This document shows, piece by piece, positions 1-64,000 of a stretch of 64,000 nucleotides of DNA. The translations under genes and the position numbers were made by a program. The first letter of the stretch is position 1. Every line of letters begins with the position of its first letter. The stretch lies in the IMG/VR virus record IMGVR_UViG_3300042363_000446; one strand, given 5' to 3'. The notes under the pieces are model-generated. The model was not told the origin of the DNA, did not search any database, and saw only the letters and a list, made by a program, of their open reading frames with translations. This DNA comes from an uncultured virus (IMG/VR IMGVR_UViG_3300042363_000446). Lineage: Duplodnaviria > Heunggongvirae > Uroviricota > Caudoviricetes.

Positions 1-27
1 TACTTCTGAGGGATTCGGTACGGCCAT
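1..27 (-). CDS. 5' fragment of a late gene (MAVPNPSEV...) running off the window
   Basis: ATG at 27, downstream of an ATAAATA late-promoter motif at 56-62; frame open to the window edge. Confidence 0.5.
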
Positions 28-30
28 AAT

Positions 31-62
31 TAAATACTCTTATATTAACTAAGAGTATTTAT
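31..62 (-). promoter_or_regulatory. T4-like late promoter (ATAAATA) in the 5' arm of a 12-bp inverted repeat covering the translation-initiation region
   Basis: TAAATACTCTTA (31-42) / TAAGAGTATTTA (50-61) perfect inverted repeat; ATAAATA on minus strand at 56-62. Confidence 0.6.
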
Positions 63-75
63 CTTATACTTCGTA

Positions 76-723
76 CTAATCTTTATCAGTTTCTTCTTGA
101 CTTGTTTTGTATTGCCATTCGTCTGAATGAGCTACATTCCACTTAGGTGAAGTTTCTACTTTGTAGTTTTTAGAACATGCTTTGAAATCAGGTGTTTTCT
201 TGTTTGCTAACACCAAACTTGAATCATGCCAAATAATTCTATTGTTTGGCTGTGCAGCAAACTGCCCATTATCTAGTTTTATAATGTTAAAACTTTTATG
301 CTCAGGATCGTGCTCGGAAAAATTTTGATTTAATATAGTACGATCTGGATGACATGTATCTATAGTGAAAACATATTCACCAGGATGCATTTTACGATCT
401 TTACCAAAGATTTCACACCTGCTTAACAAAGGTTTTTTAATAACAGTTATATGGTAGTCAAAACAATCCCATAGTTGTAAAGTATCTAAACTAAGATCAT
501 AATCCAAATCTGTTTTCCAAACAAAAGCACTAATAGGTAATTTATCATATAAAGCTCCGTATTCAGTAAGCAAGGTTTCAAAATACAAAGCTTTACCTTC
601 TATACTTTTTACTGACACCCAAACTCCCGGAATGTATTCACCTAAGCCTTTTTCACCATCATAAAGATATTCTTTTCTAACCATAACGGGAATTAAAGGT
701 AAATTGTGAACTAAAAATGCCAT
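76..723 (-). CDS. conserved phage hypothetical protein
   Basis: 215-aa ORF abutting the upstream gene; resembles hypothetical proteins common in T4-like aquatic phages. Confidence 0.7.
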   Translation of the reverse strand: MAFLVHNLPLIPVMVRKEYLYDGEKGLGEYIPGVWVSVKSIEGKALYFETLLTEYGALYDKLPISAFVWKTDLDYDLSLDTLQLWDCFDYHITVIKKPLLSRCEIFGKDRKMHPGEYVFTIDTCHPDRTILNQNFSEHDPEHKSFNIIKLDNGQFAAQPNNRIIWHDSSLVLANKKTPDFKACSKNYKVETSPKWNVAHSDEWQYKTSQEETDKD

Positions 724-1425
724 TTATCTAATGTCTAGGGGTTTTGATTTGGTAGCCACAATACAGTAATACTTTTCACGCATTGTTTGTGTTTCACCAG
801 TTTCTTGATTAGGAATACCTAAATCAAATTCTAAGTTATTAAACTTGTCAATAGTAAATCCTGCTCTAATCAATAACGCAGCTAGTTGATTATGACCTAA
901 AATACTATAATGATTCAAATTCATTTCATGCTTACGATCACAATCAGGAGCAGGAACTTCAATATAAATCTTGCTGCCTTGCTTTAGAATACGATTGTAT
1001 TCCATTAGCGAAAAGATAGGATACGGAGAATGTTCAAGAGCATGTCGTAAAAAGATAAAGTCAACACTTTCATCATAATATCCACCTGTTTGTGGTAAGA
1101 AAGACAAGTCATACTTTTTTATAGTATGCCCTTTCTTTTCACAAATTTCAATATCACCTGGACTTAATGTAACACCTATTGTATTTGTATATTCACGAGT
1201 TTTCATTTCATCTAAGAAATAACCAGGCCCGCATCCTAAATCTAAGATATGAGCATCTTTAGATAATTCAAGAGGATCAATATAAGTTTCTACTACTTGT
1301 TTAGTAAGTTGTTTATGAAACTCACTGTCGCCTTCATCATATATGTGCGCTTGATACAAGTACTCGTTGTATAATTTAAGTTTGAGTAAATCCAAAGTGT
1401 TGTTAATGTCAATCATGTTTTTCAT
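724..1425 (-). CDS. class I SAM-dependent methyltransferase
   Basis: ILDLGCGPG motif I; VDFIFLRHALEH and RILKQGSKIYI downstream motifs. Confidence 0.9.
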   Translation of the reverse strand: MKNMIDINNTLDLLKLKLYNEYLYQAHIYDEGDSEFHKQLTKQVVETYIDPLELSKDAHILDLGCGPGYFLDEMKTREYTNTIGVTLSPGDIEICEKKGHTIKKYDLSFLPQTGGYYDESVDFIFLRHALEHSPYPIFSLMEYNRILKQGSKIYIEVPAPDCDRKHEMNLNHYSILGHNQLAALLIRAGFTIDKFNNLEFDLGIPNQETGETQTMREKYYCIVATKSKPLDIR

Positions 1426-1458
1426 AAAAAATCCTATATGTGATTAACATTACTTATT

Positions 1459-2403
1459 CTAAAAATCAGTATATGAATTATTTTTCTTAGCATCTCGCTC
1501 TGTATTGTAAATGCCTTGCCATTTTTTAGCTAAAAACTGTACTAACTGAGATACAGTAGTTAATTTGTTTTTATTCATAAAGTCAATAAGTTTTACTACA
1601 TGATCACGATCTATTCCAGAATTAGGTTTTCTAGCATTACTCATTGAATTAGCTAAACCTCTAATAGAGTCATCCAATCTATTGATATCAGTAAACACCA
1701 AGTTATACCAAATTTCTCTAGCCTTGGTGCCTAACTGATTTTTGTTTTTTGCAGACATTACTTCTATCCACGGATATAAGTATCCTTTATATGTGGATTT
1801 ATTTGCCAAGTTTACTTTGCTAATATCTTCTTTGCCGGTTAGTAAAGAAACATCACCTAAATTTCTTTTGTCAAAATTTAACCAAGCAGTTACATCAGTA
1901 TAAAAATAAGCAGGGATATTTTGTTTTTTTGCTAGTATTAAAATTTGTCTAGCTCTAGCTTTAACTGAATCAGTTGCCGAAGTAGTGCCTTCACCGACTA
2001 ATACATGAATTTCTTTTACACCACCTATACTCATTGTAGGTTCTTTACTAAAAATTCTATCTTCAGCTTCACTGCTTCTTCCACTTGCTGCTGTGCTCAT
2101 TGGATTACGATCTTGATAATAATCAACTGAAGAGGCTTTATAGTGTCTGTTATACCAATCACCATTTAATACAAACAACACACCGTGCCTACCTAAACTA
2201 TTTGTATGATAGCCACCGTGTCTAGTTCTAGTTGTACTTAAAAAGTATGGATAACCTTTGGGAGCATATTGTTGCTCAAGAGATCCCATTGCGCTAGTTA
2301 ATTCAAAATTACCAGTGCTAAGTATATTTCTAGCTGGGAGAAAAGAAGTATAATGATAAACTACAGAACTAGCTCGTTCATTTATTAACTCTTTTGCTCT
2401 CAC
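1459..2403 (-). CDS. putative head-packaged protein with ADP-ribosyltransferase-like motifs
   Basis: N-terminal MRAKELINE leader; YHYT...IL..G.F, FLSTTR and EAEDR motifs in ART order. Confidence 0.5.
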   Translation of the reverse strand: MRAKELINERASSVVYHYTSFLPARNILSTGNFELTSAMGSLEQQYAPKGYPYFLSTTRTRHGGYHTNSLGRHGVLFVLNGDWYNRHYKASSVDYYQDRNPMSTAASGRSSEAEDRIFSKEPTMSIGGVKEIHVLVGEGTTSATDSVKARARQILILAKKQNIPAYFYTDVTAWLNFDKRNLGDVSLLTGKEDISKVNLANKSTYKGYLYPWIEVMSAKNKNQLGTKAREIWYNLVFTDINRLDDSIRGLANSMSNARKPNSGIDRDHVVKLIDFMNKNKLTTVSQLVQFLAKKWQGIYNTERDAKKNNSYTDF

Positions 2404-2768
2404 TTTTTGTATCCCTTGAAAGGTTTTAAAGTACTTTGTGTGTTAGTGGAATCAAGTTCGTCACTATTTAAATCACCGTGATTTAAATCTTTGAATTTTA
2501 TACCTGCTGCTTTATATGCTATTTTTAGCATGGCTTCTTCTTCTTTAGTATATGCGTGTGCAGTATTAAACTTTCCTGCCCAGCTTTCACCGTCCATTGC
2601 AGGTACGATGTTGCCGTCAGTACATGCTGCTGCCATCATTACTCGGTTTAAGTCATAAGTTCTATCATAATTAGAATTAGCAAATACATGTAATCCCCTA
2701 GTAGGATTACTTTGCCTTTTAGACAATTTCCCTATTTTACTTTCAGTTACAAATTCTTTAGCTCTCAT
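2400..2768 (-). CDS. hypothetical protein, candidate internal head protein
   Basis: N-terminal MRAKEFVTE, similar to the neighbour's leader; ATGA overlap with the downstream gene. Confidence 0.6.
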   Translation of the reverse strand: MRAKEFVTESKIGKLSKRQSNPTRGLHVFANSNYDRTYDLNRVMMAAACTDGNIVPAMDGESWAGKFNTAHAYTKEEEAMLKIAYKAAGIKFKDLNHGDLNSDELDSTNTQSTLKPFKGYKK

Positions 2769-2769
2769 A

Positions 2770-3303
2770 TTATTCCGTAGTAACGTCTAAATCACTTTCA
2801 GTACTCATAACAGAACCAGCAACAAAACCATCCAATTCTATTAATAAAGCTGCGTCATTAACATCTACATAAGTTACAGTAGATGCTATAAAGTGTTGCA
2901 TCACTACATTAGCAAGAGGCGTAGTTACTATCCTAACATTGCCACTAGATACGTTCATATCATAAGTAGCTAATGCATTTCCGTTAAATGTTGTAGCGTA
3001 TCCTGTCCACTTTACTTGTGTTAAATTGTTTAATATTTGAGCAGAAATTAAAATATCTTGACTATCGTTATTACTAGGATTTCCTGTTCTAATTTGAAAT
3101 TGACCTTGAGTAAATTCAGCTACCGGTGTTTGCCAAATTACTTGATTTGCGCTAGTTCCTGATGTAATTGATTCTAGTGTATTAGTAGAAGTTGCAAATA
3201 GATTAGAAAAGTTATTGTTAATCTTTCCAAACGCAACTCGTAACGGATCACCTTCACCATCGTTTGGTAACGTGCCTATATTAATAATTTCTTGTGTAGC
3301 CAT
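2770..3303 (-). CDS. virion structural protein with T4 gp9/gp10-like N-terminus
   Basis: INIGTLPNDGEGDPLRVAFGKINNNF motif; late promoter GATAAATA at 3327-3334. Confidence 0.75.
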   Translation of the reverse strand: MATQEIINIGTLPNDGEGDPLRVAFGKINNNFSNLFATSTNTLESITSGTSANQVIWQTPVAEFTQGQFQIRTGNPSNNDSQDILISAQILNNLTQVKWTGYATTFNGNALATYDMNVSSGNVRIVTTPLANVVMQHFIASTVTYVDVNDAALLIELDGFVAGSVMSTESDLDVTTE

Positions 3304-3336
3304 GATATTAATCCAATGTTATTATATATTTATCTG

Positions 3337-3543
3337 TTACAGAATAGCTTTAGCTACTTTAGAAGCTTTAATCATAGCATCATACAAATCTTGTTTTTTC
3401 TGTAAATCTTTTGTATTATTAGAAATTGCAGATTCAAGATTTAATCCATTAATAAGCGTAGCATATTCTTTATCTGATAACTTTCCTGACTCATGAAGTT
3501 TTTGAATGTCATTAAATTTCTTTTCTAAATCGTTAATGTTCAT
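3337..3543 (-). CDS. small hypothetical protein (SHOCT-like helical segment)
   Basis: ATGA overlap with the upstream lipoprotein; KLHESGKLSDKEY segment. Confidence 0.55.
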   Translation of the reverse strand: MNINDLEKKFNDIQKLHESGKLSDKEYATLINGLNLESAISNNTKDLQKKQDLYDAMIKASKVAKAIL

Positions 3544-3944
3544 CGTGGTTTATCTCCTAATACTTGTTGAATTGTTTCGGCTGATGCAATTATTTGTTCT
3601 AAACTAAGCTCACAAAAAGTTTGTGATACTTGATCATTAGTAGCATATAATTCTACACCTTGGTCTATTAATTGATATAAATCATTAGATAATTCATGTG
3701 TATCTTGATTTCGTCTTAGATATTGAGTGAAATTCTTAAACTCTAAAGAACTTCTATACAAAGTAACAAAGTTTTCCTTTGATACTTCATTGTTATCGCA
3801 CGTTTCTACTGACAGTTCAGCAGTGGTTCTTATCCAATTGATTAGTTCATATTCATTAGTATCATACTTTGCTACTAAAAAATAATTAAATGTACTGCAC
3901 CCTGACAGTAATAATAGTGCTGTGATAATTAATATATTTTTCAT
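3540..3944 (-). CDS. lipoprotein
   Basis: signal peptide with lipobox LSG-C. Confidence 0.75.
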   Translation of the reverse strand: MKNILIITALLLLSGCSTFNYFLVAKYDTNEYELINWIRTTAELSVETCDNNEVSKENFVTLYRSSLEFKNFTQYLRRNQDTHELSNDLYQLIDQGVELYATNDQVSQTFCELSLEQIIASAETIQQVLGDKPR

Positions 3945-3945
3945 A

Positions 3946-4467
3946 TTAGTTTCCTATATTTGGTAATAAACGTCTAAAAAATCCGCGATCTTCTACTGGT
4001 TCAGGAACAGTGGGTTCTGTAGTTTCGTTATTTGATTGTTCTATTTCTAATTGATTACTTTGTCTTTCTTGATTTTCTTCTAACCAACCTGAAGGACCTT
4101 TTGGTTTGGTAGCTTCACGGTAATATTTTATAATTTCAGTTTGCTGTCTAATATATCTACGCATTTCTTGAAAGTTGTATGCCATGTTTTCATAGCTTTG
4201 AGGAGTCATACCAAACACAACAAAGTCTGCTCCAGTAAAACTTTTTACTTCTGAAATCTTGTCTTGTAGATTAGATTCAGTTAATACAAACCATTGAACA
4301 TCGTCTAATTGTATTTCGGGCGGAAGAGGTGGTTGATATATTTCTAGTTGTACTGTTTCTGTAATTATTTTTACAGGGGGCAGCGGTAAAGGTTCAGGAG
4401 TGCTAGGACGTAAAAAACTACAACCCGGCAGTAGAAACAATAAAGCAATTAGCATGATTTTATTCAT
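3946..4467 (-). CDS. o-spanin (Rz1-like outer-membrane lipoprotein)
   Basis: lipobox LPG-C then Pro-rich PEPLPLPP / QPPLPP segment; overlaps the i-spanin 3' end by 8 nt. Confidence 0.75.
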   Translation of the reverse strand: MNKIMLIALLFLLPGCSFLRPSTPEPLPLPPVKIITETVQLEIYQPPLPPEIQLDDVQWFVLTESNLQDKISEVKSFTGADFVVFGMTPQSYENMAYNFQEMRRYIRQQTEIIKYYREATKPKGPSGWLEENQERQSNQLEIEQSNNETTEPTVPEPVEDRGFFRRLLPNIGN

Positions 4468-4879
4468 TTAATTGATCTACCTCTTTAGAATCTTCTTCCA
4501 TTTGTCTAAACACTTCTTGTGTTCCATTATTAAGTCTAGGTTCAATCAATCCAGGTCTAGCTAGTGCTAACCTTTGTAGATCATGCCTGCGAAATATACT
4601 TAAGTATTCATCTTTTTCTGATTGTAGTTGCTGATTAGCTGAAGTTAGGTTAGTCATTTGCTCTACTTGGCGCTGACTATTTTCTTCTAATGATCTGATA
4701 GTTTGTTCGTTTATTTCTGCTGCGGATTGTAACGCTACATTTTGTGCTTGATACTGCCTTACATCAGATTGTAACTGAGTTATTTGGGTATTAAGTTGGT
4801 TAACAATAAACCAATGCGCTGCATAACCAGCGCCGGCAAGTAATAGTACAATGGGTAGTATTTTTAAATATGCAAACAT
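4460..4879 (-). CDS. i-spanin (Rz-like inner-membrane protein)
   Basis: single N-terminal TM helix, long Gln-rich coiled coil, C-terminal LALARPGLIEPRLN; late promoter ATAAATA at 4887-4893. Confidence 0.75.
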   Translation of the reverse strand: MFAYLKILPIVLLLAGAGYAAHWFIVNQLNTQITQLQSDVRQYQAQNVALQSAAEINEQTIRSLEENSQRQVEQMTNLTSANQQLQSEKDEYLSIFRRHDLQRLALARPGLIEPRLNNGTQEVFRQMEEDSKEVDQLNE

Positions 4880-4885
4880 AGTCTT

Positions 4886-5962
4886 CTATTTATCATAGAA
4901 GGCTTTTACCATGGTGGCTATATACTCAACTTCGCTGTCTAACAGTTCAGGATAAATGGGTAAACTTAAAACGGATCTAGATAACATTGCACTAGCTGTT
5001 AAAAAGTCTAATGTATTTTCACACAAGAACTTAGTTGCAGGTAACTCAGAAATAGTTTGTTCATAATGAACCTTGACTTCTATCTTATGCTTGAGTAAAT
5101 GAAATCTTAATAAGTCTCTATCGTCTGTAGCAATTACGAATTTTTGATCTGCGTGACGATAAAATTTCTTACTCAAACATTTGATTGGAAGATTTTCAAA
5201 CTCTTTAATATAATACTTTCTGATCTTTTGTCTACGTATCTGCCACTGATCTATATGTAGCGATCTTGCTAGTACATGAGCACAATCTATTTCACTCATT
5301 TTACTGTTAGTACCTGCTACAAAGATTTCTTGTGCAAAGTGCTTACCGTTATCTTTATAAGATTTTGCAAACTTGTACAACTCTTCGCTGTTAGTTACGA
5401 TTGCACCACCGTTTCCCGAAGCAGGTAAGTTTTTTGTAGGGTCAAAACTAATTGCCATACCCAATCCTACATTACCATTAGCTATCAACCAGTGTTGCGC
5501 ACCATCTACTATATCTTGAGAAGTTAATAAGTCTGGAGTAGGTGCTCCATATAAACCTACATAGCAATTGTATGTGTTTATACTTTCTCGTTCTGGTTGC
5601 AACATTATACCATGTGAATCAGTATCTACGATTTCTATATCATAGTTTTTAGTATATGCGTTATTGTTAACAAACGCATTTAGTGTAGCTCTGTATGTAA
5701 GATTAGGTATACGGATATGCAGGGGGATAGTTAAGTCTAAGCTAGTGTAGCAAAGATACTTTGCAATGATTTCTAATGCTTGAGTTCCGCTGTGAACAAC
5801 TACTGCGTATTCACATTTGGTTCTGTTGACTAACCAATTTTCTAGTCTATTAGTATAACTACCGTCGCAAAAGATACCAGATTTTAGTACGTCATCTGTG
5901 GCTGATAAAAGTTCATGTTTTAAATTTAGATACTGACGATCTAAACCAAAATGTTTAATCAA
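4886..5962 (-). CDS. DegT/DnrJ/EryC1/StrS family PLP-dependent sugar aminotransferase
   Basis: HSGTQAL, DGAQH, SFDPTKNL (catalytic Lys), GGAIVT, LSLPIYPEL motifs. Confidence 0.9.
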   Translation of the reverse strand: MIKHFGLDRQYLNLKHELLSATDDVLKSGIFCDGSYTNRLENWLVNRTKCEYAVVVHSGTQALEIIAKYLCYTSLDLTIPLHIRIPNLTYRATLNAFVNNNAYTKNYDIEIVDTDSHGIMLQPERESINTYNCYVGLYGAPTPDLLTSQDIVDGAQHWLIANGNVGLGMAISFDPTKNLPASGNGGAIVTNSEELYKFAKSYKDNGKHFAQEIFVAGTNSKMSEIDCAHVLARSLHIDQWQIRRQKIRKYYIKEFENLPIKCLSKKFYRHADQKFVIATDDRDLLRFHLLKHKIEVKVHYEQTISELPATKFLCENTLDFLTASAMLSRSVLSLPIYPELLDSEVEYIATMVKAFYDK

Positions 5963-6924
5963 AGTTTCTTAGACCAATAAGGAGAATTTATAATCCAATC
6001 GTAATAAATCTTAAAGCCTTCTTCAACATCAACTTTAGGATCAAAGTTAAAGTCATTTCTAGCAGCCGCTATATTAAGTGAGCCTCTGCTAGGAAAGTCA
6101 GCGTCTTTATCTTTAATCTCAATTGAGCCTTTACCAGCTAATTTGACTGCTAGTTCTGCTGCATACTTTAAAGTTCTGCTGTGGCTTTTTGTAATGTTGT
6201 AAGTTTTGTTGATAGCGTTTTCACTTAATGTAGCAGCTACTATACCCTCAGCAGCATCATCTACATATGTAAAGTCAAGGGTTTCATTTACCCCGTTTAC
6301 TTTTAGTGTTTGACCGCGTAATGCGCTTAGAATAAACTTTGATATTACTCTGTCTTCAACGTCAAGAGGACCGTATACTGCACTTGGTCTGATGATAGTA
6401 TGTTCTAAGTTACAGCTACGAGTATAGTCTTTTACTAACCATTCACCTGCTAGCTTCATTATACCATATTGACCTTGAGGTTTACATATAGCATCTTCAG
6501 TTACATCGTCTGTAAAGTCTCCATATACCATAGAACTACTAATATAAACAAATCGTCTTACTTTATGCTTTTTAGCAAGTTCAAGTAAGTTAATTAAACC
6601 CTCGCTCATTGTTCTACTACCAGCACGAGGATTTACGTTAACTACTTTTTGTCTAGGAAAGCTAGCAAGATGAATAATGATTTCTGGTTTGTCGTCATTG
6701 ATTATTTCATCTAGCGCATAATAATCAGTAATATCTGCGTTAAATATATCTTTAGTTTTTATTTTCTTAATGCGTTCATTCATCAAGTAATTTAGTTCAT
6801 CGGCAGGTATTAAACCATAACTAGTTTTATTATCTACGATAGTTATTTCGTGTCCCAAACTTTCTAGTTTGTTAACTATGTTATGTCCAATTAAACCTAA
6901 CCCGCCAGTGACTAATATTCTCAT
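5959..6924 (-). CDS. NAD-dependent nucleotide-sugar epimerase/dehydratase (extended SDR)
   Basis: TGGLGLIG, ISSSMVYG, YGIMK (YxxxK); start moved to the ATG at 6924 (ATGA overlap with the nuclease stop). Confidence 0.9.
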   Translation of the reverse strand: MRILVTGGLGLIGHNIVNKLESLGHEITIVDNKTSYGLIPADELNYLMNERIKKIKTKDIFNADITDYYALDEIINDDKPEIIIHLASFPRQKVVNVNPRAGSRTMSEGLINLLELAKKHKVRRFVYISSSMVYGDFTDDVTEDAICKPQGQYGIMKLAGEWLVKDYTRSCNLEHTIIRPSAVYGPLDVEDRVISKFILSALRGQTLKVNGVNETLDFTYVDDAAEGIVAATLSENAINKTYNITKSHSRTLKYAAELAVKLAGKGSIEIKDKDADFPSRGSLNIAAARNDFNFDPKVDVEEGFKIYYDWIINSPYWSKKL

Positions 6925-7688
6925 TGAAGTAATGTCCACACCGTAGTATCAATGCCTGTGCTTTCTAACTGTGCTGCATCAGTTAACTTAGGATGAAAAT
7001 TCAACCCAGTCATTTTTTCAATATTCTCAATTGTAGTTACCGTAGCAGATATGTCTTGTGTTCTAACTGGCTCATTAGGGAATAAAAATGCTACTGCTGT
7101 ATTAGAATTACTATCTACAACAACTTTCCAAATATATTGAGGTATGCCTAATCCATTGCCTATTACTTCATAGCCGGGATTATACACAGTACCTACAGTA
7201 ACATATAAATTCATACCTGTTTTTGCTAAGTTTCTAATACGATCTTCTAATATACGCCAAGCACCTCTGTTTTGATTTGGATTCTGCGGAACCATATTAC
7301 TTAGATAAAAGCTTTGTGACATTTGTTCTTCGCTTGCTGTGTTATCAGCAGCGGCACTTAAATGTCCTCTGTCATATGGCTTGCCTGCGTAATCAGCTAA
7401 AGTAACATCATGTTCACTGGGAATAACAGGATCATCTCTAAAGTTATCTTTACGCTTTGCTGTTCCTGTAATATCTTCAGGGTCTATACGATAAGTTACA
7501 TACTCTGCGGTTTTAGTGTCAAACCTAAAATGAACAGCATAGTTTAAGTGACAAACATACTGTGACTCAGTGATTGCTGACACCGGGGCGCCTGCAGGAT
7601 GAGCATGATCAGGGCAATTATCATCAATAGGGTTGGCATAAATTGTTGTGCTTAAAAGTAACGCTAATATTGTTGTTATTGTTCTCAT
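6921..7688 (-). CDS. secreted DNA/RNA non-specific endonuclease (NucA/EndoG family)
   Basis: signal peptide; YDRGHL active site; SFYLSNMVPQ...N.GAW..LE. Confidence 0.92.
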   Translation of the reverse strand: MRTITTILALLLSTTIYANPIDDNCPDHAHPAGAPVSAITESQYVCHLNYAVHFRFDTKTAEYVTYRIDPEDITGTAKRKDNFRDDPVIPSEHDVTLADYAGKPYDRGHLSAAADNTASEEQMSQSFYLSNMVPQNPNQNRGAWRILEDRIRNLAKTGMNLYVTVGTVYNPGYEVIGNGLGIPQYIWKVVVDSNSNTAVAFLFPNEPVRTQDISATVTTIENIEKMTGLNFHPKLTDAAQLESTGIDTTVWTLLQ

Positions 7689-7924
7689 TTAAATTTTAAT
7701 CTCCAAAATGTTTCAATTTTTTCTTCTAATGTGGCCCAAAGTTCTACTTTCTCATTGAAGGTATTAGGGTCGTTCATAACTCTTATCTGGATAGGAGTTT
7801 GGCTATGTTGTTTTATAAACTTTCCTTCTTCAGTTTCAAACCATATCTTTATTGTTTTTTCGGCAATATTCGGATAGTTAAAATCGTTACTAATATCAAA
7901 CGATATAACTTCTACTTTTTTCAT
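7685..7924 (-). CDS. hypothetical protein
   Basis: 79-aa ORF with ATGA overlaps on both sides. Confidence 0.65.
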   Translation of the reverse strand: MKKVEVISFDISNDFNYPNIAEKTIKIWFETEEGKFIKQHSQTPIQIRVMNDPNTFNEKVELWATLEEKIETFWRLKFK

Positions 7925-8790
7925 ACTGCCATTGGTGCTTTAATAGCATCATGTGACTGATAGTTATTTAGTTTAATGTCATCCATTGTAAAATGATCAA
8001 TATTTTTTATCGCAGGGTTAAGCCAAAGAGTAGGTTCAGGATATGCTTCTCTTGATAATTGTTCTTTAACTTGTTCTACGTGATCTTGATAGATATGTGT
8101 ATCACCAAAGCTAATAATCAGTTCTTTAGCTTTTAATCCAGTTACATGCGCAATCATGTGCGTAAGTAACGCATAGCTTGCGATATTGAACGGGACACCT
8201 AAAAAGATGTCTGCGGACCGCTGATACATATGACAACTTAGTGTTCCATCAGTGCCTACATAAAACTGAAACATAACATGACAGGGCGGCAATGCCATTT
8301 TATTTAGTTCAGCAACATTCCATGCGCTAACGATGTGTCTACGACCATATGGATCTTTTTTGATGTTTTCAATAACTTGTTTAAGTTGGTCAATAAAAAC
8401 AGGTTCTGCTTGACATATACTAGTAGTGTGCGTATCCCACTGTCGCCACTGTACACCATACACTCTACCCAAGTCGCCTTCAAACTTGGCTCTAGGTTTC
8501 CAGTAAGGTGACTCGGCATTACCAGTCCATATTGTTGATTTAGAAGGATCGCGTGTGCCGTGTGTTATCTCGGAAAGTCTTCGTTCGTCACTTGATCCTT
8601 CTAAGAACCAAAGTAATTCAGCTACACATGCTCGCCATGCTAGCTTTTTTGTAGTGATTGCAGGGAAAGTTGTTCTAAGATCAAAACGTAGCTGACGACC
8701 AAATACTGATATAGTTCCTGTGTTTGTTCTATCGCTACGTTCCTCGCCGTTTTCAAGAATGTCTTTAAGTAAATTGTGATACTGTTCCAT
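7921..8790 (-). CDS. thyA: thymidylate synthase
   Basis: DRTNTGT, VYGVQWR, MALPPCH, YQRSAD, GVPFNIASY, GDTHIY motifs. Confidence 0.98.
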   Translation of the reverse strand: MEQYHNLLKDILENGEERSDRTNTGTISVFGRQLRFDLRTTFPAITTKKLAWRACVAELLWFLEGSSDERRLSEITHGTRDPSKSTIWTGNAESPYWKPRAKFEGDLGRVYGVQWRQWDTHTTSICQAEPVFIDQLKQVIENIKKDPYGRRHIVSAWNVAELNKMALPPCHVMFQFYVGTDGTLSCHMYQRSADIFLGVPFNIASYALLTHMIAHVTGLKAKELIISFGDTHIYQDHVEQVKEQLSREAYPEPTLWLNPAIKNIDHFTMDDIKLNNYQSHDAIKAPMAV

Positions 8791-9247
8791 CTTTTCTTTT
8801 CCAAACCTCGTAGCTATGATCTTTGTGATGTTCTATATGAACGCGAGTATAATTGTGTTCTAAGTATACTAGATCAACAAAACAATCACAATCATAATGG
8901 TCATTTGTTAAAGACAAATAAATTTCGTCTATGTAATCCCAACTAGAGTTTACTAGACTAGCACCACCTATTAACCAAGCATTTTTAAAATGGTTGAAAT
9001 GTGATAAGTCTTTTACTGCAACAGCGCCAGGTGGTAATTCTAATTGATGACTAGTAACAACAAAGTTAAGTCTATTAGTGAGAGGTTTCTTAGGTAAGCT
9101 TAACCATGTATTTCTACCCATTACTATTACTTGGTCAGTGGTAAGTTTTTTAAATCTAGGCAAGTCGCCTTCTAACATAGGCCACGGTAAAGTATTATCT
9201 TTACCGATTCCGCCCTGTGGATCACATGCTAATATTAATTTCATCAA
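8765..9247 (-). CDS. folA: dihydrofolate reductase
   Basis: GIGKDNTLPW, MGRNTWLSLP..PL.NR.NFVVT, IGGA motifs; adjacent to thyA. Confidence 0.95.
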   Translation of the reverse strand: MMKLILACDPQGGIGKDNTLPWPMLEGDLPRFKKLTTDQVIVMGRNTWLSLPKKPLTNRLNFVVTSHQLELPPGAVAVKDLSHFNHFKNAWLIGGASLVNSSWDYIDEIYLSLTNDHYDCDCFVDLVYLEHNYTRVHIEHHKDHSYEVWKRKDGTVSQFT

Positions 9248-9540
9248 AGACCGTTTAATAATTTATCTGTTTCTGGTTGTACTATTTCTGCAATAGTATC
9301 TACGTTTAGTACAAACTCAATACTTACAACTTGGTCATCAAGTTCTAATAACTTAGTACTAACAGTATCTTCAACATCTTCAGGTTCTAAACCCTGCTTT
9401 AGCATCTTTTCAATATTAATAGTATGCTGTTTTCTTTTTTCAAGTTTTATTACTAACTTTCTGATAAACTCTATAGGTATAGCACGTTTATCAACATCTT
9501 CTAAAATATGTGACCACTTTTTACTAAAATCAGGTGACAT
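9244..9540 (-). CDS. hypothetical protein
   Basis: tightly packed 98-aa ORF. Confidence 0.7.
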   Translation of the reverse strand: MSPDFSKKWSHILEDVDKRAIPIEFIRKLVIKLEKRKQHTINIEKMLKQGLEPEDVEDTVSTKLLELDDQVVSIEFVLNVDTIAEIVQPETDKLLNGL

Positions 9541-10250
9541 TAGGCTTCAACTTTTGGTTTCTTTACTCGTGTTTTAGCAACAACTTTAGGTTGTTCTACC
9601 GGAGCAACAGTAGTAGCTGCTTTAGTTTTTCTAGTTGTCTTTTTTTCTACTGAAACACCTAGCATCTGATTAGCTTCGCTCATCATTCTTTCAGATTCAG
9701 CTAAAAGTCCTTTAGCTTCAGTTGCCATTCTTTCAGCTTGAGTACGCAAGTTATTTGCTATTTGGTGGTCACCTAATACATCAGTTGATTGTGAAACAAC
9801 AGGTTCTTTATTGTTGCGCATTCTACGAGCAACATCAGCAGGATCTTGCAACCCAGTGCTTGAGTCAAGTTCTGCTAACCGCTTTACCGCAGCCTCACCC
9901 TGCTTCATTTCATCCAGAATTTTATTCAACTCGTTTAGCTTAATTCTAGTATTAGGAGCAGGAGTAACTATTACTTGTTCTGTATTAACTTTCTTTAATT
10001 GGCCTTCAGCGTGTAGTGCTTGAAGAATGATTTTACCATCAATAGTGTAAGTGCGATTAAGTGCATCAGCTAAGTTTTCACTGCTTTGTCCGATATCACT
10101 TTCAATACATTTCATCAATGGATCATGAATATGTCTGTTAAGCACTTCAGGGTATGCAACCAAACACATGTGAGGTTCACCTGGTACTTCTCTAAAAATA
10201 ATAGCAATCTTTCTTTCGTTATGTTTACCGATGTGTCTTAAAAAACTCAT
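9540..10250 (-). CDS. hypothetical protein with coiled coil and Lys-rich tail
   Basis: SD AAGGAG; late promoter GTAAATA at 10272-10278. Confidence 0.75.
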   Translation of the reverse strand: MSFLRHIGKHNERKIAIIFREVPGEPHMCLVAYPEVLNRHIHDPLMKCIESDIGQSSENLADALNRTYTIDGKIILQALHAEGQLKKVNTEQVIVTPAPNTRIKLNELNKILDEMKQGEAAVKRLAELDSSTGLQDPADVARRMRNNKEPVVSQSTDVLGDHQIANNLRTQAERMATEAKGLLAESERMMSEANQMLGVSVEKKTTRKTKAATTVAPVEQPKVVAKTRVKKPKVEA

Positions 10251-10308
10251 ATAGTTTCTCCTTGTATATCGTATTTACAATAAAGAAACAGTGTGTGAAA
10301 ATTTTTAC

Positions 10309-10566
10309 CTAGTTCCACATAAGTTGGAAATAGGTAGCTTCTTGAGGATTTTCAAAAGCAGGAGAATATCCAAATGCCCACGGATTAGATGCTATATTTA
10401 AATCGGTATAGTTGGGAATCTCTACTAAACAAAATCTACCAGTTAGCTTTTCAAGAATCCATTGTTTGGACTCTTGAGTAATTAAAGTATCTACTACTAC
10501 AAAGTGTGCAGGTATATAATTTAATTCTCTGTTACTAAACCATGTGTAAACATTTAATTCTGTCAT
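10309..10566 (-). CDS. hypothetical protein
   Basis: 85-aa ORF with ATGA overlap. Confidence 0.65.
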   Translation of the reverse strand: MTELNVYTWFSNRELNYIPAHFVVVDTLITQESKQWILEKLTGRFCLVEIPNYTDLNIASNPWAFGYSPAFENPQEATYFQLMWN

Positions 10567-10943
10567 TCATACAACCTAGCAATTACAGTTAACTTATCCC
10601 ACAAATCTTTTGCCGCAGGTTCTTGCAACAAGTGAGGAGGAAATATTTCAATCCAAAGTTTATCACCGCCACGGAAAAACGGATTAGTTTTAAAGTTTCT
10701 AGGCTGGTGTATTTTTCCGTTGTTCCATAACCGAATACCTAATTCTTTTGCTTCCTCATAAGTCCATTGTGAAATGTCATACTCACCGTAACGTTCGTAA
10801 TGGTACTGTTTGATGATTAAAAGAAAATCATCTATAGTGTGAGACATAGTACCTGTTACTATCAAGAAAACTTGATCCTCGGACACTTCACCCTTGAGTA
10901 TGCTGCGCAAACATCTTCCTAAACTTGTACCAATATATTTCAT
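10563..10943 (-). CDS. hypothetical protein
   Basis: 126-aa ORF, ATGA overlaps on both sides. Confidence 0.7.
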   Translation of the reverse strand: MKYIGTSLGRCLRSILKGEVSEDQVFLIVTGTMSHTIDDFLLIIKQYHYERYGEYDISQWTYEEAKELGIRLWNNGKIHQPRNFKTNPFFRGGDKLWIEIFPPHLLQEPAAKDLWDKLTVIARLYE

Positions 10944-11533
10944 CGTATAACAACCCTAGCTTTTTCATCAACGTAATCACTATAAGTTTTGTAACCATTT
11001 TTTCTAATCCAATCAACAACAATTTGAGGGTCAGTTTTAAATAATTCCTTTACTCCGTCTATGTCTAATGCGGAATTAAATTCATAAATTTCATACGATC
11101 TTTGAGAGTTCATTCTGGCTCTAAGAATCATTTGATTTAATGGAATAGGATTTGGTTTTGGACCGGCGTAGTTTTCTTCCTTTAAGATAGAAAAAATAGT
11201 TTCCTTTTCCCAGTTTTCAATTTCCTGTTTGGCGGCAGCAACATCATAGATACATTCCAATCCTTCATTACACCACATTGCCAAAAAATGATGTGTTTTA
11301 TTTTGTGAGTTCATATACCATTTCCGCTTTTTTATTAAATCATCAAGTGCTGGATTAGTTTCGGCAGCTTTTAGAATATCTTGCCAATCAGACCAACGAC
11401 TAACCCACAGTGGATATTTGCTATGAACCAATGTACGCTCGGTACTTCCTATAGTGCGGGCGTACACTGTGTGTCCCCTGTCAGGGGATTCAAATATTAC
11501 CTCAGGCTGCTTGGGAGATTCTGTGGTCATCAT
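10940..11533 (-). CDS. hypothetical ORF; probably two genes (11533->11298 via a -1 shift, and 11314->10940) joined at A_AAA_AAG
   Basis: plausible ATG at 11533 (the track start at 11650 lies deep inside the VWA gene); internal ATG at 11314; slippery heptamer at 11327-11333. Confidence 0.55.
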   Translation of the reverse strand: MMTTESPKQPEVIFESPDRGHTVYARTIGSTERTLVHSKYPLWVSRWSDWQDILKAAETNPALDDLIKKRKWYMNSQNKTHHFLAMWCNEGLECIYDVAAAKQEIENWEKETIFSILKEENYAGPKPNPIPLNQMILRARMNSQRSYEIYEFNSALDIDGVKELFKTDPQIVVDWIRKNGYKTYSDYVDEKARVVIR

Positions 11534-12815
11534 AAATCGCAAAATTGCCAAAGGGCGGGTTCGGATTAGGATCACCGTGAATGATCCATAGTGTATCACA
11601 GTATTCAGCATCACCCCATGAACCAAAAGGATAGCCATCTGTGAATACAATCAGTTTGTTGGGCACTCTGTTTTCTTCTTTAAGATGTTTAAAGATACAA
11701 GTAAAGTCAGTACCGCCGCCACCTTTAAGTTGGTAATCTTCAACAGTGTCCATGTTTTCAGAAGTAAATTCCTGAGTGTTATATACTTCAGTATCAAAGC
11801 ATGATACATGAACACGATAGCCATCAAACATATCCATCATGCCCATTACTTCTGACAAAAATGCCATGCCCTGCTTGTTAGAAATAGATCCGGACAAGTC
11901 AATGTAGATATCTACGTCAATTTCTTCACCGGGGTTAGTACCTGGCATAATAGCATCCATGTGCCATGATCTACGCGACGGACGCATCCAAGTGTAATCA
12001 CTTTTGATAGCAGAAGTTAATGCAGTCTGAATCAGTTCTCGCCAGTTCATTACCGGGTCAGTAAGTTCTTTTACCAAACGCTCTACACCTGCAGGAAGTT
12101 CGCCGGAGCCTGCTTGTTGTGCTGCATTGAGAATAGCGTCTCTAATATCTTTACGCATTTGTTCACGTTCGGCTTCAGACATGGTTGGACGTTTGCCTTT
12201 GCCTTCTTTATCATCACCTTCACCTTCGCCGTCACCGTCTCCATCCAAGTGATCGTCAATCATTTTGTCAATCAACTTGTCAAGGTCAAGTTTTTGAATG
12301 TTTTTCATCAGATCATCATAAATCTTTTCGCTAGACCAACCTTCATACTTGGGTTCATACAAGCAATCTACTGTAGTGATAAACTCGCCCACTTTGTGCT
12401 TTTTGAGGTCAGCGTTTACGCAGTAGTCATTTGCAATATTGAATAGTTGAGGATCACGATTACCACGACGGCCCATGTGATCATAAACTACGTGTAGTAC
12501 TTCATGTGCAACTAAAAATATAACTTCTTTAGGCTTTAGCATCATGATAAAACGAGAGTTGTAGTAAAACTTGAAGCCGTCAGTAGCAGCAGTTGAGCAC
12601 CAATCGTCAGCATTGATAAGTTGCAAGCGAGTTGCGAGATTACCAAAAAATGAATGCTTGAGCAAAAGAGACACACGAGAACTAATCAACCGATCACGAG
12701 CAAGTACATCAATTTTGGGATCAGTTGGACCTACAAGTTTTTCAAGTTTAGCTGAACGCTTTTTCTTACCCTTAGTACCGGGGAGTGTATCAGACATATA
12801 GATTGGGTAATTCAT
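11502..12815 (-). CDS. metallopeptidase-like (HExxH) + VWA-like domain protein (DUF2201-type), MoxR partner
   Basis: TAATDG, HEVLH, acidic Gly linker, DLSGS MIDAS, GGGGTDF, VFTDG. Confidence 0.9.
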   Translation of the reverse strand: MNYPIYMSDTLPGTKGKKKRSAKLEKLVGPTDPKIDVLARDRLISSRVSLLLKHSFFGNLATRLQLINADDWCSTAATDGFKFYYNSRFIMMLKPKEVIFLVAHEVLHVVYDHMGRRGNRDPQLFNIANDYCVNADLKKHKVGEFITTVDCLYEPKYEGWSSEKIYDDLMKNIQKLDLDKLIDKMIDDHLDGDGDGEGEGDDKEGKGKRPTMSEAEREQMRKDIRDAILNAAQQAGSGELPAGVERLVKELTDPVMNWRELIQTALTSAIKSDYTWMRPSRRSWHMDAIMPGTNPGEEIDVDIYIDLSGSISNKQGMAFLSEVMGMMDMFDGYRVHVSCFDTEVYNTQEFTSENMDTVEDYQLKGGGGTDFTCIFKHLKEENRVPNKLIVFTDGYPFGSWGDAEYCDTLWIIHGDPNPNPPFGNFAIYDDHRISQAA

Positions 12816-12850
12816 AATTTATACCTGTATTTTTGATTTACGATAATGCT

Positions 12851-12880
12851 ATTATATATTACTTTGCTTACTATTGTCAA
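12851..12880 (-). promoter_or_regulatory. sigma70-type early promoter
   Basis: TTGACA-18 bp-TATAAT upstream of the VWA gene. Confidence 0.8.
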
Positions 12881-12882
12881 GT

Positions 12883-12907
12883 AAAAAGAAGGGGAGTTTC
12901 CTCCCCT
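12883..12907 (-). terminator. intrinsic terminator after the MoxR gene
   Basis: AGGGGAG-GAAA-CTCCCCT hairpin followed by TCTTTTT. Confidence 0.85.
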
Positions 12908-12930
12908 AAAGCGTACCACCACAGTAAACC

Positions 12931-14025
12931 TTAATCATCAGCGTTGATGATATACTTACCATACTTCTTGTGAAACTCGTCAAAGTTTTTCAACTGTGAG
13001 GGTTCAATTGGAAGTTTGAAAGTTTTCAAAGCAACTTTAGCACCCATTACAACCAACTCAGTTTCAAAGTTATTCATCATGTAGTCAAAGAAATACTGAG
13101 CCATGTTGTGAAACTTTTTGCTATCAACTTTGTTTTCATGTGCTTCTTTCAGTTCGTAGCACATTGCTGTTGTCAGCGAGTACATAGCTGAGATTTCTTT
13201 TATAGCAAGATCAGTTACCTTACCATTAAGAATATCTGCCGGGTTAGGCATACGCGCAGCTACTTTGCGGTGAGCCATAAACTTAATAGCAAGACCCTCA
13301 CCCACAGAACCCGCAATCAAGTGTTCTAGTGTGTCGGTGTCAGTGTCATTATCATCAAGCAACTGGCTTACAAACACCCATGAACGCGGGGTAGCAAATG
13401 CTCGTGAAGAAGACTTAGCGTTAAAGTCATACATGTCATTTTTTGCAAATGACAAGTAACCAACTACGTCTTTGTGAATGCCTTTGTTAACAGCCCAGTT
13501 CTGCCAAGCGTTAAAGTCGGGGCGCATTTCAAGGTGAATGAAACGATTAGCAAGCGGCATGGGCATACGATAAGTAACACCTTTGTCACTGTCGCGGTTA
13601 CCTGCTGCTACGATTACTACGTTATCAGGCAAACGATACTTACCTACTCTGCGGTTAAGAATCAACTGATAACCAGCTGCCTGCACTGCGGGAGGAGCCG
13701 AGTTCATTTCGTCAAGAAAGAGTACGATCAGAGGATACTGACTAGCAAGTTCTTGATCAGGAAGATCAATTGGTTCAGCCCAATCCATCTTATTAAGGTC
13801 TTTGTTGAAGAATGGAATACCGCGAATGTCAGTAGGTTCCATTTGAGCCATACGAAGGTCAATCATCAAGCCGCCCATTTCTTCAGTAATGTCAGCTACT
13901 ACTTCCGACTTACCGACGCCGGGCGGGCCCCATATAAAAACAGGGCGTTTTACTTTGAATGCTTTGAGAAGTGCTCGGCGAAGCTGTACTGAAGTTACTG
14001 TCAAGCTGTCTGTGGTGCGAGTCAT
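12931..14025 (-). CDS. MoxR-type AAA+ ATPase
   Basis: GPPGVGKS Walker A, LFLDEMN Walker B, AAGN sensor, PLANRF arginine finger, TPRSW. Confidence 0.92.
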   Translation of the reverse strand: MTRTTDSLTVTSVQLRRALLKAFKVKRPVFIWGPPGVGKSEVVADITEEMGGLMIDLRMAQMEPTDIRGIPFFNKDLNKMDWAEPIDLPDQELASQYPLIVLFLDEMNSAPPAVQAAGYQLILNRRVGKYRLPDNVVIVAAGNRDSDKGVTYRMPMPLANRFIHLEMRPDFNAWQNWAVNKGIHKDVVGYLSFAKNDMYDFNAKSSSRAFATPRSWVFVSQLLDDNDTDTDTLEHLIAGSVGEGLAIKFMAHRKVAARMPNPADILNGKVTDLAIKEISAMYSLTTAMCYELKEAHENKVDSKKFHNMAQYFFDYMMNNFETELVVMGAKVALKTFKLPIEPSQLKNFDEFHKKYGKYIINADD

Positions 14026-14074
14026 AAATGCTCCTAATTGTTATATTACAAAATAAAGTATTGCGAGAAGTTAT

Positions 14075-14103
14075 AGTTTACGAAAGTAACTAACTAATGT
14101 CAA
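14075..14103 (-). promoter_or_regulatory. sigma70-type early promoter
   Basis: TTGACA-17 bp-TAAACT upstream of MoxR; SD AGGAG before the ATG. Confidence 0.7.
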
Positions 14104-14143
14104 CTACTTTCGCATTATTTGGGTAATCATTTAGACGATGTTG

Positions 14144-14419
14144 TTATACAGCTTCCAACATGTTCATGGGAACACGCCAGTTACCTTGATTAGTTTTGAC
14201 AGTAGCAAACTTGATTGCTACCTTAGTCAGTGTACCAACATAAACACCATGCCGATCTTTAAACGAAACAGTGTCACCTACAATTAAAGACCGCTTTACT
14301 TGAGTGCGCAGTTGGGCTCTAGCATAATTGATAGCTTGAGCAAGGTCGTTAATGTCATCATTAGTCAAATTACTATTGATAATTGCACTGCGAATTTCTT
14401 TTACTGAGTTCATTTTCAA
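14144..14419 (-). CDS. small early hypothetical protein (SH3-like C-terminus possible)
   Basis: SD AGGAG and own promoter; IVGDTVSF...GTLTKV..KFATV....WRVP pattern. Confidence 0.7.
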   Translation of the reverse strand: MKMNSVKEIRSAIINSNLTNDDINDLAQAINYARAQLRTQVKRSLIVGDTVSFKDRHGVYVGTLTKVAIKFATVKTNQGNWRVPMNMLEAV

Positions 14420-14479
14420 GCTCCTGTTTATTTACTGTATGATGTTAGTATAGCAGATTTGGGTAAGAAGTCAAGCCTT
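14419..14479 (-). promoter_or_regulatory. early promoter + RBS cassette, copy 1 of a ~60-bp direct repeat
   Basis: TTGACT-16 bp-TATACT with extended -10 TG; CATACAGT...AAACAGGAGCT. Confidence 0.8.
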
Positions 14480-14480
14480 T

Positions 14481-14813
14481 TTATTCAGCTACGCGATAAA
14501 TGATACCCTGATCAGTAACAGCTTTTACAATACTGTCTTGGGCCCAATTAGATTCCCATTCTTTGATCAGCTTGCGATCACGGGGTCGCGCATTGTGTAC
14601 TTTTACGCGGGCCCACTTTTTGCAGTAAGTGATTGTAACTTCATCACTTGCATAGATCATTTCAAGTACAAGCTTCATACGCTCAGCTTTAAGCTTGAGT
14701 TGATTAGAAAAACGTGAAGCATTGACGGCGCTTTTGAAAGCAGCATCACGAGCAGCAAAGAAAGCATAACGACCTGCGCTTTTGTGTTCAGTTTCAAGCA
14801 TTTGAATTGACAT
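14481..14813 (-). CDS. early hypothetical protein
   Basis: 110-aa ORF with own promoter/RBS cassette. Confidence 0.7.
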   Translation of the reverse strand: MSIQMLETEHKSAGRYAFFAARDAAFKSAVNASRFSNQLKLKAERMKLVLEMIYASDEVTITYCKKWARVKVHNARPRDRKLIKEWESNWAQDSIVKAVTDQGIIYRVAE

Positions 14814-14821
14814 ATTACTTT

Positions 14822-14881
14822 AGCTCCTGTTTGTTGACTGTATGATTAGTATAGCACAATTGGGCAGAATGTCAAGCCTTT
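14822..14881 (-). promoter_or_regulatory. early promoter + RBS cassette, copy 2 of a ~60-bp direct repeat
   Basis: TTGACA-16 bp-TATACT with extended -10 TG; CATACAGT...AAACAGGAGCT. Confidence 0.8.
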
Positions 14882-14910
14882 GGGTAGAAATAGTTTAAAA
14901 TATTTTCTTT

Positions 14911-14947
14911 AATAAAATCAATAGGTTACTAAGTTGTTGATTTTATT
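14911..14947. promoter_or_regulatory. palindrome made of two inverted IHF-consensus sites
   Basis: AATCAATAGGTTA (+, 14916-14928) and AATCAACAACTTA (-, 14930-14942) both match WATCAANNNNTTR. Confidence 0.55.
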
Positions 14948-15200
14948 GACAAAGTATAGCTAATAAGAGCATTTTGTCAGCATAATCAATAGCTTTGGCT
15001 AGCTCTTCCTTAGGTCTTTGAGCAATACCGGGAGATCGGTTGGTTCTAGCAACTACTTCAGCTTTGGATAATTCGGTTACTAAGTGATCTAGGTTCTTGA
15101 TCATCTTTTTTAAGTCTGGGTTGTAGTTTAGCTCTTTCAGTCGTTTGGAAAGAGCATCTACAAGTTTTTGTGCTTCTACTGCGGTTGTAAATTCAGTCAT
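14943..15200 (-). CDS. hypothetical helical protein
   Basis: 85-aa ORF overlapping the upstream gene's stop. Confidence 0.65.
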   Translation of the reverse strand: MTEFTTAVEAQKLVDALSKRLKELNYNPDLKKMIKNLDHLVTELSKAEVVARTNRSPGIAQRPKEELAKAIDYADKMLLLAILCQ

Positions 15201-15648
15201 TAGTATTCAAGCGCCTAATAATTTCTTCAGCCCAGTCTTTGGCGTGTAGTGTGTTCCACCATTCATACTCGGGTATGATAGCATTATATTCTGTGTTGTC
15301 AAGCCTTTCAAATACTTGATTAGTATCTTCAAATCTTCCTTCATCAATCGTGTCCATCCAAACTATAAAGTCAGCATTAAAATCTGTGCGTAACTGTTTA
15401 GTTGGACACACAAAGTCACAAATTACATAAGATCCATTTCTTTTGGCTTTGTCAGCTAATAGCTTCATCCTATTCATTTGTCTGTGTCTACCAATTGGGG
15501 TAAAGTCCCAATCGTTAAACTGTTCTCTTACTTGATCAGCGTTAAACCATTCAACTTGATACTGTTTATCTTCTAATGCTTTCTTTAGAGCAGCAGCCAA
15601 AAATGTTTTTCCTGATCCCGGGAGTCCCATAATCAATATAGTTTTCAT
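15193..15648 (-). CDS. adenylylsulfate-kinase-like P-loop kinase
   Basis: MGLPGSGKT, NADQVR, DWDF...GR, VICDFVCP. Confidence 0.75.
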   Translation of the reverse strand: MKTILIMGLPGSGKTFLAAALKKALEDKQYQVEWFNADQVREQFNDWDFTPIGRHRQMNRMKLLADKAKRNGSYVICDFVCPTKQLRTDFNADFIVWMDTIDEGRFEDTNQVFERLDNTEYNAIIPEYEWWNTLHAKDWAEEIIRRLNTND

Positions 15649-15650
15649 GT

Positions 15651-16736
15651 TTACTTTCTTAGTAGTGGAGGAATGCCAGCGCGTGATACTTTAAATCCAA
15701 AAGCTTTAGCGTTCTTTCTAAGTGTATCAGGTTTTATATCCACTGTCAAGGCTGTTTTAAACCTTGGATCATTTTTTTCTTTTTCACTTGGAATGTAACC
15801 TGATGCAGACTCATTTGTTTCGGCTTTAGCTAATCTATCATAGTAGTTAGGAAATTCTTTTAAATGATCTAACGCGATTTCTTTAGCTACTTGTTTATTG
15901 GTAGTATGTTCTAACTCAACTCGTATTCCTTTGTTCAATTGTTGTATTAGTTGGTTAACAGGTACTGAATGCTTTTTTGCTAGTTCGTGTACTGTTAATG
16001 TGGGTTTGTCTAACTGATCAGCTTCTTCTATACTAAGAGACTTACTATGTAGTTTATCTCTTAATGAGTATAATGCAGTAATGCCACCTTGTGTTCTTAA
16101 TGCTTTATATGACAAGTTTTCAGGTGAAAATTCTCCACCTTTGTCTAATCCTGCTTGCCGATAGCGTTTTACTAAAGATATCGCATCATTTACTTTATCT
16201 AAGTCTTTTGATTTAAGTGTTAATTCTATTAGCTTAGCCAACTTTTCAAATTTAGCTTTAGTTTCTTTATGATCTAGATTAGCTTTGCTTTTCTTAGGAA
16301 AGTGTATCCATTCGTTATTCAATACACTATATTCGCCTAATGACCGCACTGGTTTCTTTACATCTTGTACATATAATTCTACAGGAACACCATGAACAGT
16401 AATATCATGAGAATCGTTATACAATGTTTTTTTAGCAGTAAAAAGTTCTTGATAAACTTCATCATTGGATAGATTGCTAAAATCAACTAAAATGTGTAAA
16501 TCTAAATCAGAATGCGGTGTATAGCTAAATGCTGCGTTAGACCCCGATATCGTAATATCATCTACATCTAATTGACTAACACCAAGTTCTTGTAAGAAAT
16601 CTTTTGCTATTACTATTAGTTGTTCTCTAACTTCTGGATCTAATTGGTCATCGTTCCAAAGAGCAGGGTTAAGTTCATCGTGAAACTTAACTGCATCTGA
16701 TAGACTGAAATCTGTTAATTCTGTTATTAATACCAT
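15651..16736 (-). CDS. Pol-beta-superfamily nucleotidyltransferase with additional C-terminal modules
   Basis: ISGSNA...SDLDLHI (GS...DxD), VELYVQ; C-terminal GIRVELEHT...IALDHL module; start moved to the ATG at 16736, downstream of the terminator and late promoter. Confidence 0.65.
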   Translation of the reverse strand: MVLITELTDFSLSDAVKFHDELNPALWNDDQLDPEVREQLIVIAKDFLQELGVSQLDVDDITISGSNAAFSYTPHSDLDLHILVDFSNLSNDEVYQELFTAKKTLYNDSHDITVHGVPVELYVQDVKKPVRSLGEYSVLNNEWIHFPKKSKANLDHKETKAKFEKLAKLIELTLKSKDLDKVNDAISLVKRYRQAGLDKGGEFSPENLSYKALRTQGGITALYSLRDKLHSKSLSIEEADQLDKPTLTVHELAKKHSVPVNQLIQQLNKGIRVELEHTTNKQVAKEIALDHLKEFPNYYDRLAKAETNESASGYIPSEKEKNDPRFKTALTVDIKPDTLRKNAKAFGFKVSRAGIPPLLRK

Positions 16737-16755
16737 ACTACTATTTAGTATAGAT

Positions 16756-16783
16756 AAAAAGAAAGGGAGCATAAAGCTCCCCT
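16756..16783 (-). terminator. intrinsic terminator after the tmRNA
   Basis: GGGAGC-TTTAT-GCTCCC hairpin then TTTCTTTTT. Confidence 0.85.
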
Positions 16784-16784
16784 C

Positions 16785-17115
16785 TTAGTTGTTTGATAAC
16801 AAGGTAACCAGCCCCGTGAAGCTTACGCCGCTAGGCGAATATCTTCAAGTGCGAACTCATCGTTTGCGTTTACTTTTTTGCTTCTTTAACCGAGAAACTC
16901 CCAGTCCTTAAAGGTGTTCTGCGTTCACCTATTCTCCACATACCTTCAGTTGTTTGGCGAATCCAAATCATCCCCATCAAAAGAGTACTATAAAGAACTA
17001 CCTAATCCCCTTTCAGTAATTTACCATCGCGGTCAACAGGCGGAACGATGTAATACTCTTTTGGTGGAGATGCCGGGGTTCGAACCCGGGTACAAACTTC
17101 CTATCTCATGCTTCA
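16785..17115 (-). ncRNA. ssrA: circularly permuted (two-piece) tmRNA: acceptor piece ~17115->17062, intervening 17061-16976, coding piece 16975->~16785
   Basis: T-arm CCGGG-UUCGAAC-CCCGG and 3' CAUCUCC-ACCA ending at 17062 lie upstream of the 5' GGGGAUG...GGAUUCG at 16975; acceptor stem has G3:U70; tag ORF 16867->16823 = ANDEFALEDIRLAA*. Outer boundaries approximate. Confidence 0.92.
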
Positions 17116-17274
17116 ACGAATTTCTTTTTTAGCAGCGTCATAAAAGCTGCTTGATGTTTTAGTATCAGCTTGTTTTATCAAGCATCTACCACAACAACTT
17201 CCAATTAGTTTTGCTAACTCAGGTTGTCTTTTGATATCTTGTTCTCTAATGTTATTACAGATACATAATATCAT
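17113..17274 (-). CDS. Bfd-like [2Fe-2S] ferredoxin (53 aa; not in the ORF track)
   Basis: MILCICNNIREQDI...IGSCCGRC, with CxC and CxxC; SD AAGGGAG. Confidence 0.75.
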   Translation of the reverse strand: MILCICNNIREQDIKRQPELAKLIGSCCGRCLIKQADTKTSSSFYDAAKKEIR

Positions 17275-17291
17275 AAAACTCCCTTATTATT

Positions 17292-17447
17292 CTATTTAGC
17301 TGGTTGAGAAGCCTCTAGAACTTCGTTAGAAGCTTCTACCCAAGCTTTGATAGTTTCATTTTCACTGATCTTATTACTGAAATTATCTACTACCCACTTG
17401 CATGTGTCAATACTTTTGGAGTGATATCCAGGTAAGTTAACAATCAT
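17292..17447 (-). CDS. small hypothetical protein (MIVNLPGY...)
   Basis: ATG at 17447 overlaps the TAA of the upstream peptide (TAATG). Confidence 0.55.
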   Translation of the reverse strand: MIVNLPGYHSKSIDTCKWVVDNFSNKISENETIKAWVEASNEVLEASQPAK

Positions 17448-17599
17448 TACATGCTCGTAATTGCTACATTCATTGCAAACATCGAAACCGTTGCCACGCA
17501 TAGAAATAAAACCATTTCTATTCGCTCAAGTGATACACTCTTTTTAAGTTTTCTTGTAGCCATTACATTGCCGTACTTGATTCTTCTTGTGAAAGACAT
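17447..17599 (-). CDS. 50-aa basic/hydrophobic membrane peptide (not in the ORF track)
   Basis: MSFTRRIKYGNVMATRKLKKSVSLERIEMVLFLCVATVSMFAMNVAITSM*; SD AAGGA; translationally coupled to the next ORF. Confidence 0.55.
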   Translation of the reverse strand: MSFTRRIKYGNVMATRKLKKSVSLERIEMVLFLCVATVSMFAMNVAITSM

Positions 17600-17698
17600 T
17601 TTTTTGTTCCTTTTCCTTTATGAGGTTATTTAAAATTGAATTAGTTACAACACCATGCTGTAACTAACGAAAAGAGTAACTGTTACTCTTTCGCACAC

Positions 17699-17747
17699 TA
17701 TTTATCAAAGTGATACGCATAGTAACAATATATTGTAGAAATAGCAA
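17699..17747 (-). promoter_or_regulatory. tandem sigma70-type and late promoters for the tmRNA mini-operon
   Basis: TTGCTA-17 bp-TACTAT with extended -10 TG (17747-17719); ATAAATA at 17699-17705. Confidence 0.55.
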
Positions 17748-17777
17748 GACATTTTTAGGGTGAATTTACCCAAAATG

Positions 17778-20700
17778 CTAGTTATCAAATCTAGCTTTTA
17801 ACCATGCCCATTCGTAGCTTAGTTTTAGTTTGTTAAACTCACCCTCAACTTCATTATAATAGTCGCTAGCGTCTTTTGCACCTTTCAAACAGTAGTCAGC
17901 AAAGTTGCCTTCAGCTTTTGTTAGCCAAGTATCTAAACGCTGCTTGCTGATTGAGTCAGTAGCGGCTTTTAGTTTTATTACTTCTCTAAACGCAGTACGC
18001 CAAGTAGCAAACGCATCAGTGTTAAACATAGCCGTACCTGATATTTCTTCTACTACTTCGTGTTCATCGTCTAGTGTAAAGTCTAAGCCTTTACCTATAT
18101 TGTTTAGTACCAATGACTTTTGATAAGCAATCATTGCTTGGTGACCATAGACTAAACCATTCACCGGGTTTTCAGCATAAAAGATATAATGCTTAGCAAC
18201 TTGCATTCTATCGGGTTGCCATGCCCAATCAAACTTGTCATTTACTTTTAGCTTGGCGAAAACTGTAAACGCCCATGGAGTGTTACTTGCTTCTAGTGCA
18301 GCATGATAAGCTTGTACTCTACCATTTATACCATCTACTCTTACTACACGATTAGAAAGTTTGTGAGTTACTTTTAGCAAGTGCTCGTAGTTTTCTTCAG
18401 CATCTTGTTCTCCATTGCTCAAGAATACGATATCAATAGGCTTAGACTTTGCTATACGATCTACTTTTTTGATATATGGATAATCGTACAACTCTCTTTT
18501 TACATACTCTTTGGCTTCTTGAGGCACTATAATTTTTGTAGCACCTTCGCTAGCAACTATAATTGTTTTAGTTCTAGGTGACCAAAGATTCATTGGTTCA
18601 TCGTTTAAAGTTTGAATATTTTCATCTGTGCTGCTAATCATTGTTACATATGGAAAGTCAAACTCTGTGGGTATAGCAGTTGCATGTGTGTCATCATGAA
18701 CGATAATAATTGGTTCTAGCAAACGATCAACTCGCATAGTTTGATTGAAGTTTATCTTTTCGTAATCTTCTAAACTTGCAATACTTTCTAATTGTAGTTT
18801 TGTTTTGTTTACATCTAATAAGAATGTATCACCGAACTTTTGTTTTTCGCTAGGGAACACATGTAGCTGATCTCGTGCAAAAGGATCACTGATATATGTA
18901 AAGTCAAAGTTAGTGTAATCACATACTGAACTGCACAACCAAAGATAATGTTCTTTCTTTGTAATCATATTAGTTAACAAGTTTTTAAAAGTTCTTAAAT
19001 AACTACCGTCGTATTTTATCGTAGTTAAATTAGCTTTTAGTGTTGTATCTAAATTAGTTTTTAGTGTTGTATCTAAATTAGTTTTTAGTGCTAAAAATTC
19101 TGCAACTTGATTAGCTTCTTTATTTCCATGATCTATCAATACAATATCATGTTGACATTGAGTAGCTTTTGCTTTTCTGTCTTTAACAAAGTTTACTATA
19201 GAAAGGTGTTCAATGATTTTTACATACTTAGTATCTTCAGGGAATGTTTCTTTGTTTACTAAAAACGTAGTACCCCAACGTGACCATTGAGTACCAAACA
19301 CTGTTAACATTTTCATTTGCCAGGGGTTAGGATAATAATTAAAGTCAAAGTTTGTGTAATCTAATTCACTGTCTAGAATCCAAAACAATTCTGTAGTAGC
19401 TTTGTTTGCACAACGATTGATAGTGTCAACCCAAGAACTTATATAACGAACTTTTTGTATCGTAGGGAATCTTTCTTTCAACTGTTCATATTTTGAGGTA
19501 GCATTTTGATTGTACCTATCTACAAAAAACATATCAGGCTTTACGAACAGTTTAGACAATGCTTTTTCATCTAGCCCAGTAGTTTCAATAAACTTTAACT
19601 GAGTGTTCCCTCTTATGTATGATTTTGCATTAACAAAATACGTGTGTGTTAATTCACTGTCCACTGAACCAAATACGCTTACATAAGTTGACTCCCACGA
19701 TCCGTCTACTAAGTCTGGTCTCCAAGTAAAATCAAAATCTTGATAATTAATATTTTTTCTAGTTGCCCAAAATACTTCTGTAGAATGTTGTTTCACTAAA
19801 TTATCTAATGTAGTTTCTATTTGATATTTTTTTACTTGTATTCCAATCTCTAGATACACAATGTCGCCTGTGTTATCAGGTGTGACATATCTAGGACCAT
19901 CGTTTTTGTCTGCAATACTACCAAACTGGTATATGTACGAAGGTGAATGAGGATCAGGATGCCAAGTAAAATCAAATGTGTCTTTGTCAAAGTCACTGGG
20001 TATTTGCCAATTGTTAAAGTTAGGCATTAATATTGCTTTGATATCGTCAATATATTTTCTTTCTGTTGCTTCTGAAACATGATATTCTATTGTAGGCATT
20101 TTTTCAGCAGAATATTGCTTATTACCAAATACGTAGATATACGGAGGTTCTTTTGGATCAGGTCTCCACGTAAAGTCAAATTTGTTTTTATTTACTGGAT
20201 GTATAATTTTCCACTTATCCCATTCAGGAAACAGTTCTACTAACTCATCCATGAACTTGATTTCAGTAGCTTCAGGTACGCGATATTCAAGTACATGTTT
20301 TTCTTCTACTGGAAAGTATTTACAGCCCCACTTATATATGAATGGGGGTTCTTTTGGATCAGGTCTCCAAGTAAAGTCAAATTTATTTTTATCTACTAGT
20401 TCTAGTTCTTTCCACCGATCCCATTCAGGTACTAGCTCAACTAATTCATCCATAAATTTAATATCAGTAGCATCAGGTACGTGATATTCAAGTACATGTT
20501 TTTCTTCTACTGGAAAATACTTACAACCCCATCGGTATATAAAAGGAGGTTCAGTAGGCTCAGGATGCCAAGAAAAATCAAAAGTAGACTTATCAATAAG
20601 TTCTAATTCTTTCCAACGATCCCATTCCGGTAAAAGTTCAATTACTTGATCCATATATTTGATTTGATTAGCCCCAGCGCAGTAGTATTCTACTGTAGGC

Positions 20701-22151
20701 ATCTTTTCAGCAGAGTATTGCTTATTACCAAACACATAAATATACGGAGGGTCTTTTGGATCAGGTCTCCAAGAAAAATCAAAAGTAGATTTATCAATGG
20801 AATAATTTATTTTCCAACGATCCCATTCAGGTAATAGTTCAATTACTTGATCCATATATTTGATTTCTGTAGCATCAGGTACGCGATATTCTAACACATG
20901 CTTTTCTTCTACTGGAAAATACTTACAGCCCCACTTATATATGAATGGTGGCTCGTGTAAATCAGGACGCCAAGTAAAATCAAATTTAGTTTTGTCTATT
21001 AACTCAATTTCTTTCCATCTATCCCATTGTGATTCTAATTCAACTACTTCATCCATGTATTTTACTTCAGTAGCACCTGGTGCATGATATTCAAGTACGT
21101 GTCTTTCAAACATAGAATAGTACTTAGAAGCCCACTTATATATAAACGGCGGTTCCTTAGGATCGGGGCGCCAAGTAAAGTCAAATTTAGTTTTGTCTAT
21201 TAATTCAATTTCTTTCCACCGATCCCACTCAGGTACTAGATTAATTACTTGATCCATATATTTGATTTCTGTGGCATCAGGTACGTGATACTCAAGTACG
21301 TGCTTTTCTTCTACTGGAAAATATTTACAACCCCATTTGTAAATGAAGGATGGTTCTGTTGGATCAGGACGCCAAGTAAAATCAAAAGTAGACTTGTCAA
21401 TAAGTTCTAGTTCTTTCCACCGATCCCACTCAGGTAATAGTTCAATTACTTGATCCATATATTTTATTTCTGTGGCATCAGGTACATGATATTCAAGTAC
21501 GTGCTTTTCTTCTACCGGAAAATACTTACAACCCCATTTATATATAAACGGCGGTTCAGTGGGATCAGGTCTCCAAGTAAAGTCAAACTTGTTTTTATCT
21601 ATAAGTTCTAATTCTTTCCATCGTGATTTTTGTTCAACAAGTTCAACTAATCTTGTCATAAACTTTACGTCAGTAGCACCCTCTACATGATATTCAATAG
21701 TTGATTTTAGTTCTGCTGATACCCACTTGTTACCCCATACATAGATATAAGGAGGATCAGTAGGATCAGGGTGCCATGAAAAATCAAACTTTGTTTGATC
21801 AATATCGTCTAATACTTTCCAGCACTCAGTAATTTCATTTTTTCTGTTAACTGGGTCAACATCAGCACGGTATACTGTGTATCCTTTGTGATCTTTAGGA
21901 CACAACCAAGTTCCTGAATCTTTTTGATGTTGGCTAGGCCAAACATTATTATGATCTTGCGCCCATACATCTTCGTCAGGTAAGAACTCAAAGTCCCAAT
22001 CCCAGTCAAAGTTTTTATAATCACCATATTCGTTGATTATCCAGAAATGTTCAGTAGTTGCTTGTTGTCTAGCGTCTTCTAATGACTCAGCAAACTTTTC
22101 TCTCGGATGAACATTGGGTTTTTTGTTGTAGTAAAATACGTCTCTAATCAT
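17778..22151 (-). CDS. 1457-aa multidomain glycosyltransferase-like protein with 67-aa tandem repeats
   Basis: C-terminal DIVFLSNGE..AEENY...RVDGINGRVQAY domain similar to ORF 33982-34932; recurring FDF.W.PD modules. Confidence 0.65.
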   Translation of the reverse strand: MIRDVFYYNKKPNVHPREKFAESLEDARQQATTEHFWIINEYGDYKNFDWDWDFEFLPDEDVWAQDHNNVWPSQHQKDSGTWLCPKDHKGYTVYRADVDPVNRKNEITECWKVLDDIDQTKFDFSWHPDPTDPPYIYVWGNKWVSAELKSTIEYHVEGATDVKFMTRLVELVEQKSRWKELELIDKNKFDFTWRPDPTEPPFIYKWGCKYFPVEEKHVLEYHVPDATEIKYMDQVIELLPEWDRWKELELIDKSTFDFTWRPDPTEPSFIYKWGCKYFPVEEKHVLEYHVPDATEIKYMDQVINLVPEWDRWKEIELIDKTKFDFTWRPDPKEPPFIYKWASKYYSMFERHVLEYHAPGATEVKYMDEVVELESQWDRWKEIELIDKTKFDFTWRPDLHEPPFIYKWGCKYFPVEEKHVLEYRVPDATEIKYMDQVIELLPEWDRWKINYSIDKSTFDFSWRPDPKDPPYIYVFGNKQYSAEKMPTVEYYCAGANQIKYMDQVIELLPEWDRWKELELIDKSTFDFSWHPEPTEPPFIYRWGCKYFPVEEKHVLEYHVPDATDIKFMDELVELVPEWDRWKELELVDKNKFDFTWRPDPKEPPFIYKWGCKYFPVEEKHVLEYRVPEATEIKFMDELVELFPEWDKWKIIHPVNKNKFDFTWRPDPKEPPYIYVFGNKQYSAEKMPTIEYHVSEATERKYIDDIKAILMPNFNNWQIPSDFDKDTFDFTWHPDPHSPSYIYQFGSIADKNDGPRYVTPDNTGDIVYLEIGIQVKKYQIETTLDNLVKQHSTEVFWATRKNINYQDFDFTWRPDLVDGSWESTYVSVFGSVDSELTHTYFVNAKSYIRGNTQLKFIETTGLDEKALSKLFVKPDMFFVDRYNQNATSKYEQLKERFPTIQKVRYISSWVDTINRCANKATTELFWILDSELDYTNFDFNYYPNPWQMKMLTVFGTQWSRWGTTFLVNKETFPEDTKYVKIIEHLSIVNFVKDRKAKATQCQHDIVLIDHGNKEANQVAEFLALKTNLDTTLKTNLDTTLKANLTTIKYDGSYLRTFKNLLTNMITKKEHYLWLCSSVCDYTNFDFTYISDPFARDQLHVFPSEKQKFGDTFLLDVNKTKLQLESIASLEDYEKINFNQTMRVDRLLEPIIIVHDDTHATAIPTEFDFPYVTMISSTDENIQTLNDEPMNLWSPRTKTIIVASEGATKIIVPQEAKEYVKRELYDYPYIKKVDRIAKSKPIDIVFLSNGEQDAEENYEHLLKVTHKLSNRVVRVDGINGRVQAYHAALEASNTPWAFTVFAKLKVNDKFDWAWQPDRMQVAKHYIFYAENPVNGLVYGHQAMIAYQKSLVLNNIGKGLDFTLDDEHEVVEEISGTAMFNTDAFATWRTAFREVIKLKAATDSISKQRLDTWLTKAEGNFADYCLKGAKDASDYYNEVEGEFNKLKLSYEWAWLKARFDN
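19026..19090. repeat. 24-bp tandem repeat x2.7 (KTNLDTTL)
   Basis: TAAATTAGTTTTTAGTGTTGTATC units, in frame. Confidence 0.85.
19920..21821 (-). repeat. 201-bp/67-aa intragenic tandem repeat, 9 full units + 1 partial
   Basis: consensus WKELELIDKxxFDFTWRPDPxEPPFIYKWGCKYFPVEEKHVLEYHVPDATEIKYMDQVIELLPEWDR recurring every 201 nt. Confidence 0.95.
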
Positions 22152-22185
22152 GAAACTATTTAGAAGTTAATACTTACTGTTGAAA

Positions 22186-23697
22186 TTAATCTTTGGTGTA
22201 GACAGGTAAATTATACTTTTGTGAGAAAGCAATAGCGTCTTGTTCATCATTTACAATAGGCTGACCTTTGATATTCAAACTAGTGTTTAACAGAATAGGA
22301 CACCCAGTCTTTTTGTAAAACTCTTTTAACAAAGTATATAAACCAGGATGCTGTTCGTAGTTAACAGTTTGCACTCTGCTTGTACCGTCTGCGTGTATAA
22401 TAGCAGGAAACTTAGTGGGCTTTTTGCACTTAGCAACAAACTGCATATAAGGTGATACTGTATTGTTGGGCATTTCAAAGTATTCGTGTACAAACTCTTC
22501 CATGATAACAGGTGCAAATGGTCTAAACTTTTGTCTATGCTTAATAGCGTTTACTCTGTCTTTTATTTCATTGCCTCTTGGATCAGCCATCAAACTACGA
22601 TTGCCTAACGCTCTAGGTCCAAACTCTGCCTTACCGTTTGCTATACCAAATATTTCACCACGCTCTAAACTCTCAAGTGCTTTTTGTATAGGATACTCGC
22701 CCTTAATATCATAACCTAAGTAAGGAGTTTGCCAATTAACTTTATTACCAGTTCTGTTAAAATGCTCTAGTGCTGCTGCACCAAGAGAACTACCTGCGTC
22801 ACCTGGATTTGGCATGATATGAATGTTTTCATACCATCTGAACAATTCACTATTTGCTACACAGTTAAGAGCTACACCTCCCATGAAAACTAAATTATTT
22901 GAATTAGTAAGTTCTTTAGCATACAGTGCATAAGCCATAATTCTTTTTTCTACTTCCATTTGTGCTGCTCTAGCAATATCATAATCAGTATACTCAGTGT
23001 ACATGTCTTTTGATATACCTCTATGTAAGTTCTTTTTCATTTTTAATGCTTTTCTAGGATTATGAAAAGGTTCAGGGTAGCTAAAGAAATCATGTGACAT
23101 TTTGTAGCTGAGGAAAGTAGCGGCATCCTTAGAGCCATAAGCAGCCATGCCCATAAGAATGTACTCATCTTCCATTGGCTTTAAGCCAACTCTGTGTGTC
23201 ATAGCACTGTAGAATAAGCCAAGACTACTAGGGTACTTTACGCTATGCTTTTTAGTAAGCTTATTATCTTTCCAATGCCATATCGTAGCAGTATCAAATT
23301 CGCCTATGGCATCTATAACCATAATGGCACATTCATCAAAGTCACTAGTTAACACGCCTGCTGCCGCATGTGTTTCATGATGCCAATATTCTTTTATAGG
23401 TATTCCTGCTAATTGAGGATAAAATTGTTCAATCCATTCTTTCGTACTAGGTTCTTTTAGAGCTTGCCACGAGCCTGCCCTTATATGTCTTAGCTTTTTG
23501 AAAAAGTTCTTTTCGTGTAAAACAATTTGATCGGGCTTGCCGAACGCAAGTGCTGCATTAATGATTTCTTGATTCAAGAAACAATCATTTTTTATTTTAC
23601 TGTATCGTTCGCTGTGTGCGGCAAAGACGATGTTACCGTCTTGTAACACAGTAACCGCAGCATCATGAAACCCTGCACTAATTCCTAAAATAATCAT
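22186..23697 (-). CDS. carbamoyltransferase (NodU/CmcH family)
   Basis: ILGISAGFHDAA, HHETHA, GGVALNC, GDAG, EFGPRALGNRS, FRPFAP, LNTSLN. Confidence 0.95.
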   Translation of the reverse strand: MIILGISAGFHDAAVTVLQDGNIVFAAHSERYSKIKNDCFLNQEIINAALAFGKPDQIVLHEKNFFKKLRHIRAGSWQALKEPSTKEWIEQFYPQLAGIPIKEYWHHETHAAAGVLTSDFDECAIMVIDAIGEFDTATIWHWKDNKLTKKHSVKYPSSLGLFYSAMTHRVGLKPMEDEYILMGMAAYGSKDAATFLSYKMSHDFFSYPEPFHNPRKALKMKKNLHRGISKDMYTEYTDYDIARAAQMEVEKRIMAYALYAKELTNSNNLVFMGGVALNCVANSELFRWYENIHIMPNPGDAGSSLGAAALEHFNRTGNKVNWQTPYLGYDIKGEYPIQKALESLERGEIFGIANGKAEFGPRALGNRSLMADPRGNEIKDRVNAIKHRQKFRPFAPVIMEEFVHEYFEMPNNTVSPYMQFVAKCKKPTKFPAIIHADGTSRVQTVNYEQHPGLYTLLKEFYKKTGCPILLNTSLNIKGQPIVNDEQDAIAFSQKYNLPVYTKD

Positions 23698-24803
23698 TGG
23701 TAAATAAATGGATCTCGTTTTCTAAGTTCTTCCAATCTCGCTTTTAATCGTTGTTCTCTTTCATCTTGATATGACGATTCTAATCCCTTTTTGTATATAC
23801 TCAACAGTGAAAAAATCTCAGTTCTTAGATTATTTTTAAATTCTTCAGTTTCGTTTAATATAGCCATAAGTTTTTTACCCTCACTATAATTATAGCAATA
23901 ATGAGCAGCAACTCTAAATTTAGTAAAATTATCAGAATCTGATTCTGATAACACCCACCTTTTCCAATAATCACTATTAATTACTGAAATAAAAAAGACA
24001 GCAAATTCTGCCGAACAATGATCTCTTAGTTGGTATAATACAGTGGATTGTATAGATCCCAATTGAGGAGCTATATTAACTGCATCTACATTTGCTTTTG
24101 TTCTATACAATAAATCGCTTTCTAACAAATAATCAGCGTTATGTTCTTTGAACATCAATCCATATGAGTGTATCTTTTCTGAAGTTACTTTATTCACAAT
24201 TGGATCAAATGTTCCAACTTGAGTGTGTTTAGTTAAACTTCCGGTTTGCGTAACAAAGAATTTTAAATTATTTTTATATTTTTGAACAAACACTAATTGC
24301 TTGTCTAAGTTAGCAATACTTTCATCTAATCCAGTATTAGTATTATCTTCACTACCAAATTCAAACATGATATCAGGATTAAGTGACAATGCATAATCAA
24401 ATAGCTTGATTGCTACTGATTCTTGCATATCTTGACTTACTCTACTTACGTCTATATGAATTAAATCAAATCCTGACTCTATATCAGTTTCTATAGTTTT
24501 TAAGCATCTATTTACTGCATAATCTAAAGTTAAGCGTTTATCATCATCACTAAAGTAAGGTCCGCAATGATCTCTACAAATCAATACTCGGTTAGGATCA
24601 TAATTTTTATTTTGTTTAACATACTCAACAAAAGATTCAGTAGTAAACGCATAGCCAGAATCAAAATCTACTTGATTTCTACTAGCTATTAACATGATAG
24701 GATAATCGTGAATCTTACTATATTCTAAGCAAAGATTTACTATATCTTTACTCATAGGTCCTAGACCTAGTTTAAATTTACTTATGTTCATTAATAATAA
24801 CAT
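23694..24803 (-). CDS. GatZ/KbaZ-like (tagatose-phosphate epimerase / class II aldolase non-catalytic) TIM-barrel protein with a fused KRDPFIY tail
   Basis: IASRNQVD..SGY, CRDHCGP, GFDLIHID, FEFGSE, EHNADYL, NIAPQL. Confidence 0.75.
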   Translation of the reverse strand: MLLLMNISKFKLGLGPMSKDIVNLCLEYSKIHDYPIMLIASRNQVDFDSGYAFTTESFVEYVKQNKNYDPNRVLICRDHCGPYFSDDDKRLTLDYAVNRCLKTIETDIESGFDLIHIDVSRVSQDMQESVAIKLFDYALSLNPDIMFEFGSEDNTNTGLDESIANLDKQLVFVQKYKNNLKFFVTQTGSLTKHTQVGTFDPIVNKVTSEKIHSYGLMFKEHNADYLLESDLLYRTKANVDAVNIAPQLGSIQSTVLYQLRDHCSAEFAVFFISVINSDYWKRWVLSESDSDNFTKFRVAAHYCYNYSEGKKLMAILNETEEFKNNLRTEIFSLLSIYKKGLESSYQDEREQRLKARLEELRKRDPFIYQ

Positions 24804-25257
24804 CCTTTAAATACAAACAAGCGTCAAGAACTGCACCAGATCCAGCCGCGCTTTCAGTGATAAATTTAGCCGCTTGTTTTGCTTCTTTTCTAGCACTTGA
24901 GGGTGCTATACCTATCTTAACTTTTTCAAGAATAGGAGCATCGTGATAACCGTCACCTATAAACGCAGTCTCATCTAGATTACAATTATCTATGAACCAT
25001 TCCATACGATGTCCTTCAGGAACAAGATGCAACTGTTCTGAGCTAAACTTCCAATCAGTTACAATTCTAGCATAGGTGATATCCCAGCCAACCTTGTCAG
25101 CCGTTATAAACTGTATGTCTTTTATATAATTTTTAATTATCTTTAAGCCATCACTATCATGTGGACCAAATACTTTATATATTTTTCCTTCTTTACTATA
25201 TATTAAGTGACCGGTAGTTAATACCCCGTCTATATCCAAAACTAACTTAGTAATCAT
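24778..25257 (-). CDS. KdsC-like HAD phosphatase
   Basis: LDIDGVLT, FIGDGYHD, GSGAV. Confidence 0.85.
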   Translation of the reverse strand: MITKLVLDIDGVLTTGHLIYSKEGKIYKVFGPHDSDGLKIIKNYIKDIQFITADKVGWDITYARIVTDWKFSSEQLHLVPEGHRMEWFIDNCNLDETAFIGDGYHDAPILEKVKIGIAPSSARKEAKQAAKFITESAAGSGAVLDACLYLKDVIINEHK

Positions 25258-25978
25258 TTTTTTCAGCTTCTATTTTGTCAAATTCTAGTTCGTTTACTAG
25301 TACACCGGTATATAACATAAATTGTTTTAAAAATTGATGTTTGTAAAACTCTGACCCACTTATGTATTCTACATCGTTGTTTAGACATTGTTTGTATAAT
25401 TCTTTCTTTTTTATTGCTAAGTCTATTACTAGTTTCTTGTTTTTTAAACTAAGCAAAGGACTTTCATCATCAACCGTTCCTATACCGGTGCAGTTTATAA
25501 CTACTTCAGCATTGTTATCATGTCTATCGTCCCAGTTTTGCAATCTGCGACTATACATATTTATAGTGATGTCTCTGTTGGATAAATATTTACTATACAT
25601 GCTAGCCATTGATCCGTCGCCTAGTATAGCAACTGACTTTGATTGTATTTTAGTAGATGTTTGGATAACGCCTTCAATGTCGGTATTATACCCGTATAGC
25701 TTTTTGTCTTTAATAACAATTGTATTACATGAGTTGTAGTTGCTGACCGAAGAGTCACAATAATTAAGCATCAAACTTGCTTGCTGCTTAAATGGCATAC
25801 TTACACTTATACCACTAACGCCCTGATCTATTGCTGCTCTTATTTGATCTTCAAAATTTTCATCAGTAGCCGGTAAGGGAACATATTCAGCTTCTATGTT
25901 GTAAAGCTTAAAGAAATTAGTGTAAAAATATTTTCCGTTAGAACTTGGATATTTGCTAAGACTAATGAATCGTTTCAT
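25247..25978 (-). CDS. shikimate-dehydrogenase-family oxidoreductase (divergent)
   Basis: GISVSMPFK, SCNTI, GYNTD, ILGDGSMA, INCT. Confidence 0.8.
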   Translation of the reverse strand: MKRFISLSKYPSSNGKYFYTNFFKLYNIEAEYVPLPATDENFEDQIRAAIDQGVSGISVSMPFKQQASLMLNYCDSSVSNYNSCNTIVIKDKKLYGYNTDIEGVIQTSTKIQSKSVAILGDGSMASMYSKYLSNRDITINMYSRRLQNWDDRHDNNAEVVINCTGIGTVDDESPLLSLKNKKLVIDLAIKKKELYKQCLNNDVEYISGSEFYKHQFLKQFMLYTGVLVNELEFDKIEAEKNDY

Positions 25979-27509
25979 TTAATTCTAATTTAGAAAACAT
26001 AAGAATACCTAAATACCATAAAAACTCATCAAAGGGTTTAGTATGTAAGGGCGACATGTTCCAAAATATAATAGGAACAAGTAACTTTACTTTATGTTCA
26101 TTATAGTTTTTATCTCTTATATATTCTAGTAGTTTGGATATATAGTATTCATAATCGTCACAGTGAGGTACATCTAGATAAACTTTAGTACCTTTTTTGG
26201 TTATCTCAAAAGTATTGTTTTTAATCTTACTATAATCTATTACAAATCCACCATATAACTTTGCCAAATCATAGTACAAATCTCCTACTTCAACAGAAGT
26301 ACCGAATTCATGTCTCCAGTCTATAACAATAAATTCATTGGTATCAGTAATAATAGTATTATCAAATTGTAAATCGCCGTGAGTATACGAAGGTATAATA
26401 TCGTTGCATAGCATATCAAAATTTATATTTTGTATATAATGTGTGTAGTCTTTTACCGGAACATCATTAACATGAGTCACTTCTGGTAAATTTTTGTTTT
26501 TTTCTATAAACATTTTTATTCTTTTTAATGTTTTGTCTTTATAGAAGTTTAGCGCATCTGAATTAATATCAGCGTGTTTTTTTATCCATACTTTTTTGTC
26601 TAACCATTCAAGGAAATCAGAAAAAACATTTGGATCATTTTTTACATATAAAGTAGAACCCGGGCAATAATCATACACTAAAAATTGCCCTTGTTGCTTA
26701 ACATTACGAGGGTAAGCATTGGGGTTAGTTAAATACTTTTTATATTTTTTAATAGATACTTCAGGATCTTTCCAACATTTTACTACTTTGTTATTAACAA
26801 TGTATGTAACTTCATCTGTTTTAGTAAAATCATAATGTTCGGTCTTTTTAACTTCATTTTGGTAAATATTTAAGTTGCCAAAATCTAACCAAGAATCTAA
26901 GTTTTTAACTTTGCTATTTAATAAAATAGTATAAATTATTTCAGGACTGTCTCGCGTTAACAATCTTTTCTTGAAAGAATCAAAATCTTTTATAAACATT
27001 ACTCCAGTAAATGAAGACCAAGAACTATCAGTATTTTGTTTAAATTTATACTCTTTTATCCTATCATCTTTTACATTAAAAGTAGTATATTCTTGATGCA
27101 ATTTTTGATCAACTTGTTTTACAAAGTAAGTATCCTCATTATACTCACCCAATATATTTTCATTAAAATAGGTGTCACATGGAATATAAAAGAACGAACT
27201 ATTAATTTTATCTAAACACTGTGTTATTGTGTAGCCCGGGCCTGTCCAAGATTGTTTATAATGTTCTATATCAACAAATTCAATATTTCTATCACTGTAC
27301 GTTAATTCGCAAAAGTCTTTTACTTGTTGTTTGTTGTATCCAATAGGGATAATAAACTTAGTGTCTTTGGGGAACTGTTCTATAATATGTGATAACACTG
27401 GTTTATGTTTATATGATACTAAACTTTTGTTTATAAATTGAGATATAACTCCCAATCGTGATCCCAATCCAGCAGTAGGGATAATAACAGTAATGTTATT
27501 CATGTTCAC
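25962..27509 (-). CDS. NTP-transferase + APH/choline-kinase-like fusion
   Basis: IPTAGLGSRL..K N-terminus; HGDLQFDN and VIDWR...GDLYYDLAKL kinase motifs. Confidence 0.85.
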   Translation of the reverse strand: MNMNNITVIIPTAGLGSRLGVISQFINKSLVSYKHKPVLSHIIEQFPKDTKFIIPIGYNKQQVKDFCELTYSDRNIEFVDIEHYKQSWTGPGYTITQCLDKINSSFFYIPCDTYFNENILGEYNEDTYFVKQVDQKLHQEYTTFNVKDDRIKEYKFKQNTDSSWSSFTGVMFIKDFDSFKKRLLTRDSPEIIYTILLNSKVKNLDSWLDFGNLNIYQNEVKKTEHYDFTKTDEVTYIVNNKVVKCWKDPEVSIKKYKKYLTNPNAYPRNVKQQGQFLVYDYCPGSTLYVKNDPNVFSDFLEWLDKKVWIKKHADINSDALNFYKDKTLKRIKMFIEKNKNLPEVTHVNDVPVKDYTHYIQNINFDMLCNDIIPSYTHGDLQFDNTIITDTNEFIVIDWRHEFGTSVEVGDLYYDLAKLYGGFVIDYSKIKNNTFEITKKGTKVYLDVPHCDDYEYYISKLLEYIRDKNYNEHKVKLLVPIIFWNMSPLHTKPFDEFLWYLGILMFSKLELNETIH

Positions 27510-27933
27510 TTATAATCCTACCGTGTGTTCTTCCTGCATCGTCTTGTAATCTATAAACATCATCTAACTCAGTAGTACTGGTTTCTATAAACTCTAAATC
27601 AGTAACAGCAACAACTCTATGGACAATACCCGGTGTTATAGTAAATGTTACTCCCGGAGAGAGTTCTATCACTTCAAACGTTTCTTCGTATTCATTTACC
27701 TGGCCTATAGTCATTCCTTTTTCTAAAAACATATCTATATCAAATATAGTTTTACTGCGATACAATTTACCCGTACCTTTGATAATACAATTAGTTTCAC
27801 ATTTGTACTTATGTACTTGCAAGCTAGTACGGTTTCCTGCTAAGAATAATATATTTTTTACAGCATAGGGGGTTCTGGTACCATCTTCTATCCATGATTC
27901 ATGGCCCCATGGTTTTTTAACTAATTTAGACAT
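27496..27933 (-). CDS. cupin (sugar-phosphate isomerase type)
   Basis: KPWGHE, SLQVHKYKCE, PGIVHRV, DDVYRLQD. Confidence 0.85.
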   Translation of the reverse strand: MSKLVKKPWGHESWIEDGTRTPYAVKNILFLAGNRTSLQVHKYKCETNCIIKGTGKLYRSKTIFDIDMFLEKGMTIGQVNEYEETFEVIELSPGVTFTITPGIVHRVVAVTDLEFIETSTTELDDVYRLQDDAGRTHGRIISEHE

Positions 27934-27969
27934 TGTAATTCCTCGTGAAGAAAAAATTTGCTATAGCCT

Positions 27970-29013
27970 TCAGAAGAAATCACCCAAATTATCTGAATTT
28001 CTTCGTATGTTAATAGCAGTTGCTCCTGGATATGGGTTTAACTCATTATAATCGTTGATCAATATTCGCGCAGAATCATTTAAATTCATTAATAGTTGAA
28101 AGTCGTTAAAACCCAGAGACTTTAACATCTGATGTGTAATATCTCTAACAGATTCAGGTCTAGAGGTTGTAAAGATTATCTGAGATCCCTGATCCTGCAT
28201 TTTCAAAACAGTACCGACATTATTATTGAGAGGTACCGGCACACTGTCGTAATTATCAACCCCGTAACGTTGTTGATGTTTAATAATAGTTCCGTCAATA
28301 TCACAGAATACAACAGGTTTATTATTATGTTCTAACCAATCATACATCGTACTTATATCAATATAATCAGTTGTATCTACTATAAAAAAAGGTTGATTAG
28401 CTGACAACATATATCGTACAACATCACTAATAAATATTTCATTGTTTTCTTGTAAATTAGAATATTTTATATCCTGCACCGCTGTTCTGAAATAATGTGC
28501 CTGTTGGAACTTATAACCCCCTGTACAATAAGTATCAGATAATACCCGTTTTTCTGATATTTTTTGCACAAATCCAGTATCATTGAATGATACATAACTT
28601 TTATTAACAGGACTATTTACCGTTAATTTTTTATTAAAGGTAGAGACACATAAATAATGTCCTTCAACTATTTCATGCTTGAAAAAACTATCACAATCTT
28701 TTACTAGTATAGGACTAGCCATGGAAATTTGTGCAAGTTCTATTATTGCATCAACGGTGTCGGCCGGTCCCGAAGTTTGGTCAGGTACTATTACTAAATT
28801 TATTAAATTTCCGAATTCATGTTGTATAAAATCTTTTATATTAAACTTCTGTTCGTGTTCGGCAAGAACACCTATATGTATTTTATATTTGGTCAAATAA
28901 GGTTCAACCGCTCTGAAGAGCATACTTTTGCCTGCATAATCATATAACATAAATTTAGGTTTGTCCTCGGGAAACCGAGTTACTAACTCAGTTGCCGGCA
29001 CTATTATTTCCAT
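27970..29013 (-). CDS. NTP-transferase-like + HAD phosphatase fusion
   Basis: IIVPA...TRF..KPK, KDCD, ISEK; C-terminal CDIDGT, TTSR, LIND. Confidence 0.8.
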   Translation of the reverse strand: MEIIVPATELVTRFPEDKPKFMLYDYAGKSMLFRAVEPYLTKYKIHIGVLAEHEQKFNIKDFIQHEFGNLINLVIVPDQTSGPADTVDAIIELAQISMASPILVKDCDSFFKHEIVEGHYLCVSTFNKKLTVNSPVNKSYVSFNDTGFVQKISEKRVLSDTYCTGGYKFQQAHYFRTAVQDIKYSNLQENNEIFISDVVRYMLSANQPFFIVDTTDYIDISTMYDWLEHNNKPVVFCDIDGTIIKHQQRYGVDNYDSVPVPLNNNVGTVLKMQDQGSQIIFTTSRPESVRDITHQMLKSLGFNDFQLLMNLNDSARILINDYNELNPYPGATAINIRRNSDNLGDFF

Positions 29014-30479
29014 ACTCTGTTCATTTCCTCTAATAACATTTTTTGTTCAATTGTTCCCTTCTGTGAATATTTATATACCCGTAATAATATTAGAATATAA
29101 AGATAGTCATTAAATGCTTCAGGAAACGCAATAACAAGTTCTTGTTTGATTGCAGATAATTTCAAATTGAATTCATTTTTATTTTCGTGTCTAATAAACC
29201 ATTTACCGTCAAGATCATGTCGCAACTTAACTATATCAAATATCCAGGAATTATATGCATTGGAATCAGGGTCTATCATGTAAAAGTTGGGTTCCTTATA
29301 TATAATGTTGTTTAATGTAAAGTCGCCGTGGCAGAAACCAGATGGTAGAATTTTAGGCAATTTATTTAAAAGTTCGGTGATAGTAAAGGGTAATTTATTA
29401 TCGTTCTTGAAACAATCTAACTGATTTTTATATATTAATGTATAATTCTTTTCTTGAGTATTTATATTTTTAAATCTGTTCATGGTATCAATAACAAAAT
29501 TTACAAATTTATGAATATTATCTAACTTTATAAAAGTTTTCATGTCGTATCCAGATATATATTCCATGTCAAGAACATTTTCTTCTTTATCTATAATTTT
29601 AGGAACTAAAAAGTTATTCTGATTCAATAATATTAATTTTTCATAATTTCTTTCTATATTATCTATTTTTCGTATAATAAAATCATTAAGACTTTTAATC
29701 ATTAGCACTTTACTTCCAGAAAGTCCAGAAAACTCTTTTATAATCGTATCTTGAGAATTTAGTGATCTATACCATTTGTCAGAATCTTTGCTAGCTATTT
29801 CAAAATCAATATGCGGTTTGTTTCTAGAATTGGGCCTAACAATACAAATCTGTTTTCCTACCCCTTTTATTGTTTTCGGTGCATATTTAAAGATTTTAGA
29901 TATTTTTTTTGCTAACCAAACATGTATATCTACCGTATTATGTAATTCGCTTACAGGAAGATTTATTAATTTAATAATACTTTCATACTTTCCTATTATC
30001 ATCTGATCCTGTATCCACATATGTACTACAGATTCGGTAGTGAATGTGTATATACGATCTTCATTCATTTCATTTATTTCATTTAACCATTCAAAAAAAT
30101 GCGCAACATTAACATCATATTTAAAATACAAATCCGGTCTAATAATCAGACATACATCATATTTTATGTTTGATACTTTAACAAGTGCTATTCCTGCCAT
30201 CCATCTATTAATCATTCTATGATTATTATTTTTACATGCTATATTACATGTTATAGCACTTCCTATATCAACACCTTTACAATTAGGTATAAGTCGTCTA
30301 ATATTATATTCAGTTACGGTTTCATCGACATGAATGTTCAATTTATCATTGTGTTGTTTTGTAGTTTCCCAAGTTGAAAAATAAACATCTACGTCAGGAT
30401 TGTCTAAAAACTTCCAAGATTTGTGTGCAATCTCAAACTCTCTAAAAGCACCGGAGATTAACACAGCTATTTTTGTCAC
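29004..30479 (-). CDS. glycosyltransferase-like domain + APH-type kinase fusion
   Basis: KIAVLISGAFR...YDVCLIIRPD N-domain; GLSGS, HGDFTLNN, MIDP, DIVKL kinase domain. Confidence 0.75.
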   Translation of the reverse strand: MTKIAVLISGAFREFEIAHKSWKFLDNPDVDVYFSTWETTKQHNDKLNIHVDETVTEYNIRRLIPNCKGVDIGSAITCNIACKNNNHRMINRWMAGIALVKVSNIKYDVCLIIRPDLYFKYDVNVAHFFEWLNEINEMNEDRIYTFTTESVVHMWIQDQMIIGKYESIIKLINLPVSELHNTVDIHVWLAKKISKIFKYAPKTIKGVGKQICIVRPNSRNKPHIDFEIASKDSDKWYRSLNSQDTIIKEFSGLSGSKVLMIKSLNDFIIRKIDNIERNYEKLILLNQNNFLVPKIIDKEENVLDMEYISGYDMKTFIKLDNIHKFVNFVIDTMNRFKNINTQEKNYTLIYKNQLDCFKNDNKLPFTITELLNKLPKILPSGFCHGDFTLNNIIYKEPNFYMIDPDSNAYNSWIFDIVKLRHDLDGKWFIRHENKNEFNLKLSAIKQELVIAFPEAFNDYLYILILLRVYKYSQKGTIEQKMLLEEMNRVWK

Positions 30480-31213
30480 AGTAAATCTTTGTTAGAGAAA
30501 AGCTCATTTTTATTTATATGATCCAATAAATGATGTGCCCAAGCCTTATGCGCTTTTTCTAGAGGATGTAATCTAGGCCCTATCTCAAATCCATGCATGT
30601 GCGTGAATTGGGCGAACGATATGTCATCATAATATCTAGGTTTGTATATTTGATTAACTACGCTGGCTGGCACACTTTCTGTAGTTATCATTTTCTCGTA
30701 TTTATTACCCATAGATGATGTTAATAAATACGGTATTTTATTTTTCATTAAGAAATGTTGCAAACCGAGAACATGTAACATATCACTCATGTATATTCCT
30801 TTATTATCTTTTACTATGTTAATAAATAACTCCCACAATTTATACAAATCAGAAGATTTATCGCCCGGAGGAAATGTATACATGAACGGGAACCAGTTTG
30901 TGTCTATATAAAATTCTCTTCTATATGCATGTGTCAAACTTATATTAACAAATATTTTTTCAGGTGCGTATTTTTCTAATGCCTGTGTTATATTTGTTAT
31001 TGTTTTTCTATAGGCTCTTTCATTTGATCCTCCCGGTAATGCTTTATTGACATATTGTTTTAATCCCGGGATAGTATCAGCCATGATACCCGAATAACAT
31101 TTCTTTCTATGGTATAACGTGAAATCGTATACATCACGAGTTTGTAATCTAGGATATCCTAATTCTTGCCCAAATGCAAATGAGTCTCCGGATATGTAAA
31201 AATATTCTATCAT
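30476..31213 (-). CDS. SGNH/GDSL-like hydrolase/acyltransferase
   Basis: GDSFAFG, N.ALPGGSN, HPLEKAH; start moved to the ATG at 31213 (ATGA overlap). Confidence 0.75.
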   Translation of the reverse strand: MIEYFYISGDSFAFGQELGYPRLQTRDVYDFTLYHRKKCYSGIMADTIPGLKQYVNKALPGGSNERAYRKTITNITQALEKYAPEKIFVNISLTHAYRREFYIDTNWFPFMYTFPPGDKSSDLYKLWELFINIVKDNKGIYMSDMLHVLGLQHFLMKNKIPYLLTSSMGNKYEKMITTESVPASVVNQIYKPRYYDDISFAQFTHMHGFEIGPRLHPLEKAHKAWAHHLLDHINKNELFSNKDLL

Positions 31214-31950
31214 ACCTGATAATACCTCATATGGTTCATACATATATCTCCGTATTTGATTATAGAATCTGCCGGTATACATTCTTTTCTATAAACAACT
31301 TCACCAGCATTGCTGTTTTTCATATACACGATGTTATATTTATTGCAATAGTCGTGCAGTATTACCCCGGGGCCTAAATATGATAAATCATCAGTCGTAC
31401 TAATAATATGACGATAAACGTCAGTAACTACATCTATGCAATATGATGATCCGTAAAAAAACACATCTGATAAGTTTGTTCGGTTGAACTCCGTTTTCAT
31501 TCTATCTGCATGATTTATATATAAATCTAGTGTATGGTTTGGTTGCTTAAAAATAAAATTAGATGCAGGGTCAAATATTGAATCATATCTAGCTCTAACT
31601 ACGCAATCATATCTAAAATTATTCCTTATTTCGTATTGTTTTTTCAAATTGTTTGCCATCATCATACTATAAAATAAACTATGCCATGGGCCCTCGGTTG
31701 GGCAGTCCTGCTTGCTTTCTATTAATGTTAATTTAGGATCATATTTATTCAATACTATTTGTAGATCATCTCTGTTAACTAGCTCGTCTTCTGACCAATA
31801 AACAAAATCTTTCTTCATTTTCCATGTGTTATAATCCCAAGCATGACAGAAATAATCAGTTTCATAATCTCCACTGAAATAATTTTGTATAGACTTTAAT
31901 GTAAATTCCGCAGTCCTAGATTGCCCGCTTAAACAAACAGCTATTTTCAT
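31210..31950 (-). CDS. putative glycosyltransferase-like protein
   Basis: KIAVCLSGQSR, YFCHAW, YDCVVRARYD, SDVFFYG; paralog of the N-domain of 29004-30479. Confidence 0.65.
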   Translation of the reverse strand: MKIAVCLSGQSRTAEFTLKSIQNYFSGDYETDYFCHAWDYNTWKMKKDFVYWSEDELVNRDDLQIVLNKYDPKLTLIESKQDCPTEGPWHSLFYSMMMANNLKKQYEIRNNFRYDCVVRARYDSIFDPASNFIFKQPNHTLDLYINHADRMKTEFNRTNLSDVFFYGSSYCIDVVTDVYRHIISTTDDLSYLGPGVILHDYCNKYNIVYMKNSNAGEVVYRKECIPADSIIKYGDICMNHMRYYQV

Positions 31951-32411
31951 CTGGTTATATGCACCATTGGTATTTTTATACTTTTTATATGATAGAAGAA
32001 TCTAGTAGCATCGGTCATGTCCCAACTAGAATCAATCTTATTAAAGATGAATTCACATAACCTATCAAAAACTAGTGAATTTGCATAAAATCCACTAGGA
32101 GATATCCCTTTTTTATAGCTGTTATCATAAAAAACGTTATTTAAATAGTAGATTTTATTATCTATTTCATGTTTAAAATTTAAATTGTTTAACAAATGTA
32201 CGTCTTCACATTGTAGCGCAATACAAATATCAAAATTATTTTTATGATATATTTCATACTGTCGTTTTTGATTAGCGGTAAGCCACATACTAGTATATTG
32301 ACATTTATCAGATACAGCAAAAGTTTCTATACGATAATCCTTTTCACTGAGACTTATATCATTCTTGATTGGTGTATTACCGAACACACATAGAGCTATA
32401 TTTTTAATCAT
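31947..32411 (-). CDS. hypothetical protein (degenerate paralog of 31210-31950)
   Basis: KNIALCVFG and KRQYEI..NNFDICI resemble the neighbour's KIAVCLSG and KKQYEIRNNFRYDC. Confidence 0.55.
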   Translation of the reverse strand: MIKNIALCVFGNTPIKNDISLSEKDYRIETFAVSDKCQYTSMWLTANQKRQYEIYHKNNFDICIALQCEDVHLLNNLNFKHEIDNKIYYLNNVFYDNSYKKGISPSGFYANSLVFDRLCEFIFNKIDSSWDMTDATRFFYHIKSIKIPMVHITR

Positions 32412-33979
32412 GATGATCTCACAATCAAATTTTCTCTTTTATTTTTACACATTATATAAAAATCTCTATATTCAGGAAACACTTCTAAAAAATCTGATTC
32501 ATTTCTGGTATCTATTTCATTTATGTAGTCATGAAATTTAGCATAGATCAGAGCAGTTTTGTTAGGGTCTGATTGTAATGTCTTTTGGAAATGCATTATT
32601 TGCAAACACACTCTTTTAAATTTTTCAATCTCATATGGTTCAAATCCTTGAAAGGAACCCCATATAGTACCGGCCATGTTTCCTGACATAAAATTCATAG
32701 CCGGTATCAGATACTTCTGTATCAAATCCGGAGTAGCATATTGCGCATCTAATACTTCAGGATATCGTAAGTATGGAGTATCTATTCCGACTACGTTCAT
32801 ATGGTCTGGATTTTTTGCATTCCTAGTGACAAATGAATCTCCGGAGTCTGGTATAACAAACCCCGTTTCTAATTCCCATACCGTACCTGCACTATCAGGA
32901 TTATACCTTTTCTTTAACTCTAATTGCCATTTCAGCAAATCTATAAATGTCGTTAAGCTTAGTAGGTTAAAAGTACACATAGTAGTTACTCTTATATTAC
33001 CAATATCTAGAAGTTGTATATATCGTTGTTTAAATAACTCTATATCTAATCCAGGTCGCAAATATTCTGCCTGCTTCCCCCATGCGTCCAGGCTAGTATA
33101 TACTGTAAACTTTTTTACCGATTTGTTTTTAACTAACTGTTCTATCTTATTTACAAATTTATCCCAAAGTGCTTCAGGGGCACACAGATTAGTGTTTATA
33201 TTAAATTCTAATTCTATATTCGGATTTTCTATTAACCAGTCGATGCTTCTGTATGTTTCTTTACTTAGTAATGGCTCCCCACCGGTAATACGATATGTTT
33301 TAAGTTTAGTATATGCTTGAGGGAACCAATTCCAAAAAGCATCAATATAAGGATTACATTCGTTGTTTTTATACGTTAGGTTCTCTAAACCTTCTTGATA
33401 CCCTTGTATCCATTGTTCATGTTTAGTATTCTCCAAAACTTTAAGAGGACCTAAACGCCTTAGTTCATCTGCCCATTTAGAACTGTACTCCGGGCCGCAA
33501 TATATACATTTAAAATTACACACATTACTGAAATCTACTTCTAAGTACGTAGGGAAAAAATCATCACTGGGATCAGTACTAATTATAGTATCGTGGTTTT
33601 CTAGTGCCCATGGCTCCATACTTTTCAAGTATCGGTCACTAATCTCACCAGTGTCTTCCACTCGCCAGCAGTATTCACATTCTGTGGGTTTTTTATCGGA
33701 CATCATTTCATGTCTTGCTTTTTTTAAATGCGTAGTATTAAATAATGCATTGGGATTATTTTCTAACTCTTCTAGCGGTATTTTATGAGTTTTTGGATGA
33801 TGACAAGAATGTACTAACCCAGTACCTAAATGTAAAGTGACTTGAGTAAATTTAGCCAAACAAAATCCACTTCCAGTTTCGTTCAATAAATCTCGTACTT
33901 CAAGTATGTTATCTCTATTATTGCGATCTATGTTACCCTGTGAGTTCAAATTCCACTGAACTTCTTCAAATGAAGTCAT
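32408..33979 (-). CDS. radical SAM protein with N-terminal Cys-rich (twitch-like) domain
   Basis: CNFKCIYC (CxxxCxxC), ITGGEPL, INTN; N-terminal C...SCHH...CEYCW. Confidence 0.9.
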   Translation of the reverse strand: MTSFEEVQWNLNSQGNIDRNNRDNILEVRDLLNETGSGFCLAKFTQVTLHLGTGLVHSCHHPKTHKIPLEELENNPNALFNTTHLKKARHEMMSDKKPTECEYCWRVEDTGEISDRYLKSMEPWALENHDTIISTDPSDDFFPTYLEVDFSNVCNFKCIYCGPEYSSKWADELRRLGPLKVLENTKHEQWIQGYQEGLENLTYKNNECNPYIDAFWNWFPQAYTKLKTYRITGGEPLLSKETYRSIDWLIENPNIELEFNINTNLCAPEALWDKFVNKIEQLVKNKSVKKFTVYTSLDAWGKQAEYLRPGLDIELFKQRYIQLLDIGNIRVTTMCTFNLLSLTTFIDLLKWQLELKKRYNPDSAGTVWELETGFVIPDSGDSFVTRNAKNPDHMNVVGIDTPYLRYPEVLDAQYATPDLIQKYLIPAMNFMSGNMAGTIWGSFQGFEPYEIEKFKRVCLQIMHFQKTLQSDPNKTALIYAKFHDYINEIDTRNESDFLEVFPEYRDFYIMCKNKRENLIVRSS

Positions 33980-33981
33980 AC

Positions 33982-34932
33982 TTACCAACCCTCAATTCGT
34001 CTGATTACTTCCATTTCAGTGACTAGTGTGCCTTGATTTCTGAAATCTCGCTTGTAGTGTCTTTTGAAAAACTTACTTTGTTCTTTATTTAACGTGTCTA
34101 CTGGTAAGCCTAGTTTATCATGTAAACTAAAACCTAGTGTTATTATTTTTAAAGCAGGATCACTGTCTTTATGTTCTTCCCAAAGTGCGGCTATATTATC
34201 AAACCATTGTACTGTGGTATGATCCCAATCTGTAAGCATTGTCATATACGTTCCTAACCTAGCACCATATATAGCCCACATACCGTTGGTAACATCTGCG
34301 CCCACGTTATGCCATATAGTCAAGTTGTCTACGTTTCTCATAGCAACAGTTTCTTTGAATTCATCAACTGTTGGCTTTCTACCCCTGTCTAGTGACATTT
34401 TGACACCTTCTCTAAAGCCAGCTCGCCAGGCTTGAAAAGGTGTGTAGTTTGGATATGTAGTAGAATAAGAATCCCACATAGCGTAATATGAACTGTCAGC
34501 ATCCATACAAAAATCTACTATGCGTGATACATCACCTTCAGTTTGATTTTCATGCGTCTTCATATTAGCAACGTATTCTTTTGTCCAAGAACTAATACCA
34601 CCGTTGCCGTATCTTAATCCGTTTATAGCGTTTATAGCTTTCCATCTAAACTGAGCATTCTTAAATTTATCATCTTTGCCAGTAAAGTCAAGTTGTAAGT
34701 TAAAGAAAGATTCTTCGGGTAAGTTGTCACCGTCAATCAAAATAAATCTATCAGTGTCACTCATTTCGCCTGCTGCTTTGTGTGCAGCATCACTGCCCTT
34801 CACGCCGTCTACTCGCTTGGCCCAGGGCACCATGTTCTTTATCTTTAGCCAAAATTCTTCTTTGGCCGGCTCGTCAAAACTTAAATAAATTACATCAAGA
34901 TCAGCTATATCAATTATATCGTTAGAGTTCAT
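33982..34932 (-). CDS. GT-A-like glycosyltransferase
   Basis: DVIYLSFDEP, RVDGVKGSDAAH, FILIDGD (DxD), AWRAGFREG. Confidence 0.7.
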   Translation of the reverse strand: MNSNDIIDIADLDVIYLSFDEPAKEEFWLKIKNMVPWAKRVDGVKGSDAAHKAAGEMSDTDRFILIDGDNLPEESFFNLQLDFTGKDDKFKNAQFRWKAINAINGLRYGNGGISSWTKEYVANMKTHENQTEGDVSRIVDFCMDADSSYYAMWDSYSTTYPNYTPFQAWRAGFREGVKMSLDRGRKPTVDEFKETVAMRNVDNLTIWHNVGADVTNGMWAIYGARLGTYMTMLTDWDHTTVQWFDNIAALWEEHKDSDPALKIITLGFSLHDKLGLPVDTLNKEQSKFFKRHYKRDFRNQGTLVTEMEVIRRIEGW

Positions 34933-35269
34933 ATGTTATCATTTTCCAATTTGTCGTTGCAATTTTGTGGTTCTTAGATACTACTATGCTAATATCTTCA
35001 GCAGCGCACAGCTTTCCTGTGTCGCATGGCATTAATTTAGAAACTACTGCGTTAGAAACAACAGTTGTTATTCTTCCGTCTACTACGCGAACATCAGGTC
35101 TTGCTTGTGCGAACGTACTATTATCTACAATAATAAAGTTGCCGGGCAGCTTTTCACATGTGTAACAAATAACTTTACCTTTTTCATCATAGTATAATCT
35201 AAACTCAGGAGTACTTATCTTAGGAGCTTCAAATAAAACAATGTATCCTTCTTCATTTTGTTTTTGCAT
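34922..35269 (-). CDS. hypothetical protein
   Basis: 115-aa ORF within the operon. Confidence 0.65.
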   Translation of the reverse strand: MQKQNEEGYIVLFEAPKISTPEFRLYYDEKGKVICYTCEKLPGNFIIVDNSTFAQARPDVRVVDGRITTVVSNAVVSKLMPCDTGKLCAAEDISIVVSKNHKIATTNWKMITYEL

Positions 35270-35271
35270 AG

Positions 35272-36069
35272 TTATTTCAATAGCCTATCAGCAAATGCTT
35301 TTTTATGATAGTGAAATGGATACATTTGCGGCACTGTTTGTACTCTAATTTGATTAGGTAATACTTCATAAACAAAAGTATCTGTCCAATCTTCTGTATA
35401 CGTACCGTTTATAAACTGTTTCATGTGTATCATACTCATATCTTTAAACGTAGGTAACGTTGTATTTTCAACACCCAATACGTGACTTGCGATTGCATAT
35501 GCCCAATCAGTAGTTACTAGTTCATTGGTTTTACATTTTAAAATAGCGCGATACTGATCCCAATTATCAAATACATCAAGAACTATACCAAAAAAACGCT
35601 TAGCTAAGTCAGACTTCTTGAAGTAAGTGATAGCGTTATAACAATCAGGTAAACAATTGTCATCAATAAATCGTCTGTATACTCGTACATCTGAAATTTC
35701 TTGCTTGTAGTTTCTTATCGTAGTAGATACAACCAAGTCACGTTCTTTTAAAATATCCCACCAATATGTAATATCTTTTGGTATATACATATCTGCTTCT
35801 AATTTGATTGTATATTCGTACGGAGAGGCTAGGTATACTTGCCAATCATTTGATAACTTCCAATCACTATCTGGTTCTAATTCACCGTACGGTAGCTCTA
35901 CTATGTGATTGAAGTATTTTGCGTAATCACTTACAACCAAATCCATTGTTACTAATGTTACAGATTCGTCGGGCATTACTCTTTTAATACTTTTTGCTAA
36001 TGCAGCGGCACACTTAACATAATCAACTTTGTCGGTATTTTGTGCTAAAATTACAAAGCCTCGGTTCAT
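35272..36069 (-). CDS. GT8-like glycosyltransferase
   Basis: RGFVILA...Y..CA..LAKSI, SPYEYTIKLEAD; paralog of 36713-37513. Confidence 0.7.
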   Translation of the reverse strand: MNRGFVILAQNTDKVDYVKCAAALAKSIKRVMPDESVTLVTMDLVVSDYAKYFNHIVELPYGELEPDSDWKLSNDWQVYLASPYEYTIKLEADMYIPKDITYWWDILKERDLVVSTTIRNYKQEISDVRVYRRFIDDNCLPDCYNAITYFKKSDLAKRFFGIVLDVFDNWDQYRAILKCKTNELVTTDWAYAIASHVLGVENTTLPTFKDMSMIHMKQFINGTYTEDWTDTFVYEVLPNQIRVQTVPQMYPFHYHKKAFADRLLK

Positions 36070-36716
36070 ATTCGTTCTCGTAACTCAATTAATTTATTAT
36101 ATATCTGTATTTCACTTTTCAAATATTCTTGTATCATGTCTACTGTTATTTTAGGTAAGTTATCATATTTTTCAAGAAATTTAATACACGACTTATCTTT
36201 TTTATCGGTTATATGTGTATAAGAGATATCTAAAGATGATAACATATATTGTAGTTCTTCTAGCTTCCAGATTTGATAAGTTTTATTCTTTGGGATGTGC
36301 TGAATAACATCTGTGATTCTTGTTAGCCAATTACTTATGTGATACTCCTGACTATAGTCTAGTGCAGAATTTATTACAGAAAGACGATACAAGACAAAAG
36401 AGTTTACGTCAATACGATCTGCATCATAAAAATGATTTAAATAATGTGTGTTAACACGCCAGTCTTCTAGTATTCCCGATCTAAAGCGTGCCAGAGGGTC
36501 TCGTACAACAAAATGTACTTTGTATCCCTGATCAACTTTAGATAAAAATTCTGTACTAGTGATACTAGTAGTACGCCAGGTGCGGTCACTGACAGTGTGT
36601 AACGTTTTTGAACCACATTTACCGTTAGTAATTACAATGTTATCTTTTATGAAATAAAACGGAAATATACTATTACCTATAAAAGAATTAGCATCTAATA
36701 ACTCAAATATATTCAC
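36066..36716 (-). CDS. sulfotransferase-family protein
   Basis: KCGSKTL (5'-PSB-like) and VRDPLARFRS (3'-PB) motifs. Confidence 0.7.
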   Translation of the reverse strand: MNIFELLDANSFIGNSIFPFYFIKDNIVITNGKCGSKTLHTVSDRTWRTTSITSTEFLSKVDQGYKVHFVVRDPLARFRSGILEDWRVNTHYLNHFYDADRIDVNSFVLYRLSVINSALDYSQEYHISNWLTRITDVIQHIPKNKTYQIWKLEELQYMLSSLDISYTHITDKKDKSCIKFLEKYDNLPKITVDMIQEYLKSEIQIYNKLIELRERI

Positions 36717-37513
36717 TTTATTAACTCCATAAAGTCTTCTTTTACCATTACATGAAAGTCCATATCTTTGATTGTAATATATTCTTTTCTTATTTTACCG
36801 CGTTGCCAGTTATCATACATTATAGTAAACTCAGTATCTAAAAACTCATTAGAATTTTTAGATATAGGAGTATTCTTTCCTACATGCATCAAGCTCCATG
36901 GAATAATATTATCTTGCTGTAAGATATGTCCATTTACTAAACGCAATGCTAATGTAAGAGCATAATCATTTCTGAATGTAGTTGAAATGAAACCGTGTAT
37001 GTTAGCATAATGTTCAAAGTTATGTTGAACCATTTTTAACGATTCAAATATTTGTTCCGACTTTGTTGTCTTTTTAAACATAACAGCAGTAGCCCAAAGA
37101 GTTTCAAAACTAAAAGGACTTAGCATTTCTTGAGGTAAGTTTGGTTGCATAAAAAACTCTGTATGATCATGACAACAAAAGTCTTTAGAAAAATCAAAAG
37201 TCTTTAATAGCTTATCAGAGTTAACCATATAATCCGTGTCTAGCAAAAGTGTTTCATCATAGGGACTAAACTCATATGCTTTATATCTACCCTTGTTAAT
37301 CCACTGACCCCAATCTCGTTTATTATTTTTATCGGGCACAGTAATAATAGTTTTATCAAATTGATAATCAGATTCACGAACGGAATCTTTATCAGTAACT
37401 ACTGTAACAGGTAAGTTTAAAAAATGATTGATACGTTTAGCAGTAGCAACTGCCATTTTGTAATAATCATACTTGTCAGAGTTGAACGCGAAAAGAATAG
37501 CACCACGAGTCAT
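36713..37513 (-). CDS. GT8-like glycosyltransferase
   Basis: SPYDETLLLDTD (DxD), FRNDYA. Confidence 0.72.
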   Translation of the reverse strand: MTRGAILFAFNSDKYDYYKMAVATAKRINHFLNLPVTVVTDKDSVRESDYQFDKTIITVPDKNNKRDWGQWINKGRYKAYEFSPYDETLLLDTDYMVNSDKLLKTFDFSKDFCCHDHTEFFMQPNLPQEMLSPFSFETLWATAVMFKKTTKSEQIFESLKMVQHNFEHYANIHGFISTTFRNDYALTLALRLVNGHILQQDNIIPWSLMHVGKNTPISKNSNEFLDTEFTIMYDNWQRGKIRKEYITIKDMDFHVMVKEDFMELIK

Positions 37514-37818
37514 CGCTTAGATTCTAACTCCTGCCATTCTTGATACCATTCAAATGTTACTGTTAAATAAACTTCTTTTAATTTTTTCAATAGTTCTTCT
37601 CTTTCTACCCGTAACGGATTTCCAAAAGTGTCTATTAAAATTAGATTTTTTAAACCGGAAAAAGAATTTAGTGTAGAAATCGTTTGTTGATCTGCTTTCC
37701 AAAGTCCACCTTGATCTGCTACAATAAGTTTAGCTTCGTATTTTTCTTTAAGGTATGCTTTGGCTGAGTTGTGTGCGAAACGTGCTTTTACATCTGAAAT
37801 TAACGTATCAGTATTCAT
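37510..37818 (-). CDS. hypothetical protein, first gene of the glycan operon
   Basis: SD AGGAG; late promoter CTAAATA at 37837-37843. Confidence 0.7.
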   Translation of the reverse strand: MNTDTLISDVKARFAHNSAKAYLKEKYEAKLIVADQGGLWKADQQTISTLNSFSGLKNLILIDTFGNPLRVEREELLKKLKEVYLTVTFEWYQEWQELESKR

Positions 37819-37869
37819 CTTGTGTTCTCCTACGAGTATTTAGATGAATACTGATCGTGTGTTAAATTA

Positions 37870-38823
37870 TTATGATCCTGTTACTGATCCTGCTAACGTA
37901 ATGGTTCCCCAAGTATTAGCGATATTAGTTACTTCAGGTGGGGTAACAGTTAGTGTAGTAGTAGAACCTGTACCTACTACTAAACCATCAGGAACTTCGT
38001 CCCAAACAGTGCTAATTGTAATGACAGAGCCGGCATCACCGTTTGATCCCTGTGTTCCGTTTGATTGTACGATAAAGCGAATAAAAGAACTTAAATAACC
38101 TGAAGGACCGGTAGATGCGGTTTGAGTAAAGACGTTAGCGTTTGAAGTAGTTAACGCATAGTACCCGTTATTCGGTGAAATAGTAGGTGAGCTTCCACCT
38201 CCGCCGACTTTTTGGATGCCATTAAAATTTGTTCCTGCAATGTTTGCAGTACCCGAACTAGGAGCACTTAACACTACAGTACCTACGTTAGAAGCCAAGT
38301 TATTGAACAATAAGTTAATACCTGCTGTGTTATCAGCATGTGATACAGTCATTTTTAACTGACCACCCGAGTTAAAAAAGAATCTAGCAGCGTCCCCATT
38401 TGCAAACGTAGCAGTGTGAGTAAATGTTAATGCAGTAGACCAAGTAGTACCTCTTGTCACAGCATTTGAAGTAGTACCTGACTGAGTAGCAGCGTTTAAT
38501 CTGTTTGTATAGATTGTTTGTAAGTTAGTAGGAACAGCAGATAAGAAAGTTACAGTTGCTCCGGCTGTAGGAGCAGTAACACTGGTTATAGAAGACCCCT
38601 GGTGTGTTGCTACGTTAGCAGTGTTTGTTACAAGTGAATTCCAACTACTTGCGGCTACAGTATTACCAGCAGTAACGTTAGCTACAGCAGTTTGTCCATA
38701 ACCTGCAGTTCCGCTACCAGTAGCCCAAGTTGCATTTAGCGTATTAGCAGTTGCAGTTGGATTACCACCTACTAATGCGTTAAAGTCTGTTGCTTCTATT
38801 AATCCAAATTGTGCGTAACTCAT
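37870..38823 (-). CDS. virion structural protein (Thr/Gly/Ser-rich, tail-associated)
   Basis: composition; ARFFFNSGGQL motif; position next to the fibre gene. Confidence 0.7.
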   Translation of the reverse strand: MSYAQFGLIEATDFNALVGGNPTATANTLNATWATGSGTAGYGQTAVANVTAGNTVAASSWNSLVTNTANVATHQGSSITSVTAPTAGATVTFLSAVPTNLQTIYTNRLNAATQSGTTSNAVTRGTTWSTALTFTHTATFANGDAARFFFNSGGQLKMTVSHADNTAGINLLFNNLASNVGTVVLSAPSSGTANIAGTNFNGIQKVGGGGSSPTISPNNGYYALTTSNANVFTQTASTGPSGYLSSFIRFIVQSNGTQGSNGDAGSVITISTVWDEVPDGLVVGTGSTTTLTVTPPEVTNIANTWGTITLAGSVTGS

Positions 38824-38836
38824 TTGTTATTCCCTA

Positions 38837-40051
38837 TTATCGTATCATTACGATAGCTTCTACCGTACCTAAATCATCCGTATTCTTATCTGCTAATGCT
38901 CTACCTATCGTATTAAACGCAGTAGCTTCACCAGGTAATGCAGCCCTAGCAATACCATTGCCGGCACTTACTAAACGCTGTCCTTTCTTGATTATCCCTG
39001 TAACTTTAACGTCTACTCTACCAGACACTGCGATAGGAGGATGAGAGTTATCATTTCCTGCACCTGCATTCATAAGATAAGCCGCAGTATTAGATACTAC
39101 TCCAAATACATCTTCAGAAAGTTCATATTTAACCGCAGTAATTTCTTGTGTTCCGCCGATTTCTACTACTGTACCTGCATCATAAATATCATCCGCAGAA
39201 AAACGTTCTGCTAAGTCAGCATATGTAGCATTTAGTCTAGAACCAGCAGATAAAGTCCAGTTACCTGTTACTGTTCCGGGAGTTGTATTTGCTCCTGTTG
39301 TTAGAACAGTTGCAGTAGTTTGTACAGTTAATATATTTCCGCCATATGTAGGTAAATAAGCTGCTACGTTAGCGTTAGCGTAAGAACCTGCAAACGAAAT
39401 AATGTCACCGTTAGCATACATATACTTGTCGGTTTTTATGCCAAAGATATTAGAACCTGACGAGTTGCTTATAAACAAGTTTCCGTTTAATACAAGAGCA
39501 TTACCGCTGGCTGAACCATTAACTGTCCAAGTACCGGTTAGTGTACCCGGAGTAGAGGTTGCTCCTGTTGTTATTACAGTAGTTTGAAGTGTGCCAATAT
39601 TAGCAGTAGTTATATTTGCATCTGCTATATTTGCGTTTGCTGAAATAGTTAAATATCCAGCAGAAAAAGCATTAGCAGAAATTGTATTAACTGCTGTAAT
39701 ATTATTTGCTGTTACGTTACCGGTAACTGTAACTGCACCGAAAGTTGTATTACCACCGCTTGCAGTAGCAGTCAATGCTAACCAAGCAAGAGCATTTGCT
39801 TCACCGTCTGTAGGACATACATAAAGAGTACTGTTATTAGTGCTATACCAAAGTTGCCCTCTTAGAGGGTTTGGAGGAGGAGTAGTATCTGCAAAATTTT
39901 CAGTAACATGAACAAAATTTGTATCTTGAGATTGTCCATATCCTGCATAGTTTCTACCAGGCAGTGCTAGTGAAGTACTCGTAGTGTTGATAGTTCCATC
40001 AGCAATGGTTGTTAATACAGTACCATCTGATTTTACAATTGTATATGCCAT
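38837..40051 (-). CDS. tail fibre protein with C-terminal intramolecular-chaperone/autoproteolytic domain
   Basis: GRNYAGYG...NF...ENFA...P.NP..GQLWY N-terminus; YADLAE...GTVV...GVVS...AYLMN...GRV.VKV C-terminus. Confidence 0.8.
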   Translation of the reverse strand: MAYTIVKSDGTVLTTIADGTINTTSTSLALPGRNYAGYGQSQDTNFVHVTENFADTTPPPNPLRGQLWYSTNNSTLYVCPTDGEANALAWLALTATASGGNTTFGAVTVTGNVTANNITAVNTISANAFSAGYLTISANANIADANITTANIGTLQTTVITTGATSTPGTLTGTWTVNGSASGNALVLNGNLFISNSSGSNIFGIKTDKYMYANGDIISFAGSYANANVAAYLPTYGGNILTVQTTATVLTTGANTTPGTVTGNWTLSAGSRLNATYADLAERFSADDIYDAGTVVEIGGTQEITAVKYELSEDVFGVVSNTAAYLMNAGAGNDNSHPPIAVSGRVDVKVTGIIKKGQRLVSAGNGIARAALPGEATAFNTIGRALADKNTDDLGTVEAIVMIR

Positions 40052-40085
40052 AATCTTATATAACTCCGCTTATTCTTTATTTATC

Positions 40086-40706
40086 TTAGATAGTAACCAT
40101 ATTAGTCAAAGACTGTATACGAACCGTATAATCTATCTGAATCTGTCTGTTTAGTGATTTTTGTACTGGGTGAAAAATAACGTGTGTTAATAATCTAGTT
40201 ATAACATCTCCATTACTATCCGTACCGTAATTAGCCAGCAAACCCAACTCATCAAAAACATAACTAGAATCAGTTTGTGTACTATTATCAAACGCTGCTT
40301 GACCGGCTGGTTCACCATAATCTAACAAGCATTGAACTAAAATGTCTGTATAAACTTTTCCCGTAGTATGAAAAACCGTCATCTTATTTCTAGTTGGGTC
40401 TAAGTTAAACACACTAGTATCATCTACTATTTTTGCATAAGTTTGATTATAAAGTGCTGCATTTTGTCCAGTAACATTAGGAGGTAAATAAGTAATTACT
40501 CCAGTAGAGTCTACTGATGCCCCTCCATTACCAAATGCCATTTGATAAATTTCTCCATAGCCTCTGCTGCTAAGTGTATCGGCAATAGCTTCAGACATGG
40601 TTTCGTAGTTAATAGCGTTATGTTTGTCAACAAATACTTCCCCGTTATTGGGGTCGTAAACCTTTAAAAAGCCTTCTACTTTATACGATAAAGTAATGAT
40701 AGACAT
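40086..40706 (-). CDS. baseplate/tail-fibre attachment protein
   Basis: HNAI...MAFGNGG...FDELGL...THVIFHPVQKS.NR...YTVRI; late structural context. Confidence 0.7.
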   Translation of the reverse strand: MSIITLSYKVEGFLKVYDPNNGEVFVDKHNAINYETMSEAIADTLSSRGYGEIYQMAFGNGGASVDSTGVITYLPPNVTGQNAALYNQTYAKIVDDTSVFNLDPTRNKMTVFHTTGKVYTDILVQCLLDYGEPAGQAAFDNSTQTDSSYVFDELGLLANYGTDSNGDVITRLLTHVIFHPVQKSLNRQIQIDYTVRIQSLTNMVTI

Positions 40707-40861
40707 CAATTATCTCCTCTTTGCTGAACCATAACTTCTTTAGTATTTGGATCAAAAATTTTTATACTTGATGAAAAATAGAATCCGCCCACTTCATTTG
40801 GTTTTTTAGAAGATTCAGTTTCTTTTTTATTTGATTGTTCAAGTTCATTAAGTTCATTCAT
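40706..40861 (-). CDS. 51-aa small structural-region protein (not in the ORF track)
   Basis: MNELNELEQ...KPNEVGGFYFSSSIKIFDPNTKEVMVQQRGDN*; TGATG overlap; IKIFDPNTKEV resembles LKVYDPNNGEV of the next gene. Confidence 0.7.
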   Translation of the reverse strand: MNELNELEQSNKKETESSKKPNEVGGFYFSSSIKIFDPNTKEVMVQQRGDN

Positions 40862-40875
40862 GTCTTTATTTATCA

Positions 40876-43800
40876 TTATAAAATATCCGTATTTAAGAAT
40901 TCAGCAGACACAGTTTCACTTATCTGTAATGGATCACCGTCGACTGTATTAAATATTGCGTCATCTATTGGGTTCCAAGTTTGGTTATAATAAACATCTG
41001 ACAGTCTATTCTTTGATAATAACCCAAAAACTTCAGTATAAGTTAGTATCAGTGATTGCTTTCCTGTTCCATTAACTCCTCGTTCTAAGTTACTTAATGT
41101 GTTGTTAGTTAAATCTACTGATCCAAATCTGATTTGCTCACCGTTTACATAAATCAAATTACCTTCTAAAGTAGTAATTGTTAATTGATTTCCTACATTA
41201 ATGTAACTACCTGCTGTTATTTTTAATATCGGTGATAACTCTTCTATCACAACTCGGTAATTATCGCTAGAAATAAACTCGTTTGTGCTATTGTTGTATA
41301 CTGTAACGTTAGTAATTAATCTCTTATCTGCTGTTAACCCAAAGTTGTAATTACCAGAAACTGCTGCAGGAGTGGTCACTGACTGAACAATAGTATTGGT
41401 TAAGCGAGTAACGTCATCTACATAAATTACAGTACTCAAGTCATAGATAGGTTGTGTTAACCAAGTTCTAGTACCGGTATTTGCTCTGTACACACTTGCT
41501 TCATTAATAGTATCAACAAAGTTCAAATATATTTCTTCATCAGGAGTAGCATATGGCATCATACTTGTTATGATTACTACGTCACTTGAATCTATAGAAG
41601 TTAATATACTTAAATTATTATCAGCATTTAATCTCAGGCTAGTAGAAGGTACACGTTCACCATTTACTGTTACCCATAAACGATCAGTATTTACGTGTTC
41701 CCACTGAGTTACATTCATTGACCCTGAATCATTACTAAGAGCTACTGAACTTCCACCTCGTGTAGCAGAAACAGTAAACTGTGTTGCACTAACTATCGCA
41801 CGTATATAGTATGTTGTTCCCGCTACTAAACCATCTAGTACAGAACCGGTAAATATTACCGGCGTATTTACTACTAACTGACTAGTAGAAGTTACTGTAA
41901 TCAAGTTAGTTGATGTAGTTGTAGCGGTAGCAATTTGAGTTACTAAGTAATAAGAATCTACTAACCAAACATATCCTTCACCTGTATAAGAAGAAATAGT
42001 AGTAATCGGGTAGTTTACAGCACCGAATGCAGGATTATAACCTGCATATCCTGGAATCCCTGATTCGTATAAATCAAATGTTGTTGAATCAATTATCTTA
42101 GCATAGTAAGTATTGTTATTAAGTTGGATTGATCCTAACGTACCATCTATTCTTACTAAGTCATTTTCACTTAGTCCGTTAGCCGCAGCAGTTGTTACTC
42201 TAACAGCAGGTTTTCCGCCTACTGTAACTTGTATAGTACCTGTACCTAGTGTGGTTACTATTTGAGTTCCGTTTTCGTTTTTGATAGTAAACACAGTGCT
42301 ACTTACAATACTATCAACAAAGTACACAGTTCCGTCAGTTGCTATCCCGCCAAACGAAATACCTTTAAATTCTACAGTAGCGTTGAGTACAAATCCTGAA
42401 GTGCTGTCTACTGTTATTTCATTAGGTACGCCCGCAGTAGTAGCAGTAGCACGAGTAACAGCTAGTGGTAATGTTATTTCATTAGATATACTTTGAATAG
42501 CGTTTACTACCGGTGCAGTTGAGATTCCGTCACCTATAACCTGAGTATTCAAATACTGCTGTTGAGTATCATTAAACGTAGTAACTGCTATAGTACTACC
42601 ATTAGTAGGTGCTGAGTTAAATATAATTTCATCTAAAGCAGGATCTATAGTATAATCACCTAATGGTGACAATCTAATACCGTCAACTTCTACAATAGCA
42701 TTACCAGGATTATCACCGCCTACAAAGTTGTTTAGCGCAAATGTATCTTCTATACCATCTCCAGAAAGTATTTGTGTTTCTGGTAGCGTGTATCCATATT
42801 GTGCCGGGAATGTTTCTCCAAATATTGTATATGACAGATAATCAGTAGAGTTGTCGTACGGAGCAGCAAATACTAATTTAGCTGAAATTCCATTGCTTGC
42901 TAATCCTATAGCATAGTCGTTTGTTATGTACATTGATCTACCACTTGCATTACCCAATACTTTTACAGAACCGCTTGGTGTTTCAGAAATAGTAAACTCG
43001 TTGCTATCTATGATAGTTTTTATATAGTATGTAGTAAGAGGATCAATATTGCTTCCTGTAAATATACCCTCACCAAACGTTACGGGAGAGTTAGCTATTA
43101 ATCCATTTGTAGATACAGTTACCACTGCGTTGTTGCTTGACTTAGTTTTAACAGCAGTATTAGTATTACCTATTACTAATTTAGTTCCATTATAAGTGAC
43201 AATAGGATCTGTCCAAACCAAACCACTACCTATTTCAATGTTTACTAACATTAATCCAGTAGCATCAGTTAACACATATATAGAACCTGCAACTCCGGTT
43301 ATTCCGTTAATGCTATCAGAAATAGTAATAGTATTAGTTGCGGGACTAATAGATTTTACATAATACTGCTGATCTTCTACAATATTGCCAAATACTACTC
43401 CTTGGAATCTAATAGGTTCATTTATAACAAACTGTTGAACACTGTCACACAATATTCTGTTAGTCACGGATTCAGTAGCAGTAGCAAATACTTCTACTGA
43501 ATATGTTTCAGGGCGTATTACACCACTGCCAGAATATATAACACCTGAATAATTGCAGTTTAGATAAATTTCATTAAAGCCAGTATCAGTATTAAGTCTG
43601 ATAGGATCAGTCTTAGAATTAGATTTAACTAGTTGATCACCGTTACCTGTTTCGTATACATCAATTCGTAGAGTATCACTAACAGGGGTAAATGCGATAG
43701 ATGTAGTTAATGTAATTATATTGTTTATCCAGTCAATTGCATAATCAGTACCTTCATAAATCGTAGTAGACAATCCAGTAGTACCATTGATCACAGCTAC

Positions 43801-46800
43801 AAATATTTCAGTTGGGTACTGAGCAGCACCATCAAAGCTATACACTGTTTGAGTTGACGATACTGGATTTAGTTCTAAAGATACTATATTATAACCAGTG
43901 TGAGCATATTCAGTAGCAGGCCAGTTTGTTCCAGGACGTGTGTTTACTGTCATTGCAAGATTGTCAGTTACCATACCTGCAACCAATTCTTCAGGAGCGT
44001 AACCTGCTGTAAATGCATCACCTTGAATATCATAGATTGGAGGAGCTACCACAAACAGTGTTGATACTGTCCAAGTAACACCATAATCATCAGTTAACAA
44101 TACAGTGTCATTTTCTCCTACTGCAATAAACGAACCGGTTTCTTTATGAGAAATTCCTTTTAATTTTTCTGTAGTACCTGAGGCAACCGTAGTCCAAGTA
44201 ATTGCATTAGTAGATGTTCTAATTGTTCCTGTGTCACCTACCGCAATAAACACTCCATCACCGTATACTACATCATTCAGTGTTGCAGTAGTAGGATATG
44301 AATACATTCTAGTTCTAAACGGAATGCTTCCATCAGTAAGATTTAGAACTGTGCCGCCTAAGCTTGTAGATATTTCAACTTGAGTTGAAGATACGATAGT
44401 TTTTATATAATAACTAATTCCAGCAGTAATAGAACTAAAACTATCAGTGAATCTAATCACATCGTTTACAGCAAATCCAGCAGTGTTAGTTAAAATTAAT
44501 TGTTCAGTAGCAGAGTTTACACTTAGTACTGTTACTTCATTTACGCCCAACCAACTTGCACCGTTTTCGCTGTAATATATAACACCATTTTCACCAACTG
44601 CTACGATATTGTTTCCGTTAGCGGCAACGCCATTAAATCCATTAGGTGTGCTTGTGTTTACACCAGCTGATGGGATAAAGTTTACACCGGTCCAATTTAT
44701 TCCGTTTGCGCTGTAGTATATTAAATTAGTATCTACTATTTGAGTTAACCCAGTAGAATATTCAGGTACTTCACCTTTACCTACTGCAACAAATCCAGTA
44801 AATGCAGCAACGTTTACTGCACTAACTCCGTATAGTGTATTATCATACTCAGTAAACGCTAATCGTTGAGTCCAATCGTAAGTGTCGCTACTTGAAACAA
44901 TACCTTCTCCTACTGCAACGAAAAGATTGTTTCTGTAAGCTACTGACTGTAATGATAGCGCAGCAATGCTTATTGGTTGAGGGCCTATTTCACTTGTAAC
45001 AGTGCCTGTTGTAGTCCACACTATCCCGTCGTTACTTCTAAGTATAGGAGTAGCCGAGTTAGTGGAAGACATAACATATATGTTATTAGCTTGTATGATA
45101 TCAGTTAATCCTATACCCGCATTAGTAAGTTTAGCAACTGCCCAAGATTCGCCGGTTTCGCTGCCTAACACCGCAGAATAGTTTGGTGCACTAGCAGCAG
45201 CCAAATAATTAGTACCGTTCCAAACTACAGACGCAACATCAATATCAGTTGGATAAAACGCTTGTGTCTGTAAAATAGTATCTAGTTCGTACTGCTGGGC
45301 AGGAGCAAAAGGATTGCCTAAATATGTACTATTAGGATAAGTAACTCCCTCAAACAACTGAGTTAAGTCAACACCCGGCATATTCACAGTAGGCTGATAA
45401 TATCCTACTACTCGGTCCATAGCGTTAAGTCTGCGGTCACCTGAATCTAGTAATTCCCACTTACCAAATATAAAGTCGTCATCATTATTACTTACAACAC
45501 ACACATATACTCTGTTGTTAAATTTAACAATAGACTGATTAAAGTAGAATGGTTCCGGCAATAATGCAAAACTGCCTGCTTTAGTCATTGACATTGAGCC
45601 GGTAGTATCAGTAGTAAAGTTAATAACTGATCCGCCGGGTTCAGTAGTCAGTCTTACAGTAGTTGCTGTTGGCTTATCAACGATGTAATATGTTTGTCCT
45701 AATGTAATTTGTGATGAGAAAATAGTGCCCGTAAATACAACAGGATCATTTACGCTAAAGTTAGCTGAACTTGTAACCGTTACTCTATCATTTGATGCTG
45801 TAATGTTTGTTGCAGTTGTAGTAGTGAATCCTACAAAATCAAATCCAATTCCGGTTACCGGTACAGTCATTAAAGGATTAGAGTAAACTTCAAACTGATT
45901 TGGAGATATTACTTTTAAGTAATATTGATCAGATGTTCCTGCTACTATACCTGAACAAATTACATCAATGATTCCTCCGTCAGTCTCATCTATAGTGTTT
46001 ACCGTTAAAGTTAAATTATTAGCAGGTGTTGCTCCGCCGATATCAGCACCCGGTATAACGATAGTGTTATTAACCGCGTAACCTTCTCCTGCTGTACTTA
46101 CTAATGCTCTATATCCGCCTAATATATAGCTTACATCAAATATTGCATCAATTATGATTTCTTGAGTCATATCAAAATCACTTACTGTGTTAGATAAAGT
46201 TACATCGGATCCACCGCTACTAGCGGATACTGTTATATACTCTTCTCCAGTTCCTAACATTGATCCTGAATCATTTGTAAGTATTTTTACACTTCCTCCG
46301 TCAGTATCAGATATAGTGAATCTAATTCCATCAATATTGATACTTTCTACAAAATATTCTACTCCTATTGTAATACCACCTAGTCCTTGACCTGAGAATA
46401 TGATAGGCATGCCTACATATAATGACTCAGTAGTATCACAGGTTATTAAATTACTTGATGATGTACTAATAGCATCTATTTCTACTATACCGTAATCAGT
46501 TATGTAATATGTAGTTGCTGCTGTTAGTCCGCCTATAGTAGTATCAAATTGTACTGGCATATTAACATAAAAATCGTCGGTGTTTCCAGTAGATGAGTCA
46601 ATAGTAATTCTATCTAAAGTAGCTATTGTAGCCGTCATTGTTCTTTCAATTAACGAACTGTTTGTTCCAGAAACGTTTGGATATTGTTCAGACGTACTAT
46701 ACAAAGTAAACAGCTGACCATTTACTTGTCCAGGGCTTACTGGTAAAGATACATTCATTGTCATAGAACCGGTTGCAGTAGACAATGTTAATGTGTTAGC

Positions 46801-49800
46801 TTGACTGGTTAACAGCATACTACCTGCACCGTTAGATAATACAAACACACCACCGTTAATCAAAGTAGAAATAGTCATTTGTGTTGTGTTAACTATTTCA
46901 CTTACATAATATGTTGTGCCGGCAATAATGTTACCAAATGTAGTTCCAGTAAATATAATAGGATCGTTAACACTAAAATCATCAGTTGAAGAAACAGTTA
47001 CTCTATTATTAGATGCAGTGGTTGCAGTTGCAGTAGTTGATAATGGATCTTGTGTTTCTGAAATAGTAAACGTTTGACTATTAATAACAGTTGTTATGTA
47101 ATATACGTCATTTTCAATTACCCCACCAAACACAGGCTCAGTTACACTATACTTAGTAAAGAATACAGGCAAGTTAGTATAAAATCCTTCAGTTCCTCCT
47201 GTACCTATTAAACTCATAGGAACAGTTAACGCATTAGTACCTGCTTGGGTAGCTGTTACTTCAAGTATGCCGGGATAGTTAACAGTTAATACAGCAGTAT
47301 CTACTACTTCGCCTGCTAAACATTTTAATCCAGCTGCAGGAATAGTTGCGTTAGTTAAAGTTACTGTGCCGCCACCTTCGGTTAATGATACAGTAAAGTC
47401 TGTATCATTAATAATTGTTTTAACATAATAAGTAATATTTTCTTGTAATCCACCAGCAACCGCACCAACAAACTTAACAGGCATGCCTTCATAGAAACCT
47501 ATTGTTGATCCTGAAGCATTTGGATTAGCAGAACCATCATCTAGAGGTATCAATCTAATTGCATTAGTAGCTAATATCGTGTTGCCTACGTTACGTTCTA
47601 ATGAAGACCAAGTTAGCTGTCTATCATTGTCAACATCTGTGATTTCAAACGCAACACCTTGAGCACTTGCTAATACTGATGAGATAGGAGGTAATACACT
47701 TTCTAATTGCATTGACGAGCTAGAAACACTTTCGCTATTAAAATAACTACCAGCAAAGAATGATCCGTAATATGTGCCTGCTCTCCAATCTTGTACTTGT
47801 GAAGTATAAGTTGTTCTATCAAATCTTAGTGTGATATTATTTTCTCTAATAGGAGACGCAGAAGTGATCGCAGAGGCTTTTGCTCCTAAACTAATAGTTA
47901 ACTGATCATCTGTTCCGATATCAGATATTTGTATTCTGTTTGTATCATTTATAGCGTCACTGTAGTTAGAGTAAAACGCAACTATAGCAGTTGGTGTTGT
48001 TTCTAATACATTGATATAGTACCATTGATTATTAGCTAAACGACCGACCCCAGCATCACTTTGTTTAAACAGTACTAAGTCTCCGGTAGCTAAGTTAGGA
48101 CCATAAACTCTTATTGTGTGTAATGTTGAGTTAATATCAGCATTAGTAAATGATATTACTACTGAAGGATCTATTCTAATTTCAGGAAGAACCATATATC
48201 CCTGACCAGGATCTATTACGTTAATACTTAAAACTGAATCTAAACTCATTACTGCTTCAAATACTGCTTCTGTAGTAGGAGCAGGATACAAATCAAGATC
48301 AACGTATGCAGTTACTCTAGGAGGATCAACATAACCTTTTCCTCCATTTAGAACAATTACTTCAGGTAAATCAATAAAGATTTTTTCATTAGGGAAATGT
48401 TGAGAAATAGCTGTTCCGTTTAGTCCTCTTTGTAGTCCTGAAACTAAGTTAAGTGCTCTGTCAACTGAAGAGTAAGCTATTTCTTCGTTACCTATTCTAA
48501 TTGTACCATTGATTGGGAATCCTTGAGCATTGTCTACAAACATAAACGATGAACCCAAAGTCATGTAAGAAACTAATGTAGTGATCTCATAATTACTTTC
48601 ACCGGTTAAGCTTACTCCCTTATTTTGAAACCATTGTGTGTATGGAGCAGTTTGCCAAATATCGTCAGTATCTACGTATTCATTATCTTGATTAGGATTA
48701 GAATATACTAATGAAGGAGTAATAAACTGATTTACTGATTTATCATACTGAGCAGGCAAATCAAAGTCTGTAATATTACCATCAAATGTGTCTATTCCTG
48801 TATACTTAAATACAAACTCTTTTACAACCACATGATAAGGTTTAACTTCGTTAATGTATCCTGCTAAAAAGTCTTGATTATCAGTTTGAAACACTTCTAT
48901 TGGTTTCAATTCTCTTATAGTATGAGCCACATCTACTAATGAAGTTTTGTTTAACCAAGGTAAATAGTTTTGAGATTCAGTACTTTCACTTTGAATGTAG
49001 TCAAATAATAATATCAATCCTTTGTTTCTAAACAACAATAATTCATCAATATAAATTTGTTCGTTCAATGCGCGAATGATATATCTAGTTTCTTCACTTG
49101 GATATTCATCATATGAACTAGTATCAAAGAAGTTATCACCAAATCCAAGTCTTGCTTCAGCATAATCCCAAAGAGTCAAGTTAAATTCAATAGTTCCATT
49201 TTCTAAACCGATACGAGTCCAAATGCTGTTTCCATCATATCTGTAAACTTCAAACTTACCGCTACCATTGTTTTCTACAGTAACAATAGTGTCTGTTGCT
49301 ACAGATAAGGTAGACAGATCGGCGTACAATGGAACTTGTATAGCTGACTTAGTGTTGTTGTCGTATCCAGTTGTCCACCAGTTAATATACTGCCAGTAGT
49401 CTGGTGTATTGTAAAATTCTCCTTGAGCAAACAATAAAGATATGTCAGGTCTAATTTCACTGATCGGATACTGAGCTAATACTTCATTAGCATATGTTAA
49501 GTAATTCTTTAATGCTAGGTAACGATTGTAAAAGAAACTTTGTCTTGGTCTAGCTAATACACCAGACTGAACTGCTTTTGGTAAGTACGGGTTAGGTACT
49601 ACGCTTCCTTCTTCATCTACTCCAGCCAAACTGTCTAACAGTCTATCATAAAGACCTATAGGTTCTGCGTTGCTTCCTAATTTAGGTAGTCCAGGTAAAA
49701 AGTCATCAGCAAAATCTTCTTTAATTAATGTATATTCTGAGTGTGCTTCATCATCATTTGTACCATTAGCATACCCTATATGGAATACGCTATCATTTGC

Positions 49801-52800
49801 ATTAATATATTCAGCACAGTTATAAAGAGCAAATGAATTATCTCTTAGCGGAGCAAAAAATGCGATACCAGAATTCTTAGGATTGCTGATGTAAGATTCA
49901 AGTATTGTATCAGATAATGTTTTTCCTTCTTCTCTAAAGATTATATTTGAATTTCTTACCCAGAAATAATAAACAGGAGTAACTATATTAGAAGAATCTA
50001 TTATACTAGAAACAGTATATCTAGTGCTATCTTTTGGTGTGCCGGGGCCTTGATAATCTCTAGGAGAAACATTACTTACTACCCAAGTATAAACAGCAAC
50101 ATCACTACCAGGAAATACTGTTCCCCAATATTTGCTGTTGTATACTAAGTCATTTTGATGGTAATTTACAAAACGAACATTAGTAGTATCAAACCATACT
50201 TTACCAACTTTTTCAGGGCCCCAAATTAACCCTGACTGAGGATCAAAAATCTCATCACTGTTATAATTAGCAGGGTCAATTGAAGTAACATAGTTTATGT
50301 TTTGTCTTACAGATCCTAATAGTTTACCCTGTAATGGATCAATGTAATCAAGATTTATCAATGTGTTATTTGTTTCAGCACTAAAGAGTTGTGCATTCTG
50401 GATGCTATCAATGTTTACTATAGGCGCAGAATTTCTGTATATTGACCAGTCTTTAATACCTGATTCATTTTCGTAAATAGTTACTTGACCGTCTACTGAG
50501 TCTGGTAAGAAGTTAGGTGTGCCTATCATTACTACATTGCTGTTGAAATCTAAAGCAGTGCCATAAAGTGGATTGAAACCGTATACTATGTCTTTGCTGT
50601 TTACAGACTGTGCATAAACAAACTCACCGATATTAGTTAAGTTCTCGTTATAGTTTGAAATGTAATCAAACATATAAACTGCGCCGGCATTTGGTGCAGT
50701 ATCTATAAACTGTGTAGCGTTGTTGTCAAAAATAGTATCGTTTGTAAAATCTTCGTCATCAATAAAATCAAACGTAGTACCTTCATAACGAGTAGCTACT
50801 GGTGCGCTAATCACTACAGAATCATATTCGTTGAATTGAACTACTGATCCAAACTGAGTAGGTCCAAATTCATGCGGGCAGTTAATAACTTGTGTGTTAG
50901 TATATATTTCAATACCTAGTTCAGTTAATGTAGTGGTATCAACCGCTGTTATTATTAGTTTCTGATTAACCTGAGTTAGATCAGTATTAATAACTTGAAT
51001 CATTAGTTTATTATCTACAGTAGCCGCTGCTTGAATGTTAGTAATATTAGCAGAATTAATAGCATTAGCTACAACTGTTGCGTTTCCTATTGGCACGTTA
51101 ACAAAGTATCCGTTAATTAGTAAAGGACGAACAGCAGTAACATTACATTCGTTTACTCCAGTTACTAAACCAAATTTTGCTCCAGCATTTGTAAATCTAT
51201 AAACAGCACCTTCTTGGTTTTCGTCACTAATTTCAAAAGGAGATCCTATTAATATTTCAGAACCTGATTGAATAGTATCAAGTGAATAACCAAACTGAGT
51301 GCCTACTCTATTATTATAATTTGATGTAAAGGTCTGCGCGTAAGTAAACTTACTATCGCTTACTGTGATAATATCACCTGCTGTCAATGTACCTGAGTAA
51401 ACGAACGTACTACCTATCACACCATAGTTGTTATCTTGAACTATTACGCCGTTTCTAGATACGTATAATGGTGAGGTTTGCACGGTAGCAGTTACGTTAG
51501 AAACAGATCCTACGGTAGATATTGCCTCAGGAGTAATAGATGATCTTGAAGTTTTTATTGTTATATCAGATCCTGCAATACTTCTTATGTAGTAAACACT
51601 ATTTCCTTGAATACCGGTACCAAGTAAACCAGTACCGCTAAAGATAATAGGATCATTAACTGCTATTCCAGATACACTGTTTAATGTGATCAAGTTTCCT
51701 GTGGCATTAGTAGCACTTACTGTTCGTGATACTGTTATAGGTGTCCATGCTAATTGGAAAGTTTGTCCTATTGTATTAAACTGAACTTCAATATTTTGAA
51801 CTGCTCTAGAAAATGCAAAAGCACTTCCCCAGTTAGCAATGTTGCCATCATAGTCTTTATCAGGAGCGCCCACTACCATCACATCACCATAGTAGTTTGT
51901 AGTAATAGACTTGCTAAACTTATCAGTTGATGATACTAAGCTTAAAGCTACTCCGTTGATTATTGTTGACGCTTTGTAAGTGATCTGAGTTGCTGCACCG
52001 GTGCCGGTACCTACTCCTGTTGCAACAAACGTGATACCTACTTTGCTTTCAATCGCACCAATTAATGTAAAGTCAGTAGTACCTAAGTCAGTGATAACAT
52101 AAGTTTGTCCGGAAACAAAATATCCTGCATTAAGCAATATGTTTTGTTTCTGATAAACATGTACCTTATCGTTTGCAATATCAGAAATATATAACCAATT
52201 TTGGTCTCCGGAAATAGCTAGTTCGCTACCCCAATCTGTTACTCCGCCGGGTGCAGCGATTGTTTGATAAAGAACAAAATCGTCTGACAACTGACTATCA
52301 TTAATTACATATACATGAACTTCTGAAGCAGTAGTAGGTTCAGAAATTACATAAGTGTTTCCTGCATAAACGATCTTAGAACCAAATGATGTTCCGCCGG
52401 TTAGTGTTTCTACGATAAAGTAATTGTTAGCAGAATCTTGAGCGTAACGATAAACTTCGCCTGCACTAGCATCGCTTATTAAATACCCTGCTTGATCAGT
52501 GTACGCAACTGCGCTACCAAATGTAGTGCTGTTAGTTTTTGTTACTTCATTATTATACTGATAGTTCAAACTCTTTCTATATACAGCCCAACTACCGTCA
52601 GTGCTTTCGTCTACCCATACAGTATTTTTTACAAACTCTGTATCCAGTAGCGGTAGGTTATTAATACTAGCAGGATTGCTTACTCTTTGTGATTGGAATG
52701 TTAAACCAATACCTTGACCAGTGCTTGCAATTTCAGTAGCTACCGGTAAGTTAATAATCACTTCATTCAAGTTAACTATGTTAGCTACTATGTAATATCC

Positions 52801-55800
52801 GTCTACGTTTGTTGCATAGTTTATAATAGACAGAGGTTGCAGTCTTACTAAACCGTGAGGTTGAGCAAATGTTATTGTAGCAGTATTGTTTAGATTACTT
52901 CTTACTGCTATTACTCTACCAACAGATGTCCAAGCTAATACATCCCAGTTTCCTAGATAGTTAGCTAACCAAGCGTAGTCTCTTACATAAAAATCATTAA
53001 TAAGTACAGGCTCATTATTTTTATCTCTTGCTACTGGTAACCCTGAATAGAAATAAGAAGACATTTTAACATCATCAAAGTTTACATATCCAGCATCAGG
53101 ATATACTTGTGTTGGAGTAGAAGGATCAATAGTACTTAAAATATTAGGAGAGTCAATAGGTCTAGCATAATTGAACAAACTATATATAGGCACTTCTTGT
53201 TGAGAACCCGGAGTATAAACACCGTTAGTCAAGCTAACAATTGATGGATTACCTGTTAGATATTGTTCGTTGATTTTAAAATCTACAAAGTTTTTGTTTA
53301 ATAGTCCACCAAACTCACCGCTTTTAATAGCCCAGTTTTCATAGACTTCATATTCAATACCACCTTGCGGTAAGGTAGCTCCTCTAAATGCTTCTATCGC
53401 ATTACGAGTACCTTTGTTTTTAATCAAGTTTTGATAAACGTTAATCTGAGTAATATCAGTTAAGTCTACTAATGCCATGTAGTCACGAGGTCTGTAACCT
53501 ATCAGTGAGAATCCTAATAGGTCTGCATCGTTTTCTAAGTTAGCTTTGTTAGTGTCATAATATAACGCACTTTCATATGATCTAGTTGAAGAGTTAGGTA
53601 ATAATCCTTTTTGAATTTGATCGTAATCGGTTTCTTTCCAATCTCTTTCATTGAAAATATTGCTAGGCTCAATTACTTTTAATGCAGTCCAGTATTTGTT
53701 TTTATAAAGTACAATTGATCCTTTAGTGTACTTGACTGCTCTTGACCATTCTTTTATGTTGTCTTGATTTAATATAAATCCTGAAGCGGTAATAGTTCCG
53801 TTCCATTCAGCGGTTTTAGTTCCTCTTACATATATTCTGTTTTGTCTTAACCCAGTAATTAAATTGTATATAGTATCATTAAACAATGTAGTATTATCAA
53901 ATACCACAGCATGTTCAAAGTTACTTAAATTAAACTGTCCATAAGAAACAGTGTCACCTTGATTAAGTGCGGTAACACTAAACTCAGTACCGTTTCTAAA
54001 CACGCTTAAGTCTTTTGCTTGTATTGGATACAAGTTTTGATTCAATACAAAATTAGTATTTTGTACAGTAAGCGGTTGAACAATTGAACTTTCTTTGTCA
54101 ATTTTCAATGTTTGAGCAGATGGATTTAATAAAAGAATACTTCCTACTTCCCAGCCAGTTTGTGACCAGTATAAGAATTCACTGATCATTTGATCCCAGT
54201 TAACTTCTATTCCACCTAAGACATCGTTGAATATCATACCTTGTGAAGTTAGATATGCACCGTAACTAGACAAGAACTGTGCTACTTCTTGTTCGCTATA
54301 AAACTTAGCACCATAAGGAATTAATAATTCGTTAGCAGTATAATCAACTGCAACTTTTACCTGAGCATCTTCAACTTGAATGTTATTGTATTTACCATTG
54401 TTTACTGGCTTCAATACTTTAAAGTATGCATTAGTTTGTGAATTACCAAATACAGTATAACCATCCTGTGTTATTTGTATTACAACTCCTGAGTATACAA
54501 TTCTATCAAACGGTTGATTATCATAAAGAAGCAATGAATAACTTTCGTCTGGAATTAACAATGATGCGTTTCTACTGTTTGGAGTTCCTTTTTCTACATA
54601 GAACTTTAGCAAGTTTTTATCGCTATACCCAGCCAAACGATAAATTAATCTTACATCAAGGTTATCAAGTAAGTTAGTAATATTTTCAGTAGCATTTATT
54701 CCTATTTGCTTTTCGTAATCAACTATCCAGTTAATATAACTTGTTTTTGCAGTACCTGAACCATAGATTTCAACATCACTTATTACTAAATGACTTCTGT
54801 TGTTTACCAAGTATTGATTAAACTCTAAGTTATATTTGTAGTTGTCTACATCTACTCCCAAGTTAAAGAAGTTAGCAGGTTTCATTAATGCAAATATTCT
54901 CATCAGATCAAAAGGATATGCTGAGCTTCTACGATAGCTTAATTCAACCGGGGCATCATCACCCACTTTCCAATCTCTTTGGAATGTATTAGGGTTGTAG
55001 TTTCCTACTATTGCAACAAACGGAGAAACTAAATTACCTGCACTGTCTACTGGAATGATATTAGTTAAGCCAGGACGAGCAACTGTTTCAACTGTAATAG
55101 GTACTCCGTCATTCCAAATTACACCCTGTTCTAAATCATTCCAAAGAATTAAGTTATCACTAGTATAAGGCGCAGGACCATATCTTTCTGTCCACCAAGT
55201 TGGTTGATCAGTAAAACCTAACATTTCCCATGGCGTAGCATTAGGGGTTGTAGTATCATAAAAGTATTGATACACACCTCTCCAATAACCTTGCTCAATC
55301 GGTGTATTAGTTAATTTGTTAGCTGCATTGGTGTAATTGTAAGTAAATTCATTTACTTTAGAAAAAACCTGAGTTTTGTAATTTAATCTGTTTTGCCCTA
55401 CCCAGTTTAAGAAACTTTCACTATACATTTGCAAGAATTCGCTATATGTATAGTCGGTATCTCTAAAGAATCCCGGTAGCACTTCATATGTTTGAATAGG
55501 TACAGTGCTGCTTAATTTTAAGTTGTTATAAATTCTTGTTTCAAATTCTAATAAGCCCTGATCTCTAAAGTCTTCTAGAACACCCAAATTAGTGTTATAA
55601 GATCCGTATAACTTATTATAAGAACCATCGTGTCCTTTAATAAAATATGTTGGTTGAGTATAAGCAGTGTCTAACACTACTTGAGGAGTATAAGCAGGAT
55701 ATAAACCTAATTTTGTTGGTGTGTTAGGAACATAACTACCATAAGTTTGATTATATTCTTTAATAGTAATCTTGTCACCCGCAATCAAGTCTAACGTAAC

Positions 55801-58800
55801 AGTTAGTGACGGGGCATCTTGACTTATAACATAGTCTTGATTAATAATCAATTGTTTCTGTATAGTTACACCGCTTATTATTCTTGACAAATAAACAATA
55901 ACACCATTATAGTTAGCAGTAGCAAAGTTATATGTTGTAGTTAAGGGATAAATGCTTGTATCTAAATTGTTTGCAAAAGTATAAGTGTTGCTTCTTAATG
56001 GTGACTTAGCAGGTAACATGTCGCTCCAAAAGAACGCTTGTGACTCACTTTTAGCCGCAGTAATAATATCAATAGCTTGATCTAGTATTTCTGAAGGCGT
56101 GTATCGTTGTACATATTCTGCATTATTAATAGTATCTACTAATAGATTTTTAAACTTAGTGTATTCGTTGCTATTAAATTGTAACGCATCAAACAAGTTG
56201 TGATTTGTTTTACGCAAGAATGTGCCGGGTAATACTAAAGAAGCACTATTTTGAATTATGTTAGTTCCATATGGAACTAAGTTACCTAAGTCTCTATAAT
56301 TGTTTGATCCAAATACTTGACCTAACATACCGGGAGCATTTACATAAATGTCTCTGTATTGTAATCTAATATCACCAACGTTAACTGTTTCTAAGTCTTG
56401 GTTAAATGGATTGTTACTTAAGTTAACAGGTATTGTATAATATGCTTGATTACTAACTTGGTTACTTAATATTAAAACTTCAATTGGTGTATCACTATCC
56501 AATTCAGAAACGTCTAATAATTCAATGATCGTAGAATTTGCAGTAATAGTGTATGAATATTCACTTACGCACTGGCAAGCATTGTTTATGTACACCTGTA
56601 CACTAGTCCAAGAATCTTGACCTTCTACTTCAGATATAGCAGCAATGTCGCATACAAATGTTGTACTAGGATTATCCTTTAGATATGTAAATTGAAATAC
56701 TTGATACTGCGCACTAGGTGCTACCGCGGTTTGCCAACCTAATTCTCTAGTATATTCAGTTCTGTCATCATAATTAAACACATAACCTGTGTTAACTTTT
56801 TGAGTTATAGGAGTAGTTCCAGTAACATAATCAAATGTATCAGTGTTTAACGAAACATCAAAACTAATATCACCTACATTATCAATAGCACTGTATCTTA
56901 TAGGAAATCCTAAAATAGGATCATCGGTTCCAGAGCCTATGCCATAAGAAAATAATGTACAGCCGGCAAAAGAAGTACCTTGATAAATTGTTGGATCGCT
57001 AAAACTTATACCGTTTTCATCAAATACATCAAATAACGGTGCTTGATTTACAGTAACTTTTTCTTGTGCTGTGATCCAATTATCGTTACTAAAATAATAA
57101 GTATTACCTTGATTATTATATCCTCTAGTAATAACTGCTTGATCATTTTCTTCACACAAACCATCCTGAGCTTCAGTTAATGTAATAACCGGTACTGATG
57201 ATGGGGATAATTGAGAAAGTGCAACAACATATATTTTATTGCGTACATTCACATCCGTGTCTGCTGCAAATATAATTCTTGCTCCAGAGAATATAGAGTA
57301 ATTATTAACTGTAGTGTCTGTTGCAATAACGGCTACACTAGTAGCTGAGCCAACAGATTGTGATACGGCCCAAGACACTGTTAATACAGTGTTATTACCT
57401 GCTATGGTTATATTTGTAATTTGTGTGTTGTTAGGTAAAATATCTAAGTAATCACTAATATACTGCCCAACTTGGAACGTTCCTACAATATCAGCAGTAG
57501 GAATAGTAATAGTAGTTGATGTTCCTACAACAGATGCTATAGATACTGTATTTTCTGTATATACTTCTACATCAGGAAAATAATTGTTTAATCCTGCAAT
57601 TTGCGATAGTGCATCAGTTGTTCTTTGATCAATGAAATCTACTGCATCTTTGCCACGAGTACCTGAGTTGAATAATCCTAAATTAGGATAAAATTCAATA
57701 ATAGGTCTTCTTGCTTTATTTTCTGCTTTAGCGAATTCAGTAACTATTGATGGATTATTATTATAAATCGCAGTTTGATTAATTACTTGCGAATGAAACC
57801 ATCTGTTGCTTCTAGACCAAGCATTTTTGTTTATTGCGTTTCTAGCAATAGTAATATAATCTAAATCTGTTGGTATAAACAAATCACTATCAAAGTTTGA
57901 TAAATCAAACGGAGTAGTATCAAACGGGACAAAGGTACTTGTAGTAAAATCTTCAGGTGATACTAATGTTTCAACTGAAATTAGTTCTATTGCCGAACCT
58001 ACACCTTCTACGTAATATTGTCCGGATAAGTATCTTGACGGGATAACGTCACCGTCAAATTCTACTTTTAGTCCATTAGTAAACACAACACCATTTGTTG
58101 AAGTGTAATTCTTTTTACCTAAAATATCAGTTTCTACATTTATAGTATTCGTGGTATTATTTTCAATTATTCTAATAATACCTACTTTGTTTGCAGAAGT
58201 ACCATCTTGATAGTAAAGCTGATCAAGCGGTGCAGTAATATAAGGTACTAAAGAAACAACACCTAGCGTATTTCTATAAAATTGTCTGTCAATCCAAGTT
58301 GAGCCGTACGTAGCTGTTATTTTTTGTTCAGTTGGTATTAAACCGTCTGGTATTAATCTTATAATTGGATTTGTAGGATCTGAGGGATCTACTACATAAG
58401 TAATTCTGTAAAAGTTTTCACTAACTGTTGTATAGAACCCTTCTTCATACAATCCTTGATTTGCGTTAGCGGTCATTGTTCCGCTATCAGTAGTAAGCGG
58501 AAAAGTTGCTCCACCTAATGTATCAGAAATAGTAAATTCCGTAGAACTGTCTACACTTTTAATATAATAAATTGTACCTGCTGTTACTCCACCAAATACT
58601 GGATTGTTAAATGTAATAGTATTGTTAACTACTAGCTGACTAGTATTTCCAGTTGATAAAGTAAATCTATCAGTTGATGAATTAGAACTTCCTATTGTAA
58701 CTACTAAAGGAGCTACTAATGCATTATCATTCGTATCAAATGAAGTTTCATCGTAGTATGCAGAAATATAACCAATCTCATTAACTACACCTGTGTCATA

Positions 58801-59673
58801 AAACATAACACGTAAGTTGTTCAATGAAGTAATACTATCAATTGACCCTAATGCTGACAACGGAGCACCGTTGACATCTTCAAATGGTAGTGTGCTTATC
58901 ACATCAACTAAGTTGTTACCGGGGAATATAAACTCATCTTGTGCATCTTTACTAGGTACTGTAAAAGTAACTACACCCTGAGTAGCTCCGTTATTACTAA
59001 CACCATATACATCTCGTACCGGCAAATTAGGTTGAGTAGGACTGAATCCTGATACACCGGGTTCTCCTTGTATCCAAAACTGTGATGGCTGATTTACTGT
59101 AAATCTATACGAACCACCTCTTAATAAAGTGATAGTAGGATTGGTACTGCCAGCAGAAGCTCCCAGTTCTCTTATATTATAACCATTAGCTAAATCAGTA
59201 ACTATATAATCATTGGTTGAATAGACTAGTGCAGAAGACACAGTTACTGCGGGAGGACCAGTAGGTATCCAGTAATATTGATTGTAATTTACTATTTTGT
59301 CAAAATCAGTAAATGAATCCCATGAATAAATCTGACTTTCAAACAGTCTTGAATTATTATTAGTAATTCCTCCCTGCAATTCTAGTGCATCTAAAATACC
59401 GGGATAGCTAATAAAATCTTGAGCAGTTGACTGATTAGTTTTTGTAAATACAACACCGGGATCTAGTTGATAGTCTGTTCTTGTTTTATTTGGTTCTGTT
59501 ACATAATAATCATTAGCATTAACACCATAACCTACTTTACTACCAATATATCCTTGTATCTTTTTTGTGATAGGAGGATTTACTAGCTGGTCTAGTGTTG
59601 CTGACAAAAACTCAGTGTTGGTTTTTGTTTGAAAAATTTCGGGAAGAAAATTAAGAGTTCTTATTCTTGTCAT
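40876..59673 (-). CDS. giant (6265 aa) baseplate wedge/tail adhesin protein
   Basis: follows the gp6-like gene; repeated ~75-aa beta modules (..F.G..FG.I..GT.YY...I.S.T.FTIS...GG); FG-GAP-like and AVG..G.I..S..G..W propeller repeats. Confidence 0.8.
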   Translation of the reverse strand: MTRIRTLNFLPEIFQTKTNTEFLSATLDQLVNPPITKKIQGYIGSKVGYGVNANDYYVTEPNKTRTDYQLDPGVVFTKTNQSTAQDFISYPGILDALELQGGITNNNSRLFESQIYSWDSFTDFDKIVNYNQYYWIPTGPPAVTVSSALVYSTNDYIVTDLANGYNIRELGASAGSTNPTITLLRGGSYRFTVNQPSQFWIQGEPGVSGFSPTQPNLPVRDVYGVSNNGATQGVVTFTVPSKDAQDEFIFPGNNLVDVISTLPFEDVNGAPLSALGSIDSITSLNNLRVMFYDTGVVNEIGYISAYYDETSFDTNDNALVAPLVVTIGSSNSSTDRFTLSTGNTSQLVVNNTITFNNPVFGGVTAGTIYYIKSVDSSTEFTISDTLGGATFPLTTDSGTMTANANQGLYEEGFYTTVSENFYRITYVVDPSDPTNPIIRLIPDGLIPTEQKITATYGSTWIDRQFYRNTLGVVSLVPYITAPLDQLYYQDGTSANKVGIIRIIENNTTNTINVETDILGKKNYTSTNGVVFTNGLKVEFDGDVIPSRYLSGQYYVEGVGSAIELISVETLVSPEDFTTSTFVPFDTTPFDLSNFDSDLFIPTDLDYITIARNAINKNAWSRSNRWFHSQVINQTAIYNNNPSIVTEFAKAENKARRPIIEFYPNLGLFNSGTRGKDAVDFIDQRTTDALSQIAGLNNYFPDVEVYTENTVSIASVVGTSTTITIPTADIVGTFQVGQYISDYLDILPNNTQITNITIAGNNTVLTVSWAVSQSVGSATSVAVIATDTTVNNYSIFSGARIIFAADTDVNVRNKIYVVALSQLSPSSVPVITLTEAQDGLCEENDQAVITRGYNNQGNTYYFSNDNWITAQEKVTVNQAPLFDVFDENGISFSDPTIYQGTSFAGCTLFSYGIGSGTDDPILGFPIRYSAIDNVGDISFDVSLNTDTFDYVTGTTPITQKVNTGYVFNYDDRTEYTRELGWQTAVAPSAQYQVFQFTYLKDNPSTTFVCDIAAISEVEGQDSWTSVQVYINNACQCVSEYSYTITANSTIIELLDVSELDSDTPIEVLILSNQVSNQAYYTIPVNLSNNPFNQDLETVNVGDIRLQYRDIYVNAPGMLGQVFGSNNYRDLGNLVPYGTNIIQNSASLVLPGTFLRKTNHNLFDALQFNSNEYTKFKNLLVDTINNAEYVQRYTPSEILDQAIDIITAAKSESQAFFWSDMLPAKSPLRSNTYTFANNLDTSIYPLTTTYNFATANYNGVIVYLSRIISGVTIQKQLIINQDYVISQDAPSLTVTLDLIAGDKITIKEYNQTYGSYVPNTPTKLGLYPAYTPQVVLDTAYTQPTYFIKGHDGSYNKLYGSYNTNLGVLEDFRDQGLLEFETRIYNNLKLSSTVPIQTYEVLPGFFRDTDYTYSEFLQMYSESFLNWVGQNRLNYKTQVFSKVNEFTYNYTNAANKLTNTPIEQGYWRGVYQYFYDTTTPNATPWEMLGFTDQPTWWTERYGPAPYTSDNLILWNDLEQGVIWNDGVPITVETVARPGLTNIIPVDSAGNLVSPFVAIVGNYNPNTFQRDWKVGDDAPVELSYRRSSAYPFDLMRIFALMKPANFFNLGVDVDNYKYNLEFNQYLVNNRSHLVISDVEIYGSGTAKTSYINWIVDYEKQIGINATENITNLLDNLDVRLIYRLAGYSDKNLLKFYVEKGTPNSRNASLLIPDESYSLLLYDNQPFDRIVYSGVVIQITQDGYTVFGNSQTNAYFKVLKPVNNGKYNNIQVEDAQVKVAVDYTANELLIPYGAKFYSEQEVAQFLSSYGAYLTSQGMIFNDVLGGIEVNWDQMISEFLYWSQTGWEVGSILLLNPSAQTLKIDKESSIVQPLTVQNTNFVLNQNLYPIQAKDLSVFRNGTEFSVTALNQGDTVSYGQFNLSNFEHAVVFDNTTLFNDTIYNLITGLRQNRIYVRGTKTAEWNGTITASGFILNQDNIKEWSRAVKYTKGSIVLYKNKYWTALKVIEPSNIFNERDWKETDYDQIQKGLLPNSSTRSYESALYYDTNKANLENDADLLGFSLIGYRPRDYMALVDLTDITQINVYQNLIKNKGTRNAIEAFRGATLPQGGIEYEVYENWAIKSGEFGGLLNKNFVDFKINEQYLTGNPSIVSLTNGVYTPGSQQEVPIYSLFNYARPIDSPNILSTIDPSTPTQVYPDAGYVNFDDVKMSSYFYSGLPVARDKNNEPVLINDFYVRDYAWLANYLGNWDVLAWTSVGRVIAVRSNLNNTATITFAQPHGLVRLQPLSIINYATNVDGYYIVANIVNLNEVIINLPVATEIASTGQGIGLTFQSQRVSNPASINNLPLLDTEFVKNTVWVDESTDGSWAVYRKSLNYQYNNEVTKTNSTTFGSAVAYTDQAGYLISDASAGEVYRYAQDSANNYFIVETLTGGTSFGSKIVYAGNTYVISEPTTASEVHVYVINDSQLSDDFVLYQTIAAPGGVTDWGSELAISGDQNWLYISDIANDKVHVYQKQNILLNAGYFVSGQTYVITDLGTTDFTLIGAIESKVGITFVATGVGTGTGAATQITYKASTIINGVALSLVSSTDKFSKSITTNYYGDVMVVGAPDKDYDGNIANWGSAFAFSRAVQNIEVQFNTIGQTFQLAWTPITVSRTVSATNATGNLITLNSVSGIAVNDPIIFSGTGLLGTGIQGNSVYYIRSIAGSDITIKTSRSSITPEAISTVGSVSNVTATVQTSPLYVSRNGVIVQDNNYGVIGSTFVYSGTLTAGDIITVSDSKFTYAQTFTSNYNNRVGTQFGYSLDTIQSGSEILIGSPFEISDENQEGAVYRFTNAGAKFGLVTGVNECNVTAVRPLLINGYFVNVPIGNATVVANAINSANITNIQAAATVDNKLMIQVINTDLTQVNQKLIITAVDTTTLTELGIEIYTNTQVINCPHEFGPTQFGSVVQFNEYDSVVISAPVATRYEGTTFDFIDDEDFTNDTIFDNNATQFIDTAPNAGAVYMFDYISNYNENLTNIGEFVYAQSVNSKDIVYGFNPLYGTALDFNSNVVMIGTPNFLPDSVDGQVTIYENESGIKDWSIYRNSAPIVNIDSIQNAQLFSAETNNTLINLDYIDPLQGKLLGSVRQNINYVTSIDPANYNSDEIFDPQSGLIWGPEKVGKVWFDTTNVRFVNYHQNDLVYNSKYWGTVFPGSDVAVYTWVVSNVSPRDYQGPGTPKDSTRYTVSSIIDSSNIVTPVYYFWVRNSNIIFREEGKTLSDTILESYISNPKNSGIAFFAPLRDNSFALYNCAEYINANDSVFHIGYANGTNDDEAHSEYTLIKEDFADDFLPGLPKLGSNAEPIGLYDRLLDSLAGVDEEGSVVPNPYLPKAVQSGVLARPRQSFFYNRYLALKNYLTYANEVLAQYPISEIRPDISLLFAQGEFYNTPDYWQYINWWTTGYDNNTKSAIQVPLYADLSTLSVATDTIVTVENNGSGKFEVYRYDGNSIWTRIGLENGTIEFNLTLWDYAEARLGFGDNFFDTSSYDEYPSEETRYIIRALNEQIYIDELLLFRNKGLILLFDYIQSESTESQNYLPWLNKTSLVDVAHTIRELKPIEVFQTDNQDFLAGYINEVKPYHVVVKEFVFKYTGIDTFDGNITDFDLPAQYDKSVNQFITPSLVYSNPNQDNEYVDTDDIWQTAPYTQWFQNKGVSLTGESNYEITTLVSYMTLGSSFMFVDNAQGFPINGTIRIGNEEIAYSSVDRALNLVSGLQRGLNGTAISQHFPNEKIFIDLPEVIVLNGGKGYVDPPRVTAYVDLDLYPAPTTEAVFEAVMSLDSVLSINVIDPGQGYMVLPEIRIDPSVVISFTNADINSTLHTIRVYGPNLATGDLVLFKQSDAGVGRLANNQWYYINVLETTPTAIVAFYSNYSDAINDTNRIQISDIGTDDQLTISLGAKASAITSASPIRENNITLRFDRTTYTSQVQDWRAGTYYGSFFAGSYFNSESVSSSSMQLESVLPPISSVLASAQGVAFEITDVDNDRQLTWSSLERNVGNTILATNAIRLIPLDDGSANPNASGSTIGFYEGMPVKFVGAVAGGLQENITYYVKTIINDTDFTVSLTEGGGTVTLTNATIPAAGLKCLAGEVVDTAVLTVNYPGILEVTATQAGTNALTVPMSLIGTGGTEGFYTNLPVFFTKYSVTEPVFGGVIENDVYYITTVINSQTFTISETQDPLSTTATATTASNNRVTVSSTDDFSVNDPIIFTGTTFGNIIAGTTYYVSEIVNTTQMTISTLINGGVFVLSNGAGSMLLTSQANTLTLSTATGSMTMNVSLPVSPGQVNGQLFTLYSTSEQYPNVSGTNSSLIERTMTATIATLDRITIDSSTGNTDDFYVNMPVQFDTTIGGLTAATTYYITDYGIVEIDAISTSSSNLITCDTTESLYVGMPIIFSGQGLGGITIGVEYFVESINIDGIRFTISDTDGGSVKILTNDSGSMLGTGEEYITVSASSGGSDVTLSNTVSDFDMTQEIIIDAIFDVSYILGGYRALVSTAGEGYAVNNTIVIPGADIGGATPANNLTLTVNTIDETDGGIIDVICSGIVAGTSDQYYLKVISPNQFEVYSNPLMTVPVTGIGFDFVGFTTTTATNITASNDRVTVTSSANFSVNDPVVFTGTIFSSQITLGQTYYIVDKPTATTVRLTTEPGGSVINFTTDTTGSMSMTKAGSFALLPEPFYFNQSIVKFNNRVYVCVVSNNDDDFIFGKWELLDSGDRRLNAMDRVVGYYQPTVNMPGVDLTQLFEGVTYPNSTYLGNPFAPAQQYELDTILQTQAFYPTDIDVASVVWNGTNYLAAASAPNYSAVLGSETGESWAVAKLTNAGIGLTDIIQANNIYVMSSTNSATPILRSNDGIVWTTTGTVTSEIGPQPISIAALSLQSVAYRNNLFVAVGEGIVSSSDTYDWTQRLAFTEYDNTLYGVSAVNVAAFTGFVAVGKGEVPEYSTGLTQIVDTNLIYYSANGINWTGVNFIPSAGVNTSTPNGFNGVAANGNNIVAVGENGVIYYSENGASWLGVNEVTVLSVNSATEQLILTNTAGFAVNDVIRFTDSFSSITAGISYYIKTIVSSTQVEISTSLGGTVLNLTDGSIPFRTRMYSYPTTATLNDVVYGDGVFIAVGDTGTIRTSTNAITWTTVASGTTEKLKGISHKETGSFIAVGENDTVLLTDDYGVTWTVSTLFVVAPPIYDIQGDAFTAGYAPEELVAGMVTDNLAMTVNTRPGTNWPATEYAHTGYNIVSLELNPVSSTQTVYSFDGAAQYPTEIFVAVINGTTGLSTTIYEGTDYAIDWINNIITLTTSIAFTPVSDTLRIDVYETGNGDQLVKSNSKTDPIRLNTDTGFNEIYLNCNYSGVIYSGSGVIRPETYSVEVFATATESVTNRILCDSVQQFVINEPIRFQGVVFGNIVEDQQYYVKSISPATNTITISDSINGITGVAGSIYVLTDATGLMLVNIEIGSGLVWTDPIVTYNGTKLVIGNTNTAVKTKSSNNAVVTVSTNGLIANSPVTFGEGIFTGSNIDPLTTYYIKTIIDSNEFTISETPSGSVKVLGNASGRSMYITNDYAIGLASNGISAKLVFAAPYDNSTDYLSYTIFGETFPAQYGYTLPETQILSGDGIEDTFALNNFVGGDNPGNAIVEVDGIRLSPLGDYTIDPALDEIIFNSAPTNGSTIAVTTFNDTQQQYLNTQVIGDGISTAPVVNAIQSISNEITLPLAVTRATATTAGVPNEITVDSTSGFVLNATVEFKGISFGGIATDGTVYFVDSIVSSTVFTIKNENGTQIVTTLGTGTIQVTVGGKPAVRVTTAAANGLSENDLVRIDGTLGSIQLNNNTYYAKIIDSTTFDLYESGIPGYAGYNPAFGAVNYPITTISSYTGEGYVWLVDSYYLVTQIATATTTSTNLITVTSTSQLVVNTPVIFTGSVLDGLVAGTTYYIRAIVSATQFTVSATRGGSSVALSNDSGSMNVTQWEHVNTDRLWVTVNGERVPSTSLRLNADNNLSILTSIDSSDVVIITSMMPYATPDEEIYLNFVDTINEASVYRANTGTRTWLTQPIYDLSTVIYVDDVTRLTNTIVQSVTTPAAVSGNYNFGLTADKRLITNVTVYNNSTNEFISSDNYRVVIEELSPILKITAGSYINVGNQLTITTLEGNLIYVNGEQIRFGSVDLTNNTLSNLERGVNGTGKQSLILTYTEVFGLLSKNRLSDVYYNQTWNPIDDAIFNTVDGDPLQISETVSAEFLNTDIL

Positions 59674-59682
59674 TTTTAATGA

Positions 59683-62600
59683 TTACCTACCAATTTGTAA
59701 CTCAGCGGGAGTTAATGCCGCTACTACCAATACATCATTTGCTACTGCCCCATTTGCAAAAATCTCATAAGGCATGCACTTTATTTCGTATAAATCACCA
59801 AAACGCTTGCTAGGATCATTTGGTACTAATACAGCAGAACTTATTAATTCTCCGCATTCAGCATGTAGATATGCACTTAGTTCTGAGAAAAAGAACGTAT
59901 CTCCAAAATTCCAATTGTTAATATTAAAATACTCATTCATTGCTGTTAATACTGCACTTCTGATTTCACTATCACTAGCATTAGTTTTACTTTGTTTAAT
60001 TACCTTTATTGTGGCTCTTAGCGCAGGTTCTGCTTTAGGACCAAATAACGGTTTGAATACAACACTATTTAACACCACAGAATCCGACAACATTTTGAAA
60101 TTCTGAACTTGTGAGTACTCTTGATTTAGTTGATTGATCGTTGGCATATCTGGCATAGGTATTGTGTTAGTTGAATCTTGAATCCAATTTTGATACGCAG
60201 TATAATAAGATTGCGTAACTACATAAAGATCAATAATATTAGTAGTAGCTGGATCTATTCTAGTAGTATTATTAGAATTATGTCTGTATTGAAAAGACAA
60301 TCCTTGTCTACCCGGTTTTACTGAGTATTCAAGTTGTTCTACTAATACATATGAAGGTATAGTTACCGTTTGATCTTGTACTGATTTGTAAAACTTATTC
60401 TCTGTATATGCATAAAATAATTGTCCTAGAGGATAATCATATTTTACAACTTCTACTTGAGTTTTAGTAGCAAATTGATACACAACGTCAGTAGAAGGAA
60501 CAATAACTTCTCTTGATAAATTAATAGCATCTTGAATTAATCTAAAGAAAACATATATTCCTATATTTGAACCCGTATTATCGTAACCAGTAATTTGCTG
60601 AAAGAAATCTGGATTTAAGATTAACTGACTGTTATTAACATCAGTAGCCGCAATTTCAACTTGGAAATCATCTACATAACCGTCGGATTGAACAGTTTGT
60701 CCTAAAATATTAACTTTTACATCTTTACCTAAACTTTGTGAAGAATTAGGCTGAGAATTTACTTGTAAAACATTAATAAAGTCTTGAATAATTTTTCCAG
60801 TAAACGGATCGTATACTAACTCATCTCGTGCAAACGTAAATCTAGTATCCGCAACACTACCAAAGTAATAAGTTAATGACTTAAGTGTAACAGTATATCT
60901 ACCTGATCCCATACTTTGAAATTTAACAAAATAATTCTCGTCGGTTATAGGTCTAATAGTCCATCTTTCTTGATTTATAGTAAGGGCGTTATTGAATACT
61001 AATGTAAAATTCTGTTCAAGTTCCATACGAACTACACACTCATTAATTAAAGTAGCAGATAATGAGTTGTCAAAAACAGGTATAACGCTAACTAATATTG
61101 ATCCTGAAGGAACATATCCGTTTAGTGTTACGGGTCCTGTTCCATTAGCGAAACCACCTTCGCCGTTATTACTACCGTCTCCTATAACGTTTAATACAGT
61201 AGTCCAAATAAAATATTGTTCAGAATTTGCGGGGATCCCTGCTACCAATCTATTGTTGGCATCATAGTAAAATCCTGACGGTGCACGAAATCTTAAAATT
61301 GATCCAGTAGTAACATACTTTGCATTAGTAGTAGTAAAGGTTCCCAACGAAGCGGGAGTATTATTACTACCAGATATGTTATAAAAATATCCTGATTCAC
61401 TAGAAGCATCTACTGAACTAGTTTGCCAATATACCCAAGTGTTGTTAGGAGCTACTTGTGTATTTGTAATAGTATATCTAGGATAATTCTGAATGTAATA
61501 CTGATTAGCTTTATTTTCTGCAAGAACAGACGCAAGTGTATTATTAAAGAATGCAATAATATCACTTATGTTATCTATAGTAAGTTCTAAAAATCCGTCA
61601 GTATCGTTTTGATAAAGAGCACCATCTGAACCAAACGAATTAGTACTTGAATATTTTCCTGTTGGGTCTAATAAGTCAAAGTTTTTAGAAATACCCACTG
61701 AACTACGATTAATTGCTTTACTTTTTATAATAGAACTATAAAGAGTATAAGGGAAGTTGTTGTAGTCTTCACCGTTTACCATTCTGTTTTGCGTGTAATA
61801 ACGAGTAGGTGCTCGTTGTTTAATTTCTGATAAAGGCTCTCTAACTTGCGCGTTAGATACAGCAAGTGGTAACTCTAATCCCAATGTTAGTGTTTCATTT
61901 CTTCCTTGACGATTCACATAAGTAAACGCTACCGTAATGCCTTGCATTTCTGACGGGTCAATTACATATGTTTGAGCGTTACTAGAACGTACATATGCTC
62001 TAAATAATCCTACCGGTACTTCAGAAAATACGCCATCACCGAAAATATAAGTAACTTGATCGTTAAATCTAGAATTTACTGAAAATATTTTTTTGTCAGA
62101 AAACTCTGTTTGTAGGTATGCGTCTGCATAAACGTTGTCAACTTTTCTCCAAAGTGTTCTATCACCATTGTTATTGTTTAACTGATATAACCACGTGTCT
62201 GTATTATTAACACCTTGAATACTACCTATATCTACTGTTTGATTTGATATTTGTTGTTCTAAATTAAAATCAAAGTTTTGTAGTGTCCCTTGTTTGAAGT
62301 AGAAAAAGAATCCAGTTTCAGGACTACCGTATCCCAACTTGTCATTACGATATAAAATGTTAAATCTACTACTAGGGTCAGGTGGAATTTCGTATATATA
62401 ATCTTCACCTAAACTAGTTACAGATACTAACTCAAAACTCATGTTCTGTCCATCTACTGAAGAAGTAAACGGAGCAATGGGCAAACTATTATCAGGAATT
62501 TTTATTGAATATTCGTTTGTTGTTACATTCACTATGTCAGTAGAATTACCCGGTCTACCTATGCGTTGAGTATCAACTAGAGTAGCATTGATAATAGTGT

Positions 62601-63069
62601 TGAATTGTTCTAACCAATTTGGATTTGCTGGGTCATTCCAAAGTATAGGTATATTATTTAAATTAACACCATTGATGTCTAAAAGATTTTGTGTAGTTTG
62701 GATACTAGTAACTTTCAAATAACCTTGAGCGGCTAAGTTTCTTTTAGGAGTATAGCTTACTAAGTTTGCTAACTTGATTACTGAGTCTCTGCGTTCAGCA
62801 GTGTCAATAAAGTTTTCACGAGAGTTTAAGTCGTTTCTAAAAGCAAGACCCTGACCCATATAAGCCATAACGTCAAGCAGAGCAATAAACTCTGAACTTT
62901 CAATATAGTCGTTAAAAGTTTCAGGATAATATAATTGCAAATAGTCTATAAAACTCTTTCTAAGAGTTTCATAGTCATAGCTTCTAAAATCCGCTTCTCT
63001 GAATGTCTGGTAAATCTGCTTCCAGTCATTGACTCCAAAAAGTCCGCTTTGTCTAGATGATGTTGCCAT
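59683..63069 (-). CDS. baseplate wedge subunit (T4 gp6-like)
   Basis: DF.SYDYETLR...FNDYIESS...LLD..AY...ENFIDTAERRDSV..LA..VSY.PKR; FGDG; TQNRMVNGEDY. Confidence 0.88.
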   Translation of the reverse strand: MATSSRQSGLFGVNDWKQIYQTFREADFRSYDYETLRKSFIDYLQLYYPETFNDYIESSEFIALLDVMAYMGQGLAFRNDLNSRENFIDTAERRDSVIKLANLVSYTPKRNLAAQGYLKVTSIQTTQNLLDINGVNLNNIPILWNDPANPNWLEQFNTIINATLVDTQRIGRPGNSTDIVNVTTNEYSIKIPDNSLPIAPFTSSVDGQNMSFELVSVTSLGEDYIYEIPPDPSSRFNILYRNDKLGYGSPETGFFFYFKQGTLQNFDFNLEQQISNQTVDIGSIQGVNNTDTWLYQLNNNNGDRTLWRKVDNVYADAYLQTEFSDKKIFSVNSRFNDQVTYIFGDGVFSEVPVGLFRAYVRSSNAQTYVIDPSEMQGITVAFTYVNRQGRNETLTLGLELPLAVSNAQVREPLSEIKQRAPTRYYTQNRMVNGEDYNNFPYTLYSSIIKSKAINRSSVGISKNFDLLDPTGKYSSTNSFGSDGALYQNDTDGFLELTIDNISDIIAFFNNTLASVLAENKANQYYIQNYPRYTITNTQVAPNNTWVYWQTSSVDASSESGYFYNISGSNNTPASLGTFTTTNAKYVTTGSILRFRAPSGFYYDANNRLVAGIPANSEQYFIWTTVLNVIGDGSNNGEGGFANGTGPVTLNGYVPSGSILVSVIPVFDNSLSATLINECVVRMELEQNFTLVFNNALTINQERWTIRPITDENYFVKFQSMGSGRYTVTLKSLTYYFGSVADTRFTFARDELVYDPFTGKIIQDFINVLQVNSQPNSSQSLGKDVKVNILGQTVQSDGYVDDFQVEIAATDVNNSQLILNPDFFQQITGYDNTGSNIGIYVFFRLIQDAINLSREVIVPSTDVVYQFATKTQVEVVKYDYPLGQLFYAYTENKFYKSVQDQTVTIPSYVLVEQLEYSVKPGRQGLSFQYRHNSNNTTRIDPATTNIIDLYVVTQSYYTAYQNWIQDSTNTIPMPDMPTINQLNQEYSQVQNFKMLSDSVVLNSVVFKPLFGPKAEPALRATIKVIKQSKTNASDSEIRSAVLTAMNEYFNINNWNFGDTFFFSELSAYLHAECGELISSAVLVPNDPSKRFGDLYEIKCMPYEIFANGAVANDVLVVAALTPAELQIGR

Positions 63070-63073
63070 AATA

Positions 63074-63122
63074 AGTCTCGGTTAATATATACTATATTTA
63101 TCATTTTGAAAAACCGAGAGTT
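63074..63122 (-). promoter_or_regulatory. late promoter (ATAAATA, 63095-63101) in the loop of a hairpin pairing with the gp6 initiation region
   Basis: TCTCGGTT / AACCGAGA 8-bp inverted repeat flanking the promoter. Confidence 0.55.
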
Positions 63123-63132
63123 TTATGATTTA

Positions 63133-63582
63133 TTAAATTCTAGAGGCTACACTAGTATCTTGATTAAAAAATACATTTAAAACTAATGCTTGATTGAATG
63201 GAGTTACTGCCATTTCTACTTCTATTAGTATACCGTTGTCACGAGGATAAATATTTACATAGTTAAGTTGAAGTCTTGGATCTAAACTAGCAACTCTTCT
63301 GACTTCAGTTTCTAACTGCTGCTGCGTATCAAAATTATTAGGCTCAAATACAAAACTCCAAAGAGTAGTTCCATATCCTGGTTGTCCTACTTTTTGTCCT
63401 AAGGGTATATTAAGTGCATTTATAAAGTCTTGAATAACTAGTTGACTATCCACCATTCTAAACTTTTTACCAAATACGATAGGATCAGTTATACCGCCGG
63501 TGCCGGCATCACTACCGGGCCTAGCGTTAGTAGTTTTTGGTTTGTCTGCATTTATTGTACTGAATCCGATGTATGTTGGCAT
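63133..63582 (-). CDS. baseplate wedge subunit (gp25/GPW-like)
   Basis: D..LV.QD..N.LNI..GQK...PGYGT.LW..VFEP...DPRL; upstream of the gp6-like gene. Confidence 0.88.
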   Translation of the reverse strand: MPTYIGFSTINADKPKTTNARPGSDAGTGGITDPIVFGKKFRMVDSQLVIQDFINALNIPLGQKVGQPGYGTTLWSFVFEPNNFDTQQQLETEVRRVASLDPRLQLNYVNIYPRDNGILIEVEMAVTPFNQALVLNVFFNQDTSVASRI

Positions 63583-63597
63583 GATGTATTTATTCTT

Positions 63598-64000
63598 TTA
63601 TTGTTGGTTACTTATTGCGTCTATTCTTGCTTGATAGTCTCTTTTCTTAGCAAATAGTGCATCAAGTTTTGCTTGTACTTCATCTTTTTTACGTTTAACT
63701 TCGGGATCGCCGGCTGGAGAATTTTGCTCTTCTGTTAATACAGCTATACCCTCTGTTTGTTTTACCCTTAATATTTGTATATTTACACCCTGTATCTTTT
63801 CTCTAAGATCAATTATTTCTCTGTCCACTCGTCTTATATCAGTTAAGCTTTGTACAGCCTGTCTAGAAACTTCTCCAGTAAAAGTTGGATTAGGTATTCC
63901 TGGATCTCCTAACAATGAAACTGTTTTCTGATTGATAGATTCTCTGTTAGTAGTGTTTACTGCAACTGATAATGTTCTAGATTTTCCTTTGCCGCCAAAC
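63598..64000 (-). CDS. 3' end of a gene entering from beyond the window (structural region)
   Basis: frame stays open from 63999 (FGGKGKSRTLSVAVNTTNRES...) to the stop at 63598. Confidence 0.7.
   Translation of the reverse strand, partial: FGGKGKSRTLSVAVNTTNRESINQKTVSLLGDPGIPNPTFTGEVSRQAVQSLTDIRRVDREIIDLREKIQGVNIQILRVKQTEGIAVLTEEQNSPAGDPEVKRKKDEVQAKLDALFAKKRDYQARIDAISNQQ

Follow-up and report, generated by a model that had tools for sequence, protein, structure and literature searches.

The tmRNA locus of a T4-like jumbo phage

The window, i.e., the whole 64-kb stretch of DNA analysed here, is phage DNA with baseplate, spanin, thymidylate synthase and MoxR-type genes, and its minus strand carries a gene for a circularly permuted (two-piece) tmRNA (Table 1). 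ARAGORN called a single permuted tmRNA (16732-17154) with the tag ANDEFALEDIRLAA, as it had been read in a preliminary description of the sequence, and the Rfam model tmRNA_permuted (RF04321) matched with 78.9 bits (cut-off 47, E 1.9e-13) over its whole length (positions 1-213), the sole gathering-level match in the 64 kb; the one-piece model RF00023 scored just 19.2 bits on the gene. With the permuted ARAGORN call and RF04321 above its cut-off, the identification as a phage-borne two-piece tmRNA holds. The order proposed for the minus strand was found again: T arm, acceptor 3' strand and ACCA (to 17062), then the 5' strand from 16975. All seven pairs of the acceptor stem form, including G3:U70, and a discriminator A and an encoded CCA are present. 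The resume codon GCA (16867) opens a 14-codon tag that ends in Leu-Ala-Ala before a stop codon (16825-16823), an ending rightly recognised as a ClpXP-type degron, and a terminator-like hairpin (16784-16762) lies 3' of the gene. The positions given earlier for these elements stand; only the range has to be extended, as the conserved gene begins at about 17121, slightly beyond 17115. The gene is real and intact and, judged from its sequence, very probably functional.

Table 1. Features of the tmRNA locus (window positions) and Clp genes of the enclosing phage record G001 (G001 positions).
Feature	Position	Strand	Remarks
Pol-beta-type nucleotidyltransferase-like protein	15651..16736	minus	downstream neighbour
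Intrinsic-terminator-like hairpin with U tail	16755..16784	minus	near-identical hairpin in L272
Coding piece	16786..16975	minus	acceptor 5' strand, SmpB-binding loop, P2 5' strands, pseudoknot 1, tag frame, 3' element
3' pseudoknot-like element	16816-16786	minus	
Tag reading frame ANDEFALEDIRLAA and stop	16823..16867	minus	sequence reading, ARAGORN
Pseudoknot-1-like element	16880..16930	minus	stem 16930-16926/16916-16912
C at E. coli A20 equivalent	16957	minus	A in 69/70 permuted genes; faces 17092, base of helix P2a
Acceptor 5' strand	16975-16969	minus	
Intervening segment, 86 nt	16976..17061	minus	closed by 11-13-bp stem
Acceptor piece, 60 nt	17062..17121	minus	P2 3' strands, T arm, acceptor 3' strand, ACCA
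Encoded ACCA	17065-17062	minus	
Acceptor 3' strand	17072-17066	minus	
T arm	17089-17073	minus	
U at E. coli G333 equivalent	17092	minus	G in 69/70 permuted genes
53-aa four-cysteine ORF, Bfd-like	17113..17274	minus	between TAAATA and tmRNA gene
TAAATA, T4-late-promoter-like motif	17293..17298	minus	putative promoter
Sigma-70-like promoter match, 11/12	17382..17410	minus	inside upstream 69-aa ORF
ClpP, ClpS, Hsp20, ClpX cluster	G001 19189-25242		L303, L304, L306
ClpA-like ATPase beside DnaJ	G001 about 65900-68200		L303, L304, L306

The 5' boundary of the acceptor piece was placed at the onset of conservation among 46 relatives. The closing stem of the intervening segment stacks on or extends the acceptor stem and covaries (two-sided changes in 9/9 pairs); the interior is weakly folded (z -1.14 for the segment alone) and unconserved, and identity to the segment of the closest relative (L272) is 57%, compared with 80-87% in the mature parts. 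Two candidate contents of the segment were rejected: a riboswitch or ribozyme (no Rfam match at E up to 10) and a protein (only a 27-codon TTG frame, with neither ribosome-binding site nor Pfam match). In the coding piece, stem 1 of pseudoknot 1 shows two-sided changes in 5/5 pairs, the presumptive 2-bp loop pairing to 16881-16880 never covaries, and the inserted hairpin (16906-16888) is missing from 16 of the 45 aligned relatives. Pairing of the second stem of the 3' pseudoknot is poor across the aligned genes, at 11% and 74% of cells.

Upstream of the gene, the TAAATA motif at 17298-17293, which we liken to a T4 late promoter, is the probable start of a transcript comprising a small ORF and the tmRNA. 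TAAATA occurs at most 35 nt upstream of the tmRNA gene in 25/46 relatives vs 16/503 background windows, and in 13 of those 25 it lies 4-6 nt upstream; in this genome the distance is about 170 nt, so that the acceptor piece would carry the translated ORF unless trimmed. The sigma-70-like match further upstream is weak evidence for a promoter, as the whole window has nine matches of this quality. The stop codon of the small ORF (53 aa) falls within the first bases of the acceptor piece; its protein has no Pfam match, and the Atlas lead is Fer2_BFD at 0.85 (13% of that cluster). Because the homologous ORF in L272 sits one gene further upstream, the overlap seems to have come about as a side effect of rearrangement. 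Directly before the acceptor piece and within this ORF, the stretch 17120-17200 contains strong hairpins (z -4.3), possibly the mark of a processing site. The downstream neighbour, a conserved protein in which GS and DxD motifs are invariant and which has a DUF5661 tail, is preceded by a TAAATA of its own (16747-16742) and probably stands outside the tmRNA system. We rejected a CCA-adding or repair enzyme, as CCA is already encoded and no Foldseek match of the structural model (pLDDT 82.8) reached E 0.001; the matches were just diverse Pol-beta-type enzymes. The type of tmRNA lying upstream of this neighbour differs from phage to phage, a pattern suggestive of allele replacement at a single locus.

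The window lies, at 99.98% identity, within a longer record (G001; 266,967 bp), which is 76% complete, and 500 bases across the tmRNA gene show no difference between the window, G001 and L001. Its T4-type capsid, portal and terminase genes make G001 a T4-like jumbo phage, and the baseplate wedge of the window is 32-35% identical to those of jumbo myophages (Phosso, Atu_ph07, Rak2-like group). No tRNA gene was found in its 267 kb. SmpB, already reported missing from the window, was indeed not detected there (none in 51 scanned window ORFs), nor was it found in the 267 kb of G001, whose missing part could hold it; none of the 10 phage records searched has it. Elsewhere in the window, a 1457-aa protein (17778-22151), mostly composed of repeats of about 60 residues rich in Trp, Pro and Asp and lacking a Pfam match, is followed by a long cluster of sugar-modification genes (22186-37513), and a 6265-aa ORF (40876-59673) is probably structural. 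In the rest of G001, a heme oxygenase gene adjoins one for a ferredoxin-dependent bilin reductase (L315:15288-16476), a pair that is a possible clue to the host, and a plus-strand block of bacterial appearance including DUF1552 and a glycosyltransferase (L309:13868 to L310:3485) may account for the 'provirus' label of the record.

Relatives of the gene and a clade of phage tmRNAs

A search with the downstream nucleotidyltransferase-like gene yielded 78 loci, one of them this phage; a permuted tmRNA lay within 3 kb upstream in 17 of the 77 others, a count that includes several near-duplicates and several structural types. A search pattern built from features common to the window gene and its nearest relative among these loci matched 29 loci in IMG/VR (26 called tmRNA by ARAGORN) and 56 in metagenomes (45 called). 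In 185,579 GTDB genomes none of the 7 matches to the same pattern was a tmRNA, and a stricter pattern gave 0; exact patterns overlook diverged copies. A bacterial donor was therefore rejected as far as these two patterns reach, and the results suggest a phage-only range of the clade described below; a sample of Bacteroidota (0/21 over the cut-off) says little on range. Against phages, BLAST queries with the window gene and with two of its relatives returned just matches of T-arm size, as did one query against plasmids; no cultured phage was accepted as a carrier of the clade.

Parsing left 46 distinct genes, of which 45 were aligned and one, truncated, was omitted. The structure drawn on the window copy pairs in 90.0% of cells across the 45 relatives, compared with 42-46% in slid controls, and two-sided changes occur in 40/60 pairs, a value reached by 0/500 shuffles. 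Kinship is not taken into account in the shuffles, and the bases of the search motif cannot vary, since the genes were selected by them. Compensatory swaps in the acceptor and T stems separate even sister genes, and the intervening segment ranges from 8 to 107 nt and is unalignable. Such variability is what one would look for in a spare tmRNA that stands in for the host's own after cleavage by a toxin or a defence RNase, with variable stems and spacer escaping the nuclease, and phage tRNAs, which serve as backup for cleaved tRNAs, offer an analogy. However, neutral compensatory change predicts drifting stems equally well, and G001, unlike phages that back up cleaved tRNAs, has no tRNA gene in its 267 kb; we regard such a counter-defence role as quite unlikely.

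A tree of 70 genes placed 41 of the 43 motif-bearing genes, all from viral and metagenome contigs, on one branch (99/98). The other two lie elsewhere, so a single clade of all 43 was not adopted, although forcing them together was not rejected (p-AU 0.24). The window copy is sister to L272 on a terminal branch of 0.087, near the median of 0.076, and the genes of XacN1, DLP6, SM1 and Bhz51 lie outside the 41-member clade; as the tree includes one bacterial gene only, it does not tell where among bacteria the clade belongs. The preliminary description had tied permuted tmRNAs to Alphaproteobacteria and a few cyanobacterial and betaproteobacterial lineages, yet the gene misses the cut-offs of all three lineage models: it fits beta_tmRNA best (RF01850; 64.9 bits, cut-off 84), followed by a partial match to alpha_tmRNA (RF01849; 28.5 bits, cut-off 50) and by cyano_tmRNA (RF01851; 22 bits, cut-off 70). 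Its relatives score 70-103 bits on the beta model, one fits alpha better, and some pass beta or alpha. Since the window copy misses all three cut-offs while some relatives pass, the clade is, by these sequence scores, a mosaic within the alpha/beta permuted type. Independent permutation of a one-piece gammaproteobacterial gene was weighed because the P2 of the window copy resembles that of E. coli, and was set aside on the ground that alpha- and beta-type genes have the same break point and 3' elements.

The viral search for permuted ssrA proposed in the preliminary description succeeded: permuted genes were confirmed in XacN1, DLP6, BUCT628, SM1, Bhz51, Mosig and Phosso. As such genes occur in cultured phages of Xanthomonas, Stenotrophomonas, Pseudomonas and Acinetobacter, the permuted form is no marker of an alphaproteobacterial host; the gammaproteobacterial hosts of such phages have a one-piece tmRNA of their own, and the permuted form in a phage tells nothing of the host class. 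The genes of XacN1, DLP6, BUCT628 and SM1 (L353, L354, L355, L356) exceed the Rfam cut-off and are unannotated in GenBank. The Sinorhizobium phage Phosso (L359) has a permuted alpha-type gene of about 600 nt that ARAGORN missed, its extra length perhaps reflecting a long intervening segment, and the 1.39-Mb Microvirga plasmid pMVF16-2 carries an alpha-type two-piece tmRNA (L360:523-907).

Some related loci combine the tmRNA with reading frames. At L014, L021, L030 and L047, all upstream of the nucleotidyltransferase-like gene, an ORF of 62-75 aa with a ribosome-binding site begins where the acceptor piece does, at its 5' end, and crosses the T arm and the intervening segment into the coding piece; the segments (79, 91, 79 and 94 nt, respectively) keep the frame, and the ORFs share the peptide RNLF(F/Y)TEREW with synonymous changes. 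Here the tmRNA precursor may, from its sequence, double as mRNA. At L323 (G033) and L325 (G005) the intervening segment holds ORFs of 68 aa and 32 aa, each with its own ribosome-binding site and ATG, and the segment of L328 (G006) shows a similar start.

Changes at the SmpB elbow and in the phage ClpX

SmpB-contact and frame-setting bases of tmRNA are A15, U17, C18, G19, A334, U85 and A86 (PMC8363625). The equivalents of all seven are present in the window copy. The equivalents of A20 and G333, which are A and G in 44/45 aligned relatives, are changed to C and U; this double change adjoins the SmpB site, occurs in 1 of 70 genes (the distinct parsable permuted genes, 69 viral, phage or metagenomic and one from the Microvirga plasmid, the unparsed Mosig and Phosso genes excluded) and is not shared by the sister gene L272, which keeps A and G. 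We take the A20-G333 pair to be sheared; no statement on its geometry was found in the literature searched. In the trans Hoogsteen/sugar-edge family, C-U is allowed and C-G is not (PMC2673412), which makes the double change look compensatory and not like decay, provided that the pair is sheared. PMC1168896 instead pairs C21 with G333, unlike the E. coli sequence itself, which gives C21-G332. The change could weaken SmpB binding.

Two readings would make more of it. The gene might be a recently disabled copy, inactivated in this lineage by the loss of two otherwise invariant bases, both of which L272 retains. We consider this highly improbable, because the changes strike facing bases and no other invariant base, all helices still pair, the branch length is ordinary, and the C-U pair conforms to the trans Hoogsteen/sugar-edge rule (PMC2673412), as compensation in a sheared pair would. 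It is just as improbable that the RNA is a decoy which binds SmpB or alanyl-tRNA synthetase without tagging and blocks host trans-translation, a role with a precedent in mycobacteriophage DS6A, whose RNA consists of the tRNA domain only (PMC4131195, PMC11915505), and one that a change next to the SmpB site might fit: a decoy would need neither a tag frame nor a pseudoknot, and yet the resume context is intact and the tag frame open to Ala-Ala, here and in 67/70 parsed genes, and the pseudoknot-1 stem covaries.

A Pfam scan of G001 (217 ORFs outside the window, with 10 border-spanning ORFs left out, one of these being partly scanned) matched ClpX, ClpP, ClpS, a ClpA-like ATPase, Hsp20, DnaJ, GroES and peptide deformylase. 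ClpX scored above both equivalog cut-offs and ClpP above the subfamily cut-off and below that of TIGR00493 (302.5 vs 308.6); the ClpA-like protein and ClpS remained under theirs. According to PMC7652416, the ssrA tag is read by ClpX residues Y153, V154, T199, V202, R228 and H230, replacement of His230 by Ala in E. coli ClpX strongly raises the KM for ssrA-tagged substrate, and the main ClpXP determinant is the terminal Ala-Ala. G001 ClpX keeps 5 of these 6 residues, with Asn in place of H230, and its tag-reading loop is RKN, compared with RKH in 6/6 other copies (five related records).

A permuted tmRNA and ClpX occur together in all four near-complete jumbo relatives found via the neighbour gene. 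This co-occurrence, the set of Clp, chaperone and deformylase genes, and the departure of this genome from the clade at the tmRNA elbow as well as in the RKH loop would be compatible with a private tag-and-degrade circuit, in which phage ClpX or ClpA with ClpP preferentially reads the phage tag, so that rescue and the recycling of amino acids are phage-controlled and the host is needed just for SmpB, AlaRS, EF-Tu and RNase P. Against this, the tag ends in an ordinary Leu-Ala-Ala that host ClpXP can read, over 100 kb separate the Clp genes from the tmRNA in G001, permuted tmRNAs are found in cultured small phages and in G037 (complete, 170 kb), which lacks ClpX and thereby argues against a strict tmRNA-ClpX link, and the two departures may be unrelated. 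We hold such a circuit to be unlikely, and take the same doubtful view of its extension, that a phage-only tmRNA lineage and phage ClpX, ClpA, ClpP and ClpS form a semi-private late circuit for rescue and recycling whose elbow and ClpX loop have been retuned off the host. If this were true, C-U would represent natural compensatory variation at a site of tmRNA that is regarded as invariant.

Proposed function and comparison with known systems

The best reading is ribosome rescue with host SmpB: a functional, late-transcribed, host-processed phage tmRNA that uses host SmpB and sends tagged products to Clp proteases, to which we give a probability of about 0.72. As the late-promoter-like motif suggests, the gene would be transcribed late, jointly with the small upstream ORF, up to the terminator. 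By analogy with the tmRNA family, the 86-nt segment would be removed by the tRNA-processing enzymes of the host, with RNase P cutting at 16975 and the 3' end being trimmed back to the encoded CCA, so that two pieces held together by base pairing remain; the host's alanyl-tRNA synthetase would charge the tmRNA via G3:U70, and host SmpB and EF-Tu would bring it to ribosomes stalled on broken mRNA, where it would add (A)ANDEFALEDIRLAA and free the ribosome for phage late translation. The tagged fragments might then be degraded by host Clp proteases, or by the phage ClpX or ClpA-like ATPase with ClpP. This reading is favoured by the ARAGORN and Rfam calls, the covariation, the kept SmpB bases, the Ala-Ala end, the Clp genes, the late-motif enrichment and the ordinary branch; the C/U between SmpB-contact bases, Asn230 of ClpX, the motif about 170 nt off and the poor 3' pseudoknot stem speak against it.

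Two-piece tmRNAs are less rare in phages than the preliminary description had implied: Buchholz et al. (2022; PMC9004378) count 53 such forms among 133 unique phage tmRNAs and list XacN1 (385 kb), Mendera and BRock as permuted (Table S1). Nawrocki, Petrov and Williams (2025; PMC11915505) counted 79 phage sequences; the clade motif was not found in the examined parts of their seed alignments, where gaps can hide a motif, and their Table S2 or full database may already contain the clade. No functional test of a two-piece phage tmRNA was found in the literature searched. The uncultured phage is a poor test system, for which XacN1, SM1, Menderaviruses and Phosso are better suited; its natural C/U variant offers a ready test of SmpB-elbow geometry.

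The window gene shares with the RF04321 family (PMC11915505) the gene order, the tRNA-like domain, G3:U70, the intervening segment and the tag frame, and differs in being phage-borne and in its own P2-terminal helix, the pseudoknot-1 hairpin and the C/U at A20/G333. Like RF01850 of Betaproteobacteria, the best-fitting lineage model, it has a 3' element after the stop that fits the consensus, whereas its P2 is shorter and aligns with gaps. It resembles the genes of Melnitz (Methylophilales), Mosig (Pelagibacter), XacN1 (Xanthomonas) and Mendera (Stenotrophomonas) in being a permuted tmRNA of a lytic-type myophage, and the roles proposed for the phage tmRNAs of PMC9004378, which include that of a jumbo phage (XacN1), are the same. 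Unlike those, it belongs to a different tree clade, has just T-arm-sized BLAST matches to cultured phages and shows no glutamine riboswitch match. An early timing was proposed for Melnitz (PMC9004378); here, in contrast, the promoter evidence points to late expression, with a late-promoter-like motif at the 5' end of the gene in roughly half of the phage clade. tmRNA and SmpB occur in huge phages generally (PMC7162821), and tmRNA has been reported together with Clp genes in the jumbo phages AP-J-162 and G (PMC11242549, PMC12484599). As in the Sinorhizobium phages AP-J-162 and Phosso and in Bacillus phage G, tmRNA, ClpX and ClpP occur in one genome, and in Phosso the tmRNA gene that accompanies ClpX is likewise permuted; the Phosso gene, however, is alpha-type, and those three phages carry many tRNAs, unlike G001 with none in 267 kb. 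From the tag-less tmRNA of the DS6A type the window copy is set apart by its full tag frame and pseudoknot elements. The two-piece phage tmRNA is thus an already published kind, from which this copy differs in structural details only.
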